From the NCBI GenBank assembly GCA_050013715.1, contig JBEKES010000005.1, forward strand, positions 1 to 35,421: a stretch of DNA of 35,421 nt, in the 5' to 3' direction. Source of the DNA: Candidatus Micrarchaeaceae archaeon. GTDB lineage: Archaea; Micrarchaeota; Micrarchaeia; Micrarchaeales; Micrarchaeaceae. Each line of letters starts with the position of its first letter. Position 1 is the stretch's first letter. The notes under the pieces were generated by a model. The model was given only the letters and a program-made list of their open reading frames with translations. It was not told the DNA's origin and ran no database searches. A program made the position numbers and the translations under genes. Below are positions 1 to 35,421 of the stretch, one piece after another.

Positions 1-671
1 ACCCTATAAATAGGTTTTATATTAGGTCTTTTATCATTTTGTAAATATATTTTGTGATTTATTTTTAGTTTGTTTAATCCAAAATCAATATCTGAAGATA
101 ATCCATAGGATATTGTAGAAAATGTAATTGTATTTTTATCTATATATCCATCCGTATCTATAAGCCCTTTTAAAAATCCAACATAAAATTCTTTATTATA
201 ATTTATTCTATCTTTTAACCTAATTGTACCAGTTTTATAAGTTTCCCAAGTTAAATAAGTTTTAATGAAATTTAATACATCTTTAGAAATAATTCTTACA
301 ATAGTAACATTATTTGGTTTGTAATCATATATCCATGGTTTTTTCCTGAAAAGATGCTTTATTAATTTATTGACATGATTTACATAATTTTTGTATTTAG
401 TATCTAGATGTATGCGGATATCATATCTATAATTTTTATCTAGATAAAAGCTACCATCCCCAGCAAAAATACCTATAAATTCACCAATATCTAAAGTTTT
501 TGCATTATCATTTAATTTGACTCTTTTGATTCGTTTATTAGAAAATTTCCTATACCAATAATAAACAGTTGTTTTAGTTATTTGAAGTTCTTTTGATATT
601 TCGTTAAGGCTTTTACCATTCCTAACTTTATCTTTAATTTGTTGTACAATGACTGTACTTAGTCTCATCAT
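1..671 (-). CDS. Free-standing double-motif LAGLIDADG endonuclease-like protein with N-terminal HTH (runs off left edge)
   Basis: Not in the ORF track; translated by hand from ATG at 671/668: MMRLSTVIVQQIKDKVRNGKSLNEISKELQITKTTVYYWYRK (HTH-like)...GEFIGIFAGDGSF...GFLKGLIDTDGY; open to the window edge. Confidence 0.85.
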   Translation of the reverse strand, partial: MMRLSTVIVQQIKDKVRNGKSLNEISKELQITKTTVYYWYRKFSNKRIKRVKLNDNAKTLDIGEFIGIFAGDGSFYLDKNYRYDIRIHLDTKYKNYVNHVNKLIKHLFRKKPWIYDYKPNNVTIVRIISKDVLNFIKTYLTWETYKTGTIRLKDRINYNKEFYVGFLKGLIDTDGYIDKNTITFSTISYGLSSDIDFGLNKLKINHKIYLQNDKRPNIKPIYR

Positions 672-706
672 GAATAAATTTTATGACTATTAAGTTATTT
701 AACTGT

Positions 707-1996
707 TTAAGGAAGCAGTCTTTTCCTGTCTCTTGGGAATAAGGAGCATTCCCTTATGTTTTTTGCGCCTGTTATTTTCATTGCGAACCTTTCCAATCCG
801 ATGCTCCAACCTGCATGTGGCGGCGCACCATACCTAAATGAATCGATGTAGAATTCGAAGTCCTTTGGATTGAGCCCCTTCTTCTTTACAGCTTCAATGA
901 GAAGTTCTGGAATATGAATACGCTGTGCTCCGCTGCTTATTTCCAAGCCTTTGTAAAGAAAGTCGTAGCTCTTTGACATTTCAGGATTGCCCTCTTTCGG
1001 CATGCTGTAGAATGCCCTTACTGCCGTAGGATATTCCCTTATTATCAATCCGTCACCGTATATCTGCGCCAGCTTTTCCTCTGCTTCCCTTGAGAAGTCA
1101 TCTCCAAGTTTCATTGGATGTCCATTCTTGTTAAGCGCAGCAACTGCATCAGTATAAGTTACAATCTTGACATCAGGAATCTTCAATTCAACTCCAAGAG
1201 TCTTGAGGTCCTCGCTGTTGTTTTCGATTACCTTTTTGATTATGTAAACTACAATCTCTGAAAGCAACTTTATAGCATCATTGTCATCTGCAAATGCAAT
1301 TTCGATATCCATTTGGGTTGATTCTGTAAGGTGGAATATTGTATTTGATTTCTCTGCTCTGAAAACAGGTACAATCATGAATACTTTGTCCATTCCTCCA
1401 ACTAGAGCAAATTGCTTGTAGAATTGAGGTGATTGAACAAGAAACGCTTCTCTTTCAAAATATTTTACTGCAAAAACATCAGCACCACCTTCTGTTGCCG
1501 CTTCCACAAGAGTAGGAGTTCTTATCTCACTGAATTTGCGTTCTATGAAGAAGTTCCTGAAGCTTTGCAATATGGTAGATTCAATCTTGAAGATCGCAGT
1601 TGTTTCCAATCTTCTTAGATCAACATACCTGTGATTTAATCGCACGTCGATTTCTGCTGGAACCTTTCCAGTAACTTCAAATGGGATTTGCTTTGATAAT
1701 GGATTTAAATCAATTATTTCAGTTAATGTTATTTCAAAGCCCTTTTTGGCTTCCTTGTTTTTTCTCACTATTCCTTTTATTTCTACTACGCTTTCCTTTG
1801 GAAGGGCCATTTTCTTTAAAAGTCCATCTGAGATTTCTTCCTTTTTCCCTATTACTTGAACAATACCTGTGCTATCCCTTAAAATAAGAAAGGTTATTTT
1901 TGCGGTTTCTCTTACTTCATGAACCCAGCCAGCTAGAACTACCTCTTTGCCATCCATGGCTTCGCTTAATTCATTTATCATATGAGTGCGGATCAC
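707..1996 (-). CDS. aspS: Aspartyl-tRNA synthetase, archaeal type
   Basis: AGWVHEVR OB-fold, QSPQFYKQ, FRAE motif 2, GAPPHAGWSIGLER motif 3, FPRD end. Likely start is GTG at 1996 (IRTH), not the ORF-track start at 2098. Confidence 0.95.
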   Translation of the reverse strand: MIRTHMINELSEAMDGKEVVLAGWVHEVRETAKITFLILRDSTGIVQVIGKKEEISDGLLKKMALPKESVVEIKGIVRKNKEAKKGFEITLTEIIDLNPLSKQIPFEVTGKVPAEIDVRLNHRYVDLRRLETTAIFKIESTILQSFRNFFIERKFSEIRTPTLVEAATEGGADVFAVKYFEREAFLVQSPQFYKQFALVGGMDKVFMIVPVFRAEKSNTIFHLTESTQMDIEIAFADDNDAIKLLSEIVVYIIKKVIENNSEDLKTLGVELKIPDVKIVTYTDAVAALNKNGHPMKLGDDFSREAEEKLAQIYGDGLIIREYPTAVRAFYSMPKEGNPEMSKSYDFLYKGLEISSGAQRIHIPELLIEAVKKKGLNPKDFEFYIDSFRYGAPPHAGWSIGLERFAMKITGAKNIRECSLFPRDRKRLLP

Positions 1997-2061
1997 TGAA
2001 TCACATAGGTTGATTATATATTGTATAGAGCATCTTTTTAATTTAAGTGTATAAATAAGAA

Positions 2062-2073
2062 TCCCTTGGGGTG
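2062..2073 (-). repeat. Distal copy of the tRNA-Tyr 3' end (att-like), 1-nt deletion
   Basis: tccc-ttggggtg versus tcccgttggggtg at 3235-3247. Confidence 0.7.
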
Positions 2074-2118
2074 GGTTTACAAAAATGTCAATCCACACCT
2101 TATATAAGTTTAATAGAA

Positions 2119-3096
2119 TTATTTTATGTTATATTTTTCCGCTAACTTACGAATTTCATAGGTAAATTCAATCCATTTTCTTTCTGCTTCACTTGCACTC
2201 TCTTTGCTATAATCATAAAAACCTTTTGCAGTTGTAATACCTTCTGCACCACTTTCTACCATCTTACGCATAAGTTCTGGAACCTCTGTTGAGTTACTTA
2301 GTTTTGGAAGCAACCCTTCCATAACTGTTGCATATGCAGGAATACCTGTTAGATCCATCCATCTGAATGGGCCTGCAATAGTAGCCCAATATCCTATATC
2401 ATTGCGGAAAGATCTGTCTACTGTTTCAACATCAGCTATGCCAGATTCTACCAAGTGGATTGCTTCACGGATCATTGCATACATCAAACGATTTGATATA
2501 AAACCCTGAATATCTTGTTTCAAAAGTGTTGGTTCTTTTCCACATATGTCACCTAAAGCTAATGTACGTTCAATAGTTTCGTTTGATGTCTTCTCTCCAG
2601 GAACAACTTCAAGATATCTCATAATCTCTGCTGGTTCACCCCAATGCATTCCTATAAAACGTTCTGGATGTTTCATTTCTGCTTGTAGTGTTGTTATAGG
2701 TAAACTGGAAGTATTAGATGCAATTATAGTTGTAGATGGTACAATGTCTTCCATAATTTTATACACTTCACGCTTATTGGAAAGATTCTCATCGATAGAT
2801 TCTATCAAAAAGGTCGTGCTGTCTAATTCTATAGGTGATATTAAAATATGTAAGCGGGATTGGTAATTTTTCAACATTATTTTGGGTACAATTTCTCTGC
2901 GACCAAGTTCGTATAATGTTGATTCAATATGTTTACGGCTCTCCACTGCTTTATTGGAATTTTTATCGTAAGCATGAACTTCCAAACCACGTGATAGTAA
3001 ACAAGCAGCAATGCCTCTACCCATAAATCCTACTCCAATTAAGCCAACTCGTTCATTTCTTAAATGCGTTGTATTTTCTTCTGTTTTTGTGGTCAT
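2119..3096 (-). CDS. 3-hydroxyacyl-CoA dehydrogenase family protein
   Basis: GVGFMGRGIA Rossmann motif, ASNTSSL, RFIGMHW, GFISNRL, GPFRWMDLTG. Confidence 0.92.
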   Translation of the reverse strand: MTTKTEENTTHLRNERVGLIGVGFMGRGIAACLLSRGLEVHAYDKNSNKAVESRKHIESTLYELGRREIVPKIMLKNYQSRLHILISPIELDSTTFLIESIDENLSNKREVYKIMEDIVPSTTIIASNTSSLPITTLQAEMKHPERFIGMHWGEPAEIMRYLEVVPGEKTSNETIERTLALGDICGKEPTLLKQDIQGFISNRLMYAMIREAIHLVESGIADVETVDRSFRNDIGYWATIAGPFRWMDLTGIPAYATVMEGLLPKLSNSTEVPELMRKMVESGAEGITTAKGFYDYSKESASEAERKWIEFTYEIRKLAEKYNIK

Positions 3097-3187
3097 TTTA
3101 TCGTAAGTATATTATGAATTTTTAGATATAAATAGGTTCCTACAAATTTACCGTCGATTTGACGTCATATTTTATCTAAAGTACGGG

Positions 3188-3230
3188 ATTGAACACCCAA
3201 CCTTCGACGACAAACTAAATTTGACGTCGA
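3188..3230. repeat. tRNA-Tyr T-arm copy plus inverted repeat
   Basis: attgaacacccaacct 3188-3203 is identical to 3249-3264; IR tcgacgacaaa (3204-3214) / tttgacgtcga (3220-3230), one mismatch. Confidence 0.8.
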
Positions 3231-3234
3231 GAAA

Positions 3235-3334
3235 TCCCGTTGGGGTGAATTGAACACCCAACCTGTCGCTTTCTGGCATTGTGCCATGCATTCCAAACTA
3301 CAGGCGACCGCTCTAGCCATTGAGCTACAACGGG
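3235..3334 (-). tRNA. tRNA-Tyr(GUA) with 27-nt canonical 37/38 intron (3271-3297)
   Basis: Acceptor CCCGTTG/CAACGGG, D-arm GCTC/GAGC, anticodon arm GTCGC-CT-GTA-G^A-GCGAC, T-arm GGGTG-TTCAATT-CACCC. Confidence 0.95.
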
Positions 3335-3451
3335 ATATTTGATATTTAAGCATTAATATTTAATATCCTTTAGAGATGTATCAGTTTAATTAGGAACGCT
3401 TATTTAACTTTATTACTAGAGTTAAGTAGAAGAAAATATATTAATGATTGG

Positions 3452-6211
3452 ATGGTTGACCAGGAAGAGAGCGACAATGTAAACATATCTGGAAGCATTT
3501 CCCAGGACGTCATAAGGAAATACCATAGAACTCCTATTGCATTCTATCGCTTGAAAGACATGTATGTAGAGGTAATTGAGAATCCTAATTTTCTTGATGC
3601 ATTGCTTATAATCGCTTCGCTTCTTGCCTTTGCCGCGGCTTTTCCATTCTATCCGTTGCTGATACTTCCAATACTTGCGATAATTCTTCTTGTAGTTGGA
3701 TTAAGGCATGCCTTCCTGGGTCTTATCGTCTTGATGGTATTCATATTCCCAATGCTCATGTTCCAGACACCAGCTCTTGCATACCTTTTCATAATGATTA
3801 TGTCACTTTGGCTGGTCTTCGGATACAGGCACTATAGAACGCTCATATTCTCATTGATACTCACGCCATTGGCGCTGTCACCTTTGGGCTACATGTTCGC
3901 AATACCCGCATTGATAATAAGCGTATTGATAGTTGGCTACAAGCGAGCCTCGGTCCTTGCGGTCATATTCGTAATAAGCGTTGTTATGCTCTCTGCAGTT
4001 ACTGGCGTTCAGAACAGCGCTTATATAATATATGATGCAGGTTTGGCTCATTCGCAGATATCGAACCTTGCGGCCCTGAATTATTCTGTGCCAAACAAGA
4101 AGCCCCCAACATTAGCTACATTTGGAAGTGCATTTGGCGCAGTTGGAACGAATTTTGGAAACGAGTACATAGCCGGTTCCATATACACTGAATTTAATGC
4201 TCTGTTCTCATCATTGACAGTAAAGCCGTTGCAGTACCTTATTGACATGTTCGGCATAATAGCGATTGTAACCATAATAGACATGTCGGCAGTTGCGAGC
4301 AGATCCATGTACAAGGGAACAGAGGCAAGCCTTATAGGGCTTGCATATCCGCTTCTTTACTTCGGTCTTGCATTGCTATTCCATTATAATTTCACGATAT
4401 TGGTGCCGCTTGTGGGCTTCCTCATAGCGCCAGCGTTTCTCTATGTGCTTGAATTGTACAGAATAGACATAGTCAAGGCATTGGACATAAGAAAAGAGGA
4501 CATTCGCCTCAAATTCGGAGAGGCATTCGAGGATTTGTTTGCGACAAGCCCAACAGAGAAGTTCGGGGACATAGGAGACTACGAAGCAACAAAGAAGGAA
4601 CTCAAGGAGGCAATTGTATCCCCAATTGAGGAAAAGGGAGTTTCAAGAGCCTACAACATAAAGCCAGTTAAGGGTGTATTGCTGTTCGGACCTCCAGGAA
4701 CCGGAAAGACCATGATGATGAGAGCCATAGCAAATGACATAAGAGCAGGATTCTATTCGGTAAAGACATCAAATCTAATATCTCCGTATGCTGGTGAAAC
4801 AGAGAGAAGATTAGTCAACATATTTACAACTGCAAAGAAGAATGCACCTTGCATACTGTTCCTTGATGAAATAGACTCGATAGCAAGAAACAGGTCAGCA
4901 ACAAATGTTGATGAAACGCACAGGCAAATCTTATCGTCGCTTCTTGTGGAAATGGATGGCTTCCAAAGCATGAAGAATGTTGTATTGGTAGGTGCTACAA
5001 ACGTGCCCAATCTTATAGACCCTGCACTTCTAAGACCGGGAAGAATGGACCGCGCAATCTACATGCCGCTTCCTGACTTCTACGGAAGAAAGGAAATATT
5101 CAAAATATACTTGAAGAAATTGCCAGTTTCAAAGGACATAAACTTTGATGATCTTGCCAAAATGACAGAGAGGTTTTCCGGCGCCGACATAAAAGGGTTG
5201 TGCGACAATGTCGCGCAGCAGGTAGCACAGGAAGCTGCGGAGAAGCACAAAGTATTGGAGATAGGCCTTGATGACATAAAAAGCGCAATAACCGCAACAA
5301 AGGCATCGACAACCATTTCGCAATTGAAAGAATACGATAGATTCAAGATAGACTTCGAAAGAAGGACACTCAAGCAGGAAACGGTAGAGAAATCAAAGAA
5401 TGTTTCAATGGACGAGGTGATAGGCCTTGAGGAGGTAAAGAGAGCTGTTATAGATGCTGTTAAAACACCATTGGAGCATCCTGAACTATTGAAAAAATAC
5501 AACGTAAAAAGCATAAAGGGAATATTGATGTTCGGCCCTCCAGGAAACGGAAAGACACTGCTCATGAAAGCGATAAGCAACGATCTCAAGGATGTCACTA
5601 TGCTTGAAATAAACGGAGCTGATCTGGCGCAGCAGGATCTGGACAAAGCATTGGCAAACATAAAGGAAATGTTCAACAGAGCCATAGAGAATGCGCCTTC
5701 CATACTGTTCATAGATGAAATAGACGGCATTTCGCCAAAGAGAAAGAGCGCAAGCGAATTCGGAGTTCAATTGACTTCGGAATTATTGCAGGAAATGGAC
5801 GGCTTCAGGGAAACTCCTGGAGTTGTATTGGTATGTGCAACAAACAGGCCAAGCGCACTTGACCCTGCAATGCTAAGACCTGGAAGATTCGATAAGCTAA
5901 TATTTGTAGAACCACCAGATGAGCCAAGCCGGGCAGCGCTCTTCAAGTTCTATTTGAAAGATGTACCTACAAATGATGACATAGACTTCAAGAAATTGGC
6001 AAAGGAGACAGAAGGATATACCGGTGCTGACATAGGCAACATATGCAGGGAAGCCAAGAGCATTGCACTGGACGAGAACATAAAAACAGGAAAGGAGGCA
6101 CAGGTAACAATGGAAAGCCTAGAAGATGTAATAGGAAAAACAAAACCATCTGCGCCGGACAGCATGATCAGATCATATAAAGCATTTTTAGACAAGTACG
6201 GCCAGAGATAA
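3452..6211 (+). CDS. CDC48/VCP-like double AAA+ ATPase with N-terminal multi-pass membrane domain
   Basis: Two modules: GPPGTGKT / GPPGNGKT, FLDEID / FIDEID, DPALLRPGR / DPAMLRPGR; about 300 aa of hydrophobic segments at the N-terminus. Confidence 0.9.
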   Translation: MVDQEESDNVNISGSISQDVIRKYHRTPIAFYRLKDMYVEVIENPNFLDALLIIASLLAFAAAFPFYPLLILPILAIILLVVGLRHAFLGLIVLMVFIFPMLMFQTPALAYLFIMIMSLWLVFGYRHYRTLIFSLILTPLALSPLGYMFAIPALIISVLIVGYKRASVLAVIFVISVVMLSAVTGVQNSAYIIYDAGLAHSQISNLAALNYSVPNKKPPTLATFGSAFGAVGTNFGNEYIAGSIYTEFNALFSSLTVKPLQYLIDMFGIIAIVTIIDMSAVASRSMYKGTEASLIGLAYPLLYFGLALLFHYNFTILVPLVGFLIAPAFLYVLELYRIDIVKALDIRKEDIRLKFGEAFEDLFATSPTEKFGDIGDYEATKKELKEAIVSPIEEKGVSRAYNIKPVKGVLLFGPPGTGKTMMMRAIANDIRAGFYSVKTSNLISPYAGETERRLVNIFTTAKKNAPCILFLDEIDSIARNRSATNVDETHRQILSSLLVEMDGFQSMKNVVLVGATNVPNLIDPALLRPGRMDRAIYMPLPDFYGRKEIFKIYLKKLPVSKDINFDDLAKMTERFSGADIKGLCDNVAQQVAQEAAEKHKVLEIGLDDIKSAITATKASTTISQLKEYDRFKIDFERRTLKQETVEKSKNVSMDEVIGLEEVKRAVIDAVKTPLEHPELLKKYNVKSIKGILMFGPPGNGKTLLMKAISNDLKDVTMLEINGADLAQQDLDKALANIKEMFNRAIENAPSILFIDEIDGISPKRKSASEFGVQLTSELLQEMDGFRETPGVVLVCATNRPSALDPAMLRPGRFDKLIFVEPPDEPSRAALFKFYLKDVPTNDDIDFKKLAKETEGYTGADIGNICREAKSIALDENIKTGKEAQVTMESLEDVIGKTKPSAPDSMIRSYKAFLDKYGQR

Positions 6212-7030
6212 TTACTTGTTGGCAATTCTGCCAGCAAATACTTTTCCTGTTGCTATTCTTGAGGAATCATTTGCATATATTTGAAGTTTTCCTTCACGAA
6301 CCCTAACATCGCAGAATTCTATCTTTATGAAGTCGTTTGTTTTCATTGAAGCGGTTCTTATTGCAGAGGAGCCCCAGAAGGATGCATCAACACTGTTCCT
6401 GCCATCAGTTATCGTGCATGAGGCAACGGCAATCTGACCAGTTGAACCTAATCGTGTTACATGCCTTATGGTTCCTATCTCAAGTACTCTTCCGATAACA
6501 TCAACTTTTCGCAGATCTTCCTTTATGGATGAATAATCTGTTATGGGAACTCTTTTTGAAGGGGTTATTTTATTGATAACAGTATGGACAGTTGATTTGA
6601 GCTCGGCACTGGAATTGTCAAATATTGCATTGCTAACAGCAACAACATCCCCACGCTCGAATCCGTTTATGTCTATGAATTCGGAGGCATTGCCCTTGAG
6701 GTTGAATCGAACCGTTGAGCCCTCTTCTCCAAGTATTATGTATCTTCTGGTTATGTCTTTTCCATTTACGGTATTTGTAGTGGAATTGAAAATGCGATAG
6801 ATTTGGTCCTTTATGTTTATCGTTTCATCTGCATCTTTTGCATCGTCTAGCATTCTATTTGCATTCATTCCTGCTTTGATGTTGTTGAGCAGTTCTTTCA
6901 CGTTTATTGTTGTAGGTGCCTTTTTTACAGGTCTTGGCGCATCATTAGCTTCAGACTTAAGGATTTTTTCAGCCTGCTCTTTAGTTATGAACCCAGAGAA
7001 CTTGTCAACAAGCTTATCTGCATCGATCAT
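6212..7030 (-). CDS. OB-fold ssDNA-binding (RPA/SSB-like) protein
   Basis: KVDVIGRVLEI...ITDGRNSVDASFWG OB-fold pattern; a second OB-like segment upstream. Confidence 0.7.
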   Translation of the reverse strand: MIDADKLVDKFSGFITKEQAEKILKSEANDAPRPVKKAPTTINVKELLNNIKAGMNANRMLDDAKDADETINIKDQIYRIFNSTTNTVNGKDITRRYIILGEEGSTVRFNLKGNASEFIDINGFERGDVVAVSNAIFDNSSAELKSTVHTVINKITPSKRVPITDYSSIKEDLRKVDVIGRVLEIGTIRHVTRLGSTGQIAVASCTITDGRNSVDASFWGSSAIRTASMKTNDFIKIEFCDVRVREGKLQIYANDSSRIATGKVFAGRIANK

Positions 7031-7144
7031 TTTATCAATTAATTTAGAATAATTAGAAATAGAAGCCTATGCTTTTGTTGAAGATTTGATGAATTACCAA
7101 ATTATATCAGTAACATATTTATCTGTTTATGGCAAATAACTACC

Positions 7145-7837
7145 ATGGGGGCTTTGGAATTGCTTAGGTCAGAGCAAAGCCAGTTGTGTTTTGTGACATC
7201 TAATCATAGCAAGGCAGTATCTGCAAATACAACGCTTATGGCATTTGGCTTTCCTGTAGCGCAGCTAAATAGAAAGATAGAGGAACCTTACCACACCAAT
7301 AGTCCAGTAGCCATAGCTACTGAAAAAATAAGGAGAGCAGCAAAACTGCATGATATTCAAATAATATGCTTTGACGGCAGGCAAATAGAAGTAGAAAGGC
7401 TTTCAGAACTTCCAATAATCTGCGAAGATGGAGGATTCTTTGTCAATGCACTTAACGGAAGGCCAGGAGTTCAGATAAATCCATATTTGGAAGAGAAAGG
7501 CGTTGAAGGACTTCTTGAAGAAATGAGAGGCAGGAGCGACAGAAGCGCACATTTCTGGGAAGTACTAGCATATAAAGACCCGCTCATGGAAAAGCCAGAA
7601 TATTTTGAGAGTATAGTACATGGAGTAGTCGCAGATGAGAAAAGAGGCAAAATGCAGGATTTCAACTGGTCTAAGTTGCATTTGGTATTTGTAGCAAATG
7701 GTTACACCAAAACATGGGCAGAAATGAATGCTAGAGAATACAAAGATTACGATTTAAGGGAAAGGTCAAGATGGAATAGACTTGGAGAATTCCTACGCAG
7801 AAGAAGTGAATTGGTTAAACTTAAATCAGTTATGTAG
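7145..7837 (+). CDS. Divergent ITPase/HAM1-fold protein
   Basis: FVTSNHSK and CEDGGFFVNALNGRPGV; lacks the GFGYDPIF and SHR motifs. Confidence 0.8.
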   Translation: MGALELLRSEQSQLCFVTSNHSKAVSANTTLMAFGFPVAQLNRKIEEPYHTNSPVAIATEKIRRAAKLHDIQIICFDGRQIEVERLSELPIICEDGGFFVNALNGRPGVQINPYLEEKGVEGLLEEMRGRSDRSAHFWEVLAYKDPLMEKPEYFESIVHGVVADEKRGKMQDFNWSKLHLVFVANGYTKTWAEMNAREYKDYDLRERSRWNRLGEFLRRRSELVKLKSVM

Positions 7838-7847
7838 AATAACCAAA

Positions 7848-7918
7848 TGGGCCCGCGGAGAATCGAACTCCGGTCTTCAGCGTGTAAGGCTGACGTCGTA
7901 CCATTGGACCACAGGCCC
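7848..7918 (-). tRNA. tRNA-Val(UAC), no intron
   Basis: GGGCCTG/CGGGCCC acceptor, TCAGC-CT-TAC-AC-GCTGA, CGGAG-TTCGATT-CTCCG. Confidence 0.95.
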
Positions 7919-9142
7919 TTATTTTGAATATGCTTTGCAGAAATCATTTATCTTATTTATAGAATAGTCTAATATCTCTTTCGGAGGAAGGGCCACTAAT
8001 CTTATATGTGAAGGTGATCCGAAGCCAGAGCCTCTTGTTAGTTGTATGCCTTCTTTCTGGAGAAGCAGCTTGACAAATTCTTCATCATTTTTTATTTTCA
8101 TTTTTGTAAGATCAACATGAGGGAACACATAAAATGCGCCATTCGGCTTAACCGTTTCCAAAATAGGATTCTCGTTGAAGAGTTTTGTTGCGTAGTTTGC
8201 CCTCTTTGCTATTTCCTTTACCATGGAGCTTATTGCCCTTTTATGCTGAACAAGATTCCCAATAGCCTCAGCAGCAGCATATTGTGCCGGGGCATTGACT
8301 GAAAGTCTCATTTGAGCATAGTCGCATATTTTCTTCTTTAAAATTTCGGAAATCTTGTCCTTTTCAGGAATTATTACAAAACCTATCCTAAACCCAGTAG
8401 AATCATAGTCTTTTGACATTCCATTAAGTATTACATACGGTATTCCTTTAGCAAGCTGTGAAATGCTTGTGAATTTTGCCCCATTGTAAACTATTTCGTC
8501 ATATATTTCATCGCTTATAAGCAATTTGCCATATTCATTTGCAATATCTACGACTTCCCTAAGTATTGACTTCTCAAGAACAGTTCCTGTTGGATTGTTC
8601 GGATTTGTTATAAGAATATATTTTACTTTTCTTAGCTTACCATTTGTCTTCAGCTTTTTCAATGATTTTTCCAAATTATCTACATTAATGTTCCAGTTAT
8701 TTGATTCATCGTAATCCTCGAATATAGGAATACCCCCATTCAATTTTAAGAGAGGAGAATAAATAGCAAAATATGGTTTGAACAGTATTGCCATTTCCGA
8801 ATCATTTATCAATGCACTGTTCAGGAAAAGCAACGCTTCTGAAACGCCCGCAGTTACTATTATGTCATCGTTTTCCAATTTCAATTTGTAAAGACTAGAA
8901 TACCTTTTTGCTATTGCCTTTTTCAAGGATTCTGTACCATCAGCAGCAGTATATGATGTAATGCCCTTCTCAAGTGCAGTTTTGTAGGCTTTTATTATAT
9001 ATTTAGGAGTAGGAAAATACTTTGGCGGGTCTCCTCTATTCAATCGGTATATCTTTTTGCCTGATTTTTCCAACTTGTCGGCAAGCTTGTCCGCCTCTTC
9101 TATAGAATTATGCATGTATTTGCTTCTATCAGACAATATCAT
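7919..9142 (-). CDS. PLP-dependent class I/II aminotransferase
   Basis: NPNNPTG, SDEIY, GMSKDYDSTGFRIG (PLP lysine), GAFY. Confidence 0.92.
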   Translation of the reverse strand: MILSDRSKYMHNSIEEADKLADKLEKSGKKIYRLNRGDPPKYFPTPKYIIKAYKTALEKGITSYTAADGTESLKKAIAKRYSSLYKLKLENDDIIVTAGVSEALLFLNSALINDSEMAILFKPYFAIYSPLLKLNGGIPIFEDYDESNNWNINVDNLEKSLKKLKTNGKLRKVKYILITNPNNPTGTVLEKSILREVVDIANEYGKLLISDEIYDEIVYNGAKFTSISQLAKGIPYVILNGMSKDYDSTGFRIGFVIIPEKDKISEILKKKICDYAQMRLSVNAPAQYAAAEAIGNLVQHKRAISSMVKEIAKRANYATKLFNENPILETVKPNGAFYVFPHVDLTKMKIKNDEEFVKLLLQKEGIQLTRGSGFGSPSHIRLVALPPKEILDYSINKINDFCKAYSK

Positions 9143-9178
9143 AAATAAAACCAGTATTAAATGTATGTCAAGATTAAA

Positions 9179-9844
9179 CTATTTATCTGTCAGTTTAGCT
9201 TCATCTATTACGTATCTTCCAACACTGCCAGACCAATCGATATGGCTTTTTAGCACTTCTATCTTTTTCTTGAAAAGAGGAGCATCAAGAACAAATGATT
9301 CAGCTTCGCCTCCTTCAAAAAGCATGTTTATTTTATATTTTTCATTTATTTTTTTTAATTTTTCTATTAATTCGCTGTCGATTCTTGCACCAAGGAAGCT
9401 TTTATCAAACCCCTCAGCTGCAATTTGAGTTACTATCACATTATAATTTTCTGAAAGCTCTGATAATTCAGCAATAGGATCAATATGCCATATTGGAGAT
9501 ATTGCCTTTATCGAAAGTCTTTCGCATATTTTTTCTATCCTATCCTTTTGATAAACACTTGCAACTGCCCCAGTTACCAATTCAGTAACATTATTCTCTT
9601 TTAATGATTTTTCTATATCGTCCAGTTCTTTTTCCTTCTCTCCTTTTGTTTTGTATATTACTTGCCTTATCTGAAGGGCTTCTGCTTGCATCGATGACAA
9701 ATTTATATTTGGTTTATGAAACATGTAACTGAATTCATTTTCAGATATCATTGTTATTAGTAACCCAACATCTTTTCCTTGCTCATGAACTTTATGCAAG
9801 GCTAATGTTGAATCCTTGCCACCACTAAAAAGACATGCAATCAT
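9179..9844 (-). CDS. dph6: Diphthine-ammonia ligase (PP-loop)
   Basis: LFSGGKDS, SYMFH, GAVASVYQ, EGGEAESFVLDAPLF. Confidence 0.88.
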   Translation of the reverse strand: MIACLFSGGKDSTLALHKVHEQGKDVGLLITMISENEFSYMFHKPNINLSSMQAEALQIRQVIYKTKGEKEKELDDIEKSLKENNVTELVTGAVASVYQKDRIEKICERLSIKAISPIWHIDPIAELSELSENYNVIVTQIAAEGFDKSFLGARIDSELIEKLKKINEKYKINMLFEGGEAESFVLDAPLFKKKIEVLKSHIDWSGSVGRYVIDEAKLTDK

Positions 9845-9848
9845 TTAA

Positions 9849-10496
9849 TCACTTCGAATTACTTGAAGGGCAAATATTCTTGAGCACACATTCATTGCAA
9901 TATTTTGTTCTTGCTGTGCAGGTATCCCTTCCCAATGCAATAAATAAATGAGTTAAATTTCCCCAATCCTTTTCATCAATAATTTTCATTAGTTTCTCTT
10001 CGATTTTCTTGGGATTATTTGTATTAGCAAGTTTTAATCTATTTGCAACAGTAATGCAGTGAGTATCTATTGCTATCCCTTCATTTATGCCGAATGCATT
10101 TGCAAGAACTACATTTGCAGTTTTTCTTCCAACTCCGTCAAGAGTTATAAGTTGGTCTATAGTTTTTGGCACTTGCATGTTGAAGTTTTGCTTGATGGTT
10201 TTTGCTGTTTTAATTATGTTTTTTGATTTACTTTTGTATAATCCTATGCTGCTTATATAAGGATAAAGCTGTTGTGGTTTTAATTTTGAGAAAGAATCTA
10301 TTGTACTGTATTTTCTAAATAGAGGAGCAGTTATTTTGTTAACTTGCTTATCTTGCGATTGCGCAGAAAGCATTGTGGCAACAAGGAGCTCCCAAGGATT
10401 TGAATGGTAAAGTGAAGTATTCATTTCTGATTTGTACCTTTTCTTTAGAAGTTTCAGTATGGTACCGATCTTTTCTTTATCGTTTTTCTTGTTCAT
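9849..10496 (-). CDS. nth: Endonuclease III (HhH-GPD, 4Fe-4S)
   Basis: LSAQSQD, LDGVGRKTAN, IDTH, C-x6-C-x2-C-x5-C. Confidence 0.93.
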   Translation of the reverse strand: MNKKNDKEKIGTILKLLKKRYKSEMNTSLYHSNPWELLVATMLSAQSQDKQVNKITAPLFRKYSTIDSFSKLKPQQLYPYISSIGLYKSKSKNIIKTAKTIKQNFNMQVPKTIDQLITLDGVGRKTANVVLANAFGINEGIAIDTHCITVANRLKLANTNNPKKIEEKLMKIIDEKDWGNLTHLFIALGRDTCTARTKYCNECVLKNICPSSNSK

Positions 10497-11052
10497 TAGA
10501 ATACCATTTGAAAAAAGAGTCGAATGCTTTTGCCCTGTGTGATAATGTGTTTTTTTCTGCTAACCCTATTTCTCCGAAGCTTTTTCCATCATAACCATCT
10601 GGAGAGAATATAGGATCAAAACCGAAACCATGTTTTCCCTTCTCTTCTTGTATTATAGTTCCATGTACTTTTTCTGCAAAAGAGATTAAATTTGAACCAT
10701 CGTAAAAACTGACACAACATTCGAAATAAGCCTTTCTGTCATTTATGCCCCGCATCAACTTCAATAATCCTTTATTACCTATTGTTGGTACTACATATGC
10801 AGAGTATACACCTGGAAAACCATTAAGTGAATTTACAAATAATCCAGAATCATCTACAACTAGCGGTTTCCTGATTTTTCCGTATGCATTAAGCGCGCTG
10901 AATTGTGAAACCTCTTCCAATGAATCGGCTTGTATCTCAAGCTTTTCTGTACCGTTTTTGGGCATTTCTAATCTTATGCCATACTTTTTAGCTATATCAT
11001 TGGCCTCAGCTAACTTTCCGCTGTTGTGTGTAACTAACACTAGAGTCTTCAT
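10477..11052 (-). CDS. rdgB: Non-canonical purine NTP pyrophosphatase (RdgB/HAM1)
   Basis: THNSGK, DDSGL, GFPGVYS, GFGFDPIF, SHR. Confidence 0.93.
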   Translation of the reverse strand: MKTLVLVTHNSGKLAEANDIAKKYGIRLEMPKNGTEKLEIQADSLEEVSQFSALNAYGKIRKPLVVDDSGLFVNSLNGFPGVYSAYVVPTIGNKGLLKLMRGINDRKAYFECCVSFYDGSNLISFAEKVHGTIIQEEKGKHGFGFDPIFSPDGYDGKSFGEIGLAEKNTLSHRAKAFDSFFKWYSNEQEKR

Positions 11053-11108
11053 AAAATCAGATATAGTTATTAGTTAATGATAAATATTTATACTACTATA
11101 TTTGTCAT

Positions 11109-11765
11109 ATGGGGGAAGATAAACTGCTTAGTTCTAAGGAGGCAAATCAATTAGCAGAAAAACTAAGTAGCAAATACAAAGATGCGCATTACTACCTTAA
11201 TTTTAAAACACCAATAGATTTGGTAGTAGCTGCTATACTATCTGCACAGACAAGAGATGAAGTAGTAAATAAGATTACACCTGCTTTGTTTGGCAAATAC
11301 AAGACAGCAAAGGACTATGCAAATGCAGATGTTGATGAATTAGTTGGTTATATAAAAAGCGTAAGCTTTGCTGGCAACAAGGCTAAAAACATAATCAATA
11401 CCTGTAAAGAGATATCCAACAAGTACAATGGCAAAGTGCCCAACAAGATGGAAGAGCTTGAGGAGCTTCCTGGCATTGGAAGAAAAACAGCTAATACAAT
11501 ATTGATAAACGCTTACGGCATAGTGGAAGGCATTCCTGTAGATACGTGGGTGATAAAGCTCTCTTACAGGCTTGGCCTAAGCTTGAATAAGGATCCTGAA
11601 AAGATAGAAAGTGATCTTAAGTCAAAGATACCAAAAGAATACTGGAGCAAGTTTGCATATGTACTCAAGATGCACGGAAAGGCAGTATGCCAGACAATTC
11701 CTTATTGCAGCAAATGCCCAGTAGAAAGTATGTGCCCAAAAAACGGAGTTACAAAGAAATTGTGA
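11109..11765 (+). CDS. nth: Second endonuclease III paralog
   Basis: LSAQTRD, LPGIGRKTAN, VDTW, C-x5-C-x2-C-x5-C. Confidence 0.88.
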   Translation: MGEDKLLSSKEANQLAEKLSSKYKDAHYYLNFKTPIDLVVAAILSAQTRDEVVNKITPALFGKYKTAKDYANADVDELVGYIKSVSFAGNKAKNIINTCKEISNKYNGKVPNKMEELEELPGIGRKTANTILINAYGIVEGIPVDTWVIKLSYRLGLSLNKDPEKIESDLKSKIPKEYWSKFAYVLKMHGKAVCQTIPYCSKCPVESMCPKNGVTKKL

Positions 11766-11769
11766 TAAA

Positions 11770-13032
11770 ATGCAAGTTATAGCTGATTTTCATACACATT
11801 CAAGATTCGCTATGGCGTGCAGCTCCTCAATTACCATAAAGGGAATGGAAACAGCTGCATTTGAGAAAGGAATCAATCTAATAGGAACAAGCGATTTCAC
11901 GCATGGAGCGTGGCTTGATGAATTGAAAGCCAATATGGAAAAAGATAATGAAACAAACTTCTTCAAAATAAAAAATTCTAATTCAAATGTAAGATTTGTG
12001 TTAAGCGGAGAAGTATCGACAATTTTCACAGGAAATGACAAAAGAACAAAGAAAATCCATAATATAATTCTGCTTCCTGATTTTGAATCACTTAATTCAT
12101 TAAGAGATGTTCTGAAAAGATATGGAAACCTAGAAAGCGATGGAAGACCGCAGCTTTCTATGAGTGCAGCTTCGCTTGTTGAGGAAGTATTCAAAGTAAA
12201 CAAGAACGCATTTGTCTTCCCTGCACACGCATGGACTCCATATTTTGGAGTATTTGGTTCATTGTCAGGTTTTGATTCAATGAAAGATGCTTATGAAGAT
12301 CAGGAGAAGCACATACATGCCTTGGAGACGGGACTCTCTTCAGATCCTCCATTAAATTGGAGAATATCTGGATTAGACAAATATACTCTTTTGTCAAACA
12401 GTGATATGCATTCTCTTCCGAAACTAGGAAGAGAGGCAAACGTGTTCGAAATTGATGAGGGTAAATTGGATTACAGCAACATTACAGAAATAATAAAACA
12501 AAAAGATAGCAAACATTTGAAAAGCACAATTGAATTCTATCCAGAAGAGGGAAAATATCATTTTGATGGACATAAGGAATGCAAATTCTCTGTTGATCCA
12601 TCAAACAGCAAAATCAGCGTTTGCAAGATATGTGGTAAAAAATTAGTAATAGGAGTTGTACACAGAGTTAATGATCTTGCAGATAGGCCAGTCGGATATG
12701 TTCCGAAAAATTCAATACCTTACGTTAATATTGTACCACTAATAGAGGTAGTTGCTTATTCCATGAGAAAGACAACTTATTCTCCAATAGTAATTACGCA
12801 ATACAGAACACTTCTAGAAAAGGTCGGAAAGGAATTTGATATATTAATGAACATTGATTTGGAAAGAATTGCGGAAAGTTCAACAAAAGAGATTGCACAA
12901 GCAATAAGCAACGTACGAGAAAACAAAATCCACATAATCCCAGGATATGCTGGAGTTTTTGGAGAGATAGACTTACTGAATAGGGAAAAGGACCATAGCA
13001 ACGTAATAAGGCAGAAAAGCCTTTTTGACTAA
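11770..13032 (+). CDS. Endonuclease Q family (PHP domain plus Zn-binding)
   Basis: DFHTHSRF, PAHAWTP, ETGLSSD, SNSDMHS, GKYH..GH..C, CKICG, GVVHRV, PGY.GVFG. Confidence 0.87.
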   Translation: MQVIADFHTHSRFAMACSSSITIKGMETAAFEKGINLIGTSDFTHGAWLDELKANMEKDNETNFFKIKNSNSNVRFVLSGEVSTIFTGNDKRTKKIHNIILLPDFESLNSLRDVLKRYGNLESDGRPQLSMSAASLVEEVFKVNKNAFVFPAHAWTPYFGVFGSLSGFDSMKDAYEDQEKHIHALETGLSSDPPLNWRISGLDKYTLLSNSDMHSLPKLGREANVFEIDEGKLDYSNITEIIKQKDSKHLKSTIEFYPEEGKYHFDGHKECKFSVDPSNSKISVCKICGKKLVIGVVHRVNDLADRPVGYVPKNSIPYVNIVPLIEVVAYSMRKTTYSPIVITQYRTLLEKVGKEFDILMNIDLERIAESSTKEIAQAISNVRENKIHIIPGYAGVFGEIDLLNREKDHSNVIRQKSLFD

Positions 13033-13093
13033 ACAATTTTGCTTTTCAGTTAGGTTTATATATTTAGAAATTCATAACATATAATGTGATAAT

Positions 13094-13408
13094 ATGAGGG
13101 CAACGTATTATGCAAAAGGCATTTTGAAAGCCAAAAGTATTCAAGAAAAATCATCTTTGCTCACAGCATTTTTAAGAAATGGACACAATATAAATGAACC
13201 TATTGGTTGGTTCAGAAGAGAGACGCTAATGCATAAAGCAGCACGTTCAAACGATGTCCAGTTAGGTAGACTATTACGCGAGAATGGTGCAGCGATAGAC
13301 AAACAGAACCGCTTTGGTAAGACACCCCGTAATCTTGCGTATTCTCCAGTTGTAATGCTTGATTTCATGGATTTCTTAGACGAAGTAGAGGCGACAGCTA
13401 GTCTTTAA
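13094..13408 (+). CDS. Small ankyrin-repeat protein
   Basis: ETLMHKAA...LLRENGAAIDKQNRFGKTP. Confidence 0.8.
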   Translation: MRATYYAKGILKAKSIQEKSSLLTAFLRNGHNINEPIGWFRRETLMHKAARSNDVQLGRLLRENGAAIDKQNRFGKTPRNLAYSPVVMLDFMDFLDEVEATASL

Positions 13409-13515
13409 GATAAATAAAGTGCGATCCATAGCAAGGATTATATATCTATTCGATTATAATCAATATGTAAATCATACGATTTAGTATAGGATTTCTATAA
13501 AAAGGTCGAATTTTC

Positions 13516-13935
13516 ATGAAGAAAAATCCTTTAAAAGATAAATTAATAGCAGTTGTAAGAATCAGAGGCAGGGTCAACGTAAGGTCAGACATAACTGAGA
13601 CGCTCAACAGATTGAATCTTAAGAGAGTCAGCAACTGCGTTCTATTGAAAGTTACCGATTCCTATAATGGAATGCTATTGAAGTGCAGCAATTATGTTGC
13701 ATTTGGAGAAATAGACGAACCTACACTTTCGAAACTGCTGGAGAAACATGCAAATGGATTGAAGGCAAAGGAAGTGTTGGAAGGCAGGGACTCCGAGAAA
13801 TTGAAGGAATTGCTTCCTTTCAGGTTGCATCCCCCACGTCATGGCTACAAGAGCACCAAGCTTAATTTCAAGCAGGGTGGCTCTCTCGGCTATTCAGGTG
13901 CAGAGATAAACAAGCTCATAGAGCGCATGGTGTAG
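13516..13935 (+). CDS. rpl30: 50S ribosomal protein uL30
   Basis: AVVRIRG, FRLHPPRHG, G.LGY...INKLIERM. Confidence 0.95.
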   Translation: MKKNPLKDKLIAVVRIRGRVNVRSDITETLNRLNLKRVSNCVLLKVTDSYNGMLLKCSNYVAFGEIDEPTLSKLLEKHANGLKAKEVLEGRDSEKLKELLPFRLHPPRHGYKSTKLNFKQGGSLGYSGAEINKLIERMV

Positions 13936-13937
13936 TA

Positions 13938-14336
13938 ATGGTAGTAAGGCAGGAGAAAAGAAACAGAAAATACTTGGGAACAAGAAGATGGGGAAAGGGC
14001 AACATAAAGAATGCAAGAGGAAAGGGAGACAAGGGAGGAGTAGGCAAGGGAGGCAAGAAGCACAAATGGACCTGGGTAACTGCCAAGGCTCCAGAAACCA
14101 TAAGAACCATAGGCTTCAAGCCATGGAGGCCAAGAAAGCCAAAGGAAATCAATCTTCGTATTATAAATGAGCTTGTAATCAAGTCAAAGGAAGCTAAGGC
14201 GACCATTGAGCTCAAGAACTACAAAGTGCTTAGCAACGGCTCATTGAGCAAGCCTGCAATAATAAGGGCAAGCAGCTTCTCCAAGAGCGCTCTGGAAAAG
14301 ATAAAGAGTGCTGGAGGCGAGGCAATTAAGATATAA
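13938..14336 (+). CDS. rpl15: 50S ribosomal protein uL15
   Basis: GTRRWGKG...RGKG..GG.G.GG..HKW, FSKSALEKI..AGG. Confidence 0.95.
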   Translation: MVVRQEKRNRKYLGTRRWGKGNIKNARGKGDKGGVGKGGKKHKWTWVTAKAPETIRTIGFKPWRPRKPKEINLRIINELVIKSKEAKATIELKNYKVLSNGSLSKPAIIRASSFSKSALEKIKSAGGEAIKI

Positions 14337-14350
14337 ATTAAGGCAAGTAA

Positions 14351-15508
14351 ATGACAGAATCACTGAATATCGCTTTTTATACTGATACTTTTTTGCCAGC
14401 AGTTGACGGAGTTGTAATCTCAATATTAAACGCAAAGAAGGAATTGGAGAAACGAGGGCACCATGTTTATATTTTCGCCAGCGGAACAGAGAAAACTAAG
14501 GAAATGGTGAAAAACGACAAAAGCATCGTAGTTGTTCCTGGCATAAAGTTCAAGAAATACCCGCAATACAGCCTTGCGCTCTTCCCCATGGCATCAACGC
14601 TTAAATTAAGGAACGTGAAAATGGACATAAACCACGCGCATACGCCATTCATGCTTGGCATTCATTCGCTCATGCTTTCAAGGATAGACAGAAAGCCCAT
14701 CGTGGGATCATTCCATACTCTTTTCACAGACAGCTCAGTGATAAAGGAATACGTAAGCGACAGCGAATTCCTGAGAAAGACGCTTATCAGCTATTCATGG
14801 AAATATGCAGAACTATTCTACAATAGATGCGACAGCGTAATTGCACCCAGCACAGCGATACAGCAAATGCTCGTTAAGAAGAGCATAAGGAACGTCAGCG
14901 TAATACCCAATGGCGTTGATACCAAGAAGTTCAATCCAAAAATAAATGGAGATAGGATACGCAAAAAGCTTGTGAAAAACGATAAAGAGAAATTAGTCAT
15001 GTACGTAGGCAGGTTAAGCAGGGAAAAGAACATAGACACGCTGATAAAGGCGGCGCAGATACTCAAGAAAGAGAACATAAGGTTTGCGCTTGTGGGAAGC
15101 GGCCCTGCCCATTCGTATTATGAGAAAATGGTGCACAAAATGCATCTGAATGACAGGGTCAAGTTCGTAGGTTTCATAGACAACATGGAGCTTCCAAAAT
15201 ACTATGCTGCATGCGACGCGTTCTGCATACCCTCTACGTTTGAAACGCAGGGTGTTGTTTCGCTGGAGGCAATGGCATCAGGAAAGCCGGTAATAGGAGC
15301 AGATTACCTTGCCCTCAAAGAGCTGATAAAAAACGGGAAGAATGGCGAGAAGTTCAAGCCAAGGAACAGTAAAGACTGTGCAGATAAAATAAAGAAGGTT
15401 ATATATAATATTGACTCATATAAAGAAATGGCAGATACGGCAAAAACATACTCCATAGAGAGGACAACCACAGACCTATTAGATTTATATAAAGGATTAA
15501 TCAAATGA
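14351..15508 (+). CDS. GT4 family glycosyltransferase
   Basis: TDTFLPAVDGV, YVGRLSREKN, ETQGVVSLEAMASGKPV. Confidence 0.92.
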   Translation: MTESLNIAFYTDTFLPAVDGVVISILNAKKELEKRGHHVYIFASGTEKTKEMVKNDKSIVVVPGIKFKKYPQYSLALFPMASTLKLRNVKMDINHAHTPFMLGIHSLMLSRIDRKPIVGSFHTLFTDSSVIKEYVSDSEFLRKTLISYSWKYAELFYNRCDSVIAPSTAIQQMLVKKSIRNVSVIPNGVDTKKFNPKINGDRIRKKLVKNDKEKLVMYVGRLSREKNIDTLIKAAQILKKENIRFALVGSGPAHSYYEKMVHKMHLNDRVKFVGFIDNMELPKYYAACDAFCIPSTFETQGVVSLEAMASGKPVIGADYLALKELIKNGKNGEKFKPRNSKDCADKIKKVIYNIDSYKEMADTAKTYSIERTTTDLLDLYKGLIK

Positions 15509-15549
15509 TAGATTATACAAACAACATTAGTGATATCCAAGGCGATTGA

Positions 15550-16263
15550 CTGGAAAACAAGATACAAGAAATACAGAATGAAGGCAAAGCTCCAACAAGG
15601 GCAGGGCGTGGCGCATCCGATGCTAGATACAAAGAGGACCCTAACAAACAATCTTTGAATACGCTCATAAAAGAGTCGAATAATCCTGCAGCCATGACCA
15701 TCAAGAAAGACATAGACGACCTAAGAAAGGAGCGCACCAAGCTCATCATAAGGGTAAAAGACTCAAGAAGAAGATTAAGCTACAAGGAAGCGGAGGAAGC
15801 CGCAATAAACAAGCTATTGCAGATGAAGAAAGAGGAGGACAAGGACGGCTCGAAAAGAAAGAGAGTAGGCTACCTCAAGCACATGAAGCAGAAGTTCGAA
15901 TTCAAGATATCAACTGAGGCATCATCACTATCGCAGGAGAAGGAGATAATTAGGAAGATAAACGAGATAAACCAGGAGCTGGACGAGGCTCTTGCATCTG
16001 TTAGGCTTGAAAGGAAATTAGGCTTCATAAAGAAAGATGTTGAAGATTACCAGAAGGGCATAACAGATATAAACAAGAGAATCGAGGAATTGGATGCAAA
16101 GCTCGATGGTTTATACGTAAATCTGAGAAAAACATTAGGCATAGGAAGCTGGCAGAACAAGCAGAAGCAACAGCAGAAGAAAGTGCAGCAGCAACAGCAG
16201 GATGTCAATCTGGAGGACATAGCTGTCATAAAGAAAAAGACAAAACAGAAACCAGAAGAATAA
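15550..16263 (+). CDS. Archaeal coiled-coil protein (start uncertain: CTG 15550 or TTG 15655)
   Basis: K/E-rich heptad sequence; the frame is open back to 15550. Confidence 0.7.
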   Translation: MENKIQEIQNEGKAPTRAGRGASDARYKEDPNKQSLNTLIKESNNPAAMTIKKDIDDLRKERTKLIIRVKDSRRRLSYKEAEEAAINKLLQMKKEEDKDGSKRKRVGYLKHMKQKFEFKISTEASSLSQEKEIIRKINEINQELDEALASVRLERKLGFIKKDVEDYQKGITDINKRIEELDAKLDGLYVNLRKTLGIGSWQNKQKQQQKKVQQQQQDVNLEDIAVIKKKTKQKPEE

Positions 16264-16309
16264 AAGAAAATAAAAAAACAAAAAATAAAAACAAAGAACA
16301 AATAAAAAA

Positions 16310-17629
16310 GTGAAAACAGTGAAAGTTACATTTTACGGTGGAGCAAAGGAAGTCGGCAGGAGCTGCGTAATGATAAGCACAGAGAAGACAAGAATTCTTC
16401 TCGATGCTGGCATTAAGCTAGGCGAAGTCGAAGAGCATCCACTGATACAGGACAAGGATTTAAACAGAATAGACGGTATTTTCATATCGCACGCGCATCT
16501 TGACCACATAGGTTATTTGCCGCACATATACAGCGCAGGATACAAAGGACACATATACACCACAAAACCAACCATGGAGCTTACGAACGTTCTGATAAGC
16601 GACTACATGAGGATATCTAATCCCCAGGATGTCACAAAGGACGGATTGAACAGACTTCAGAAAAGCTACAAGGTAGTTGAATTCAAAGAAGATGTAAGAT
16701 TGAATGACCTTACCATAAGGTTCATACCTTCTGGGCACATAGTAGGAAGCTCGATGATAACGGTAAGCGACGGAAAGAGCACTCTGATATACAGCGGTGA
16801 CTTGAATCTGTCCAAGACAAAATTACTGGAAGGAGCGGATACCAAGAACATTACGGCAAAGACGCTCATCATAGAAAGCACCTACGGAGGGAGAAAGGAC
16901 ATATTCCCGAATGAGGGAGTAGTTGCACAGAAAACACTCAAGAGCATCAATGAAACGCTGAAACTGGGAGGCAAGGTCATAATACCATCTTTCGCGGTTG
17001 GCAGAGCACAGGAGATATTGCTGATGCTTGACGATTACATAAATTCAGGGCTATTGCCAAAGGTGCCAATATACGTTGACGGAATGATAAACAAGGCAAT
17101 GCGAATTCATAGGCATAATGTAATATACTGCAGAAAGGAATTGCAGAGAAGAATCTTAATGAGCGATTATGATCCATTCAAGAGCAGCAACTTCATACCA
17201 ATAGAGAGCAAGACCCAGCGAGCAAAGGCAGTTTCAACAGATGAAAGCTGCATAATAGTCACTACAAGCGGAATGCTTACTGGAGGTCCAGTGATTTTCT
17301 ACCTTTCGAAGCTTGCGGGAATCTCAACAAACAAGGTAATATTAGTTGGATATCAGGCAGAAGGAACACCTGGAAGGCAGTTGCAGGAAGGGGCAAAAAG
17401 AATCAGATTCGACAAGACAGTTATAAACATAGGTCTTACGGTTGAATCGCAGCATTTGTCCGCACATGCAGACAGGCCGCAGCTTGAACTAATGATAAAG
17501 AAGATCAACGGATTGAAGAATGTCTTCATAATGCACGGTGAGAAGAGCAAATCAGAAGAACTACGAGAGGACATATCATCAAAGTACAAGGCGATAGTTC
17601 CAAAGAATGAAGAGTCATTTGAAGTATAA
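16310..17629 (+). CDS. Beta-CASP metallo-beta-lactamase ribonuclease (CPSF-like, no KH domains)
   Basis: EVGRSC, SHAHLDH, GHIVGS, ESTYG, FAVGRAQE, SAHAD, MHGE. Confidence 0.92.
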   Translation: MKTVKVTFYGGAKEVGRSCVMISTEKTRILLDAGIKLGEVEEHPLIQDKDLNRIDGIFISHAHLDHIGYLPHIYSAGYKGHIYTTKPTMELTNVLISDYMRISNPQDVTKDGLNRLQKSYKVVEFKEDVRLNDLTIRFIPSGHIVGSSMITVSDGKSTLIYSGDLNLSKTKLLEGADTKNITAKTLIIESTYGGRKDIFPNEGVVAQKTLKSINETLKLGGKVIIPSFAVGRAQEILLMLDDYINSGLLPKVPIYVDGMINKAMRIHRHNVIYCRKELQRRILMSDYDPFKSSNFIPIESKTQRAKAVSTDESCIIVTTSGMLTGGPVIFYLSKLAGISTNKVILVGYQAEGTPGRQLQEGAKRIRFDKTVINIGLTVESQHLSAHADRPQLELMIKKINGLKNVFIMHGEKSKSEELREDISSKYKAIVPKNEESFEV

Positions 17630-17640
17630 AGATTGTTTCT

Positions 17641-18873
17641 ATGTTAAGGCTTGGAAAGGGTAAACGCGCAATTGGAACCATAAAAAGCAGCGCAGATGAC
17701 TTCAGAGTAGAGGAGATAACAAATACGGGTCATATTCTTGAAATAGGGAAGCAATACACTCCTGAATTGCTGGGATTTAACACCCAGCAAGAGGGCAAGT
17801 TCGCTATTTTTGTAATGCAGAAGAAAGATTGGAACACAGCACAGGCATTGAAGACAATAGCAAGAAAGTTCAGAAGAGGCATAAAATCAACAAGCTTTGC
17901 AGGAACAAAAGATAGAACATCAATTTCAACGCAATTGTGCGGAATATTCGGAGTAAAACCAGAACAATTCAACGGATTCCACGTAAAGGACATAACAATT
18001 AACGGAGCATGGACGGGATCAGAAAAGATAAGGATGGGAGATCTCATCGGCAACAGGTTTGGCATAACAGTAAGGGATTTAGAATATTACGAGAATATCA
18101 AGTCCATAATAAATGAATTGGATGGATTTTTCCCCAATTATTTCGGCGAGCAGAGATTCGGCAACAGAAAGACAAACGTAGATATTGGAGTTAGCATTTT
18201 GAAAGGGGATTTCAAAAAAGCGGCATTGAATTTCCTCACGGAAACGCAGAACGAGACTAATGAAGACTCGAAGGCAGCAAGGGAAAGGCTGGCAAATGAA
18301 TTGGACTTCAACGAAGCGATGAAATACTTCCCAGAATACTTGAAATATGAAAGGATGATGCTTGAGTATCTGGCAAAGTATCCAGATAATTATGCAAACG
18401 CGATAAGGAAACTGCCAAGGTCCATATCGCTCATGTTCATACATTCAGTCGAAGACTATATATTCAACAAAGAACTTGAGGAAAGAATATCAAATAAGGA
18501 AACAGAACCGAAAAGCGGAGAAAACATATGCTATGAAAACAGCTATGGATTCCCAGATATTTCAAAAACAGGTAAATTTGATGAAAATGATAATAAAAAA
18601 GCATTCACATTGGGCAACATCATAGGTTTTGACACAGAATCAATTACAGAAATAGAGCAGAGAATACTTGAAGAGCTTGGATTGACTCTTGAATCATTTA
18701 AAGTGAAAGGCCTTAACGAACTTAATTCGAAGGGCACTTACAGAACATTGTTTGCACCTTTCAAAGATTTCTCGCACAAATATGAAGAAAATACTTGTGA
18801 AATGAATTTCTCTCTTCCTGCTGGTTCGTACGCAACAGTATTTCTTGACGAGATTCTGGAGAACAAAACATAA
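17641..18873 (+). CDS. truD: tRNA pseudouridine(13) synthase
   Basis: DFRVEE, FAGTKD, GNRF, NYFGEQRFG, FSLPAGSYAT. Confidence 0.94.
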   Translation: MLRLGKGKRAIGTIKSSADDFRVEEITNTGHILEIGKQYTPELLGFNTQQEGKFAIFVMQKKDWNTAQALKTIARKFRRGIKSTSFAGTKDRTSISTQLCGIFGVKPEQFNGFHVKDITINGAWTGSEKIRMGDLIGNRFGITVRDLEYYENIKSIINELDGFFPNYFGEQRFGNRKTNVDIGVSILKGDFKKAALNFLTETQNETNEDSKAARERLANELDFNEAMKYFPEYLKYERMMLEYLAKYPDNYANAIRKLPRSISLMFIHSVEDYIFNKELEERISNKETEPKSGENICYENSYGFPDISKTGKFDENDNKKAFTLGNIIGFDTESITEIEQRILEELGLTLESFKVKGLNELNSKGTYRTLFAPFKDFSHKYEENTCEMNFSLPAGSYATVFLDEILENKT

Positions 18874-18876
18874 GTA

Positions 18877-19101
18877 TTATTTCGACTTATTCCTTTTACT
18901 TTTAAATCTAGATAATTTCCTGTATTTTAGAATTAGGAATATGAAAAGAACAATTATGGCGCCTATGAAAAGTATAGCATAGAAGAAGCCGCTGCATACA
19001 AACAGAATCGCCAATATGGCAAGTACACTTTCAAGTAAGTCTTGACTGGTCATTGCCTTGTCAATCGCAAGTTCATTGACTATTGCTTTTTTATTTGCCA
19101 T
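18877..19101 (-). CDS. Small membrane protein
   Basis: Two hydrophobic helices and a basic tail; TATA-like element upstream. Confidence 0.6.
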   Translation of the reverse strand: MANKKAIVNELAIDKAMTSQDLLESVLAILAILFVCSGFFYAILFIGAIIVLFIFLILKYRKLSRFKSKRNKSK

Positions 19102-19197
19102 ACGTAGTTTAGAATGCGATACTATTTATCTGTTCCAGATATTAAGATCGTAATCGCCAGTATATGTATTATAAACTAAAATTAAGCACATAGTTTC

Positions 19198-19710
19198 TTA
19201 TGCTTCTTTGCGCAATGTGCTTTCAGTTTGCTGTAATGTACTGGAATCTGTATTTGTATCTACTTTGATACCAACCACAAGTGAAGCAACATCTTCAGGA
19301 TTAAGATTTGCACCAAGGCAAAATCTGTCATTACCATAATCAAAACCACTAAAACTAAAGTACAAATGCCCATTGCCTTTTCTTGTGCTTACGCTTTGAT
19401 ACCATTCAAGAGACCATATACTTTCAATTTTGGCAAGTTCACCTTTTTCATCTATCCTAAATGATTTAGTTTGTTCTAAACCTTCTCCCTCAATCCAGAA
19501 CCATTTTCCCTTCAAAATTTTCCTTAATTCAGGATCTTGTGATAAATGAATAAGTACTTCCTGCTTTGTCATTGCACGATACCCGTTACTAATTAATTCT
19601 CTCATTGAACCTGAAAAATCTTCCTTTTCTTCTAATATGCCTATTGTTTTACCTAGACTTTGTATTTCTCTAAATTGTGCTTTTCTTTCTAGTAAGCTAG
19701 TAGTTGCCAT
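19198..19710 (-). CDS. Hypothetical protein (cassette cargo)
   Basis: 170 aa ORF with GTGATAAA-ATG leader and an upstream TATA-like element. Confidence 0.7.
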   Translation of the reverse strand: MATTSLLERKAQFREIQSLGKTIGILEEKEDFSGSMRELISNGYRAMTKQEVLIHLSQDPELRKILKGKWFWIEGEGLEQTKSFRIDEKGELAKIESIWSLEWYQSVSTRKGNGHLYFSFSGFDYGNDRFCLGANLNPEDVASLVVGIKVDTNTDSSTLQQTESTLRKEA

Positions 19711-19759
19711 TTTATCACGATATAATTATATTTATTATTAAATATGTAAATGTTCCTAC

Positions 19760-20332
19760 CTAATTTACAGTTGATTTGTCATCAGATTTTATACCACTAA
19801 CTCTTCTTACGAAATCCATCCAGACACCTAATGGTCTCGCATAAAACAAATCAATAACAGCACCACCTCCCACTCCCAAAAGTGTTTTTTTGATATTTCC
19901 ACTTGTAGCAATTGCAAGTTGGGCTGTATAGATAGCACTCCAGTAAAGCTCAGTTACTGCTATATCTGCAACGAACTTTACACGTTCGCTTGTGTTTTCG
20001 TTTATTTTCATTTTTTTAAAACACCAATCCCTAAATATCCCATAGGGCCTACTTGTGAAAGTACATAACACTAAACCTAATGCTCTTTGTTTAAGTAGCT
20101 CTTTGCCACTTATATGTGCTATAAATAATTCATTTGCTCCAAATACGACAGTACTTAAACTACTAACAGAGAAGGTATCAACAAGAAAATTATAACCTTT
20201 GCTCTTTCTAATTGATGAGTCTTCACTAATTCTAAGCATTGTAAGAAAATCAAAGTTGTTAACCTTCCTAATAAATCCTCTTGATTTTGTTTCTTTATTA
20301 GTACCATTAACTTGTTTAGTTTCTATCTGCAC
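19760..20332 (-). CDS. L-alanine exporter AlaE-like membrane protein (cassette cargo)
   Basis: VDTF...E.F......R......RPYGIFRD...ADI......Y...RPLGVWMDFVRR matches the AlaE/YgaW pattern as I recall it. Confidence 0.72.
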   Translation of the reverse strand: MQIETKQVNGTNKETKSRGFIRKVNNFDFLTMLRISEDSSIRKSKGYNFLVDTFSVSSLSTVVFGANELFIAHISGKELLKQRALGLVLCTFTSRPYGIFRDWCFKKMKINENTSERVKFVADIAVTELYWSAIYTAQLAIATSGNIKKTLLGVGGGAVIDLFYARPLGVWMDFVRRVSGIKSDDKSTVN

Positions 20333-20389
20333 TTTACCACAATATAATTACAAATTAGAAGATATATATAATTAACTAAATCAAAAAAT

Positions 20390-20503
20390 GGGATCCGAAC
20401 CCTAATTTCTTAGACGTGTTACTTCGAACCGCCGGGATAGGTCTCATATTCTAAGGTTAAGAGCCTAGTCTTTGTCTTATGATAAGGAATAGGGAATTCC
20501 TAA
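20390..20503. repeat. Cassette junction S3
   Basis: T-arm copy 20390-20409 (18/20 to 24055-24074), core 20430-20440, 38-bp block 20450-20487 identical to 21121-21158. Confidence 0.9.
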
Positions 20504-21027
20504 ACAGAAAATAAAGGTGGTTCATCCAAACCACTAGCCCATTTGAGAAGTTGACTCCTTGCTTTAGCTTCAAATAAAAATGATGGTTGTGATCCTAAGG
20601 TATCAGACCATGTTTGCTTAAATTCAAGTGAATAGTATAATTCTTTTGCACTCATATTTCTTACAATATCTTCCATATCTGGTCTAATCGCTTGTAATGA
20701 TTTTATTATATAACTATGTGCTGCAACATAATTGCCTTCGTAAGCGTATAAAAGTCCAATGCTTTCTAAATCTGAACTTAAATTCAATCTAGCTTCATAG
20801 AAAGGTATGCCAGAACCATCTTTTGCTTGTTTTTTTAGTTCTTTTTTGTCTATGTCTACTGCCCTTTTTAGAGTTCCAATGCTTTTGTCTAGTTTATCTT
20901 TGTCAGTTGAAACAAGCCTGATAAGTAGTTCTCTTGCCTCTTTAAATTTACCTTTTTCTTCCAGGTTTGTTACTTCCCTATCGATTTTTTGAGGATCTAT
21001 TTTAGTGTAGAAATGTTTCGTTGGCAT
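20500..21027 (-). CDS. Hypothetical helical (TPR-like) protein (cassette cargo)
   Basis: 175 aa ORF; SIGLLYAYEGNYVAAHSYIIKSL resembles a TPR. Confidence 0.65.
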   Translation of the reverse strand: MPTKHFYTKIDPQKIDREVTNLEEKGKFKEARELLIRLVSTDKDKLDKSIGTLKRAVDIDKKELKKQAKDGSGIPFYEARLNLSSDLESIGLLYAYEGNYVAAHSYIIKSLQAIRPDMEDIVRNMSAKELYYSLEFKQTWSDTLGSQPSFLFEAKARSQLLKWASGLDEPPLFSV

Positions 21028-21078
21028 TTTTATCTTATAAACTTATGACTAATACCCTTTAATAAGTTTGTTTAGATT

Positions 21079-21173
21079 GGGTTATTAACCTTAAACTATG
21101 CGCCGGGATAGGTATTATACTCTAAGGTTAAGAGCCTAGTCTTTGTCTTATGATAAGGGATAGGGAATACTAA
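21079..21173. repeat. Cassette junction S2
   Basis: Core 21101-21111 flanked by perfect IR ttaacctta (21085-21093) / taaggttaa (21123-21131). Confidence 0.9.
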
Positions 21174-21237
21174 ATCTTTTTAATAAAAGAAGAACTTATT
21201 ACCAAACAATTATATTATATTTATTACATTTAGTATT

Positions 21238-22839
21238 ATGGGTGTAATTATACTTTTTGGAGAGCCAGGATCGGGTAAGTCAACTATAGCTAAGGAGTTA
21301 AGAAAACAAATAAAGAACTCTAAAGTTGTTGAGGCTTCAAATTTAATTTATTCTGTTTCAGTATTTTACCCATATTTACCTAATTCTACTCAAGTATTAC
21401 TACATAAACTCAAAAACCAAAATTTTGAATTAAACAGTGTAAAAACAAATAGAGAAAAAGCCAGAAATATTAATTCAAAGTTACAAAGTAAATATTCAAA
21501 GGATTTTATAGGAAAAGCTTTAGATTACCTTTATATTAGCAATAACAAGGGCACTTTAATCCTTTCTGGAGCTAGAGGCTATGATACTGCAAAATATTTC
21601 AAAAATAAAGGTTATTTTGTAGTTTTTCTGAAAACCAAACACAATATTTTGATAAATAGATTAGCTAAAAAATACAATTATTCGAAAAATATGGCGATAG
21701 AGGAACTTGAAGAAGAAGATAGATTGTATTCGACTCAAAATATAGAGAAAATAGCAGATCTTGTTATAGATACATCTAAAGCTAAACTTGGAGAAACTAC
21801 ACTTAAAATAATAAATGCTATTCCTAAAGAAATAATTGAATGTAAAAGATGTGTTAATACAAATCAAAACCCAACCATAACCTTCAATAAAAATGGTTAT
21901 TGCAATGTATGTGATTCATACTTTAAGAATTACGATAAAAAAGTACTAGCCAATGAACTCAAATTTGTAAAATCTTTTATTGGAAAGGGTAAATACAAAT
22001 GGGATGCTATGGTTGGGGTTTCTGGTGGCAAAGATAGCACAAATACTTTGTATGAAACGTTGAAAATGGGTTTTAAACCACTTGCATTTACATTTGCAAT
22101 AGGTTATTACCCTAGACATATACTACGAAGAGGGCAAAGTATAGCTAAACATTTTGGAGTAGAACATGAAGTAATTGTTGTAAAGAAGTATATGAGAAAA
22201 TGTGATCTTAAATCTTACAAGAAAACTGCTGAATTATATGATAGACCAGAATCAGAAGAACTTAAAAAGAGATTTAGGAATTTGTATATCGAAGGACGTA
22301 GACATTACTCAATAAAATGCAAACATGCATTGCCTTTCGTAAGAACGTGTCAACTTTGTAGACGTTTAGTGATACGCGGCTATTATGCAGAAGCATTAAA
22401 GCATGGAGTTAATTTAGTTATTATAGGTATAAACGAATGGGCAGGTTTTAGTCAACTTTATTCTAAAAATGAATTTAAAATGTCAGGGATCAGAAAACTC
22501 AAACCTTACAAGAATAAACCAGCAGTTTATGTTATTCATTTACCATTTTTATTACAACAAAATTCTAAAAAGGTAGCTAAAGCACTCAAAGAATTAAATT
22601 GGAAATTACCTAGAGGAGAAGAATTAATTGAATCAAATCCAAATTCTTGCTTATTTGCCAGAGCTGCACAATACAAAGCCGCAAGGATGTTAGGATTCAA
22701 TCCAGATACAACTAGACTTGCCAGAGAAGTAACTGTAGGTTTTATAAGCAAAAATCAAGCAAGAAGTGCGTTACAAAAAGTAACAAAATATAGATATTCT
22801 GTTTCTCATGTACTTAAAAAAGCAAAAATAATAATGTAA
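21238..22839 (+). CDS. Fusion of a P-loop NMP/dephospho-CoA-kinase-like domain and a PP-loop N-acetyl-sugar amidotransferase-like domain (cassette cargo)
   Basis: GEPGSGKS; then CKRC, CNVC, SGGKDS, CQLC. Confidence 0.75.
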   Translation: MGVIILFGEPGSGKSTIAKELRKQIKNSKVVEASNLIYSVSVFYPYLPNSTQVLLHKLKNQNFELNSVKTNREKARNINSKLQSKYSKDFIGKALDYLYISNNKGTLILSGARGYDTAKYFKNKGYFVVFLKTKHNILINRLAKKYNYSKNMAIEELEEEDRLYSTQNIEKIADLVIDTSKAKLGETTLKIINAIPKEIIECKRCVNTNQNPTITFNKNGYCNVCDSYFKNYDKKVLANELKFVKSFIGKGKYKWDAMVGVSGGKDSTNTLYETLKMGFKPLAFTFAIGYYPRHILRRGQSIAKHFGVEHEVIVVKKYMRKCDLKSYKKTAELYDRPESEELKKRFRNLYIEGRRHYSIKCKHALPFVRTCQLCRRLVIRGYYAEALKHGVNLVIIGINEWAGFSQLYSKNEFKMSGIRKLKPYKNKPAVYVIHLPFLLQQNSKKVAKALKELNWKLPRGEELIESNPNSCLFARAAQYKAARMLGFNPDTTRLAREVTVGFISKNQARSALQKVTKYRYSVSHVLKKAKIIM

Positions 22840-22893
22840 TCAAATTTTTATTTATTGATTCCACAAATTTGTAATTAGATTAATTCGAAAATA

Positions 22894-22925
22894 GGATATG
22901 AACCTTAAATCTATCGCCGGGATAG
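22894..22925. repeat. Cassette junction S1
   Basis: ggatatgaaccttaa (13/15 to the tRNA T-arm) followed by core cgccgggatag 22915-22925. Confidence 0.85.
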
Positions 22926-23070
22926 AGCGGTAGTACCAGAGGGGCTATGTCTCATAAGTTTAGACATAGTATTACCATATTTAATAAGAAGCCATATTTT
23001 GTATCAATTCACAATGCATATGACTTAATGTACAAACGTATCTTGAAAATAAAAATATGTAAATTCTTAA

Positions 23071-23970
23071 TTATTTTCTTAAACTCATTTTCCATATATT
23101 CATTCTTTTTGTTGCTTCATCAACTTCTCTTATTTTATCTGGATCAGTAAATAGTTTTCTTGTAGAAGATAAATCAGAAACAAGCTCGCCCATAGAGTAT
23201 ATTTCATAAACAAATCCTAACCGTGTAAAGAATTCGTGGCTTTCTTCACGATCTGTAAAGTAAAAAGATTCTAAATCTCTACTGAACTTTCTAGTCCAAT
23301 TCTTTTTTTGTTCTTCTGATCTGGCTCCCAGCTTATTCCATTCTGCCATCTCCTCTTTATGATGAATATCTGGTGTGATGTAGAATCCACCATATTTCTC
23401 TAAAAGCATCTTTGCATTTATAGCTATTTTTTCTTTTGTTGGATGTGGATAATAAGTATAAAGTCCCTCATGAACGACAGCTATTGGAGCATGTATGCTT
23501 AAGTTTTGTGTAATGTTTTCAAATCCTTCGCCCGAAATTGCATCAAATCCAACAAAAGCAGGCATTCTACCTTGCTTAGTTAAAAGCTTCTTTGCATAGC
23601 ACCACATCTGTTCTAATGCTTCTGGATCTTGATCAGTATGCACGAAATTCCATTGTGGATTAATTATGCCCCTTAATGATCTGCCTGCTGCAAATTCAAC
23701 AACCTGATCAACTCCACTTGATTTTATCAATGTATCAATCGCTTTGTAGCGTGCCTCAAACCAAGGAATTCTTGTTTCTATGTTGCCCATTATGGCTTTG
23801 TCTTGCTCATATGCTTCTTCTGCTCTAATTAATTTAGCAAATTCCGCAGCTAAAGGGATATCAGAAAAACTCCTAAAATAAGTAGTATATAAGTTTGTAT
23901 TTTGAACTACTTTTGAAGGTTTTTCAATTTCTGCAGATGCGGTACTCTGTTTATTATTTGATATATTCAT
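23071..23970 (-). CDS. Class I SAM-dependent methyltransferase-like protein (LCM/COG3315-like; cassette cargo)
   Basis: FEARYKAID, QVVEFAAG, HTD, VHEGLYTY. Confidence 0.7.
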   Translation of the reverse strand: MNISNNKQSTASAEIEKPSKVVQNTNLYTTYFRSFSDIPLAAEFAKLIRAEEAYEQDKAIMGNIETRIPWFEARYKAIDTLIKSSGVDQVVEFAAGRSLRGIINPQWNFVHTDQDPEALEQMWCYAKKLLTKQGRMPAFVGFDAISGEGFENITQNLSIHAPIAVVHEGLYTYYPHPTKEKIAINAKMLLEKYGGFYITPDIHHKEEMAEWNKLGARSEEQKKNWTRKFSRDLESFYFTDREESHEFFTRLGFVYEIYSMGELVSDLSSTRKLFTDPDKIREVDEATKRMNIWKMSLRK

Positions 23971-24044
23971 TTTACCACATTTAAATTTGCTTTATTAGAT
24001 ATTTATACCTTGCGTAGGCTTTTACAGTCGATTTGTCGTCGGAC

Positions 24045-24141
24045 CGCCGGGATAGGGATTTGAACCCTAATTTCCTTGCGGAAACCAGATCTCGAGTTTC
24101 GCCTATTTATCTGGCGCGTTACCGGATTCCGCCATCCCGGC
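24045..24141 (-). tRNA. tRNA-Ser(CGA) with 13-nt non-canonical 30/31 intron (24098-24110)
   Basis: GCCGGGA/TCCCGGC-G, long variable arm TTTCC-GCAA-GGAAA, spliced arm CCAGA-CT-CGA-GA-TCTGG; BHB helix CGCC/GGCG with AGA and AAA bulges. Confidence 0.92.
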
Positions 24142-24204
24142 ATGTGTAACACTTAAATATGAGTGATTAATAATACTTTAAATGTATAGATAATTCGTGA
24201 ATAA

Positions 24205-24516
24205 ATGATTTATATAAAAATCCACAACACAGACAATGGAGACATTGTTGCCATGTGTGATTCTTCGCTCATAGACAAGGTATTGGCAGAGGGAGAGGTG
24301 GAAATAAACATAAAGGACTATTCTGAGTTTTATAAAGGAGAATTAGTCGAAGCAGGCAAAGTCCCAAAGATGATAAATTTAGGGCATCTTTTTTCTGCAA
24401 ACATTGTGGGCAAGGAATCAGTTGATGCGGCAATAAAATGCAGCATAATAGACAAGAACAACGTATTGAAAGTCAATAAAATTCCTTACGCCAACGCATT
24501 CAGATTGAAGTACTAA
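24205..24516 (+). CDS. DUF424 family protein
   Basis: IVAMCD..L, FYKGE, ANIVGKESV..A, IPYA. Confidence 0.8.
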   Translation: MIYIKIHNTDNGDIVAMCDSSLIDKVLAEGEVEINIKDYSEFYKGELVEAGKVPKMINLGHLFSANIVGKESVDAAIKCSIIDKNNVLKVNKIPYANAFRLKY

Positions 24517-24863
24517 TTTTTCTCTTCAGTTAGATCAATAATAGTCTGCGCTATGTCGCCATTGTTTTTTTCTAACGCTTCTTTTATGTGCTCTTTATCT
24601 TCAATACCAGTTCTCTCCGCAACAAGCGACACATCTTCATCAGTTATTGTAGGTGCAGTATTCTTCTGGACTTCTTTTATATCGCCGCTTATCTGAAAGC
24701 TAATTGTTCCCTGTGCTTCTATCTTCGTTATTTGCGGATTGTCTATTATTATGTTGACTTCGCTGGTTTCTATCACAACTCTCTCCGCAGGTATCTCCGA
24801 TGATTTGATACCCATTTTTGCCATTAGGTTTCGCATCGTCCTAGGATCCATATTCGGCATCAT
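24513..24863 (-). CDS. nac: Nascent polypeptide-associated complex protein
   Basis: MDPR.M..LM.KMGI, FQISG, UBA-like DVSLVAE...GDIAQTI. Confidence 0.92.
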   Translation of the reverse strand: MMPNMDPRTMRNLMAKMGIKSSEIPAERVVIETSEVNIIIDNPQITKIEAQGTISFQISGDIKEVQKNTAPTITDEDVSLVAERTGIEDKEHIKEALEKNNGDIAQTIIDLTEEKN

Positions 24864-24977
24864 AAGTATCACAAATTACTAGTAGTAATTTACCATTTAA
24901 TTATTATTAAGGTTTCTTTTGGATAGTTTTTTTACAAATATTATTTTAAATATTGATTGATAATTAATTCTGATATT

Positions 24978-25382
24978 ATGGATAAAAAAGTCAAAACCAA
25001 GAACATAAGGCAATCTGTAGTTTTTGATGCAGAGCCGAAAGAGGTTTATGAGCTAATAATGGATTCGAAGAAGCACGTTGCATTTTCAGAGGGTGCCGCA
25101 AAAATTAGCAGGAAGGTTGGAGGGAATTTCACAGCCTATGACGGTTGGATAACCGGCAAAAACATAAGAATAGCTCCGAATAAGCTGATAGTGCAGAAAT
25201 GGAGGGGCGACGACTGGCCAAAGGGGCATTATTCCATTGTAACGTTTAAATTCATAAAAAAAGGAAAGGGCACAAAGCTTGAATTTACTCAGAAAGGAGT
25301 TCCTTCAGATAAATACAAGGACATAACAAGCGGATGGAAGGAGCATTACTGGGAAAAGATGAAGAATTATTTGAAGGAGTAG
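24978..25382 (+). CDS. SRPBCC/AHSA1-like protein
   Basis: EVYELIMD, VGGNF, IVQKWR, GWKEHYWEKMK. Confidence 0.85.
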   Translation: MDKKVKTKNIRQSVVFDAEPKEVYELIMDSKKHVAFSEGAAKISRKVGGNFTAYDGWITGKNIRIAPNKLIVQKWRGDDWPKGHYSIVTFKFIKKGKGTKLEFTQKGVPSDKYKDITSGWKEHYWEKMKNYLKE

Positions 25383-25383
25383 C

Positions 25384-27129
25384 TCACTTGCCGTATATAT
25401 CTGTCTTTCCCCTTAGTGCTGATGCTATTGCACCCAGCAGCGAAAGTGCTGCGGCAAAGTACAGTACTATTTTTATGCCCTGAGTAAATGATTGGGATAT
25501 CAGCATTGGGAAGAATGTTGTTCCTGTTATTGTGGCTGCCTGCTTTGCCGTAAGATTTGAAAGCAATGATTGAGGTAACAGAGTCTTCAATGGATTATAG
25601 CCAAGAAATGCTGCGAACAATGCAGATGTAGGAGGAATCTTCGACGCTGCAAGCGCCCGCGCACTGTTTACACCTTGACCTACAAGGCCATTGTATATCG
25701 ATGTCGACATGGTAGCAGTCAATCCAGTTACAAGCAACGTGAAGAATATTATTATGCTGAACATCATTGACATGTAACCGAATGTCCTTGCCATTCCTGA
25801 ACCTGCTCCCCGCTGCTCGGGGGGCAATGAATTCATTATGCTTGCGGCATTTGGCGAGAGGAACATTCCCTGTCCTATACCCATTAGAAGAGTTATGGGT
25901 ATGAAGTAGAATATGTTGAAATTAGTTGGAAGTGTGGAAAGCCATAGGAACGCAACAACGTTTATGAGCATTCCTCCAGTTGCCAATAGCGTAGGTCCGT
26001 ATTTGTCAGATAATTTGCCGGATATGGGTCCAAATATCAGGAATGCGATTGTCAAAGGCAATAGATAAAGCGCTGCTACGAATGGTGTTCTCTCAAAGCT
26101 CACCCCATGCAAGGGAAGCCATATGCCCTGCAGCCATATTATTATCATGAACTCAAGGCCCCATCTTGCTACCCCAGCAAGGAAATTGCTTGACATGGCA
26201 AGGGAAAATGCCTTGTGCTTGAAGAGCTTCAAATTAAACATTGGGTCTTCCACTCGCAACTCTATGGCAATAAATGCAAAGAATAGGATAATTCCAGTTA
26301 TCAATCCGCCTAGTACGAACGGATTGCTCCAGCCAGTTTGCGAAGTGCCGTAAGGTATAAGCGAGTATGTTATTGATATCAGTATAAAGGCAAGAGCCAA
26401 TGCAAAGGTAATGTTTCCAGGTATGTCCAGCTTTCTGCCTTTCTTTATTGTAGCTATTTCATGCAATGCAAGATATGACCATATAGCTCCTACTATTCCT
26501 ATGGGAACGCTTATGAGGAAGATCAGATGCCAGTCTATTGCTGCAAGAACTCCTCCCACAAGAAGGCCTATGGCGCTTCCTCCTGCAAATGCTACTCCGT
26601 TTATTCCCAGTGCCATTCCTCGTTCATTGTGAGGGAACGCATCGGTAAGCATTGCGGCGCTGTTTGCTATAAGGAAGCTGCCGCCAAATGCTTGAAGCAA
26701 TCTTAGTATTATTATTGCAAGCGCGCCATTCGTCCCGTGAATCAAATAGGATGAAGCATAAATCAGCGTTGAAGTAAGTGCAAATATCATGAATCCGAAG
26801 TTGTAGAGCTTTACTCTTCCGTAGGTATCTGCGAATCGTCCTATGGAAACTATCAGCACCGCTGACATTATTATATAACCGAGAAGAATCCATAGAAGAA
26901 GACCTATATTTGAAGGTATTAGAGGATTTACACCCAAACCAGTGAATATTGCTGGCAATGAGATTAGAACAATAGAGCTGTCAATCGAAGCCATAAGAGA
27001 GCCAAGTGTTGTATTGGAAAGCACAATCCATTTGTAATTCACACCGAACTTCTTCTCCTTTTCGCGTGCGCTTTCATCGTACTTGAGAGCATCCTTGCCA
27101 CTAACTTCAACGGGTTCAAAGCTCTCCAT
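25384..27129 (-). CDS. MFS transporter (DHA2/EmrB-like)
   Basis: IDSSIVLISLP, GRFADTYGR, ERGMALG, WHLIFLISVPIG, GKLSDKYG. Confidence 0.92.
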   Translation of the reverse strand: MESFEPVEVSGKDALKYDESAREKEKKFGVNYKWIVLSNTTLGSLMASIDSSIVLISLPAIFTGLGVNPLIPSNIGLLLWILLGYIIMSAVLIVSIGRFADTYGRVKLYNFGFMIFALTSTLIYASSYLIHGTNGALAIIILRLLQAFGGSFLIANSAAMLTDAFPHNERGMALGINGVAFAGGSAIGLLVGGVLAAIDWHLIFLISVPIGIVGAIWSYLALHEIATIKKGRKLDIPGNITFALALAFILISITYSLIPYGTSQTGWSNPFVLGGLITGIILFFAFIAIELRVEDPMFNLKLFKHKAFSLAMSSNFLAGVARWGLEFMIIIWLQGIWLPLHGVSFERTPFVAALYLLPLTIAFLIFGPISGKLSDKYGPTLLATGGMLINVVAFLWLSTLPTNFNIFYFIPITLLMGIGQGMFLSPNAASIMNSLPPEQRGAGSGMARTFGYMSMMFSIIIFFTLLVTGLTATMSTSIYNGLVGQGVNSARALAASKIPPTSALFAAFLGYNPLKTLLPQSLLSNLTAKQAATITGTTFFPMLISQSFTQGIKIVLYFAAALSLLGAIASALRGKTDIYGK

Positions 27130-27198
27130 ATGCTAAAAGTTTGTTGCAACAGTTATAAATTCTGATGCGTAGGAAAAGAGAAGACAAGGAAAATTATC

Positions 27199-27654
27199 TC
27201 AACCGTATTTCTTGTTGTAAAAATCAAGTGCCTTTTGGGCCAAAGCCTCATCGGCATTTACTCCGAGTGATCCTACCAGCTTAACAATATTTTTTATGCT
27301 ATGTTCTTTTCCTAATATTACCAAAAAGTATATGGAGTAAACATATATCACAACATTTTCATTATTTACGTCTAGTAAAACATTCATTAGCTTTTCGTCT
27401 GGTTTTATTCCAATCGCATTCAATACTTTCGACATATTTTCTGTATTGATGTCCCTGCCGAGCAAATTAAGAAATCCGGAAAGATACAGATAAGGCTGTA
27501 TTTTCTTCTCATTGATGTGCTTGATTACAGTTTCATCATCCAATAATTTCCCGGCACCATCCAGTAATACATCGGAAGAAACAGTAGATATTTGCTCGAT
27601 TATGCTTTTGAACAACTGCATGTATATTTTCTTTTTGCTTTCCTCACTATCCAT
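27199..27654 (-). CDS. Protein with two tandem aP1/L12-like N-terminal domains
   Basis: YLY...L...G.DINTENMSKVLNAIGIKPDE and YVY...L...GKE.S..NIVKLVGSLGVNADE resemble the archaeal P1 N-terminus. Confidence 0.65.
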   Translation of the reverse strand: MDSEESKKKIYMQLFKSIIEQISTVSSDVLLDGAGKLLDDETVIKHINEKKIQPYLYLSGFLNLLGRDINTENMSKVLNAIGIKPDEKLMNVLLDVNNENVVIYVYSIYFLVILGKEHSIKNIVKLVGSLGVNADEALAQKALDFYNKKYG

Positions 27655-27749
27655 CAAATCTTAGAAGATTTCTAATGGAAGATTTAATAATGTTGCTTTT
27701 AGTAATGGACTCGCGGACTTACGAGAGTGGGTTTGTAGTAGAAACATAG

Positions 27750-27977
27750 TCAAATAGCATTAAACGATGCTATATTCCGCTTAGGATTTCTTAAGTTTTT
27801 TGCTTCTTCTCGAAGTGCCACCAAACCAAATTCGCCATGTACACGAATGGGTCTTAAAAATCTTTTAGTGTTTTCATCCGATGGTCCTTTGATTACTCTC
27901 CTAACATGCCTTAGAGCTTTCCTTATATCACTGATTTTTCTTGCCATGTCATTTCGCGTAGTTAGAGTATCAGCCAT
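27750..27977 (-). CDS. Small basic hypothetical protein (cassette cargo)
   Basis: 75 aa ORF, GTGGTAATTT-ATG leader, TTTAAATA upstream. Confidence 0.6.
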   Translation of the reverse strand: MADTLTTRNDMARKISDIRKALRHVRRVIKGPSDENTKRFLRPIRVHGEFGLVALREEAKNLRNPKRNIASFNAI

Positions 27978-28063
27978 AAATTACCACTAATTAGATATTG
28001 CTTGTGTTTTTATTTAAAACTTTATGTAATGGGAGTGAATTTGCCTTCCCAGATAACTGAAAA

Positions 28064-28176
28064 TGGACTCTGCGTACCTCTCACATCACGTAGGAATTAA
28101 CTTATGGTATAAAATGACATACTTTGATACCTTTTGATATATTCTATTGAAAGATACTTATAAATATTTCCTGAAA
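28064..28176 (+). repeat. Core plus conserved cassette left end (copy 1) containing a TATA box
   Basis: Aligns with 29838-29953; ttataaata at 28158. Confidence 0.92.
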
Positions 28177-28197
28177 CATATTATTTTGAGTGAGAAA

Positions 28198-28755
28198 ATG
28201 GCAACAACAAAACCTATATTCGAAAAAGATATACCAGTAGGTGCAAGCGTTATAATGCGAAAATATCCTAGAAATAGTGATGACATGGCGACTTATGTTT
28301 TCGGGACGTATTTTGATGATTTGAGAGCTGTTCGTGTGCTATACAGAAAAAATGAACATATTATTAATTTTGCAATAGAACCTGAGGATCACGAAAAATA
28401 CTTTCCAGGAGTAGTTCTTGAAGCAGATACACGCCATCCGAAAATAATATTAGCAAAATCAGCTGGTGTTGGTTCATTTAATCATGATTCATCTCAGGGT
28501 TCATTATATATTTCAGCACATCAGCTAATGTTTCATTTTCCTAAGAATGATTCACCAGTAGTCCAACTAGTTGATTTCTTAAGAAGCCTGCAAGATCGAC
28601 AGATAGATCAACTTCAAAGTGAACATACTCTACAGCAACAGGCAGGGCTGGCATTAAATCTAAAAATAGTTAGTACTTTGATAAATTTTGTATCGAGTGA
28701 AGTAGAAACACATCAAAAAGACACTATTAGTTTAATTAAAAGAGAAGTTGAGTAG
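28198..28755 (+). CDS. Hypothetical protein (cassette cargo)
   Basis: ATG 28198 (MATTKP) preferred, because TTG 28147 lies inside the repeated end, upstream of the TATA box. Confidence 0.7.
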   Translation: MATTKPIFEKDIPVGASVIMRKYPRNSDDMATYVFGTYFDDLRAVRVLYRKNEHIINFAIEPEDHEKYFPGVVLEADTRHPKIILAKSAGVGSFNHDSSQGSLYISAHQLMFHFPKNDSPVVQLVDFLRSLQDRQIDQLQSEHTLQQQAGLALNLKIVSTLINFVSSEVETHQKDTISLIKREVE

Positions 28756-28787
28756 CTAAGATTTCTTGTTTTTTCTTATTTGCATCC

Positions 28788-28833
28788 ATCCCACCCTGAT
28801 TCTCGAGGTGACACATCGAAACTGGACTCTGCG
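28788..28833 (+). repeat. Conserved cassette right end plus core (copy 1)
   Basis: 28788-28822 matches 30498-30532 at 27/35, followed by tggactctgcg. Confidence 0.88.
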
Positions 28834-29045
28834 TTCTTAGGGCTTTTGTTTCTGATTCTAATCCTACATTAAAATAGCATAACTTCGGAATAATATACAC
28901 TACTATTAATAAAAATAGTACAGTGGGCTTTGTAGGAAAACTCTGACTTTTCCAACAAAATAATTAGTTTTCCGACAAGTTGCAGTTCTATACGAAATAG
29001 AATAAATGTTCTTATATTATGAACAATAAAATGATATTGATAAAA

Positions 29046-29567
29046 ATGGTAGTAACTAAGCCAAACCCCCGTAAAATTTTAATAACTGGACTACCAGGAA
29101 GCGGAAAAAGTAGGTTGCATAAATTCCTTCAAAGTAAAGGATACAATTCTGTAGATGCTGATGATACATTTTTATCATATAATGGAAAGAAATTACCTGT
29201 TGGTGCAAGTATGAAGTGGCTCTTACAAAATCCACCAATGTGGAATGAAGAGAAACTTGGTGCCATTTTTGAAAAGAATAAAGACAAAGACTTATATGTA
29301 GTTGGAGTAGCACCAAATATGTTAAAATTCCTCAAGCATTTTGATGAGGTATATTATCTTGATGCAGATAGAGAAACACTAACATATAGGCTAAAAGCAC
29401 AAAGAAGTAACCCCTACGGAACTACAAAAGCTCAGAGAAGATTAGCAATATTAACCCTGCCTGTTGCAGTCATTGCATCAAAAATTGCAGGATTCAAATT
29501 CGTTGATGCATCTTTACCAACAGAACAAATATTCAATAAAATTTCAAACTCTAACGAAAATGCCTGA
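29046..29567 (+). CDS. P-loop kinase (shikimate/adenylate-kinase-like; cassette cargo)
   Basis: ITGLPGSGKS, VDAD, FDEVYYLDA....L..RL..R.SNPYG. Confidence 0.78.
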   Translation: MVVTKPNPRKILITGLPGSGKSRLHKFLQSKGYNSVDADDTFLSYNGKKLPVGASMKWLLQNPPMWNEEKLGAIFEKNKDKDLYVVGVAPNMLKFLKHFDEVYYLDADRETLTYRLKAQRSNPYGTTKAQRRLAILTLPVAVIASKIAGFKFVDASLPTEQIFNKISNSNENA

Positions 29568-29837
29568 ATACTTATTAAACTTTCTTACTTAATGCTTTAG
29601 AGAATGAAGTATTCATTTCTTCTACATCAGAATAGAATAGTGTAGCTATGGTGATAGTAATCATTACCGATGCAAAAAAGAGATATGTTTCAACGTCAGC
29701 ACCACAATATGTTCAAATTGCTTCAATAGATATAAAAGCTCCATAACAGATAAACCGAACTTAAAGTACAATAGACTTAAAGTCCATTTTGACGAGTTTT
29801 TGATGAGTTTGTCGTCTAATAAATGTGACCTAGTTTC

Positions 29838-29953
29838 TGGACTCTGCGTACTTCTCACATCACGTAGGAATTAACTTATGACATAATTTGATATACGTTG
29901 ATACCTTTTGATATCACCTGAATTTGAAAGATATCTATAAATATTTCCTGAAA
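29838..29953 (+). repeat. Core plus conserved cassette left end (copy 2)
   Basis: First 43 nt differ from 28064-28106 at one position; both end in tataaatatttcctgaaa. Confidence 0.92.
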
Positions 29954-29966
29954 GAGAATATGTTGA

Positions 29967-30431
29967 GTGATATGTTTGCCAGAAAAAGAAGTTCCTCAAA
30001 AAGCTAGACACGAGATATTGTTTAGTTCTAGATATAAAGAGACGGCCTTTTTATCAAATTTTTACCCATGCGTAATAAATATAGATGGTAAGACATATGC
30101 TAGTGTAGAGCATTATTATCAAAGTCAAAAAACTTTAGACCCAACATTAAGTGAATGGATGAGAAATGCACCTTCTGCACTTTATGTAAAGAAACTTACA
30201 GAAGTTTTGAGACGTAAAGATGTAAGAACTGACTGGCAAGAGGTCAAAGTAGGAATCATGAGAAGAGCAATACGTGCTAAGTTTACTCAAAACGAAAATC
30301 TAAAAAAGAAATTACTCGATACTGGTGATGCTGTATTGCATGAAGATGTTCCTGATGAACTATTTTGGGGAATGGCAGGACAGGATATGCTTGGCAAAAT
30401 GTTAATGGAATTAAGAGAAGAACTAAGATAA
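29967..30431 (+). CDS. NADAR (YbiA-like) family protein (cassette cargo)
   Basis: FLSNFY, SVEHYYQSQK, R.DW...K..IM..AI.AKFTQ, LLDTG, FWG, G.DMLGKMLMELREEL. Confidence 0.9.
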   Translation: MICLPEKEVPQKARHEILFSSRYKETAFLSNFYPCVINIDGKTYASVEHYYQSQKTLDPTLSEWMRNAPSALYVKKLTEVLRRKDVRTDWQEVKVGIMRRAIRAKFTQNENLKKKLLDTGDAVLHEDVPDELFWGMAGQDMLGKMLMELREELR

Positions 30432-30532
30432 ATTTAATATTTTTCTCAAAATCTTTTTCTTTAATTTTCATAAAATATTTACCTTTTAAAAGAGAGAATC
30501 GCACCCCAACTCTCGAGGTGTAACGTCGGAAC

Positions 30533-30643
30533 TGGACTCTGCGGGGATCGCACCCGCGACCTTCCGCTTTTTTGGGTTTACTTTTGATTAATTTTCAAAA
30601 GTTTACTTGCAAAGCGGACGCTCTACTACTGAGCCAAGAGCCC
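30533..30643 (-). tRNA. tRNA-Ala(UGC) with 39-nt canonical intron (30569-30607)
   Basis: GGGCTCT/AGAGTCC with G3:U70, TCCGC-TT-TGC-A^A-GCGGA, T-loop TGCGATC; intron hairpin ACTTTTGA/TCAAAAGT. Confidence 0.93.
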
Positions 30644-30676
30644 ATATAAGTAGAATGATATTTCACATTAAGATTA

Positions 30677-31075
30677 TTAACGCTTCTTTTTGCCCTTTGA
30701 TTTCTGTGCCTTTTGGGGCTTTGCCTTTGATGCCTTTTTCATTGGCGCTTGCTTTTTAGCATTAGCTACCTGCTTAGCTGTAAGCTCTGCCTTTGCGTTC
30801 TTGCTCCTTATGCTGTTGATTATGTTCTTTTTGGTATTCTGCGCTGTGAGGCTTTCTATTATTTCAAGATCCCTATGTGCATTCTTGTTGAGGTTCAACT
30901 CATCAAGCATGTTATCTACTACGTTGTCGTTGACAGTTTCTGAATCTTTTGAAGTATTGGTAAGCGCTGCATTCTCTATGTCGCTTTTCTTTAATACTTC
31001 CTTTATCGCATTCAATTCTTTGAGCTTGGCAAGTTCGTTTGCGTATTTGCCACTGCTTCTTTTTTTGCTTTTCAT
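30677..31075 (-). CDS. Lys/Ala-rich hypothetical protein
   Basis: 132 aa ORF with a basic low-complexity tail. Confidence 0.65.
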   Translation of the reverse strand: MKSKKRSSGKYANELAKLKELNAIKEVLKKSDIENAALTNTSKDSETVNDNVVDNMLDELNLNKNAHRDLEIIESLTAQNTKKNIINSIRSKNAKAELTAKQVANAKKQAPMKKASKAKPQKAQKSKGKKKR

Positions 31076-31179
31076 TCCCAGCTACCCTTTTCACTACCCT
31101 TTCGATGCTTTATTTAATGTATAAATTATTATGCTTTCTGGTTGGTTAAGGAATTGTAATTCCAAATCGCAGCTTTACT

Positions 31180-31737
31180 TTAGAACATTTTCATTTTTCT
31201 TCCTCTGTTAGTGGGCTTGTAAACTGGTTGCTGCTTCTCCTGTTGTGGAGGAATTGCGCTTCCATTGCGTTGCTCGTAGCCGCGCAGGAATTCTGAATGA
31301 GGAGTATCTTTAAATTTCCCGTCGCTTTGTCTTTCCCTTGCCCTATCTGATGGAAAACGCCCCTCAGGCTGCGTTTTGTCCTTTGCAGGTATAACACCCA
31401 TTTCAACCAGTTTTCTAGAGATATGCTCGCTTCCGAACATGGCCGATTGGTGCAGTGCATTAAGTCCGAATTTCCTGCTCGTCAAATTTAAATCAAAACC
31501 AGGCACGGATATGAATTCACCGAACATCGCATTTCTTATACCATCATCCTTAACTTTAATTATCTCAAAGAATATTGGATTTCCCTCATCTGTAAAGCCA
31601 TTTGCAAGTGATGTGTTTTTATCAGCATCAGGAGAATGCAGCAGTTCGTGAACTTTAGCTAAGTCTGGAATCCTCACGGCTAAGATTAATTGCTCTCTTC
31701 CGGTTGTATGCAAATATGATAAAGGTTCAACAGCCAT
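31180..31737 (-). CDS. Ankyrin-repeat-like protein
   Basis: DLNLTSRKFGLNALHQSAMFGSEHISRKLVEMG; DEGNPIFFEII. Confidence 0.65.
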   Translation of the reverse strand: MAVEPLSYLHTTGREQLILAVRIPDLAKVHELLHSPDADKNTSLANGFTDEGNPIFFEIIKVKDDGIRNAMFGEFISVPGFDLNLTSRKFGLNALHQSAMFGSEHISRKLVEMGVIPAKDKTQPEGRFPSDRARERQSDGKFKDTPHSEFLRGYEQRNGSAIPPQQEKQQPVYKPTNRGRKMKMF

Positions 31738-31791
31738 CTCATCACAAAGTAAATTCTTTATTCTAAATATTTATGTGTTTTGTATGGAACC

Positions 31792-31874
31792 CTAATTTTT
31801 TAAGAGAAGGTTTATTTTTGTTGGGACTTCTGCATTTTCTATAATTTCAGAATCAACAAGTAGACAACTTTTAT
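31792..31874 (-). pseudogene. 3' remnant of a paralog of the 33343-33807 gene
   Basis: Encodes VDSEIIENAEVPTKINLLLKN* versus VDSEIIGNAEDITEITLLLRP*; no ATG start. Confidence 0.75.
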
Positions 31875-31933
31875 AGAAAAAGAGGTATTTAGGCAATGAT
31901 TATAAAAGATAGTTTCTTACTATATAAGATCGA

Positions 31934-33280
31934 ATGTACGGAAAAACTATTTACTTGCAAGGAATGCAGTCCATTATTGGCAGCGGTGCAACCTCCGAGG
32001 CAGTAACACCGCCCAAGATAGAAGGGCTTATACGGCTTGGAACACGTAGATTAAGACTTATGAATGTGGATGGCAATACACTCCAATCCATTGCTGCCGA
32101 CGGGACCCAAACCCTGCAGTGGCCAGTAACTTTGACCTATCCGCTTAAGCTATGCAAACAGAATCATTGGATTCCTCATATAATTATTGGCAACGTTGTA
32201 CCTGCCGCGCTGGCAAAAGTTGATGCCTCTGGCAGAAAGTACGGTCCAACTTCCTGGGATTCTTATGACAAGTACATCAATGCGTTCATTAAATATGTAG
32301 TCGTTGATCAGGGTTTTGCAGAAACGGAATGGGAAGTTGGCAATGAGATGAATAGTGCATCAGAAAACTGGGCAGCTGATGAGAAGCCAAAAGCAACTAC
32401 AGATGAATACGGATTCAATGCCTATGCGGTTCTGTATTCGCATATAGCAAAAGATATTGATGAATTTAGACATCAGAATCCTAATGTGCATATTCGGGTA
32501 GGAGGACCCGCAGAAGGTTATAACAACCAGGTTGCACCGCCATTAGATTGGACAACACGTTTTGTCCGCTACAATGCAGCTAACAATATGCCCATGGATT
32601 TCGTAAGCTTTCATACATATGGCAATAGCGTTACCAGTGCAACGCTTGGCAATTTAATTGGTGAGATACGTAAAGAACTAGTGAATGTAAACAGCGCCGC
32701 AAGCATCTTCATTACCGAATGGGGCCCTAGCTACGAGGCCACTCCGGGATTGAACTATGAACCAATTTCTGGTGCATTCGCACTGGATTTTGTTGCCAAG
32801 ATGGCATTGTTTGGCGTGCATGATACAATCTTTCTTTCGCTTTCAAAGTTTCCCACATTGGAATGGCCTGCACTGTACAAGCTTGACGGCTCGCCATCGC
32901 ACATAATGCTTGCATTGCTAAGTATTATGGACCTTAAAGGTGCAGCAGTGCCTTGCGTTGGCACAGATGGTGCATCTGGCGTAGCAGTAAAAGATGCAAA
33001 TGGCAATATTGACGTTGTTTTCTGGAATTTTAATTGGGAAACGGATAAATTCCCGACAGTTATGCCTGCAAAAGGTGAAAGTACGCATACATTTGTTATG
33101 ACAGAAGCTAATGGAAATTGGACTGGTAATTATGATTTGGTTGAAGCAAAACTGAACTCTGAATCATGGGAGATAAATGCCCAATCTCCTTTTGCAAATT
33201 GCAAAGGATCAGAATTAACTTTTTCATTGGTTCTGCCCTATGGAAGTTACGGTTACCTGCAACTCACTCCGCACGTTTAG
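31934..33280 (+). CDS. Clan GH-A glycoside hydrolase, GH39-like
   Basis: WEVGNE (acid/base), RVGGPA, DFVSFHTY, FITEWG (nucleophile), C-terminal beta-rich domain. Confidence 0.78.
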   Translation: MYGKTIYLQGMQSIIGSGATSEAVTPPKIEGLIRLGTRRLRLMNVDGNTLQSIAADGTQTLQWPVTLTYPLKLCKQNHWIPHIIIGNVVPAALAKVDASGRKYGPTSWDSYDKYINAFIKYVVVDQGFAETEWEVGNEMNSASENWAADEKPKATTDEYGFNAYAVLYSHIAKDIDEFRHQNPNVHIRVGGPAEGYNNQVAPPLDWTTRFVRYNAANNMPMDFVSFHTYGNSVTSATLGNLIGEIRKELVNVNSAASIFITEWGPSYEATPGLNYEPISGAFALDFVAKMALFGVHDTIFLSLSKFPTLEWPALYKLDGSPSHIMLALLSIMDLKGAAVPCVGTDGASGVAVKDANGNIDVVFWNFNWETDKFPTVMPAKGESTHTFVMTEANGNWTGNYDLVEAKLNSESWEINAQSPFANCKGSELTFSLVLPYGSYGYLQLTPHV

Positions 33281-33342
33281 AAAATTATTTGCAATTATAT
33301 ATTTTATGCCCATCTAATGTATCCTGTGTTTTGTATATGTTA

Positions 33343-33807
33343 CTATGGCCTTAAGAGAAGAGTTATTTCCGTAATATCTTCTGCATTTCCTATAATTTCA
33401 GAATCAACATGGAATGCCCTTATCAGTTGTTCTGCAAATTCTGCACCATCACGAACACCAGAATTAAAGTATTTAACAAGCTCGAAAATTGCTGCATTTG
33501 TCTTCTCTCCATTTACAGTATAATTTTCCAAAATCTCTCTCCCATGCTCAATTAATGCAGGTGAGACGCAGCCCTCCTTAATGAATAGTTCTTTGAATGC
33601 TAATACCGCAAGATCTTGTATATGAGTATCGTCCTGTTTCAAAAATTTTCCTATTTTTGCAGCTTTAAGATGTTCTCCTTTACGCAAGCAGTCTTTCTGA
33701 TGTTCTCTAAGTTCCTCTAACTTTAACTCTCTAGTACTTCCTAAGTATGCTTTTAAATTAGGCGAATCGCGTTCAATTGCTTTTGCCTTAAGTGAATTTT
33801 TTACCAT
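33343..33807 (-). CDS. Hypothetical protein
   Basis: 154 aa ORF, GTGGTAAG-ATG leader, TTTATATA upstream. Confidence 0.7.
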   Translation of the reverse strand: MVKNSLKAKAIERDSPNLKAYLGSTRELKLEELREHQKDCLRKGEHLKAAKIGKFLKQDDTHIQDLAVLAFKELFIKEGCVSPALIEHGREILENYTVNGEKTNAAIFELVKYFNSGVRDGAEFAEQLIRAFHVDSEIIGNAEDITEITLLLRP

Positions 33808-34069
33808 CTTACCACAAGAGAATTGAGCATTTGGTAATATATAAACTTTTACCTCAAAAAAAGCAGAATGTATATATACCTTTGGAAGTAAACTAATAAA
33901 CGGTGCTATTATGGCAGCAAGAGCAATCTAGAGGCTCCTGTATTTAGAAAGCTTATTTTTGAATTGGCTTGATGAAAATACTTAAATGAGAGCTAATGCT
34001 CTGTGTTGCGTATAATGCTGATGATGTCGTGAATTTTCGCGATTGATTATAGGAGAAGAAGCTTGCATA

Positions 34070-35421
34070 ACATTTTAAACCATCTAGGGGATGGCTTGGC
34101 TATAGCAGCGATGAAGGCCGTGGCAAGCTGCGATAAGCCCAGGGTAGCCGCAAGTCGGGCTTTGAACCTGGGATCGCCTTAATTGTGTAGCAATACATGC
34201 ATACGCGGGGAACTGAAATGTCTTAGTACCCGCAGGAAAAGAAAGAAATTCGATGCGGCTAATAACGCGAGTGAACGCCGTAGAGGGCAAACTGAATCCC
34301 TGCTTGCAAAAGCGTGGGAGATGTGGTATAGGAGGAATCCAAATCATGAGTTGAACATTCTGGAAAGAATGGCCATAGAGAGTGACAGCCTCGTAAATTA
34401 AGTGAAATGGAAATTACTATAATAGAGTAGTTCTGCTTGATTATGTAGAATGAATACGGGTGCATTAAAACCCAACCCTAAATATTGGCTATAGACCGAT
34501 AGAGAACAAGTAGCGTGAGCGAAAGCTGAAAAGAACCCACACGCGTGGGATTGAAAAGATCTGAAACTAGATGGTGAAACGAAGGTAAGGCATGAAAGTT
34601 ATGATAGCTGGTGAAGCTGAAAATCGAAAGATTTATGCGAACCAGAAGGAACAGTGTCTTATCATTCTTCTTGAAGCAAGAACCAGGGAGTATATAGGAG
34701 TGGCAAGTCGAAAGACGAAGCGAAAGCGAGTGCGCGCAATTTATGAGGCGCAGGGTATGAAAATGCCTTAGTCACTTTTATATGACCCGAAGCCGTTGTG
34801 AACTACGCGCGACCAAGGCGAAGCTAGACTAATGTCTGGTGGAGGCCTGCAACCTGTCATGGCATGTCCTGTTGGGTGAGTTGCGGGTAGCGGCGATATA
34901 CCACTCGAACACGGCAATAGCGGGTCCCCTCTGAAGTATCTTTAGGATAGCTCCAGGCGAGCTTGCATATGCGGTAGAGCTACCGAATAATTGGCACGGA
35001 ATCGAAAGGTTCCACCAATTTATCAAACTCCGAATGCATATGCTGCGTAGACCCTGGGAGTCGACCAGTTTGGGTAAGCCAGACTGGTGAGACTGCAAAG
35101 ATAGTGACTGAGGTTAAGGTCCCCAAATCCTAATTAAGTGTCTTGAAAGTAGGACACGTCATAGACAGCTGGGAGGTAGGCTCAGAAGCAGCCATCCTTT
35201 AAAAAACGCGTAATAGCGTACCAGTTGAGATGTATCTTACTGAAGATATACGGGGCTAAATTAGGTACCGAGACCTCAGAGTCTGAATAAGACTGGTAAG
35301 GGGGCATTTGGCATGGCAAGAAGTACGTTCGAAAGGACGTATGGACCGTGTCATAGGGAAAATCCTGGTATTAGTAACAGCATATATGGGCGAGAATCCC
35401 ATACACCGAAAGCACAAGGTT
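34070..35421 (+). rRNA. rrl: 23S rRNA, 5' portion (start approximate, runs off right edge)
   Basis: GGATGGCTTGGC...GATGAAGGCCGTGGCAAGCTGCGATAAGC, GAACTGAAATGTCTTAGTACC, GACCGATAGAGAACAAGTAGCGTGAGCGAAAG, GTPase centre GGAGGTAGGCTCAGAAGCAGCCA. Confidence 0.97.

What the first reader, a model, noticed from the sequence alone, without database searches (positions are those of the whole stretch)
19155..30643. Candidate new system: tRNA-anchored arrays of integrase-less mini gene cassettes
Seen: downstream of tRNA-Ser, its 3'-terminal 11-mer (cgccgggatag) recurs at 22915, 21101, 20430 and, degenerate, 19155. Downstream of tRNA-Ala, its own 11-mer (tggactctgcg) recurs at 29838, 28823, 28064 and, degenerate, 27706. 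tRNA-Tyr has one such copy at 2062. All copies are direct, intergenic and specific to the adjacent tRNA. They cut the DNA into nine units of about 0.36-1.8 kb, each holding 1-2 unrelated genes with their own TATA-like element and no recombinase. Established: tyrosine integrases insert at tRNA 3' ends and displace a 3' fragment, giving tandem arrays. Inference: these are minimal non-autonomous cassettes added serially by a trans-acting recombinase, functionally like an integron but using tRNA ends instead of attI/attC. I do not know of a description in DPANN archaea, but novelty is unverified.
Basis: partly seen in the sequence, partly recalled or inferred. Interest (0 to 1): 0.92.

Follow-up and report, generated by a model that had tools for sequence, protein, structure and literature searches.

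The report
Integrase-less gene cassettes stacked behind tRNAs
In this tiny peat archaeon, short copies of tRNA gene ends mark where dozens of small foreign gene packets were inserted one after another, using docking sites of an integrase family that its relatives carry but this genome lacks.

Summary
Both 11-mers occur four times in the whole 977-kb assembly. Every copy lies in this window, on the tRNA's strand and downstream of it. Genome-wide, 11 of 32 tRNAs have such downstream copies, and the upstream, opposite-strand and 5'-end controls give zero. The copies delimit 31 cassettes with a median length of 848 bp and low GC.

Congeners keep the flanking backbone genes but have empty sites or different content at these tRNAs. 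I found no recombinase in this 93%-complete genome.

Relatives carry two tyrosine-integrase families, and all 13 genes I examined sit directly behind a tRNA. The short family reads across its own attachment site, as SSV-type "suicidal" integrases do. Its arm motifs recur beside the cassette junctions here.

Best reading: tandem accretion of integrase-less cassettes at tRNA attachment sites. It is integron-like in outcome but is not an integron. Mobilisation in trans is inferred, not shown, and contigs revealed no circles.

This is a new variant of a known kind. Earlier notes of this scan report similar arrays in other archaea.

The parts
24044..24142 (-). tRNA-Ser(CGA) gene with an intron; its last 11 nt form the core of the first array
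   Evidence: ARAGORN with introns allowed. Not listed by Rfam at gathering threshold. Sequence read. The 3' end is identical in 6 relatives' loci.
24025..24041 (-). Arm box CGACGACAAATCGACTG directly behind the tRNA-Ser end
   Evidence: Pattern match. Of 16 genome hits of CGAC[GA]NCAAA[TC], 10 lie just behind a tRNA end or core copy. Similar boxes sit behind tRNAs inside the short integrase ORFs of relatives.
22915..22925 (-). Core copy 1 of the tRNA-Ser end (exact 11 nt)
22926..24044 (-). Ser cassette 1: one gene (23071-23970, 299 aa, no family found)
   Evidence: No homologue at relatives' loci. Patchy in the order: 15 of 201 genomes.
21101..21111 (-). Core copy 2 (exact); start of a 68-nt junction repeat shared with 20430
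   Evidence: 94% identity over 68 nt (D1).
21112..22914 (+). Ser cassette 2: gene 21238-22839 (533 aa, P-loop kinase-like domain plus PP-loop ATPase-like domain)
   Evidence: Pfam AAA_18 and QueC; TIGR03573 below its cutoff.
20430..20440 (-). Core copy 3 (exact). It is followed in tRNA direction by a copy of the tRNA's T-arm at 20390-20409.
   Evidence: T-arm copy at 90% identity (D10).
20441..21100 (-). Ser cassette 3: gene 20500-21027 (175 aa, weak TPR match)
19102..20429 (-). Outer block of the Ser array: genes 19198-19710 (no family found) and 19760-20332 (AlaE-like). The claimed end copy at 19155-19165 matches 8 of 11.
   Evidence: Absent from relatives' loci. Outer boundary inferred from the conserved backbone gene 18877-19101.
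30533..30643 (-). tRNA-Ala(UGC) gene with an intron; its last 11 nt form the core of the second array
   Evidence: Rfam. ARAGORN calls it Cys. Anticodon loop and G3:U70 read.
29838..29848 (-). Ala core copy 1 (exact); start of a 77-nt junction repeat shared with 28064
   Evidence: 91% identity (D1).
29849..30532 (+). Ala cassette 1: NADAR-domain gene 29967-30431
   Evidence: Pfam NADAR 5e-28; PADLOC PDC-M42C; NCBIfam TIGR02464.
28823..28833 (-). Ala core copy 2 (exact). Its downstream arm resembles the arm behind the tRNA itself.
   Evidence: 46 nt at 83% identity (D3).
28834..29837 (+). Ala cassette 2: P-loop kinase-like gene 29019-29567
   Evidence: Pfam AAA_18
28064..28074 (-). Ala core copy 3 (exact)
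28075..28822 (+). Ala cassette 3: gene 28147-28755 (202 aa, no family found)
27706..28063 (-). Ala cassette 4: 75-aa ORF 27750-27977, ending in a degenerate core at 27706-27715 (10 of 11, one base missing) next to backbone gene 27199-27657
   Evidence: Sequence read. The backbone gene is present in a relative (L001).
3235..3334 (-). tRNA-Tyr gene with an intron, followed by arm boxes and a 16-nt copy of its own T-arm
   Evidence: Rfam, ARAGORN, sequence read.
2061..3234 (-). Single cassette behind tRNA-Tyr: 3-hydroxyacyl-CoA dehydrogenase gene 2119-3096, ending in a 13-of-14 copy of the tRNA end at 2061-2073
   Evidence: Pfam. The gene is not at this locus in three relatives, and in one of them the tRNA abuts the aminoacyl-tRNA synthetase gene.

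Best explanation
The repeats are the crossover cores of attachment sites at tRNA 3' ends. Small DNA circles carried one or two cargo genes plus an attachment site. That site consists of a P arm, a 10-11-nt core identical to the tRNA end, and a P' arm with CGACGACAAA-type boxes and often a copy of the tRNA's T-arm.

A tyrosine integrase inserted these circles one after another into the tRNA end. Each insertion restored the tRNA and pushed older inserts outward, so the newest cassette lies next to the tRNA and the most decayed core lies farthest from it.

The cassettes carry no integrase. The enzyme most likely belongs to the short family found behind tRNAs in related Micrarchaeota. That family reads across its own attachment site, so it is intact only on the free circle and is split on integration. 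It would therefore have to act in trans, from an episome or a co-resident element that is not in this assembly.

Shown: the junctions, their specificity to the adjacent tRNA, insertion polymorphism against relatives, absence of a recombinase here, and shared arm motifs with integrase-bearing elements.

Inferred: the order of insertion, the identity of the enzyme, and that the cassettes move as units.
For: 1. All 4 genome copies of each 11-mer lie downstream of their tRNA on its strand.
2. 11 of 32 tRNAs show such copies, with 0 in four kinds of control.
3. There are 31 intervals of 362-3696 bp (median 848). GC is 0.27-0.40 against 0.383 for the genome.
4. The backbone TruD / tRNA-Ser / DUF424 / NAC / AHSA1 / tRNA-Ala is conserved. 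The gap behind tRNA-Ser, measured to TruD, is 6 bp, 58 bp, 0.8, 1.5 and 2.1 kb in five congeners and 5.2 kb here; in a sixth congener (L005) the conserved 74-aa backbone gene follows the tRNA after 136 bp. None of the 9 window cassette proteins is found at those six loci.
5. The tRNA-Tyr site is empty in one congener.
6. Of 43 metagenome loci with the same tRNA-Ser end, 8 have a further core copy, 3 have an integrase right behind the tRNA, and 2 are empty.
7. No PF00589, PF16795, PF00239, XerA, TnpB or Cas1 was found in this genome. There are no tblastn remnants of 13 relatives' integrases.
8. In relatives, 13 of 13 integrase genes examined lie directly behind a tRNA in the same direction.
9. 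The short family's frame is open through the tRNA end in 56 of 60 loci with a detected tRNA. In 4 of 4 elements with a distal repeat, the frame continues to an ATG 22-43 codons before that repeat.
10. The same arm boxes and T-arm copies follow the cores here and sit in the short integrases' P' arms.
11. One P-arm family occurs with Ser, Asp and Arg cores and in a congener.
12. Cargo resembles cassette cargo: three PIN genes, ParE, a DUF4258/DUF2283 pair, kinases and NADAR.
Against: No circle junction, excision joint or same-strain empty site was seen. The four runs laid were contigs only, and the loose ends at 24045 and 30533 belong to another species.

No integrase is present to act here, so the arrays may be fossil.

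The conserved arm box is frequent in this genome but was found in only 2 of 10 congeners with the strict pattern.

The cores here are 10-11 nt, whereas integrase-bearing short-family elements share 14-60 nt with the tRNA.

Homologues of one cassette gene lie just behind other tRNAs in 3 of 9 loci, but without a second core copy.

No free, intact copy of the short integrase was found in viral contigs.

A hairpin in the P arm, which I first suspected, stands out in only 7 of 32 junctions.
Confidence: 0.6

Rival explanations
1. Gene capture followed by decay. Each unit is what is left of a larger, integrase-bearing element (plasmid or provirus) that integrated at the tRNA, was trapped when its self-splitting integrase gene was cut, and then lost its integrase and most genes by deletion. 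The units never moved as small cassettes.
For: Relatives have 5-16-kb integrase-bearing elements at the same kind of site, sometimes followed by a small integrase-less unit. Integrase loss after integration is described for archaeal elements (passage read in review PMC8371274). The arm boxes here lie exactly where the short integrase ORF begins in relatives, as a deletion remnant would. No integrase is present in this genome.
Against: None of the 31 units keeps any detectable integrase fragment, yet most keep exact cores and recognisable arms on both sides. That would require about 31 independent deletions, each removing the whole gene and sparing the 25-60 nt beside the core. Units are uniformly small (median 848 bp), mostly hold intact genes with their own promoters, and share arm families across different tRNA cores.
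Confidence: 0.3
2. The 11-nt repeats are target-site duplications made by a transposase or casposase-like enzyme that inserts at tRNA ends. They are not crossover cores of a tyrosine recombinase.
For: The repeats are short (10-11 nt) and direct, as target duplications are. One cassette in the Arg array holds a DDE transposase.
Against: No terminal inverted repeats of 14 nt or more were found at cassette ends. No Cas1 is present in the genome. The one transposase is an IS inside a cassette. The junction arms match those of tyrosine-integrase elements in relatives. Integrase-bearing elements at these sites share longer tRNA segments.
Confidence: 0.04
3. It is a true integron or CALIN: an attC-based cassette array served by an IntI integrase.
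For: The array consists of small, mostly single-gene cassettes with toxin-antitoxin and unknown genes. Integrons and CALINs are reported in archaeal MAGs (preprint 10.1101/2022.02.06.479319, passages read).
Against: No tyrosine recombinase is present in the genome. The junction cores differ from tRNA to tRNA and equal the adjacent tRNA's end. Cassettes lie in both orientations. The passages returned from that preprint mention neither tRNA nor DPANN (0 occurrences).
Confidence: 0.01
4. The repeats arise by chance or are an assembly artefact.
For: The tool's test at up to 2 mismatches is not significant for the Ala 11-mer: 55 of 100 shuffles reached 4 hits.
Against: All copies are exact, on the same strand and downstream. 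Controls give zero. Contigs of another sample bridge the repeats with 0 differences. An independent metagenome contig has the same array (L083).
Confidence: 0.01

Closest known systems
Tandem (accreted) integrative elements at tRNA attachment sites, e.g. tycheposon-built islands of Prochlorococcus and tandem integrated elements of archaea
   Same: Insertion occurs at a tRNA end by a site-specific integrase. Incoming elements push older ones outward. Partial tRNA copies are scattered through a variable island. (Passages read in preprint 10.1101/2020.12.28.424599, and in review PMC8371274.)
   Different: The units here are about 0.4-3.7 kb with 1-2 genes, not 5-20-kb elements with integration and replication modules. 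None of the 31 has an integrase or a fragment of one. The shared core is only 10-11 nt. A third of the detected tRNAs (11 of 32) in a genome under 1 Mb carry arrays.
SSV-type (type I, 'suicidal') archaeal integrases and 'gene capture' (She et al. 2001, recalled; Badel et al. 2020, PMC7253208)
   Same: In relatives the short integrase ORF runs across the attachment site and is split on integration. Inserted genes are then trapped behind the tRNA.
   Different: By sequence the short family matches PF00589, and its best solved relative is an archaeal XerA-like protein. It does not match the SSV family PF16795. The hosts are peat Micrarchaeota, whereas the paper's passages place suicidal integrases in geothermal settings, with a few in Methanosarcinales. 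The paper states that tandem integrations were never observed for such elements, and here tandem arrays are the rule. The window itself holds no int(N) or int(C) piece.
Integron cassette arrays and CALINs, including those reported in Archaea
   Same: Both are ordered arrays of small, mostly single-gene, recombinase-less cassettes at one platform. Cargo is rich in toxin-antitoxin pairs and unknown genes. CALINs are thought to be served in trans (review PMC11389934, passage read).
   Different: The sites are tRNA-end cores plus arms, not attC hairpins. There is a platform at each of many tRNAs rather than one attI. Cassettes have their own promoters and lie in both orientations. No IntI is present.
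Integrase-less cis-mobilisable elements (CIMEs) flanked by att sites in streptococcal ICE families
   Same: These are non-autonomous units bounded by functional attachment sites that depend on a related element's integrase.
   Different: CIMEs are bacterial, few per genome, derived from conjugative elements, and not arranged in arrays of a dozen single-gene units.

Membership tests
Integron / CALIN | IntI-type tyrosine recombinase next to the array (a CALIN lacks one) | tested here: not met
   No PF00589 match in the whole 92.9%-complete assembly.
Integron / CALIN | attC sites: imperfect inverted repeats with a conserved core, alike across cassettes | tested here: not met
   The junction cores equal the end of the adjacent tRNA and differ between arrays. 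No attC model was available to run. Rfam at gathering threshold found only rRNA and tRNAs.
Integron / CALIN | Cassettes mostly promoterless and co-oriented behind one promoter | tested here: not met
   ORFs lie on both strands within arrays. TATA-like boxes before cassette genes were seen by eye.
Tandem integrative elements at tRNA att sites | Direct repeats of the tRNA 3' end, same strand, downstream of the intact tRNA | tested here: met
   11 of 32 tRNAs, with controls at 0.
Tandem integrative elements at tRNA att sites | Presence/absence polymorphism at the site between relatives | tested here: met
   Empty or differently filled sites in congeners and metagenome contigs.
Tandem integrative elements at tRNA att sites | Each element encodes its integrase | tested here: not met
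   None in this genome. Met in relatives at equivalent sites.
SSV-type (type I, suicidal) integrase elements | attP lies inside the integrase ORF, so the gene is split on integration | tested here: met
   Met for the relatives' short family only. The frame is open through the tRNA end in 56 of 60 loci. An ATG lies upstream of the distal repeat in 4 of 4 elements. Unsplit-looking copies are seen in L153 and L159.
SSV-type (type I, suicidal) integrase elements | int(N) and int(C) pseudogenes border the integrated element | tested here: not met
   No integrase fragment anywhere in this genome.
SSV-type (type I, suicidal) integrase elements | Sequence membership in the SSV integrase family (PF16795) | tested here: not met
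   Only PF00589 matches. The best solved relative is a XerA-like protein, 4a8e, at E 1.3e-5. No PF16795 match in this genome.
Non-autonomous att-flanked elements mobilised in trans (CIME-like) | Attachment sites on both sides and no integrase | tested here: met
Non-autonomous att-flanked elements mobilised in trans (CIME-like) | Excision or integration when a helper integrase is supplied | not testable with these tools
   Only contigs of public runs could be laid, and they showed no joints across cores.
Casposon / transposon with target duplication | Cas1 or transposase plus terminal inverted repeats | tested here: not met
   No Cas1. No inverted repeats of 14 nt or more at cassette ends.

The most novel reading that the evidence does not exclude
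Micrarchaeota run an integron-like cassette economy at their tRNA genes. Minimal cassettes consist of cargo, a 10-11-nt tRNA-end core and short arm boxes. They are inserted and excised by a self-splitting tyrosine integrase that is intact only on free episomes. The arrays are stable because, unlike tandem copies of the autonomous element, they never rebuild an integrase gene. In this genome that process would have built at least 31 cassettes at 11 tRNAs, about 3.4% of the assembly.
Probability: 0.4. Interest if true: 0.8.

Novelty: new variant of a known kind. Interest (0 to 1): 0.64.

Why it matters
DPANN archaea have tiny genomes and depend on hosts, and how they gain accessory genes is poorly known. 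This genome shows a concrete route. A third of its detected tRNA genes (11 of 32) serve as docking platforms, and single-gene packets pile up behind them. The packets include toxin-antitoxin pairs, kinases and a NADAR gene.

The link to an integrase family that cuts its own gene on integration gives a testable enzyme and defined sites. That family is common in Micrarchaeota (246 relatives in the species collection), and I did not find it described for them. It also bears on a stated gap: the paper on suicidal integrases reports that tandem integrations were never seen for such elements.

If the cassettes move in trans, this would be a second, independent solution to what integrons do. It may be widespread in archaea, since earlier notes of this scan report look-alike arrays in other lineages (unchecked here).

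Tried and rejected
1. Reads. Four peat runs, held only as contigs, were laid on 17500-31500. No joint linked two cores and no circle junction appeared. The loose ends at 24045 and 30533 match another species' locus (L053). Contigs cannot show rare forms, so this neither supports nor refutes excision.

2. P-arm hairpin as a T-arm mimic, with structure-specific sites as in attC. Only 7 of 32 junctions fold better than shuffles at z < -1.5, with mean z -0.9. I dropped it as a general feature.

3. A free, intact short integrase on viral contigs. The 31 matches are weak, at most 35% identity over 64 residues.

4. The shared 60-80-nt element at cassette gene starts (28147-28210 and similar). It also precedes genes on ordinary contigs, so I take it as the organism's usual promoter and leader, not a cassette signal.

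5. The long integrase family as self-splitting. Its frame is also open through the tRNA end in 5 of 6 cases. However, TATA-like boxes and an ATG follow the core (read), and only 1 of 2 elements has an upstream ATG at the distal repeat. I treat it as conventional.

6. DNA search of the whole region in 60 family genomes. The listed matches fall only on the tRNAs and backbone genes, but 61 matches were not listed.

7. Homologues of cassette gene 23071-23970. In 3 of 9 loci they lie 26-1244 nt behind tRNA-Gln or tRNA-Glu, but no second core was found. This is suggestive only.

8. The copy at 19155 matches 8 of 11, which is not distinguishable from chance.

Full report
**The sequence**

The window is contig C5 of a 976,605-bp, 72-contig assembly rated 92.9% complete. 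It ends in an archaeal LSU rRNA gene. In support, 72 of the 80 best genome loci encoding the relatives' short integrase family have record titles naming Micrarchaeota or Micrarchaeaceae. The runs that hold the window are labelled peat metagenomes.

The window has four tRNA genes, all on the minus strand. Tyr (3235-3334), Val (7848-7918) and 30533-30643 are Rfam hits. Ser(CGA) at 24044-24142 and the introns appear only when ARAGORN allows introns; the default run found only Val. ARAGORN labels 30533-30643 as Cys(GCA).

CGCCGGGATAG occurs exactly at 20430, 21101, 22915 and 24045. TGGACTCTGCG occurs exactly at 28064, 28823, 29838 and 30533.

The built-in shuffle test counts hits with up to two mismatches and is not convincing alone. 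For Ser, 2 of 100 shuffles reached the count. For Ala, 55 of 100 did. What decides the matter is that each 11-mer occurs four times in the entire assembly, always here, on the tRNA's strand and downstream of it.

I then tested all 32 ARAGORN tRNAs. Exact copies of the 3'-terminal 11-mer lie within 15 kb downstream on the same strand at 11 of 32 tRNAs. There are none upstream and none on the opposite strand. The 5'-terminal 11-mers have none in any position.

The degenerate copies are of uneven worth:
- 27706-27715 matches 10 of 11 with one base missing, and it abuts a backbone gene.
- 2061-2073 matches 13 of 14 with one base missing.
- 19155-19165 matches only 8 of 11 and is not above chance.

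Contigs from another peat sample cover the arrays with no differences and bridge the cores. An independent metagenome contig (L083) carries the identical Ser array. This is not an assembly artefact.

**Extent in the genome**

The same architecture occurs at Arg(GCG), Asn, Ala(CGC), Phe, Leu(GAG), Asp, Glu, Ile and one further tRNA on C70. The Arg array runs off contig C29 into C6. The two contig ends share the same junction, with two differences, and together the array holds 13 intervals.

In all, 31 intervals lie between exact cores. They measure 362-3696 bp with a median of 848 and sum to about 33.5 kb, or 3.4% of the assembly. Interval GC is 0.27-0.40 against 0.383 for the genome.

They hold 47 ORFs of 50 aa or more. 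Pfam scans of 40 ORFs from the other arrays and of the window's cassette ORFs gave:
- three PIN domains, a ParE-like protein and a DUF4258/DUF2283 pair
- three AAA_18 kinase-like proteins
- NADAR, an AlaE-like protein and an HD domain
- ankyrin repeats, an S51 peptidase and a serine hydrolase
- a methyltransferase fragment
- one IS-type DDE transposase inside a cassette
- no site-specific recombinase

PADLOC and NCBIfam add little beyond NADAR and the methyltransferase fragment.

**Comparison with relatives**

TruD was found in 31 of 31 related genomes. Six congener loci were fetched. The backbone TruD, tRNA-Ser, DUF424, NAC, AHSA1, tRNA-Ala is conserved, and both tRNA ends are identical.

The space behind tRNA-Ser varies. 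Measured to TruD it is 6 bp, 58 bp, about 0.8 kb, 1.5 kb and 2.1 kb in five congeners and 5.2 kb in the window; in the sixth (L005) a conserved 74-aa backbone gene follows the tRNA after 136 bp. In the window, 4.9 kb of the gap lies between the tRNA and that 74-aa gene.

None of the 9 cassette proteins of the window has a match at those six loci. Two relatives have one extra Ala core behind tRNA-Ala.

A DNA search of 19100-30700 in 60 genomes of the family listed matches only to the tRNAs and backbone genes, although 61 matches were not listed.

At tRNA-Tyr, the dehydrogenase gene is missing from the three relatives' loci I examined. In one of them the tRNA abuts the aminoacyl-tRNA synthetase gene.

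I fetched 43 metagenome loci with the same 23-nt tRNA-Ser end. Many are short.
- 8 have a further core copy (at most 1 mismatch) 0.5-3.6 kb downstream.
- 3 have an integrase directly behind the tRNA.
- 2 have TruD 60 nt behind it.

**The recombinase question**

This genome gave no match to Phage_integrase, the SSV-type integrase family, resolvase, archaeal XerA, TnpB or Cas1. It also holds no tblastn remnant of 13 integrases taken from relatives.

Relatives do carry integrases. PF00589 matches 18 of 31 genomes, counting this one as a miss, and 8 of 10 congeners (the unpublished genome G003 is one of the two misses).

All 13 integrase genes that I examined lie directly behind a tRNA gene in the same direction. 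They fall into two families.

The long family (397-457 aa, SAM-like N-domain, C-terminal zinc ribbon) has TATA-like boxes and an ATG behind the core. I treat it as conventional.

The short family behaves differently:
- Its frame is open back through the tRNA end.
- Several copies have no ATG behind the tRNA.
- In 4 of 4 elements where a distal repeat was found, the same frame continues upstream of that repeat to an ATG 22-43 codons away.
- Of 80 further loci from the species collection, 74 have at least 400 nt upstream. In 60 of those 74 a same-strand tRNA ends within 400 nt upstream, and in 56 of those 60 the frame is open through the tRNA end.
- I read 9 of the remaining 14 loci. At least 7 of those 9 contain a tRNA or tRNA end that ARAGORN missed. 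Two of those 7 look like unsplit genes reading through a tRNA-end-like stretch.

This is the architecture of SSV-type "suicidal" integrases. By sequence, however, the family is PF00589 and its nearest solved relative is a XerA-like protein.

**Link between that family and the window's cassettes**

Behind the cores here, and behind several tRNAs that have no array, lies a box of the type CGACGACAAATCGAC. It is often followed by a copy of the adjacent tRNA's own T-arm.

Of 16 genome matches to CGAC[GA]NCAAA[TC], 10 lie just behind a tRNA end or core copy, and an eleventh lies 170 nt from a tRNA.

In relatives, the stretch right behind the tRNA is the start of the split integrase ORF. It carries (T/A)CGACGACA boxes in 4 of 7 cases and T-arm-like GGGTTCAAATCC copies in several. 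A similar box also precedes the distal repeat.

Arms are modular. One P-arm family occurs with Ser (twice), Asp and Arg cores here, and with an Arg core in a congener. Junction repeats of 68 and 77 nt link cassettes within each window array.

The strict box pattern was found in only 2 of 10 congeners, so this arm type is enriched in the present lineage.

**Mechanism and rivals**

The simplest account is serial site-specific integration at the tRNA end, with the newest cassette next to the tRNA. Each internal junction is then a hybrid of the newer cassette's P arm, the core and the older cassette's P' arm. This account fits three things: exact cores near the tRNA, decayed cores at the outer ends, and arm sharing in the pattern observed.

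The evidence does not decide whether the units moved as small integrase-less cassettes served in trans, or are deletion remnants of larger trapped elements.

For cassettes: no integrase fragment remains in any of the 31 units, although cores and arms are kept. The units are uniformly small, the genes are intact, and arms are modular.

For remnants: no helper is present and no circles were seen. The arm boxes sit exactly where the integrase gene begins in autonomous elements. Integrase-bearing elements share 14-60 nt with the tRNA, against 10-11 nt here.

One cassette gene (23071-23970) is patchy in the order, found in 15 of 201 genomes and 9 of 60 genera. In 3 of 9 fetched loci it lies 26-1244 nt behind tRNA-Gln or tRNA-Glu, but without a second core. 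That hints at movement between tRNA platforms but does not show it.

A transposon or target-duplication origin is unlikely. There are no terminal inverted repeats and no Cas1.

**What is known**

I read passages only, not whole papers.

- Review PMC8371274 notes tandem integration of archaeal elements and integrase loss after integration.
- The tycheposon preprint describes successive integrations at one tRNA, separated by partial tRNAs, that build islands.
- PMC7253208 defines suicidal integrases. It places them in geothermal archaea plus five integrases from Methanosarcinales, and states that tandem integrations were never observed for them.
- The archaeal integron preprint defines its arrays by attC and IntI. 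The words tRNA, DPANN and Micrarchaeota do not occur in its main text.
- PMC11389934 treats CALINs as elements mobilised in trans.

Full-text searches gave 8 papers for Micrarchaeota with integrase and tRNA. They gave 2 papers for DPANN with integrated mobile elements, tRNA and attachment site. None is listed with a title or abstract about such arrays; I did not open them.

Earlier notes of this scan report similar integrase-less arrays behind tRNAs in other archaeal lineages. Those are unchecked AI notes, not independent evidence.

**Verdict**

The closest kinds are tandem accretion at tRNA attachment sites and gene capture by self-splitting integrases, with an integron-like outcome. I class it as a new variant of a known kind, with moderate to high interest.

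Noticed in passing
window 30566-30606: Contigs in two peat runs skip 39 nt inside the tRNA-Ala intron, at higher depth than this organism's contigs. They probably come from another organism's tRNA-Ala gene with a shorter intron or none.
   Followed up: no
window 30533-30643: ARAGORN calls this intron-bearing gene tRNA-Cys(GCA). The anticodon loop and the G3:U70 pair indicate tRNA-Ala(UGC). The same miscall occurs at the orthologous gene in five relatives' loci.
   Followed up: partly
window 25384-27129: The MFS transporter gene lies between backbone genes AHSA1 and 27199-27657 but is absent from the relatives' loci. It matches other places in other genomes. It is an insertion with normal GC and no recognised core.
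   Followed up: no
G000 C29:11739 and C6:66 (L028, L027): The end of contig C29 and the start of C6 share the same junction and about 70 nt, with two differences, so the tRNA-Arg array probably continues from C29 into C6.
   Followed up: partly
L027 1152-2135 (G000 C6): An IS-type DDE transposase (327 aa) sits inside one cassette of the Arg array, which makes that cassette 2.2 kb long.
   Followed up: no
whole genome G000: No XerA-type or any other tyrosine recombinase was found in a 92.9%-complete archaeal genome.
   Followed up: partly
L017 (G005 C23) about 16587-17499: A small integrase-less unit (about 0.84 kb, 142-aa ORF) lies between the intact tRNA-Asp and a displaced, nearly half-length tRNA-Asp fragment that precedes a long-family integrase. 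Here a cassette was inserted after an integrase-bearing element.
   Followed up: partly
window 28147-28210 and 29924-29987; also G000 C19, C7, C6: A 60-80-nt promoter and leader consensus (TATAAATATTTCC ... GAGTGA ... ATG) recurs before cassette genes and also before ordinary genes. It is probably the organism's standard start region.
   Followed up: partly
L018, L016 (relatives' long integrases): The long integrase family carries a C-terminal zinc-ribbon motif after the catalytic domain (weak Pfam DZR matches).
   Followed up: no

Follow-up and report, generated by a model that had tools for sequence, protein, structure and literature searches.

Two tandem one-gene units of 671 and 1,814 bp, both bounded by exact copies of tRNA nucleotides 63-73, stand behind the tRNA-Ser(CGA) gene in the analyzed window (35,421 bp of contig JBEKES010000005.1), and the analysis confirmed that they are tRNA-anchored, integrase-free cassettes with a common end type, as the initial annotation had supposed. 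These units (units 2 and 3, counted from the tRNA outward) are probably non-autonomous, CIME-like mini-elements, accreted in tandem and moved by a visiting XerA-like tyrosine integrase of ~400 amino acids.

The source organism is an ultra-small peat archaeon with a genome of 977 kb (assembly 92.9% complete); the parts of the array are listed in Table 1. The tRNA-Ser(CGA) gene, which has a 13-nt intron, is the target site (attB/attL), its nt 63-73 corresponding to 24055-24045. The 11-mer CGCCGGGATAG has four copies in the genome, all of them in the Ser array (20430, 21101, 22915 and 24045); the copy at 24045 is the tRNA's own 3' end. Three end types are mixed in the array: besides the shared ends of units 2 and 3, unit 1 ends in a tandem GACGACAAATC motif at 24023-24040 with a TATA-like box, and the outermost segment opens with a third arm type and a T-arm copy at 20390-20429. 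Left of 20430 this segment has no intact distal core, the best candidate (19155-19165) having three mismatches. The GC content of unit 2 is 28.9%, versus 38-40% in the flanking core genes. The Rfam scan returned two tRNAs and nothing else, low-threshold ARAGORN calls were regarded as noise, and a Sigma-70 promoter and terminator scan gave no signal above shuffles. An ARAGORN 'Cys' call at 30532-30644 was rejected in favor of Ala(UGC) on the basis of the anticodon loop and of the G3-U70 pair, the identity rule of tRNA-Ala.

Table 1. Features of the tRNA-Ser(CGA) array and of the neighboring Ala array (window coordinates)
Feature	Position	Strand	Description
Eroded accessory segment	18874..20429	-	older, without intact distal core
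170-aa ORF	19198-19710		in eroded segment
AlaE-like ORF	19760-20332		in eroded segment
Core copy, most distal intact one	20430..20440	-	tRNA nt 63-73
Unit 3	20441..21100	no strand	671-bp spacing
Unit 3 P arm (left end)	20441..20497	-	shared block
Unit 3 cargo	20500..21027	-	175-aa TPR-like helical protein
attP-like junction	21078..21138	no strand	imperfect inverted repeat and perfect 9-bp inverted repeat
Core copy, units 2/3 boundary	21101..21111	-	tRNA nt 63-73
Unit 2	21112..22914	no strand	1,814-bp spacing
Unit 2 P arm (left end)	21112..21168	-	shared block
10-mer equal to tRNA 24049-24058	21157..21166	+	exact match
Unit 2 cargo	21238..22839	+	533 aa, NMP-kinase-like P-loop domain fused to WbuX/QueC-like PP-loop domain
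Unit 2 P' arm (right end)	22888..22914	-	inverted counterpart of unit 2 P arm
Core copy, units 1/2 boundary	22915..22925	-	tRNA nt 63-73
Unit 1	22926..24044	-	tRNA-proximal, 1,130-bp spacing, end type unlike units 2/3
Unit 1 cargo	23071..23970	-	299 aa, LCM-like class I SAM-dependent methyltransferase
tRNA-Ser(CGA)	about 24044-24142	-	ARAGORN intron mode; Rfam RF00005, 46.6 bits
Ala context array, three units	28064..30643	-	adjoins tRNA-Ala(UGC), non-IR end types

The core repeats are not a product of chance, since there were 17 exact core 10-mers downstream of tRNA genes (at 9 of the 22 tRNAs scored; ten others without a T-arm regex match were rescanned separately) versus none upstream and none in reversed orientation. 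Identity with the tRNA begins at nt 63 in 13 of 30 core copies and at nt 62 in 10. Contigs from three other runs (X3, X4 and X5) span junctions 20430, 21101 and 22915 with zero mismatches among the 32 of 151 pieces listed, 20430 being bridged by X3 and 22915 by all three, so that the junctions are not an assembly artefact; the Ser junctions are also bridged in another assembly, whose source sample is possibly shared. In X3-X5, contigs of another organism join 28074 to 30533 in the Ala array (again among 32 of 151 pieces listed).

The left ends of units 2 and 3 match at 94% over 68 nt, including 38 identical bases (20450-20487 versus 21121-21158), the right ends as originally quoted agree at 14 of 21 positions, each unit holds the one gene ascribed to it, and the 9-bp inverted repeat (21085-21093/21123-21131) is perfect. 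The additional tRNA-like 10-mer at 21157 is likewise present; its counterpart in unit 3 has one mismatch, at other tRNAs the homologous arms show no match to their own tRNA at that place, and its function is not established. Both units also differ in their ends from the tRNA-Ala(UGC) array, as had been noted. The further proposal of tRNA-specific cassette families did not hold: the left-end motif occurs at five places in the genome, at three of which it adjoins the core of Thr(CGU), Asp or Arg(GCG), and the Ser and Thr left ends are identical at 39 of 55 positions in register. In relatives, the end type tracks the integrase clade and not the tRNA. More generally, the 30 nt next to the core contain a positional motif common to different tRNAs, detected at p<0.05 in 34 of 44 units by leave-one-tRNA-out scoring (His-array cores are one base off register, which only lowers the His scores); units 2 and 3 scored 8.0 and 8.7 (background 99th percentile 4.85), and the motif is also found beside the core in 6 of 8 integrase islands. 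Beside Asp, Thr and Arg the Ser-type left end is accompanied by a right end of non-IR type, which gives many units a chimeric look. None of 400 other phylum genomes and no viral contig contained the exact left-end pattern, and ten metagenomic matches comprised five by chance and five from the same organism, with no genuine foreign contig. The tallies over 400 phylum genomes and over 110 and 128 relatives include the unpublished genome G003, on which no claim solely depends, and genomes counted among the relatives are not independent.

The expectation that the junction at 21101 would equal the attP of this family was borne out in its architecture: it has an 18/27 inverted repeat centred on 21108, corresponding to tRNA nt 66 (0 of 1000 shuffles reach 18), and of 101 nt only 3 differ between it and the attP rebuilt for the 671-bp unit. 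The perfect 9-bp repeat is the centre of this imperfect repeat of ~27 bp symmetric about nt 66. The rebuilt attP of unit 3 gives 20/27 with its peak at nt 66 (0 of 1000 shuffles), and that of unit 2 gives 15/27 with the same peak (p 0.006). Tyrosine integrases have symmetric binding sites that flank an overlap of 6-8 bp; judging from the symmetry centre and from the place where tRNA identity ends, the overlap here may be the 7 bp of tRNA nt 63-69 (21105-21111). Most other units lack the symmetry (pairing 30% versus 25%, permutation p 0.034). Core variants at nt 70 and 73, in Thr and in two Arg copies that precede similar arms, fit 3' bases supplied by the element.

In line with the initial description of cargo in either orientation, 28 units genome-wide have their largest ORF directed away from the tRNA and 15 toward it, one unit being ORF-less. 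Units 2 and 3 contain a single cargo ORF each and no recombinase domain. The 533-aa protein shares ~50% identity with proteins assigned by name to Patescibacteria and Woesearchaeota and was absent from the 128 family relatives searched. The 175-aa protein gave Pfam TPR_7 at E 1e-4, below the cut-off, and ESM Atlas TPR clusters at 0.95, and the 299-aa protein of unit 1, without a match in the Pfam search, resembled PF04072 clusters in ESM Atlas features (0.96) and TM score (0.85). Genome-wide, the cargo includes PIN/ParE toxin-antitoxin pairs, methyltransferases, HD, NADAR and many unknowns, and homologues of the cargo of other units are located within integrase islands of the relatives G004, G005 and G009.

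Searches with PF00589, PF00239, PF16795 and two custom profiles revealed no tyrosine integrase, resolvase or SSV1-type integrase in the assembly, the sole recombinase-profile match (C33) being the zinc ribbon of an unrelated 179-aa protein. Relatives, by contrast, harbor tRNA islands of 5-24 kb encoding a tyrosine integrase of ~400 aa with PF00589, SAM and C-terminal zinc ribbon domains, whose nearest PDB structures are archaeal XerA-like (4a8e, 5hxy). Wherever the far end of a long-integrase island was mapped (15 islands), the core is 11-13 bp, equal in length to that of the Ser units, and 10 of the 15 have an IR-type symmetric attP; in the first eight, symmetric pairing about nt 66 was 58% versus a mean of 25% over centres. 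The right end of unit 3 matches the attL arm of the G424 integrase island (L218) at 15 of 17 positions in register. In the integrase tree, obtained by a quick search with 20 of 35 rows unlabelled, IR and non-IR ends are separated by one change (0 of 500 shuffles; split support 81), and the IR clade spans six tRNA types. Among the relatives, no autonomous island with Ser-unit arms was found at tRNA-Ser(CGA), nor any parent element with the exact Ser-unit arms or cargo. None of the 17 relative loci has a core repeat in the Ser-truD interval, and in G005, G006 and G010 this interval is empty. The long integrase also occurs at 27 loci in viral contigs (best identity 38-39%), with no tRNA in the five best of the 27 and no link shown. 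Integrases of ~310 aa, whose frame overlaps the tRNA, were set aside as helpers of units 2 and 3 since the fragments at the ends of their islands are longer and contain the T-arm; these islands have the tandem arm motif of unit 1. A likeness by eye between the arms of the G005 Arg island and the first Arg unit (15 of 33 in register) was not used.

Taken as a mechanism, a unit would consist of a single cargo gene flanked by the P and P' arms of an att site. The zinc-ribbon tyrosine integrase would bind the ~27-bp imperfect inverted repeat and exchange strands across tRNA nt 63-69, and the incoming unit, presumably a circle, would restore nt 70-73. Each new unit would enter at the tRNA and displace older ones outward, and such entry would generate P-core-P' junctions like that at 21101. 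The units themselves may have arisen by internal deletion of larger islands. Because the assembly lacks an integrase, we infer which enzyme meets these sites.

Genome-wide, 44 tightly fitting units totaling 43.7 kb (~4.5% of the ~1-Mb genome) occur at 16 tRNA loci, with a median size of 801 bp and up to 13 units in one row, and this abundance speaks for a dedicated integron-like system. In such a system the units would not be decay products of large islands but would form and be traded as one-gene circles with interchangeable arms and their own promoters, the integrase being host-resident on an unassembled contig or routinely supplied by a virus or plasmid. We regard this as possible, if doubtful, and hold equally tentative its general form, gene capture at tRNA ends across the genome through one-gene mini-circles with double-stranded att arms, promoters and trans-acting zinc-ribbon integrases that read arm geometry and not tRNA identity. 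In its favor, the cargo types resemble those of integrons, one arm motif has 17 copies here versus at most three in any of 110 relatives, a promoter-start module has 21 matches genome-wide, no unit contains integrase remnants, and similar small units exist in seven relatives (G004, G005, G007, G010, G080, G100 and G303). However, the circles for which a search had been suggested did not appear, neither circle nor excision joint being seen for the Ser units in four runs, which are possibly from one site and were available as contigs (depth about <=5) that hide rare forms. Moreover, no identical unit occupies two sites and only three cargo pairs are paralogous (31-36%), and the ends are diverse and match those of autonomous islands, as decay predicts. 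Recognition of attC-like single-strand hairpins was not supported, the arms beside the cores showing no folding advantage over shuffled sequence (mean z -0.58; 5 of 44 below -2 versus 3 of 44 control windows).

That the units are fixed relics, left by past islands and now immobile, is likewise possible, if doubtful. Junction sequences identical across runs from several samples, the assembly without integrase and the lost core of the outermost segment would agree with it, yet those runs may share one site and their contigs miss rare forms, while the exact cores, the closely matching arms of units 2 and 3 around unrelated cargo, and an intact, low-GC 533-aa gene absent from the relatives argue against it. 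Casposon insertion at a tRNA is on record, the hallmarks being a Cas1-like casposase, terminal inverted repeats and target duplication. It is nevertheless very improbable that a transposase or casposase aimed at tRNA 3' ends produced the 11-bp repeats as target-site duplications: one arm family beside different tRNA cores and the uniform repeat length fit such an origin, but the symmetry, whose centre falls within the core, emerges only once both ends are brought together around that core, terminal inverted repeats are missing next to the ends, the autonomous counterparts encode tyrosine integrases, and the variants at nt 70/73 suit element-supplied bases. Finally, a MITE, tandem duplication or assembly artefact, suggested by the 38-bp identical block recurring 671 bp apart, is effectively refuted by the five of five motif copies that abut tRNA cores, the sub-terminal, core-centred inverted repeat, the unrelated cargo and the bridged junctions (sample possibly shared).

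The mini-element reading can be compared with known systems. Cis-mobilizable elements (CIMEs), described together with the tandem accretion of ICESt1/ICESt3-type islands, have lost integration and transfer genes but kept attL and attR, and stand in tandem at a gene 3' end with chimeric internal att sites (PMC5704250). Each Ser unit similarly has an exact 11-bp core and an arm at either end and lacks integration or transfer genes, but the units belong to an archaeon, have one-gene size (median 0.8 kb) and are part of a set at 16 tRNA loci; no array of the assembly has an integrase-bearing neighbor, so mobilisation would need trans action and not the cis action of an adjacent autonomous element. 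In the relatives G004, G005, G007, G010 and G100, integrase islands do adjoin small units. Islander defines islands by a displaced 3' tRNA fragment at the island end, a crossover at the T-stem/acceptor junction (J/T-stem subsite) and a tyrosine integrase, which it requires for each island, and records four tandems of at least three among 3,919 islands and at most 19 islands per genome (PMC4383910). Like J-subsite islands, the Ser units have a 3' tRNA fragment displaced downstream of the gene in direct orientation, and the repeat centred on nt 66 would fit the 7-bp overlap; unlike the Islander islands described, the 44 units here are integrase-free, with a run of 13. Dehalococcoides ssrA islands lie head-to-tail, split by a short repeat of the RNA-gene end, and 15 of them, without an integration module, were proposed as CIMEs (PMC3146451), but this account concerns one locus, a 20-bp repeat, a serine integrase module and multi-kb islands. 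SNJ2-type integrases use a 14-bp core at the tRNA 3' end, and related ones cross-complement excision in trans (PMC5861418), the step that Ser-unit mobility would require; in the SNJ2 subgroups described the integrase is coupled to its target tRNA, whereas here one arm type and one integrase clade span several tRNAs. An SNJ2-type system further comprises Orf2/Orf3 accessory genes. Integrons and CALINs, archaeal ones included, form arrays of short one-gene units with toxin-antitoxin and unknown cargo, integrase-free surroundings and possible cross-domain cargo (PMC9668308). The units here differ in being bounded by tRNA ends and not attC hairpins, in mixed orientation and many parallel arrays, and in a genome with neither IntI nor any PF00589 match. 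Prochlorococcus tycheposons integrate successively into tRNA genes, displacing older elements and leaving partial tRNAs; they carry an integrase and often replication genes, have att sites of ~40 nt and leave remnants without clear borders (bioRxiv 10.1101/2020.12.28.424599), unlike the Ser units with their exact cores.

These units would escape island finders that depend on an integrase or a long tRNA fragment. A candidate enzyme family, the geometry of its binding site and tRNA nt 63-69 as the probable crossover window emerge from the analysis and make mobility directly testable, and a compact integrase clade serving many tRNAs through an 11-bp core is a possible tool for archaeal genome engineering. 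Reduced DPANN archaea have many orphan genes, and precisely bounded one-gene units bear on how these organisms gain genes. If the genome-wide form of capture were true, gene capture at tRNA ends would be a main gene-sampling route of this ultra-small archaeon, including for genes held in common with CPR bacteria.

The last 11 bases of tRNA-Ser(CGA) (nt 63-73, the core) occur four times in the genome (976,605 bp in 72 contigs, completeness 92.9%), all in the window, contig C5, at 24045, 22915, 21101 and 20430, where they bound units of 1,130, 1,814 and 671 bp, here numbered 1 to 3 from the tRNA outwards. The default scan misses the tRNA, which both ARAGORN in intron mode and Rfam recover. The initial annotation had described a shared left end and similar right ends for units 2 and 3, and both are real, the left ends being 94% identical over 68 nt, including 38 identical bases, and the right ends agreeing at 14 of 21 positions; its ORFs, 9-bp inverted repeat (IR) and tRNA-like 10-mer were likewise recovered, and the arrangement as a whole proved more extensive than it had stated. 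Contigs of metagenome runs X3, X4 and X5, possibly from one sampling campaign, span the junctions 20430, 21101 and 22915 with no mismatches (among the matches listed, 32 of 151 pieces). The runs holding the stretch are mostly peat metagenomes, and the genes of the window are archaeal. No downstream core repeat was found in relatives at any of the 17 loci with the tRNA located (20 fetched), and the distance from the tRNA to the end of truD, 5.2 kb in the source genome, is at most about 70 nt in relatives G005, G006 and G010.

Among the 22 tRNAs scored genome-wide, core 10-mers recurred 17 times downstream and never upstream or reversed, and later scans added arrays. The resulting catalogue comprises 44 units at 16 tRNA loci (median 801 bp, range 362-3,696 bp, sum 43.7 kb), one of which, Thr(GGU), was inferred from the core because the tRNA itself lies off the contig. 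The 13 units at Arg(GCG) extend over two contigs, C29 and C6, joined in another assembly. Since further junction candidates lie on other contigs (a Glu core with motif score 10.4 and a Phe core with 6.6), 44 units is a lower bound. The tRNA-His heading a five-unit array is interrupted in its T-loop region, and an intact T-loop in the DNA is therefore unnecessary for targeting. Two Arg cores, both ahead of similar arms, have A rather than G at nt 73, which suggests that the discriminator base is supplied by the unit itself. Other species and genera likewise hold small units that lack an integrase and have 11-14-bp cores, and these often lie behind an integrase island. Coordinates, including those of other features of the window, are collected in the table.

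Locations of tRNA genes, arrays, motifs and neighbouring genes (C, contigs of the source genome; L, loci; G, genomes of relatives)
Feature	Location	Strand	Remarks
tRNA-Ser(CGA), 13-nt intron	window 24045-24141	minus	ARAGORN in intron mode and Rfam
Arg(GCG) array, ~13 kb	C29:10382-11757 and C6:66-11724 (L087, L086, L082)		several end types
Five-unit tRNA-His array	C17:10692-15700 (L088)		tRNA missed by ARAGORN
Glu and Phe junction candidates	C28:10591-11303 (Glu), C35:5674 (Phe)		
Arg cores with A at nt 73	C6:6298, C6:11025		
Small units of relatives	L230 (G100), L139 (G004), L163 and L164 (G005), L136 (G007), L147 (G010), L170 (G080), L171 (G303)		
Short ~310-aa integrase family of relatives	L056, L057, L058, L059, L066, L069, L070		frame into tRNA, no upstream start
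Tandem 11-bp motif	window 24023-24040, 19766-19783		
T-arm copy	window 20390-20409		
TATA-like box, spacer and start-codon module	window 28147-28210, 29924-29970		
tRNA-Tyr	window 3147-3247		arm motifs and T-arm copy downstream, no core before contig end
GH39-like gene, 448 aa	window 31934-33280		59-nt repeat on either side (31800, 33351; 83% identical), the one at 33351 overlapping a 154-aa ORF end; region 31790-33810
Segment resembling Ser T-arm	window 31787-31802		
Endonuclease III-like genes	window 9849-10496, 11109-11765		flank an ITPase-like gene; region 9849-11765
Second Ham1-family gene	window 7145-7837		

The 533-aa protein of unit 2 is a fusion of a kinase and a WbuX/QueC-like PP-loop protein, which shares about 50% identity with proteins named from Patescibacteria and Woesearchaeota and had no match at E 1e-30 in 128 family relatives; the GC content of this unit is 28.9%, against 38-40% in flanking core genes. 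The 175-aa protein of unit 3 is TPR-like. Genome-wide, the cargo includes PIN and ParE toxin-antitoxin-like pairs, methyltransferases, HD, NADAR, hydrolases, ankyrins and many unknowns; an IS-type DDE transposase is present in one catalogued unit, and a site-specific recombinase in none of the 44. As first noted for the Ser units, cargo lies in either orientation: in 28 units the largest ORF points away from the tRNA, in 15 it faces the tRNA, and one unit has no ORF.

The ends of the units do not support the earlier reading of tRNA-specific cassette families: the left-end motif occurs at five genome sites, two at Ser and one each at Arg(GCG), Thr(CGU) and Asp cores, and the Ser and Thr left ends are identical at 39 of 55 positions in register. 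The Asp/Arg form recurs, diverged, at the ends of small units in G004 (Asp, 26-27/33) and in G005 (Arg, 24-25/33), and three end types coexist within the Ser array, namely tandem-motif (unit 1), IR (units 2 and 3) and T-arm-copy (left of 20430). In a clustering of the arms, that is, the left (P) and right (P') unit ends beside the core, 51 of the 75 proximal links and 16 of the 28 distal ones connect different tRNAs. The 30 nt flanking the core share a positional motif, which beat shuffles in 34 of 44 units (p < 0.05, own tRNA left out), the two IR-type Ser units scoring 8.0 and 8.7 against a background 99th percentile of 4.85; among the 13 small units from relatives, only 8 score on it. The exact left-end pattern was absent from 400 other genomes of the phylum, viral contigs and foreign metagenome contigs, and its Asp, Thr and Arg copies are paired with non-IR right ends.

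The 11-bp motif GACGACAAATC, which is found in tandem, has 17 copies in the source genome and one to three in 30 of 110 relatives, where it follows tRNAs in 9 of 29 matches and overlaps a short integrase frame in three; elsewhere it often precedes a TATA-like box. It may serve as a site in the arm or as one for a regulator. Some proximal arms, also at the Tyr, Glu and Ala loci, carry a T-arm copy of their own tRNA 25-60 nt past the core, a layout seen in relatives too, after both non-IR long integrases and short ones. The module of TATA-like box, spacer and start codon (21 BLAST matches on 16 contigs) precedes unrelated accessory genes, several of which encode MAT(T/Q)-like peptides at the start of their ORFs.

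No tyrosine integrase, resolvase or SSV1-type integrase was found in this 92.9%-complete assembly. PF00589 matches occur in 22 of 40 relatives, and default ARAGORN detects a tRNA at 20 of 30 such loci. These tyrosine integrases are of two kinds, short (~310 aa) and long (~395-435 aa). The short frames run into the tRNA, as in split SSV1-type integrases, with island ends that are longer fragments including the T-arm. The long integrases combine PF00589 with a SAM domain and a C-terminal zinc ribbon (nearest solved structures archaeal XerA-like 4a8e and 5hxy), mostly begin 60-115 nt past the tRNA and are found in 32 of 128 family genomes. All 15 of their islands with a mapped far end (5-24 kb) end in a cassette-like core of 11-13 bp, and an exact repeat is absent at three further islands (L233, L235, L238) despite more than 16 kb of flank. 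The three annotated islands encode nucleases, an AAA protein, LemA and unknowns, with no virion or conjugation genes recognised. No autonomous island was found at tRNA-Ser(CGA) among the relatives examined; in G424, a 401-aa integrase at tRNA-Thr has an attL arm that agrees with the right end of unit 3 at 15 of 17 positions in register. In a quick-search tree of 35 long integrases (20 rows unlabelled), a single change, with support 81, parts ends with an IR centred on tRNA nt 66 from those lacking it (0/500 shuffles). Members of the main IR clade (support 99) target Thr, Arg, His, Asn, Asp and Cys tRNAs, so that end families follow the integrase clade and not the tRNA.

Joined around the core, the ends of the islands form an imperfect IR roughly 25 bp long, with its centre at tRNA nt 66. 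Pairing about this centre was 58% in the first eight islands, six of which show the IR, versus a mean of 25% over other centres, and reached 14-17 of 27 pairs in four of seven later islands. The rebuilt ends of units 3 and 2 pair at 20/27 (0/1000 shuffles) and 15/27 (p 0.006) positions, respectively, with nt 66 as the best centre for both, and junction 21101 scores 18/27. The 9-bp IR noted earlier sits 12-20 bp either side of the 7-bp window 21105-21111 (nt 63-69), and in 23 of the 30 copies identity to the tRNA starts at nt 63 or nt 62. The standard tyrosine-recombinase layout places a 6-8-bp overlap between inverted binding sites. Judged from sequence, the repeat centred on nt 66 would identify the mechanism as tyrosine-recombinase exchange across nt 63-69; Islander recognises a subsite where the T-stem meets the acceptor (PMC4383910). 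The symmetry is missing from most other units (30% vs 25%, permutation p 0.034), many of which may be chimeric or served by a non-IR integrase clade. In line with the suggestion that 21101 should equal the attP of the family, it differs from the rebuilt attP of unit 3 at only 3 of 101 positions.

We consider it likely that the units are non-autonomous and are moved in trans by a long integrase, a model built on the observed boundaries, shared arms, symmetry centre, matching autonomous islands and empty sites in relatives. The integrase would arrive on an island, plasmid or virus, or lie on unassembled DNA, and would excise and integrate the units as circles, exchanging strands across nt 63-69. 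New units would enter at the tRNA end, which would make unit 3 older than unit 2, and 21101 would be a chimeric P-core-P' site. Cross-complementation in trans has been demonstrated for SNJ2-type integrases with 14-bp tRNA cores (PMC5861418). Derivation of the units from larger islands by internal deletion is plausible, because cargo homologues of other units sit inside integrase islands of G004, G005 and G009; no deletion intermediate between islands and small units was found. A purpose-built cassette system, which overlaps partly with the trans-mobilization model and differs from it in origin and present activity, is a less likely reading. Fixed relics, related to that model in the same way, are a similarly tentative reading. 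Neither circles nor skip joints appeared for the Ser units, but the contigs searched had a depth of about 5 or less, and such contigs lose rare forms. The sole joint at any core, 28074 to 30533 in the Ala array, is on contigs of a different, related organism and is consistent with an empty Ala site there.

The arrays work like cis-mobilizable elements (CIMEs) with tandem accretion (PMC5704250), the ssrA islands of Dehalococcoides (PMC3146451) and tycheposon-built islands (10.1101/2020.12.28.424599). Two CIME features apply and cis-mobilization fails in this assembly, and the units are therefore named CIME-like. An integron is ruled out by the absence of attC-like folding, the mixed orientation and the lack of IntI (cf. 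PMC9668308). Among its 3,919 islands, Islander lists four tandems with three or more members, and no genome there exceeds 19 islands (PMC4383910). No report of such arrays in this lineage was found in the openly accessible literature. The principle is already known; what is new, as far as this literature search reaches, is the scale, the one-gene size, the lack of a resident integrase and the link to a specific integrase clade with a defined crossover. The 13-unit Arg(GCG) array is the best locus to test cassette turnover.

Follow-up and report, generated by a model that had tools for sequence, protein, structure and literature searches.

Positions 27706–30543 of the window (the whole stretch of DNA analysed, 35,421 nt) are probably occupied by four non-autonomous integrative cassettes of a CIME-like type, stacked head to tail and placed in trans by site-specific recombination. 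The host is a tiny archaeon from peat. CIMEs are defined, in the portion of the source available to us, as elements that keep attL and attR without integration genes (PMC5704250). The four units (U0 to U3, the last adjoining a tRNA-Ala gene) are 0.36–1.0 kb long and lie in tandem between copies of the 3′ end of this gene. The original prediction had recognized a pair of like units with different cargo (U1 and U3); there are in fact four units, which follow one another without a spacer.

The tRNA-Ala(UGC) gene and its core copies

An intron-bearing tRNA-Ala(UGC) gene has the 11-nt sequence TGGACTCTGCG at its 3′ end, and five copies of this sequence are present at the locus. All of them lie within 2.8 kb, share one orientation and equal tRNA positions 63–73. 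The string CTGGACTCTGCG was found as an exact match at 28822, 29837 and 30532 and with one mismatch at 28063, while an edit-distance scan identified the fifth copy (TGGACTC-GCG at 27706, edit distance 1). When 100 shuffled sequences were searched with up to two mismatches, a mean of 0.95 matches was obtained, and two shuffles of the 100 reached four.

These copies delimit the units. The distal degenerate core (27706..27715, plus strand) forms the left border of U0 and of the whole array, and is followed by a D-type left arm, which resembles the arms behind the cores in genomes G010, G008 and G182. The core copy ATGGACTCTGCG (28063..28074) separates U0 from U1, and further copies mark the borders U1/U2 (28822..28833) and U2/U3 (29837..29848), all on the plus strand. 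The last copy (30533–30543) corresponds to positions 63–73 of the minus-strand tRNA gene itself (30533–30643). U1, U2 and U3 are each flanked by direct repeats of 11–12 nt and U0 by a degenerate copy, and the tRNA gene is complete.

The tRNA-Ala(UGC) gene (30533..30643, minus strand), the last 11 nt of which would act as attB, was identified with Rfam (RF00005, 53.8 bits). It has the anticodon loop UUUGCAA, the G3:U70 pair and an intron of about 39 nt (30567–30605). An intron-less form of the tRNA, with the joint 30566->30606, was detected in two of four sequencing runs, and also in G002. ARAGORN misses this gene without its intron mode, and with it mislabels the tRNA as Cys.

In the four peat runs, assembled contigs bridge the U0/U1, U1/U2, U2/U3 and U3/tRNA borders in the same order; gaps in contig cover in some runs carry no information. 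A single weak joint, 28074->30533 (one contig, with 23 letters on its shorter side), hints at a form without U1–U3.

Arms, cargo and promoter-like blocks

U1 and U3 share a chassis, termed A-type, with a left arm of 66–77 nt and a right arm of about 45 nt. Their left ends are 91% identical over 77 nt (28064–28140 versus 29838–29914) and the inner left ends 78% identical over 64 nt (28147–28210 versus 29924–29987); as a single BLAST hit in a search of the whole genome, the pair gives 86% over 113 nt (E 1.3e-33). Direct reading agrees with the predicted identity of 31 of the first 32 nt after the core. The predicted common right end was also recovered (28788–28833 versus 30498–30543), with 83% identity over 46 nt, core included. 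The element-specific part of the U1 left arm (28075..28140, plus strand) is 89–91% identical to that of U3 (29849..29914, plus strand) and 81% identical to C9:1293–1356, and also aligns in a set of four copies. The right arm of U1 (28778..28822, plus strand) shows 72–78% identity to those of C9_U0′, C9_U2′ and G010 and 64% to that of U3, the shuffle maximum being about 0.6. The U3 right arm (30488..30532, plus strand) is now the 3′ trailer of the tRNA.

The genes between these arms are unrelated, as had been proposed (BLASTP E 0.17 for the two proteins). U1 carries a 185-aa ORFan (28198..28755, plus strand) with no match among Pfam, NCBIfam or PADLOC families. This protein finds only itself in 5.8 billion clusters, and HMMER over 1.84 billion representatives gave one further match, to a repeat in a 2949-aa protein; an AF2 model built without an alignment was unusable (pLDDT 45). 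U3 encodes a NADAR-domain protein of 154 aa, counted from GTG 29967 (29967..30431, plus strand). It matches PF08719 over profile positions 2–163 of 163 (5.4e-28; 98.7 bits versus a cut-off of 35.1), as well as TIGR02464 (2.5e-26) and PADLOC PDC-M42C (3.9e-16); its match to NF053876, “NADAR family anti-phage protein” (2.2e-15), falls under the cut-off of that profile. The in-frame TTG at 29976 is better placed than GTG 29967 behind the GAGTGA box described below.

The two other units have different arms. The D-type left arm of U0 (27716..27770, plus strand) has moderate support, being 49–59% identical to its counterparts in G010, G008 and G182_U1, among which identity is 65–67%; the U0 cargo is a 75-aa ORF without a family match (27750..27977, minus strand). 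U2 (28834..29836, plus strand), with B-type arms, contains a 182-aa AAA_18 P-loop kinase-like gene (29019–29567; PF13238, 1.1e-8), the product of which is 36% identical to the kinase of an A-type cassette on contig C9. Homologs of this gene adjoin tRNA-Ala(CGC) in G009 and G179. Relatedness was not accepted between the B-type left arm of U2 and the E-type arm of G171, or between the C-type arm of C9_U3′ and that of G170, at only 36–49% identity.

A second array was found in the same genome at tRNA-Ala(CGC) on contig C9, where the core variant of that tRNA, TGGACTCGGCG, is present at 691, 2009 and 5705. Three units of this array have A-type arms, so that such arms flank five units in the genome. 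U1, U3 and the three C9 units form one arm family, and U0 and U2 represent others. The A-type cargo comprises the ORFan, the NADAR gene, a DUF4258/DUF2283 pair and a P-loop kinase gene, the fifth unit being cut by the contig end; one of these cassettes holds its gene in the opposite orientation. A decayed internal core is located near C9:1283, between fused neighbors. The expectation that the same ends would bracket other genes elsewhere was borne out by these three units, and by an A-like right arm in G010.

A promoter-like block, AAGATAnnTATAAATATTTCCTGAAA, with a Shine-Dalgarno-like GAGTGA box precedes the U1 gene (28151..28193, plus strand), and a corresponding block and box precede the NADAR gene (29928..29969, plus strand). 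The block matches the generic consensus of the genome: it occurs at 14 sites with up to five mismatches and at seven with up to three (both counts including the two cassette sites), before unrelated ORFs. When the left arm was compared by BLAST with 60 relatives, the promoter part alone matched. The four A-type left arms have no more than their first ~65 nt in common. Judged from its sequence, the “left end” thus has as its inner third a predicted generic promoter of the genome, which is no part of the chassis. The suggestion that the conserved end supplies the promoter is not supported, on these grounds and in view of the reversed gene. The more general idea of swappable ends holds in so far as one end pair, like other arm families, brackets unrelated genes; it does not extend to the promoter part, which is generic.

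Proposed movement of the cassettes and possible source of the recombinase

Each cassette consists of a left arm, cargo (one gene) and a right arm, with no integrase. If the cassette forms a circle, as proposed, attP would be made up of the right arm, the core of 11 nt and the left arm, and the cassette would be inserted by conservative site-specific recombination between this core and the same 11 nt at the 3′ end of the tRNA gene. Insertion would rebuild the tRNA and leave a core copy on each side, and cassettes could enter successively. The recombinase would act in trans, encoded on an integrative element, a plasmid or a virus; the tRNA-Ala-linked tyrosine integrases of the congeners G004 and G001, and of G172, would be the obvious candidate enzymes.

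Comparative analysis of relatives revealed that the backbone (AHSA1-like gene ... tRNA-Ala – p132) is kept in congeners, and that the content of the slot differs in each one examined. In the slot of G010, the AHSA1 stop codon is immediately followed by a unit of 476 bp, the right arm of which is A-like. Of 248 genomes of the order, two contain the A-type right-arm pattern with up to three mismatches (three copies in G000, the genome studied here, and one in G010; the reversed pattern, used as a control, gave one match), and the 11-mer core is present in 112 of 129 genomes of the family. Reading of the fetched loci (13 same-strand clusters, the family-wide scan having 150 matches listed of 327, plus the genus loci) identified at least 21 short-core units in 11 genomes of five genera, a unit being counted where the left arm leaves the tRNA sequence right after the core. 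With one exception these units are 358–1329 bp long, and none of them contains an integrase. Several genera have arm families in common around differing cargo, which includes toxin-antitoxin pairs, GNAT, NUDIX and small kinases.

One such cassette has moved between genera as a discrete unit. G173_U2 and G180_U1 belong to two genera, where they adjoin different tRNA-Ala genes on contigs of 42 and 484 kb; over 1244 nt they show 92.5% identity. In 100-nt bins, identity is 0.86–0.99 inside the cassette and 0.27–0.39 outside it, and the switch occurs exactly at the cores. The borders of this integrase-less cassette indicate that such units travel as units. The G180 copy has a G-type core distally and a T-type core on the tRNA side, a combination that would fit strand exchange within TGGACTC.

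The original prediction had deduced a gene-capture step from the different cargo. Neighboring units have fused near C9:1283 and in G173_U1 (which contains an internal left-arm copy), mosaic cassettes occur in relatives, and in G171 like arms enclose unlike cargo (a PIN pair versus GNAT plus two ORFs). The fused and mosaic cassettes point to a simpler route. Differences in cargo between like arms most likely arise through accretion of neighbors followed by deletion or recombination, rather than through a dedicated capture enzyme.

The units could instead be dead scars, i.e. remnants of formerly autonomous, integrase-bearing elements that integrated in tandem and were then almost wholly deleted, with like ends inherited from related parents; nothing would then move, and there would be no cassette system. 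The genome is devoid of an integrase, the cores at 27706 and near C9:1283 are decayed, the array order is identical in four runs, and solo-arm remnants are found in relatives (the ORF-less G182_U2 of 287 bp, and 127 bp left over from a left arm in G175). A-type arms differ by 9–36%, which indicates that the insertions here are not recent. For archaea, the sections of the review that we could consult describe tandem integration as well as elements that lost their integrase once integrated (PMC8371274). Even so, we consider this reading rather unlikely. Every unit of the window has an intact ORF, and U1 and U3 retain a promoter-like block; the A-type right arms start about 40–52 nt from the core in five copies, a near-constancy not expected from independent deletions. 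The cassette shared by G173 and G180, and the persistence of arm families between genera around different cargo, also argue against dead scars.

A search for the enzyme gave no match to PF00589, PF00239 or PF01867 in this genome (93% complete); array cargo yielded no PF00589 match, and none of the ORFs on the right-hand side of the tRNA encodes a recombinase. Neither PF00589 nor PF00239 was detected in G171, G173 and G180 (88–91% complete). PF00589 is absent from four of the six array-bearing genomes tested (G000, G171, G173 and G180) and present in two (G182 and G185). G172 encodes two 282-aa PF00589 proteins inside core-bounded units, adjoining a PIN cassette in one array; their closest relatives, with 66–74% identity, are found in G004 and G001 beside tRNA-Ala cores. 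The known integrase-bearing units of the family have att repeats comprising 26–107 nt of the tRNA, compared with the 11 nt shared by the cassettes, so a different enzyme is possible. The integrase-proximal regions of relatives resemble none of the arms.

The searches revealed neither an autonomous element bearing A-, B- or D-type arms nor a contig on which right arm, core and left arm lie beside an integrase. A left-arm 19-mer matched, in a metagenome collection, the contigs of the organism itself (three loci on two contigs) and one bacterial sequence by chance; in viral contigs it had no match. The F-type cassette of relatives was likewise absent from viral contigs by pattern and by protein search. 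The pattern GAGGTGN{12,13}TGGACTCNGCG gave at least 119 stretches in genome contigs, from unrelated bacteria of mostly high GC, and 19 in viral contigs, all of which were rejected as chance matches. A split integrase of the SSV type was also discarded: the open frame seen by eye through the notional right arm–core–left arm junction is too short to be judged, and no integrase fragment was found.

These results bear on a further possibility, that the recombinase belongs to an unrecognized class, or that a non-integrase route operates, and that a true integron-like capture platform uses the tRNA-Ala end for docking. The four genomes without PF00589, the 11-nt core, which contrasts with the long att sequences that integrase-bearing units have at these tRNAs, and the arms, in which no inverted core-type repeats were seen by eye, are consistent with this proposal, but it appears improbable. 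The MAGs concerned are 88–93% complete, plasmids and viruses are usually not binned, and tRNA-Ala-linked tyrosine integrases occur in the same genus. Moreover, the arrays have no linked candidate gene: among the 12 fetched loci, that of G172 aside, none has an integrase match within ±3 kb.

The 11-nt repeats might also be target-site duplications, produced at a preferred tRNA end by a casposon-like or IS200/IS605-type transposon. Casposons target tRNA 3′ ends and generate 14–15-bp duplications, and the genome contains one Y1 HUH transposase gene, on contig C58 (PF01797, 5.4e-39). The case is nevertheless very weak: Cas1 (PF01867) is lacking in this genome, the repeat is 11–12 nt rather than 14–15 bp, and no terminal inverted repeats were seen between left and right arms. 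Contig C58 carries no arm-like sequence, and the flanks of the Y1 gene are not arm-like. Folding of the junctions was no better than that of shuffled sequences (z −0.24 to +1.68), and IS200/IS605 elements make no direct repeats, which the units do have.

A classical integron or CALIN, with attC-hairpin cassettes recombined single-stranded by IntI, is scarcely credible: the mostly single-gene cassettes carry typical integron cargo (toxin-antitoxin pairs, GNAT, NUDIX), and most archaeal integrons so far are, according to the part of the source at hand, CALINs without IntI (PMC9668308), but the genome has neither IntI nor any PF00589 match, the junction is a tRNA gene 3′ end, and eight junction strands folded as ssDNA stayed within the same z range, by which an attC-like hairpin was rejected. 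In addition, U1 and U3 each include a promoter-like block, and genes lie in both orientations, whereas integron cassettes are mostly promoterless and face one way, read from Pc.

Comparison with known systems

To our knowledge, few routes of gene gain have been recognized in streamlined episymbiotic archaea, with their genomes of about 1 Mb. In the present case, tiny cassettes with integron-like cargo (toxin-antitoxin, NADAR, NUDIX, GNAT, small kinases and ORFans) occupy one tRNA slot. If these cassettes are mobilized in trans, they would provide a parallel to integron-style gene shuffling at an ordinary tRNA site, and a tractable model (short arms, 11-nt core) of cassette gene acquisition and of the source of the enzyme. 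For annotation, a tRNA 3′ end (the final 11 nt) that recurs at 0.3–1.5 kb spacing marks accessory genes in such genomes.

A broader interpretation, which we put forward only tentatively, is that of a tRNA-anchored, integron-like cassette economy. Sub-kilobase, self-promoted cassettes of one or two genes, with reusable arm families, would pass from genus to genus and accumulate in stacks at tRNA-Ala ends. Their recombinase would either belong to an unrecognized class or never reside in the chromosome, being instead a “public-good” enzyme shared through a virus or plasmid; the arms, and no hallmark gene, would be the heritable identity of the element.

She et al. (2001) reportedly described integrated elements at archaeal tRNA genes under the title “Gene capture in archaeal chromosomes”, and Pavlovic et al. 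(2004) are said to have described tandem accretion of ICESt1/ICESt3-type elements in Streptococcus thermophilus. As far as the literature on tRNA-integrated elements of Micrarchaeota and on DPANN integron-like arrays was accessible, it held no description of the present arrangement. The direct repeats and the intact tRNA are those of tRNA-targeting tyrosine-integrase elements; an integrase of their own is what the cassettes lack. In the accessible part of a review, archaeal tRNA 3′ ends serve as attB for tyrosine integrases, with tandem integration, integrase-less elements and module exchange (PMC8371274). The elements treated there are plasmid- or virus-sized, and that part contains no description of arm families around unrelated single genes.

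Integrons and CALINs, as portrayed in the consulted part of the source (PMC9668308), also form single-gene cassette arrays with similar cargo, often lack the integrase, and have the cassette as the exchange unit with an enzyme acting in trans. The present array differs in the lack of IntI and of an attC hairpin, in docking at a tRNA end, in the predicted self-promotion of U1 and U3 and in the presence of both gene orientations. The ssrA-linked tandem islands of Dehalococcoides, according to an excerpt of their description, show site-specific stacking at the end of a small RNA gene, but are bacterial and larger (PMC3146451).

Closer parallels are provided by tycheposons and CIMEs. The tycheposons of Prochlorococcus, in the portion of the preprint seen, are stacked tRNA-targeted elements parted by a partial tRNA copy, with newer ones pushing older ones outward, and their remnants and cargo modules are plug-in cassettes in a streamlined genome (bioRxiv 10.1101/2020.12.28.424599). 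They bring along replication genes and a tyrosine or serine recombinase of their own, together with up to 10 kb of cargo, whereas neither gene set is present here; they are marked by hallmark genes, the cassettes by shared arm families. CIMEs, as far as the source was available, keep attL and attR without integration or transfer genes and lie in tandem at the 3′ end of the target, built up by successive integration into the rebuilt site (PMC5704250); the units here likewise retain both att sites while lacking such genes. They are kilobases of decayed ICE or IME, in contrast to the 0.36–1.3 kb, the one or two intact genes and the conserved short arms of the present units, which reside in an archaeal host with no conjugation module and no partner element in the genome. 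The array represents an established mode of genomic-island formation on a miniature scale and in an integron-like form.

The four-unit array at tRNA-Ala(UGC)

The tRNA gene at 30533-30643 (minus strand; Rfam tRNA, 53.8 bits), with the array directly downstream of it, was missed by ARAGORN without its intron mode and called as Cys with it. The aligned anticodon loop UUUGCAA, the G3:U70 pair of the acceptor stem and an intron-less copy with the same reading in the congener G002 identify it as tRNA-Ala(UGC), interrupted by an intron of ~39 nt. Its last 11 nt, in plus-strand reading TGGACTCTGCG (the core), are repeated exactly at 28064, 28823 and 29838, and with one base deleted at 27706. These copies therefore delimit a head-to-tail array of four units: U0 (27706-28063; a 75-aa ORF on the minus strand), U1 (28064-28822; a 185-aa ORF), U2 (28823-29837; a 182-aa AAA_18 kinase-like protein) and U3 (29838-30532; a NADAR protein).

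Left of the array, a 152-aa ORF (27199-27657, minus strand), conserved in the congener G009, weakly resembles archaeal ribosomal protein P1 (TIGR03685, 5.4e-7, under the cut-off); it probably belongs to the host and marks the outer edge of the array. From 34063 to the window end (35421) lies the 5' portion of an archaeal 23S rRNA gene, which continues beyond it. The introns of tRNA-Ala(UGC) (30567-30605) and tRNA-Ile (contig C1 of this genome, ~40200) have a AAACTTCTT...AAGAAGTTT-type hairpin in common. In three other family genomes, G180, G182 and G172 (loci L233, L234 and L236), arrays have a like hairpin, changed in both halves of the stem, immediately beyond the distal core.

U1 and U3 share both ends, as originally predicted. 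Identity between their left ends is 91% across 77 nt and 78% across another 64 nt (as a single match, 86% over 113 nt, E 1.3e-33 in the whole 977-kb genome), and their right ends 83% over 46 nt, core included. The cargo differs, again as predicted: U3 encodes a NADAR protein (PF08719, 5.4e-28), to which the U1 protein (gene 28198-28755) shows no relationship (E 0.17). The latter has no family match in Pfam, NCBIfam or PADLOC and no relatives among 5.8 billion clusters; its sole other match in a full HMMER pass (1.84 billion representatives) was the 2949-aa protein P0002 (E 3.7e-11), eight repeats of which match residues 72-135. Its single-sequence model was unusable (pLDDT 45). The observation behind the original prediction is thus confirmed, and its interpretation is supported in part.

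The part that was not borne out is that the conserved end supplies the promoter. Further in, the left end reads AAGATAnnTATAAATATTTCCTGAAA and then, 10-15 nt on, GAGTGA and a start codon. With up to 5 mismatches allowed, the block is found at 14 sites in the genome, and with up to 3, at 7 (the two cassette sites counted in both); the sites precede unrelated ORFs, and the block is the predicted standard promoter and ribosome-site consensus of the organism. What the four A-type left arms (arms being families of sequence at unit ends next to the core) have in common is limited to the ~65 nt directly after the core, and in one A-type cassette (contig C9) a kinase gene lies on the opposite strand; the promoter is therefore not supplied by the arm.

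Arms and insertion sites in the genome and its congeners

The same arms are found on contig C9 at tRNA-Ala(CGC) (5703-5777), whose own core variant, TGGACTCGGCG, is present at 691, 2009 and 5705. An A-type right arm lies before the core at 691, and a diverged A-type left arm with a DUF4258/DUF2283 pair lies after it. Next come, near 1283, a right arm and core that have decayed, and then an A-type left arm, an AAA_18 kinase gene (minus strand) and an A-type right arm. Adjoining the tRNA gene, a 3.7-kb unit (2009-5705) contains ORFs of 165 and 827 aa, the shorter product being membrane-anchored and the longer rich in Asn, Ser and Thr, with an N-terminal hydrophobic stretch.

In the window and C9 together, A-type arms bracket five different cargos, in agreement with the expectation that one pair of ends would bracket other genes. 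Pairwise identity of these arms is 0.57-0.89, against shuffle means of ~0.5 and maxima of ~0.6; the weakest pairs are unconvincing alone. The gapless right-arm pattern is highly specific, occurring in only 2 of the 248 genomes of the order (three times in this genome, once in the congener G010). The kinases of U2 and C9 are 36% identical and differ in chassis and orientation. In G009, the gene directly downstream of tRNA-Ala(CGC) (C3, ~501760-502655; loci L167 and L209) is the closest homolog of the U2 kinase (50% identity); it is joined to an N-terminal extension (265 aa), and no distal core was found at this locus.

In congeners, tRNA-Ala(UGC) lies between an AHSA1-like gene and a 132-aa gene, and the slot between the AHSA1-like gene and the tRNA, a hot spot of insertion, has a different content in every genome read: a 476-bp unit with a D-type left arm and an A-like right arm, straight after the AHSA1 stop codon (G010); a 676-bp unit with an OmdA-domain gene (G008); a homolog of the 152-aa gene of the window and, directly against the tRNA, a 180-aa ORF, without a surviving distal core (G009); or ~1.1 kb of other DNA (G007). 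Exact same-strand core pairs no more than 8 kb apart are present in 5 of the 11 genomes of the genus (this genome, G008, G007, G004 and G001); a sixth genome, G010, has a pair with one mismatch.

Similar repeats were noted at two other tRNAs. The last 11 nt of a putative intron-bearing tRNA-Ser(CGA) (24044-24142, minus strand; called by ARAGORN, no Rfam call at gathering score) recur exactly at 20439, 3.6 kb downstream, followed by a T-arm-like stretch; the two copies enclose three ORFs (175, 533 and 299 aa) and may mark another integrated unit. Likewise, tRNA-Ile(UAU) (C1, 40165-40279) has its final 11 nt repeated exactly 362 nt downstream, at 39813, after a T-loop-like stretch, in what looks like a mini-unit at another tRNA.

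Cassettes across the family

The 11-mer core was detected in 112 of the 129 genomes of the family (a reversed-pattern control gave mostly 0-1 match per genome). There were 327 matches; among the 150 listed, in which clusters were sought, many same-strand clusters with a spacing of 0.3-2 kb were present. Units were counted by reading sequence contexts in 13 clusters, the genus loci and G179. In 21 units, from 11 genomes and five genera, tRNA sequence ends directly after the 11-nt core; all but one are 358-1329 bp long. Their cargo comprises PIN or PIN_2 with a small partner (three units), DUF4258/DUF2283, NUDIX, SnoaL, GNAT, an FAD-type oxidoreductase, OmdA, P-loop kinases, NADAR and ORFans, and none of the 21 encodes an integrase. 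Other core-bounded units start with 26-107 nt of tRNA (long att). Two of these, in G172, encode 282-aa PF00589 integrases, whose nearest relatives (66-74% identity) are in G004 and G001, of the same genus as the window, both beside tRNA-Ala cores.

Unit 2 of G173 and unit 1 of G180 provide evidence that cassettes lacking an integrase travel as whole units. They are 92.5% identical over 1244 nt; the genomes belong to different genera and the units lie at different tRNA-Ala genes (contigs of 42 and 484 kb). In 100-nt bins, identity is 0.86-0.99 within the cassette and 0.27-0.39 outside, and the switch coincides with the first base of the left core and with the last base of the right one; beyond the cassette, only the tRNA aligns in the two loci (8.5-9 kb). 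The G180 unit has a G variant in its distal core and a T variant in its proximal core, as would be expected from exchange within TGGACTC bringing a G-type circle into a T-type site. Parts of this cassette are present in 17 of the 129 family genomes, and its left arm by itself precedes other DNA in G179, G175 and G200. In G171, two cassettes have like left and right arms and different cargo. The D-type left arms of G010, G008 and G182 are 65-67% identical to one another and 49-59% identical to the U0 arm, and each of the four is followed by different cargo.

Proposed recombination, cargo change and known systems

Since the repeats are the tRNA end, the tRNA is rebuilt and the units are stacked in one orientation, and since the core variant is that of the local tRNA at two loci and the borders of a related cassette fall sharply at the cores, we favor, with moderate confidence, conservative site-specific recombination: small circles would recombine at the tRNA-Ala end, the recombining enzyme acting in trans. 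This genome (93% complete) yielded no tyrosine recombinase (Xer-type included), serine recombinase or Cas1; its sole recombinase-type gene found was an IS200/IS605 Y1 transposase (C58:332-691; PF01797, 5.4e-39) without arm-like flanks. Neither tyrosine nor serine recombinases were found in G171, G173 or G180. In G182 and G185, tyrosine recombinases are encoded at other genomic loci, and the DNA adjoining the integrases of relatives has no likeness to any arm. Pattern scans of viral and metagenome collections revealed no autonomous parent element.

Contigs from four peat runs span the U0|U1, U1|U2, U2|U3 and U3|tRNA borders in unchanged order. One contig in one run has a joint 28074 -> 30533, weak in that its shorter side is only 23 letters, which may represent a form without U1-U3. 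In another run, different DNA, which may come from another organism, abuts the tRNA end.

The original prediction also implied a gene-capture step. Its pair of ends around unrelated genes is supported, with five cargos between A-type arms; a special capture step is unnecessary to explain different cargo between like arms. Fused neighbors (C9 near 1283; an internal left-arm copy in unit 1 of G173), the mixed arm pair of G010 and mosaic cassettes in the family indicate that accretion, followed by deletion or recombination, can re-pair arms and genes, and the cargo here would have changed in this way. An accretion model is described for CIMEs (PMC5704250), and module exchange for tandem archaeal elements (PMC8371274).

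Membership of integrons, casposons and IS200/IS605 failed on the features tested, and attC-type junctions were rejected, as the array junctions do not fold like attC sites. The units work like the remnants in tycheposon islands (bioRxiv 10.1101/2020.12.28.424599) and resemble CALINs (PMC9668308) in effect. Their miniature size, the reuse of arm families across genera and the frequent lack of any recombinase in the host assembly seem to be undescribed in the accessible portions of the literature on CIMEs, tycheposons, archaeal tRNA elements, Micrarchaeota integration and DPANN integron-like systems. The arrays also work like CIMEs (PMC5704250), the accretion route included: the units, which may descend from an autonomous element, fit the descriptive definition of a CIME.
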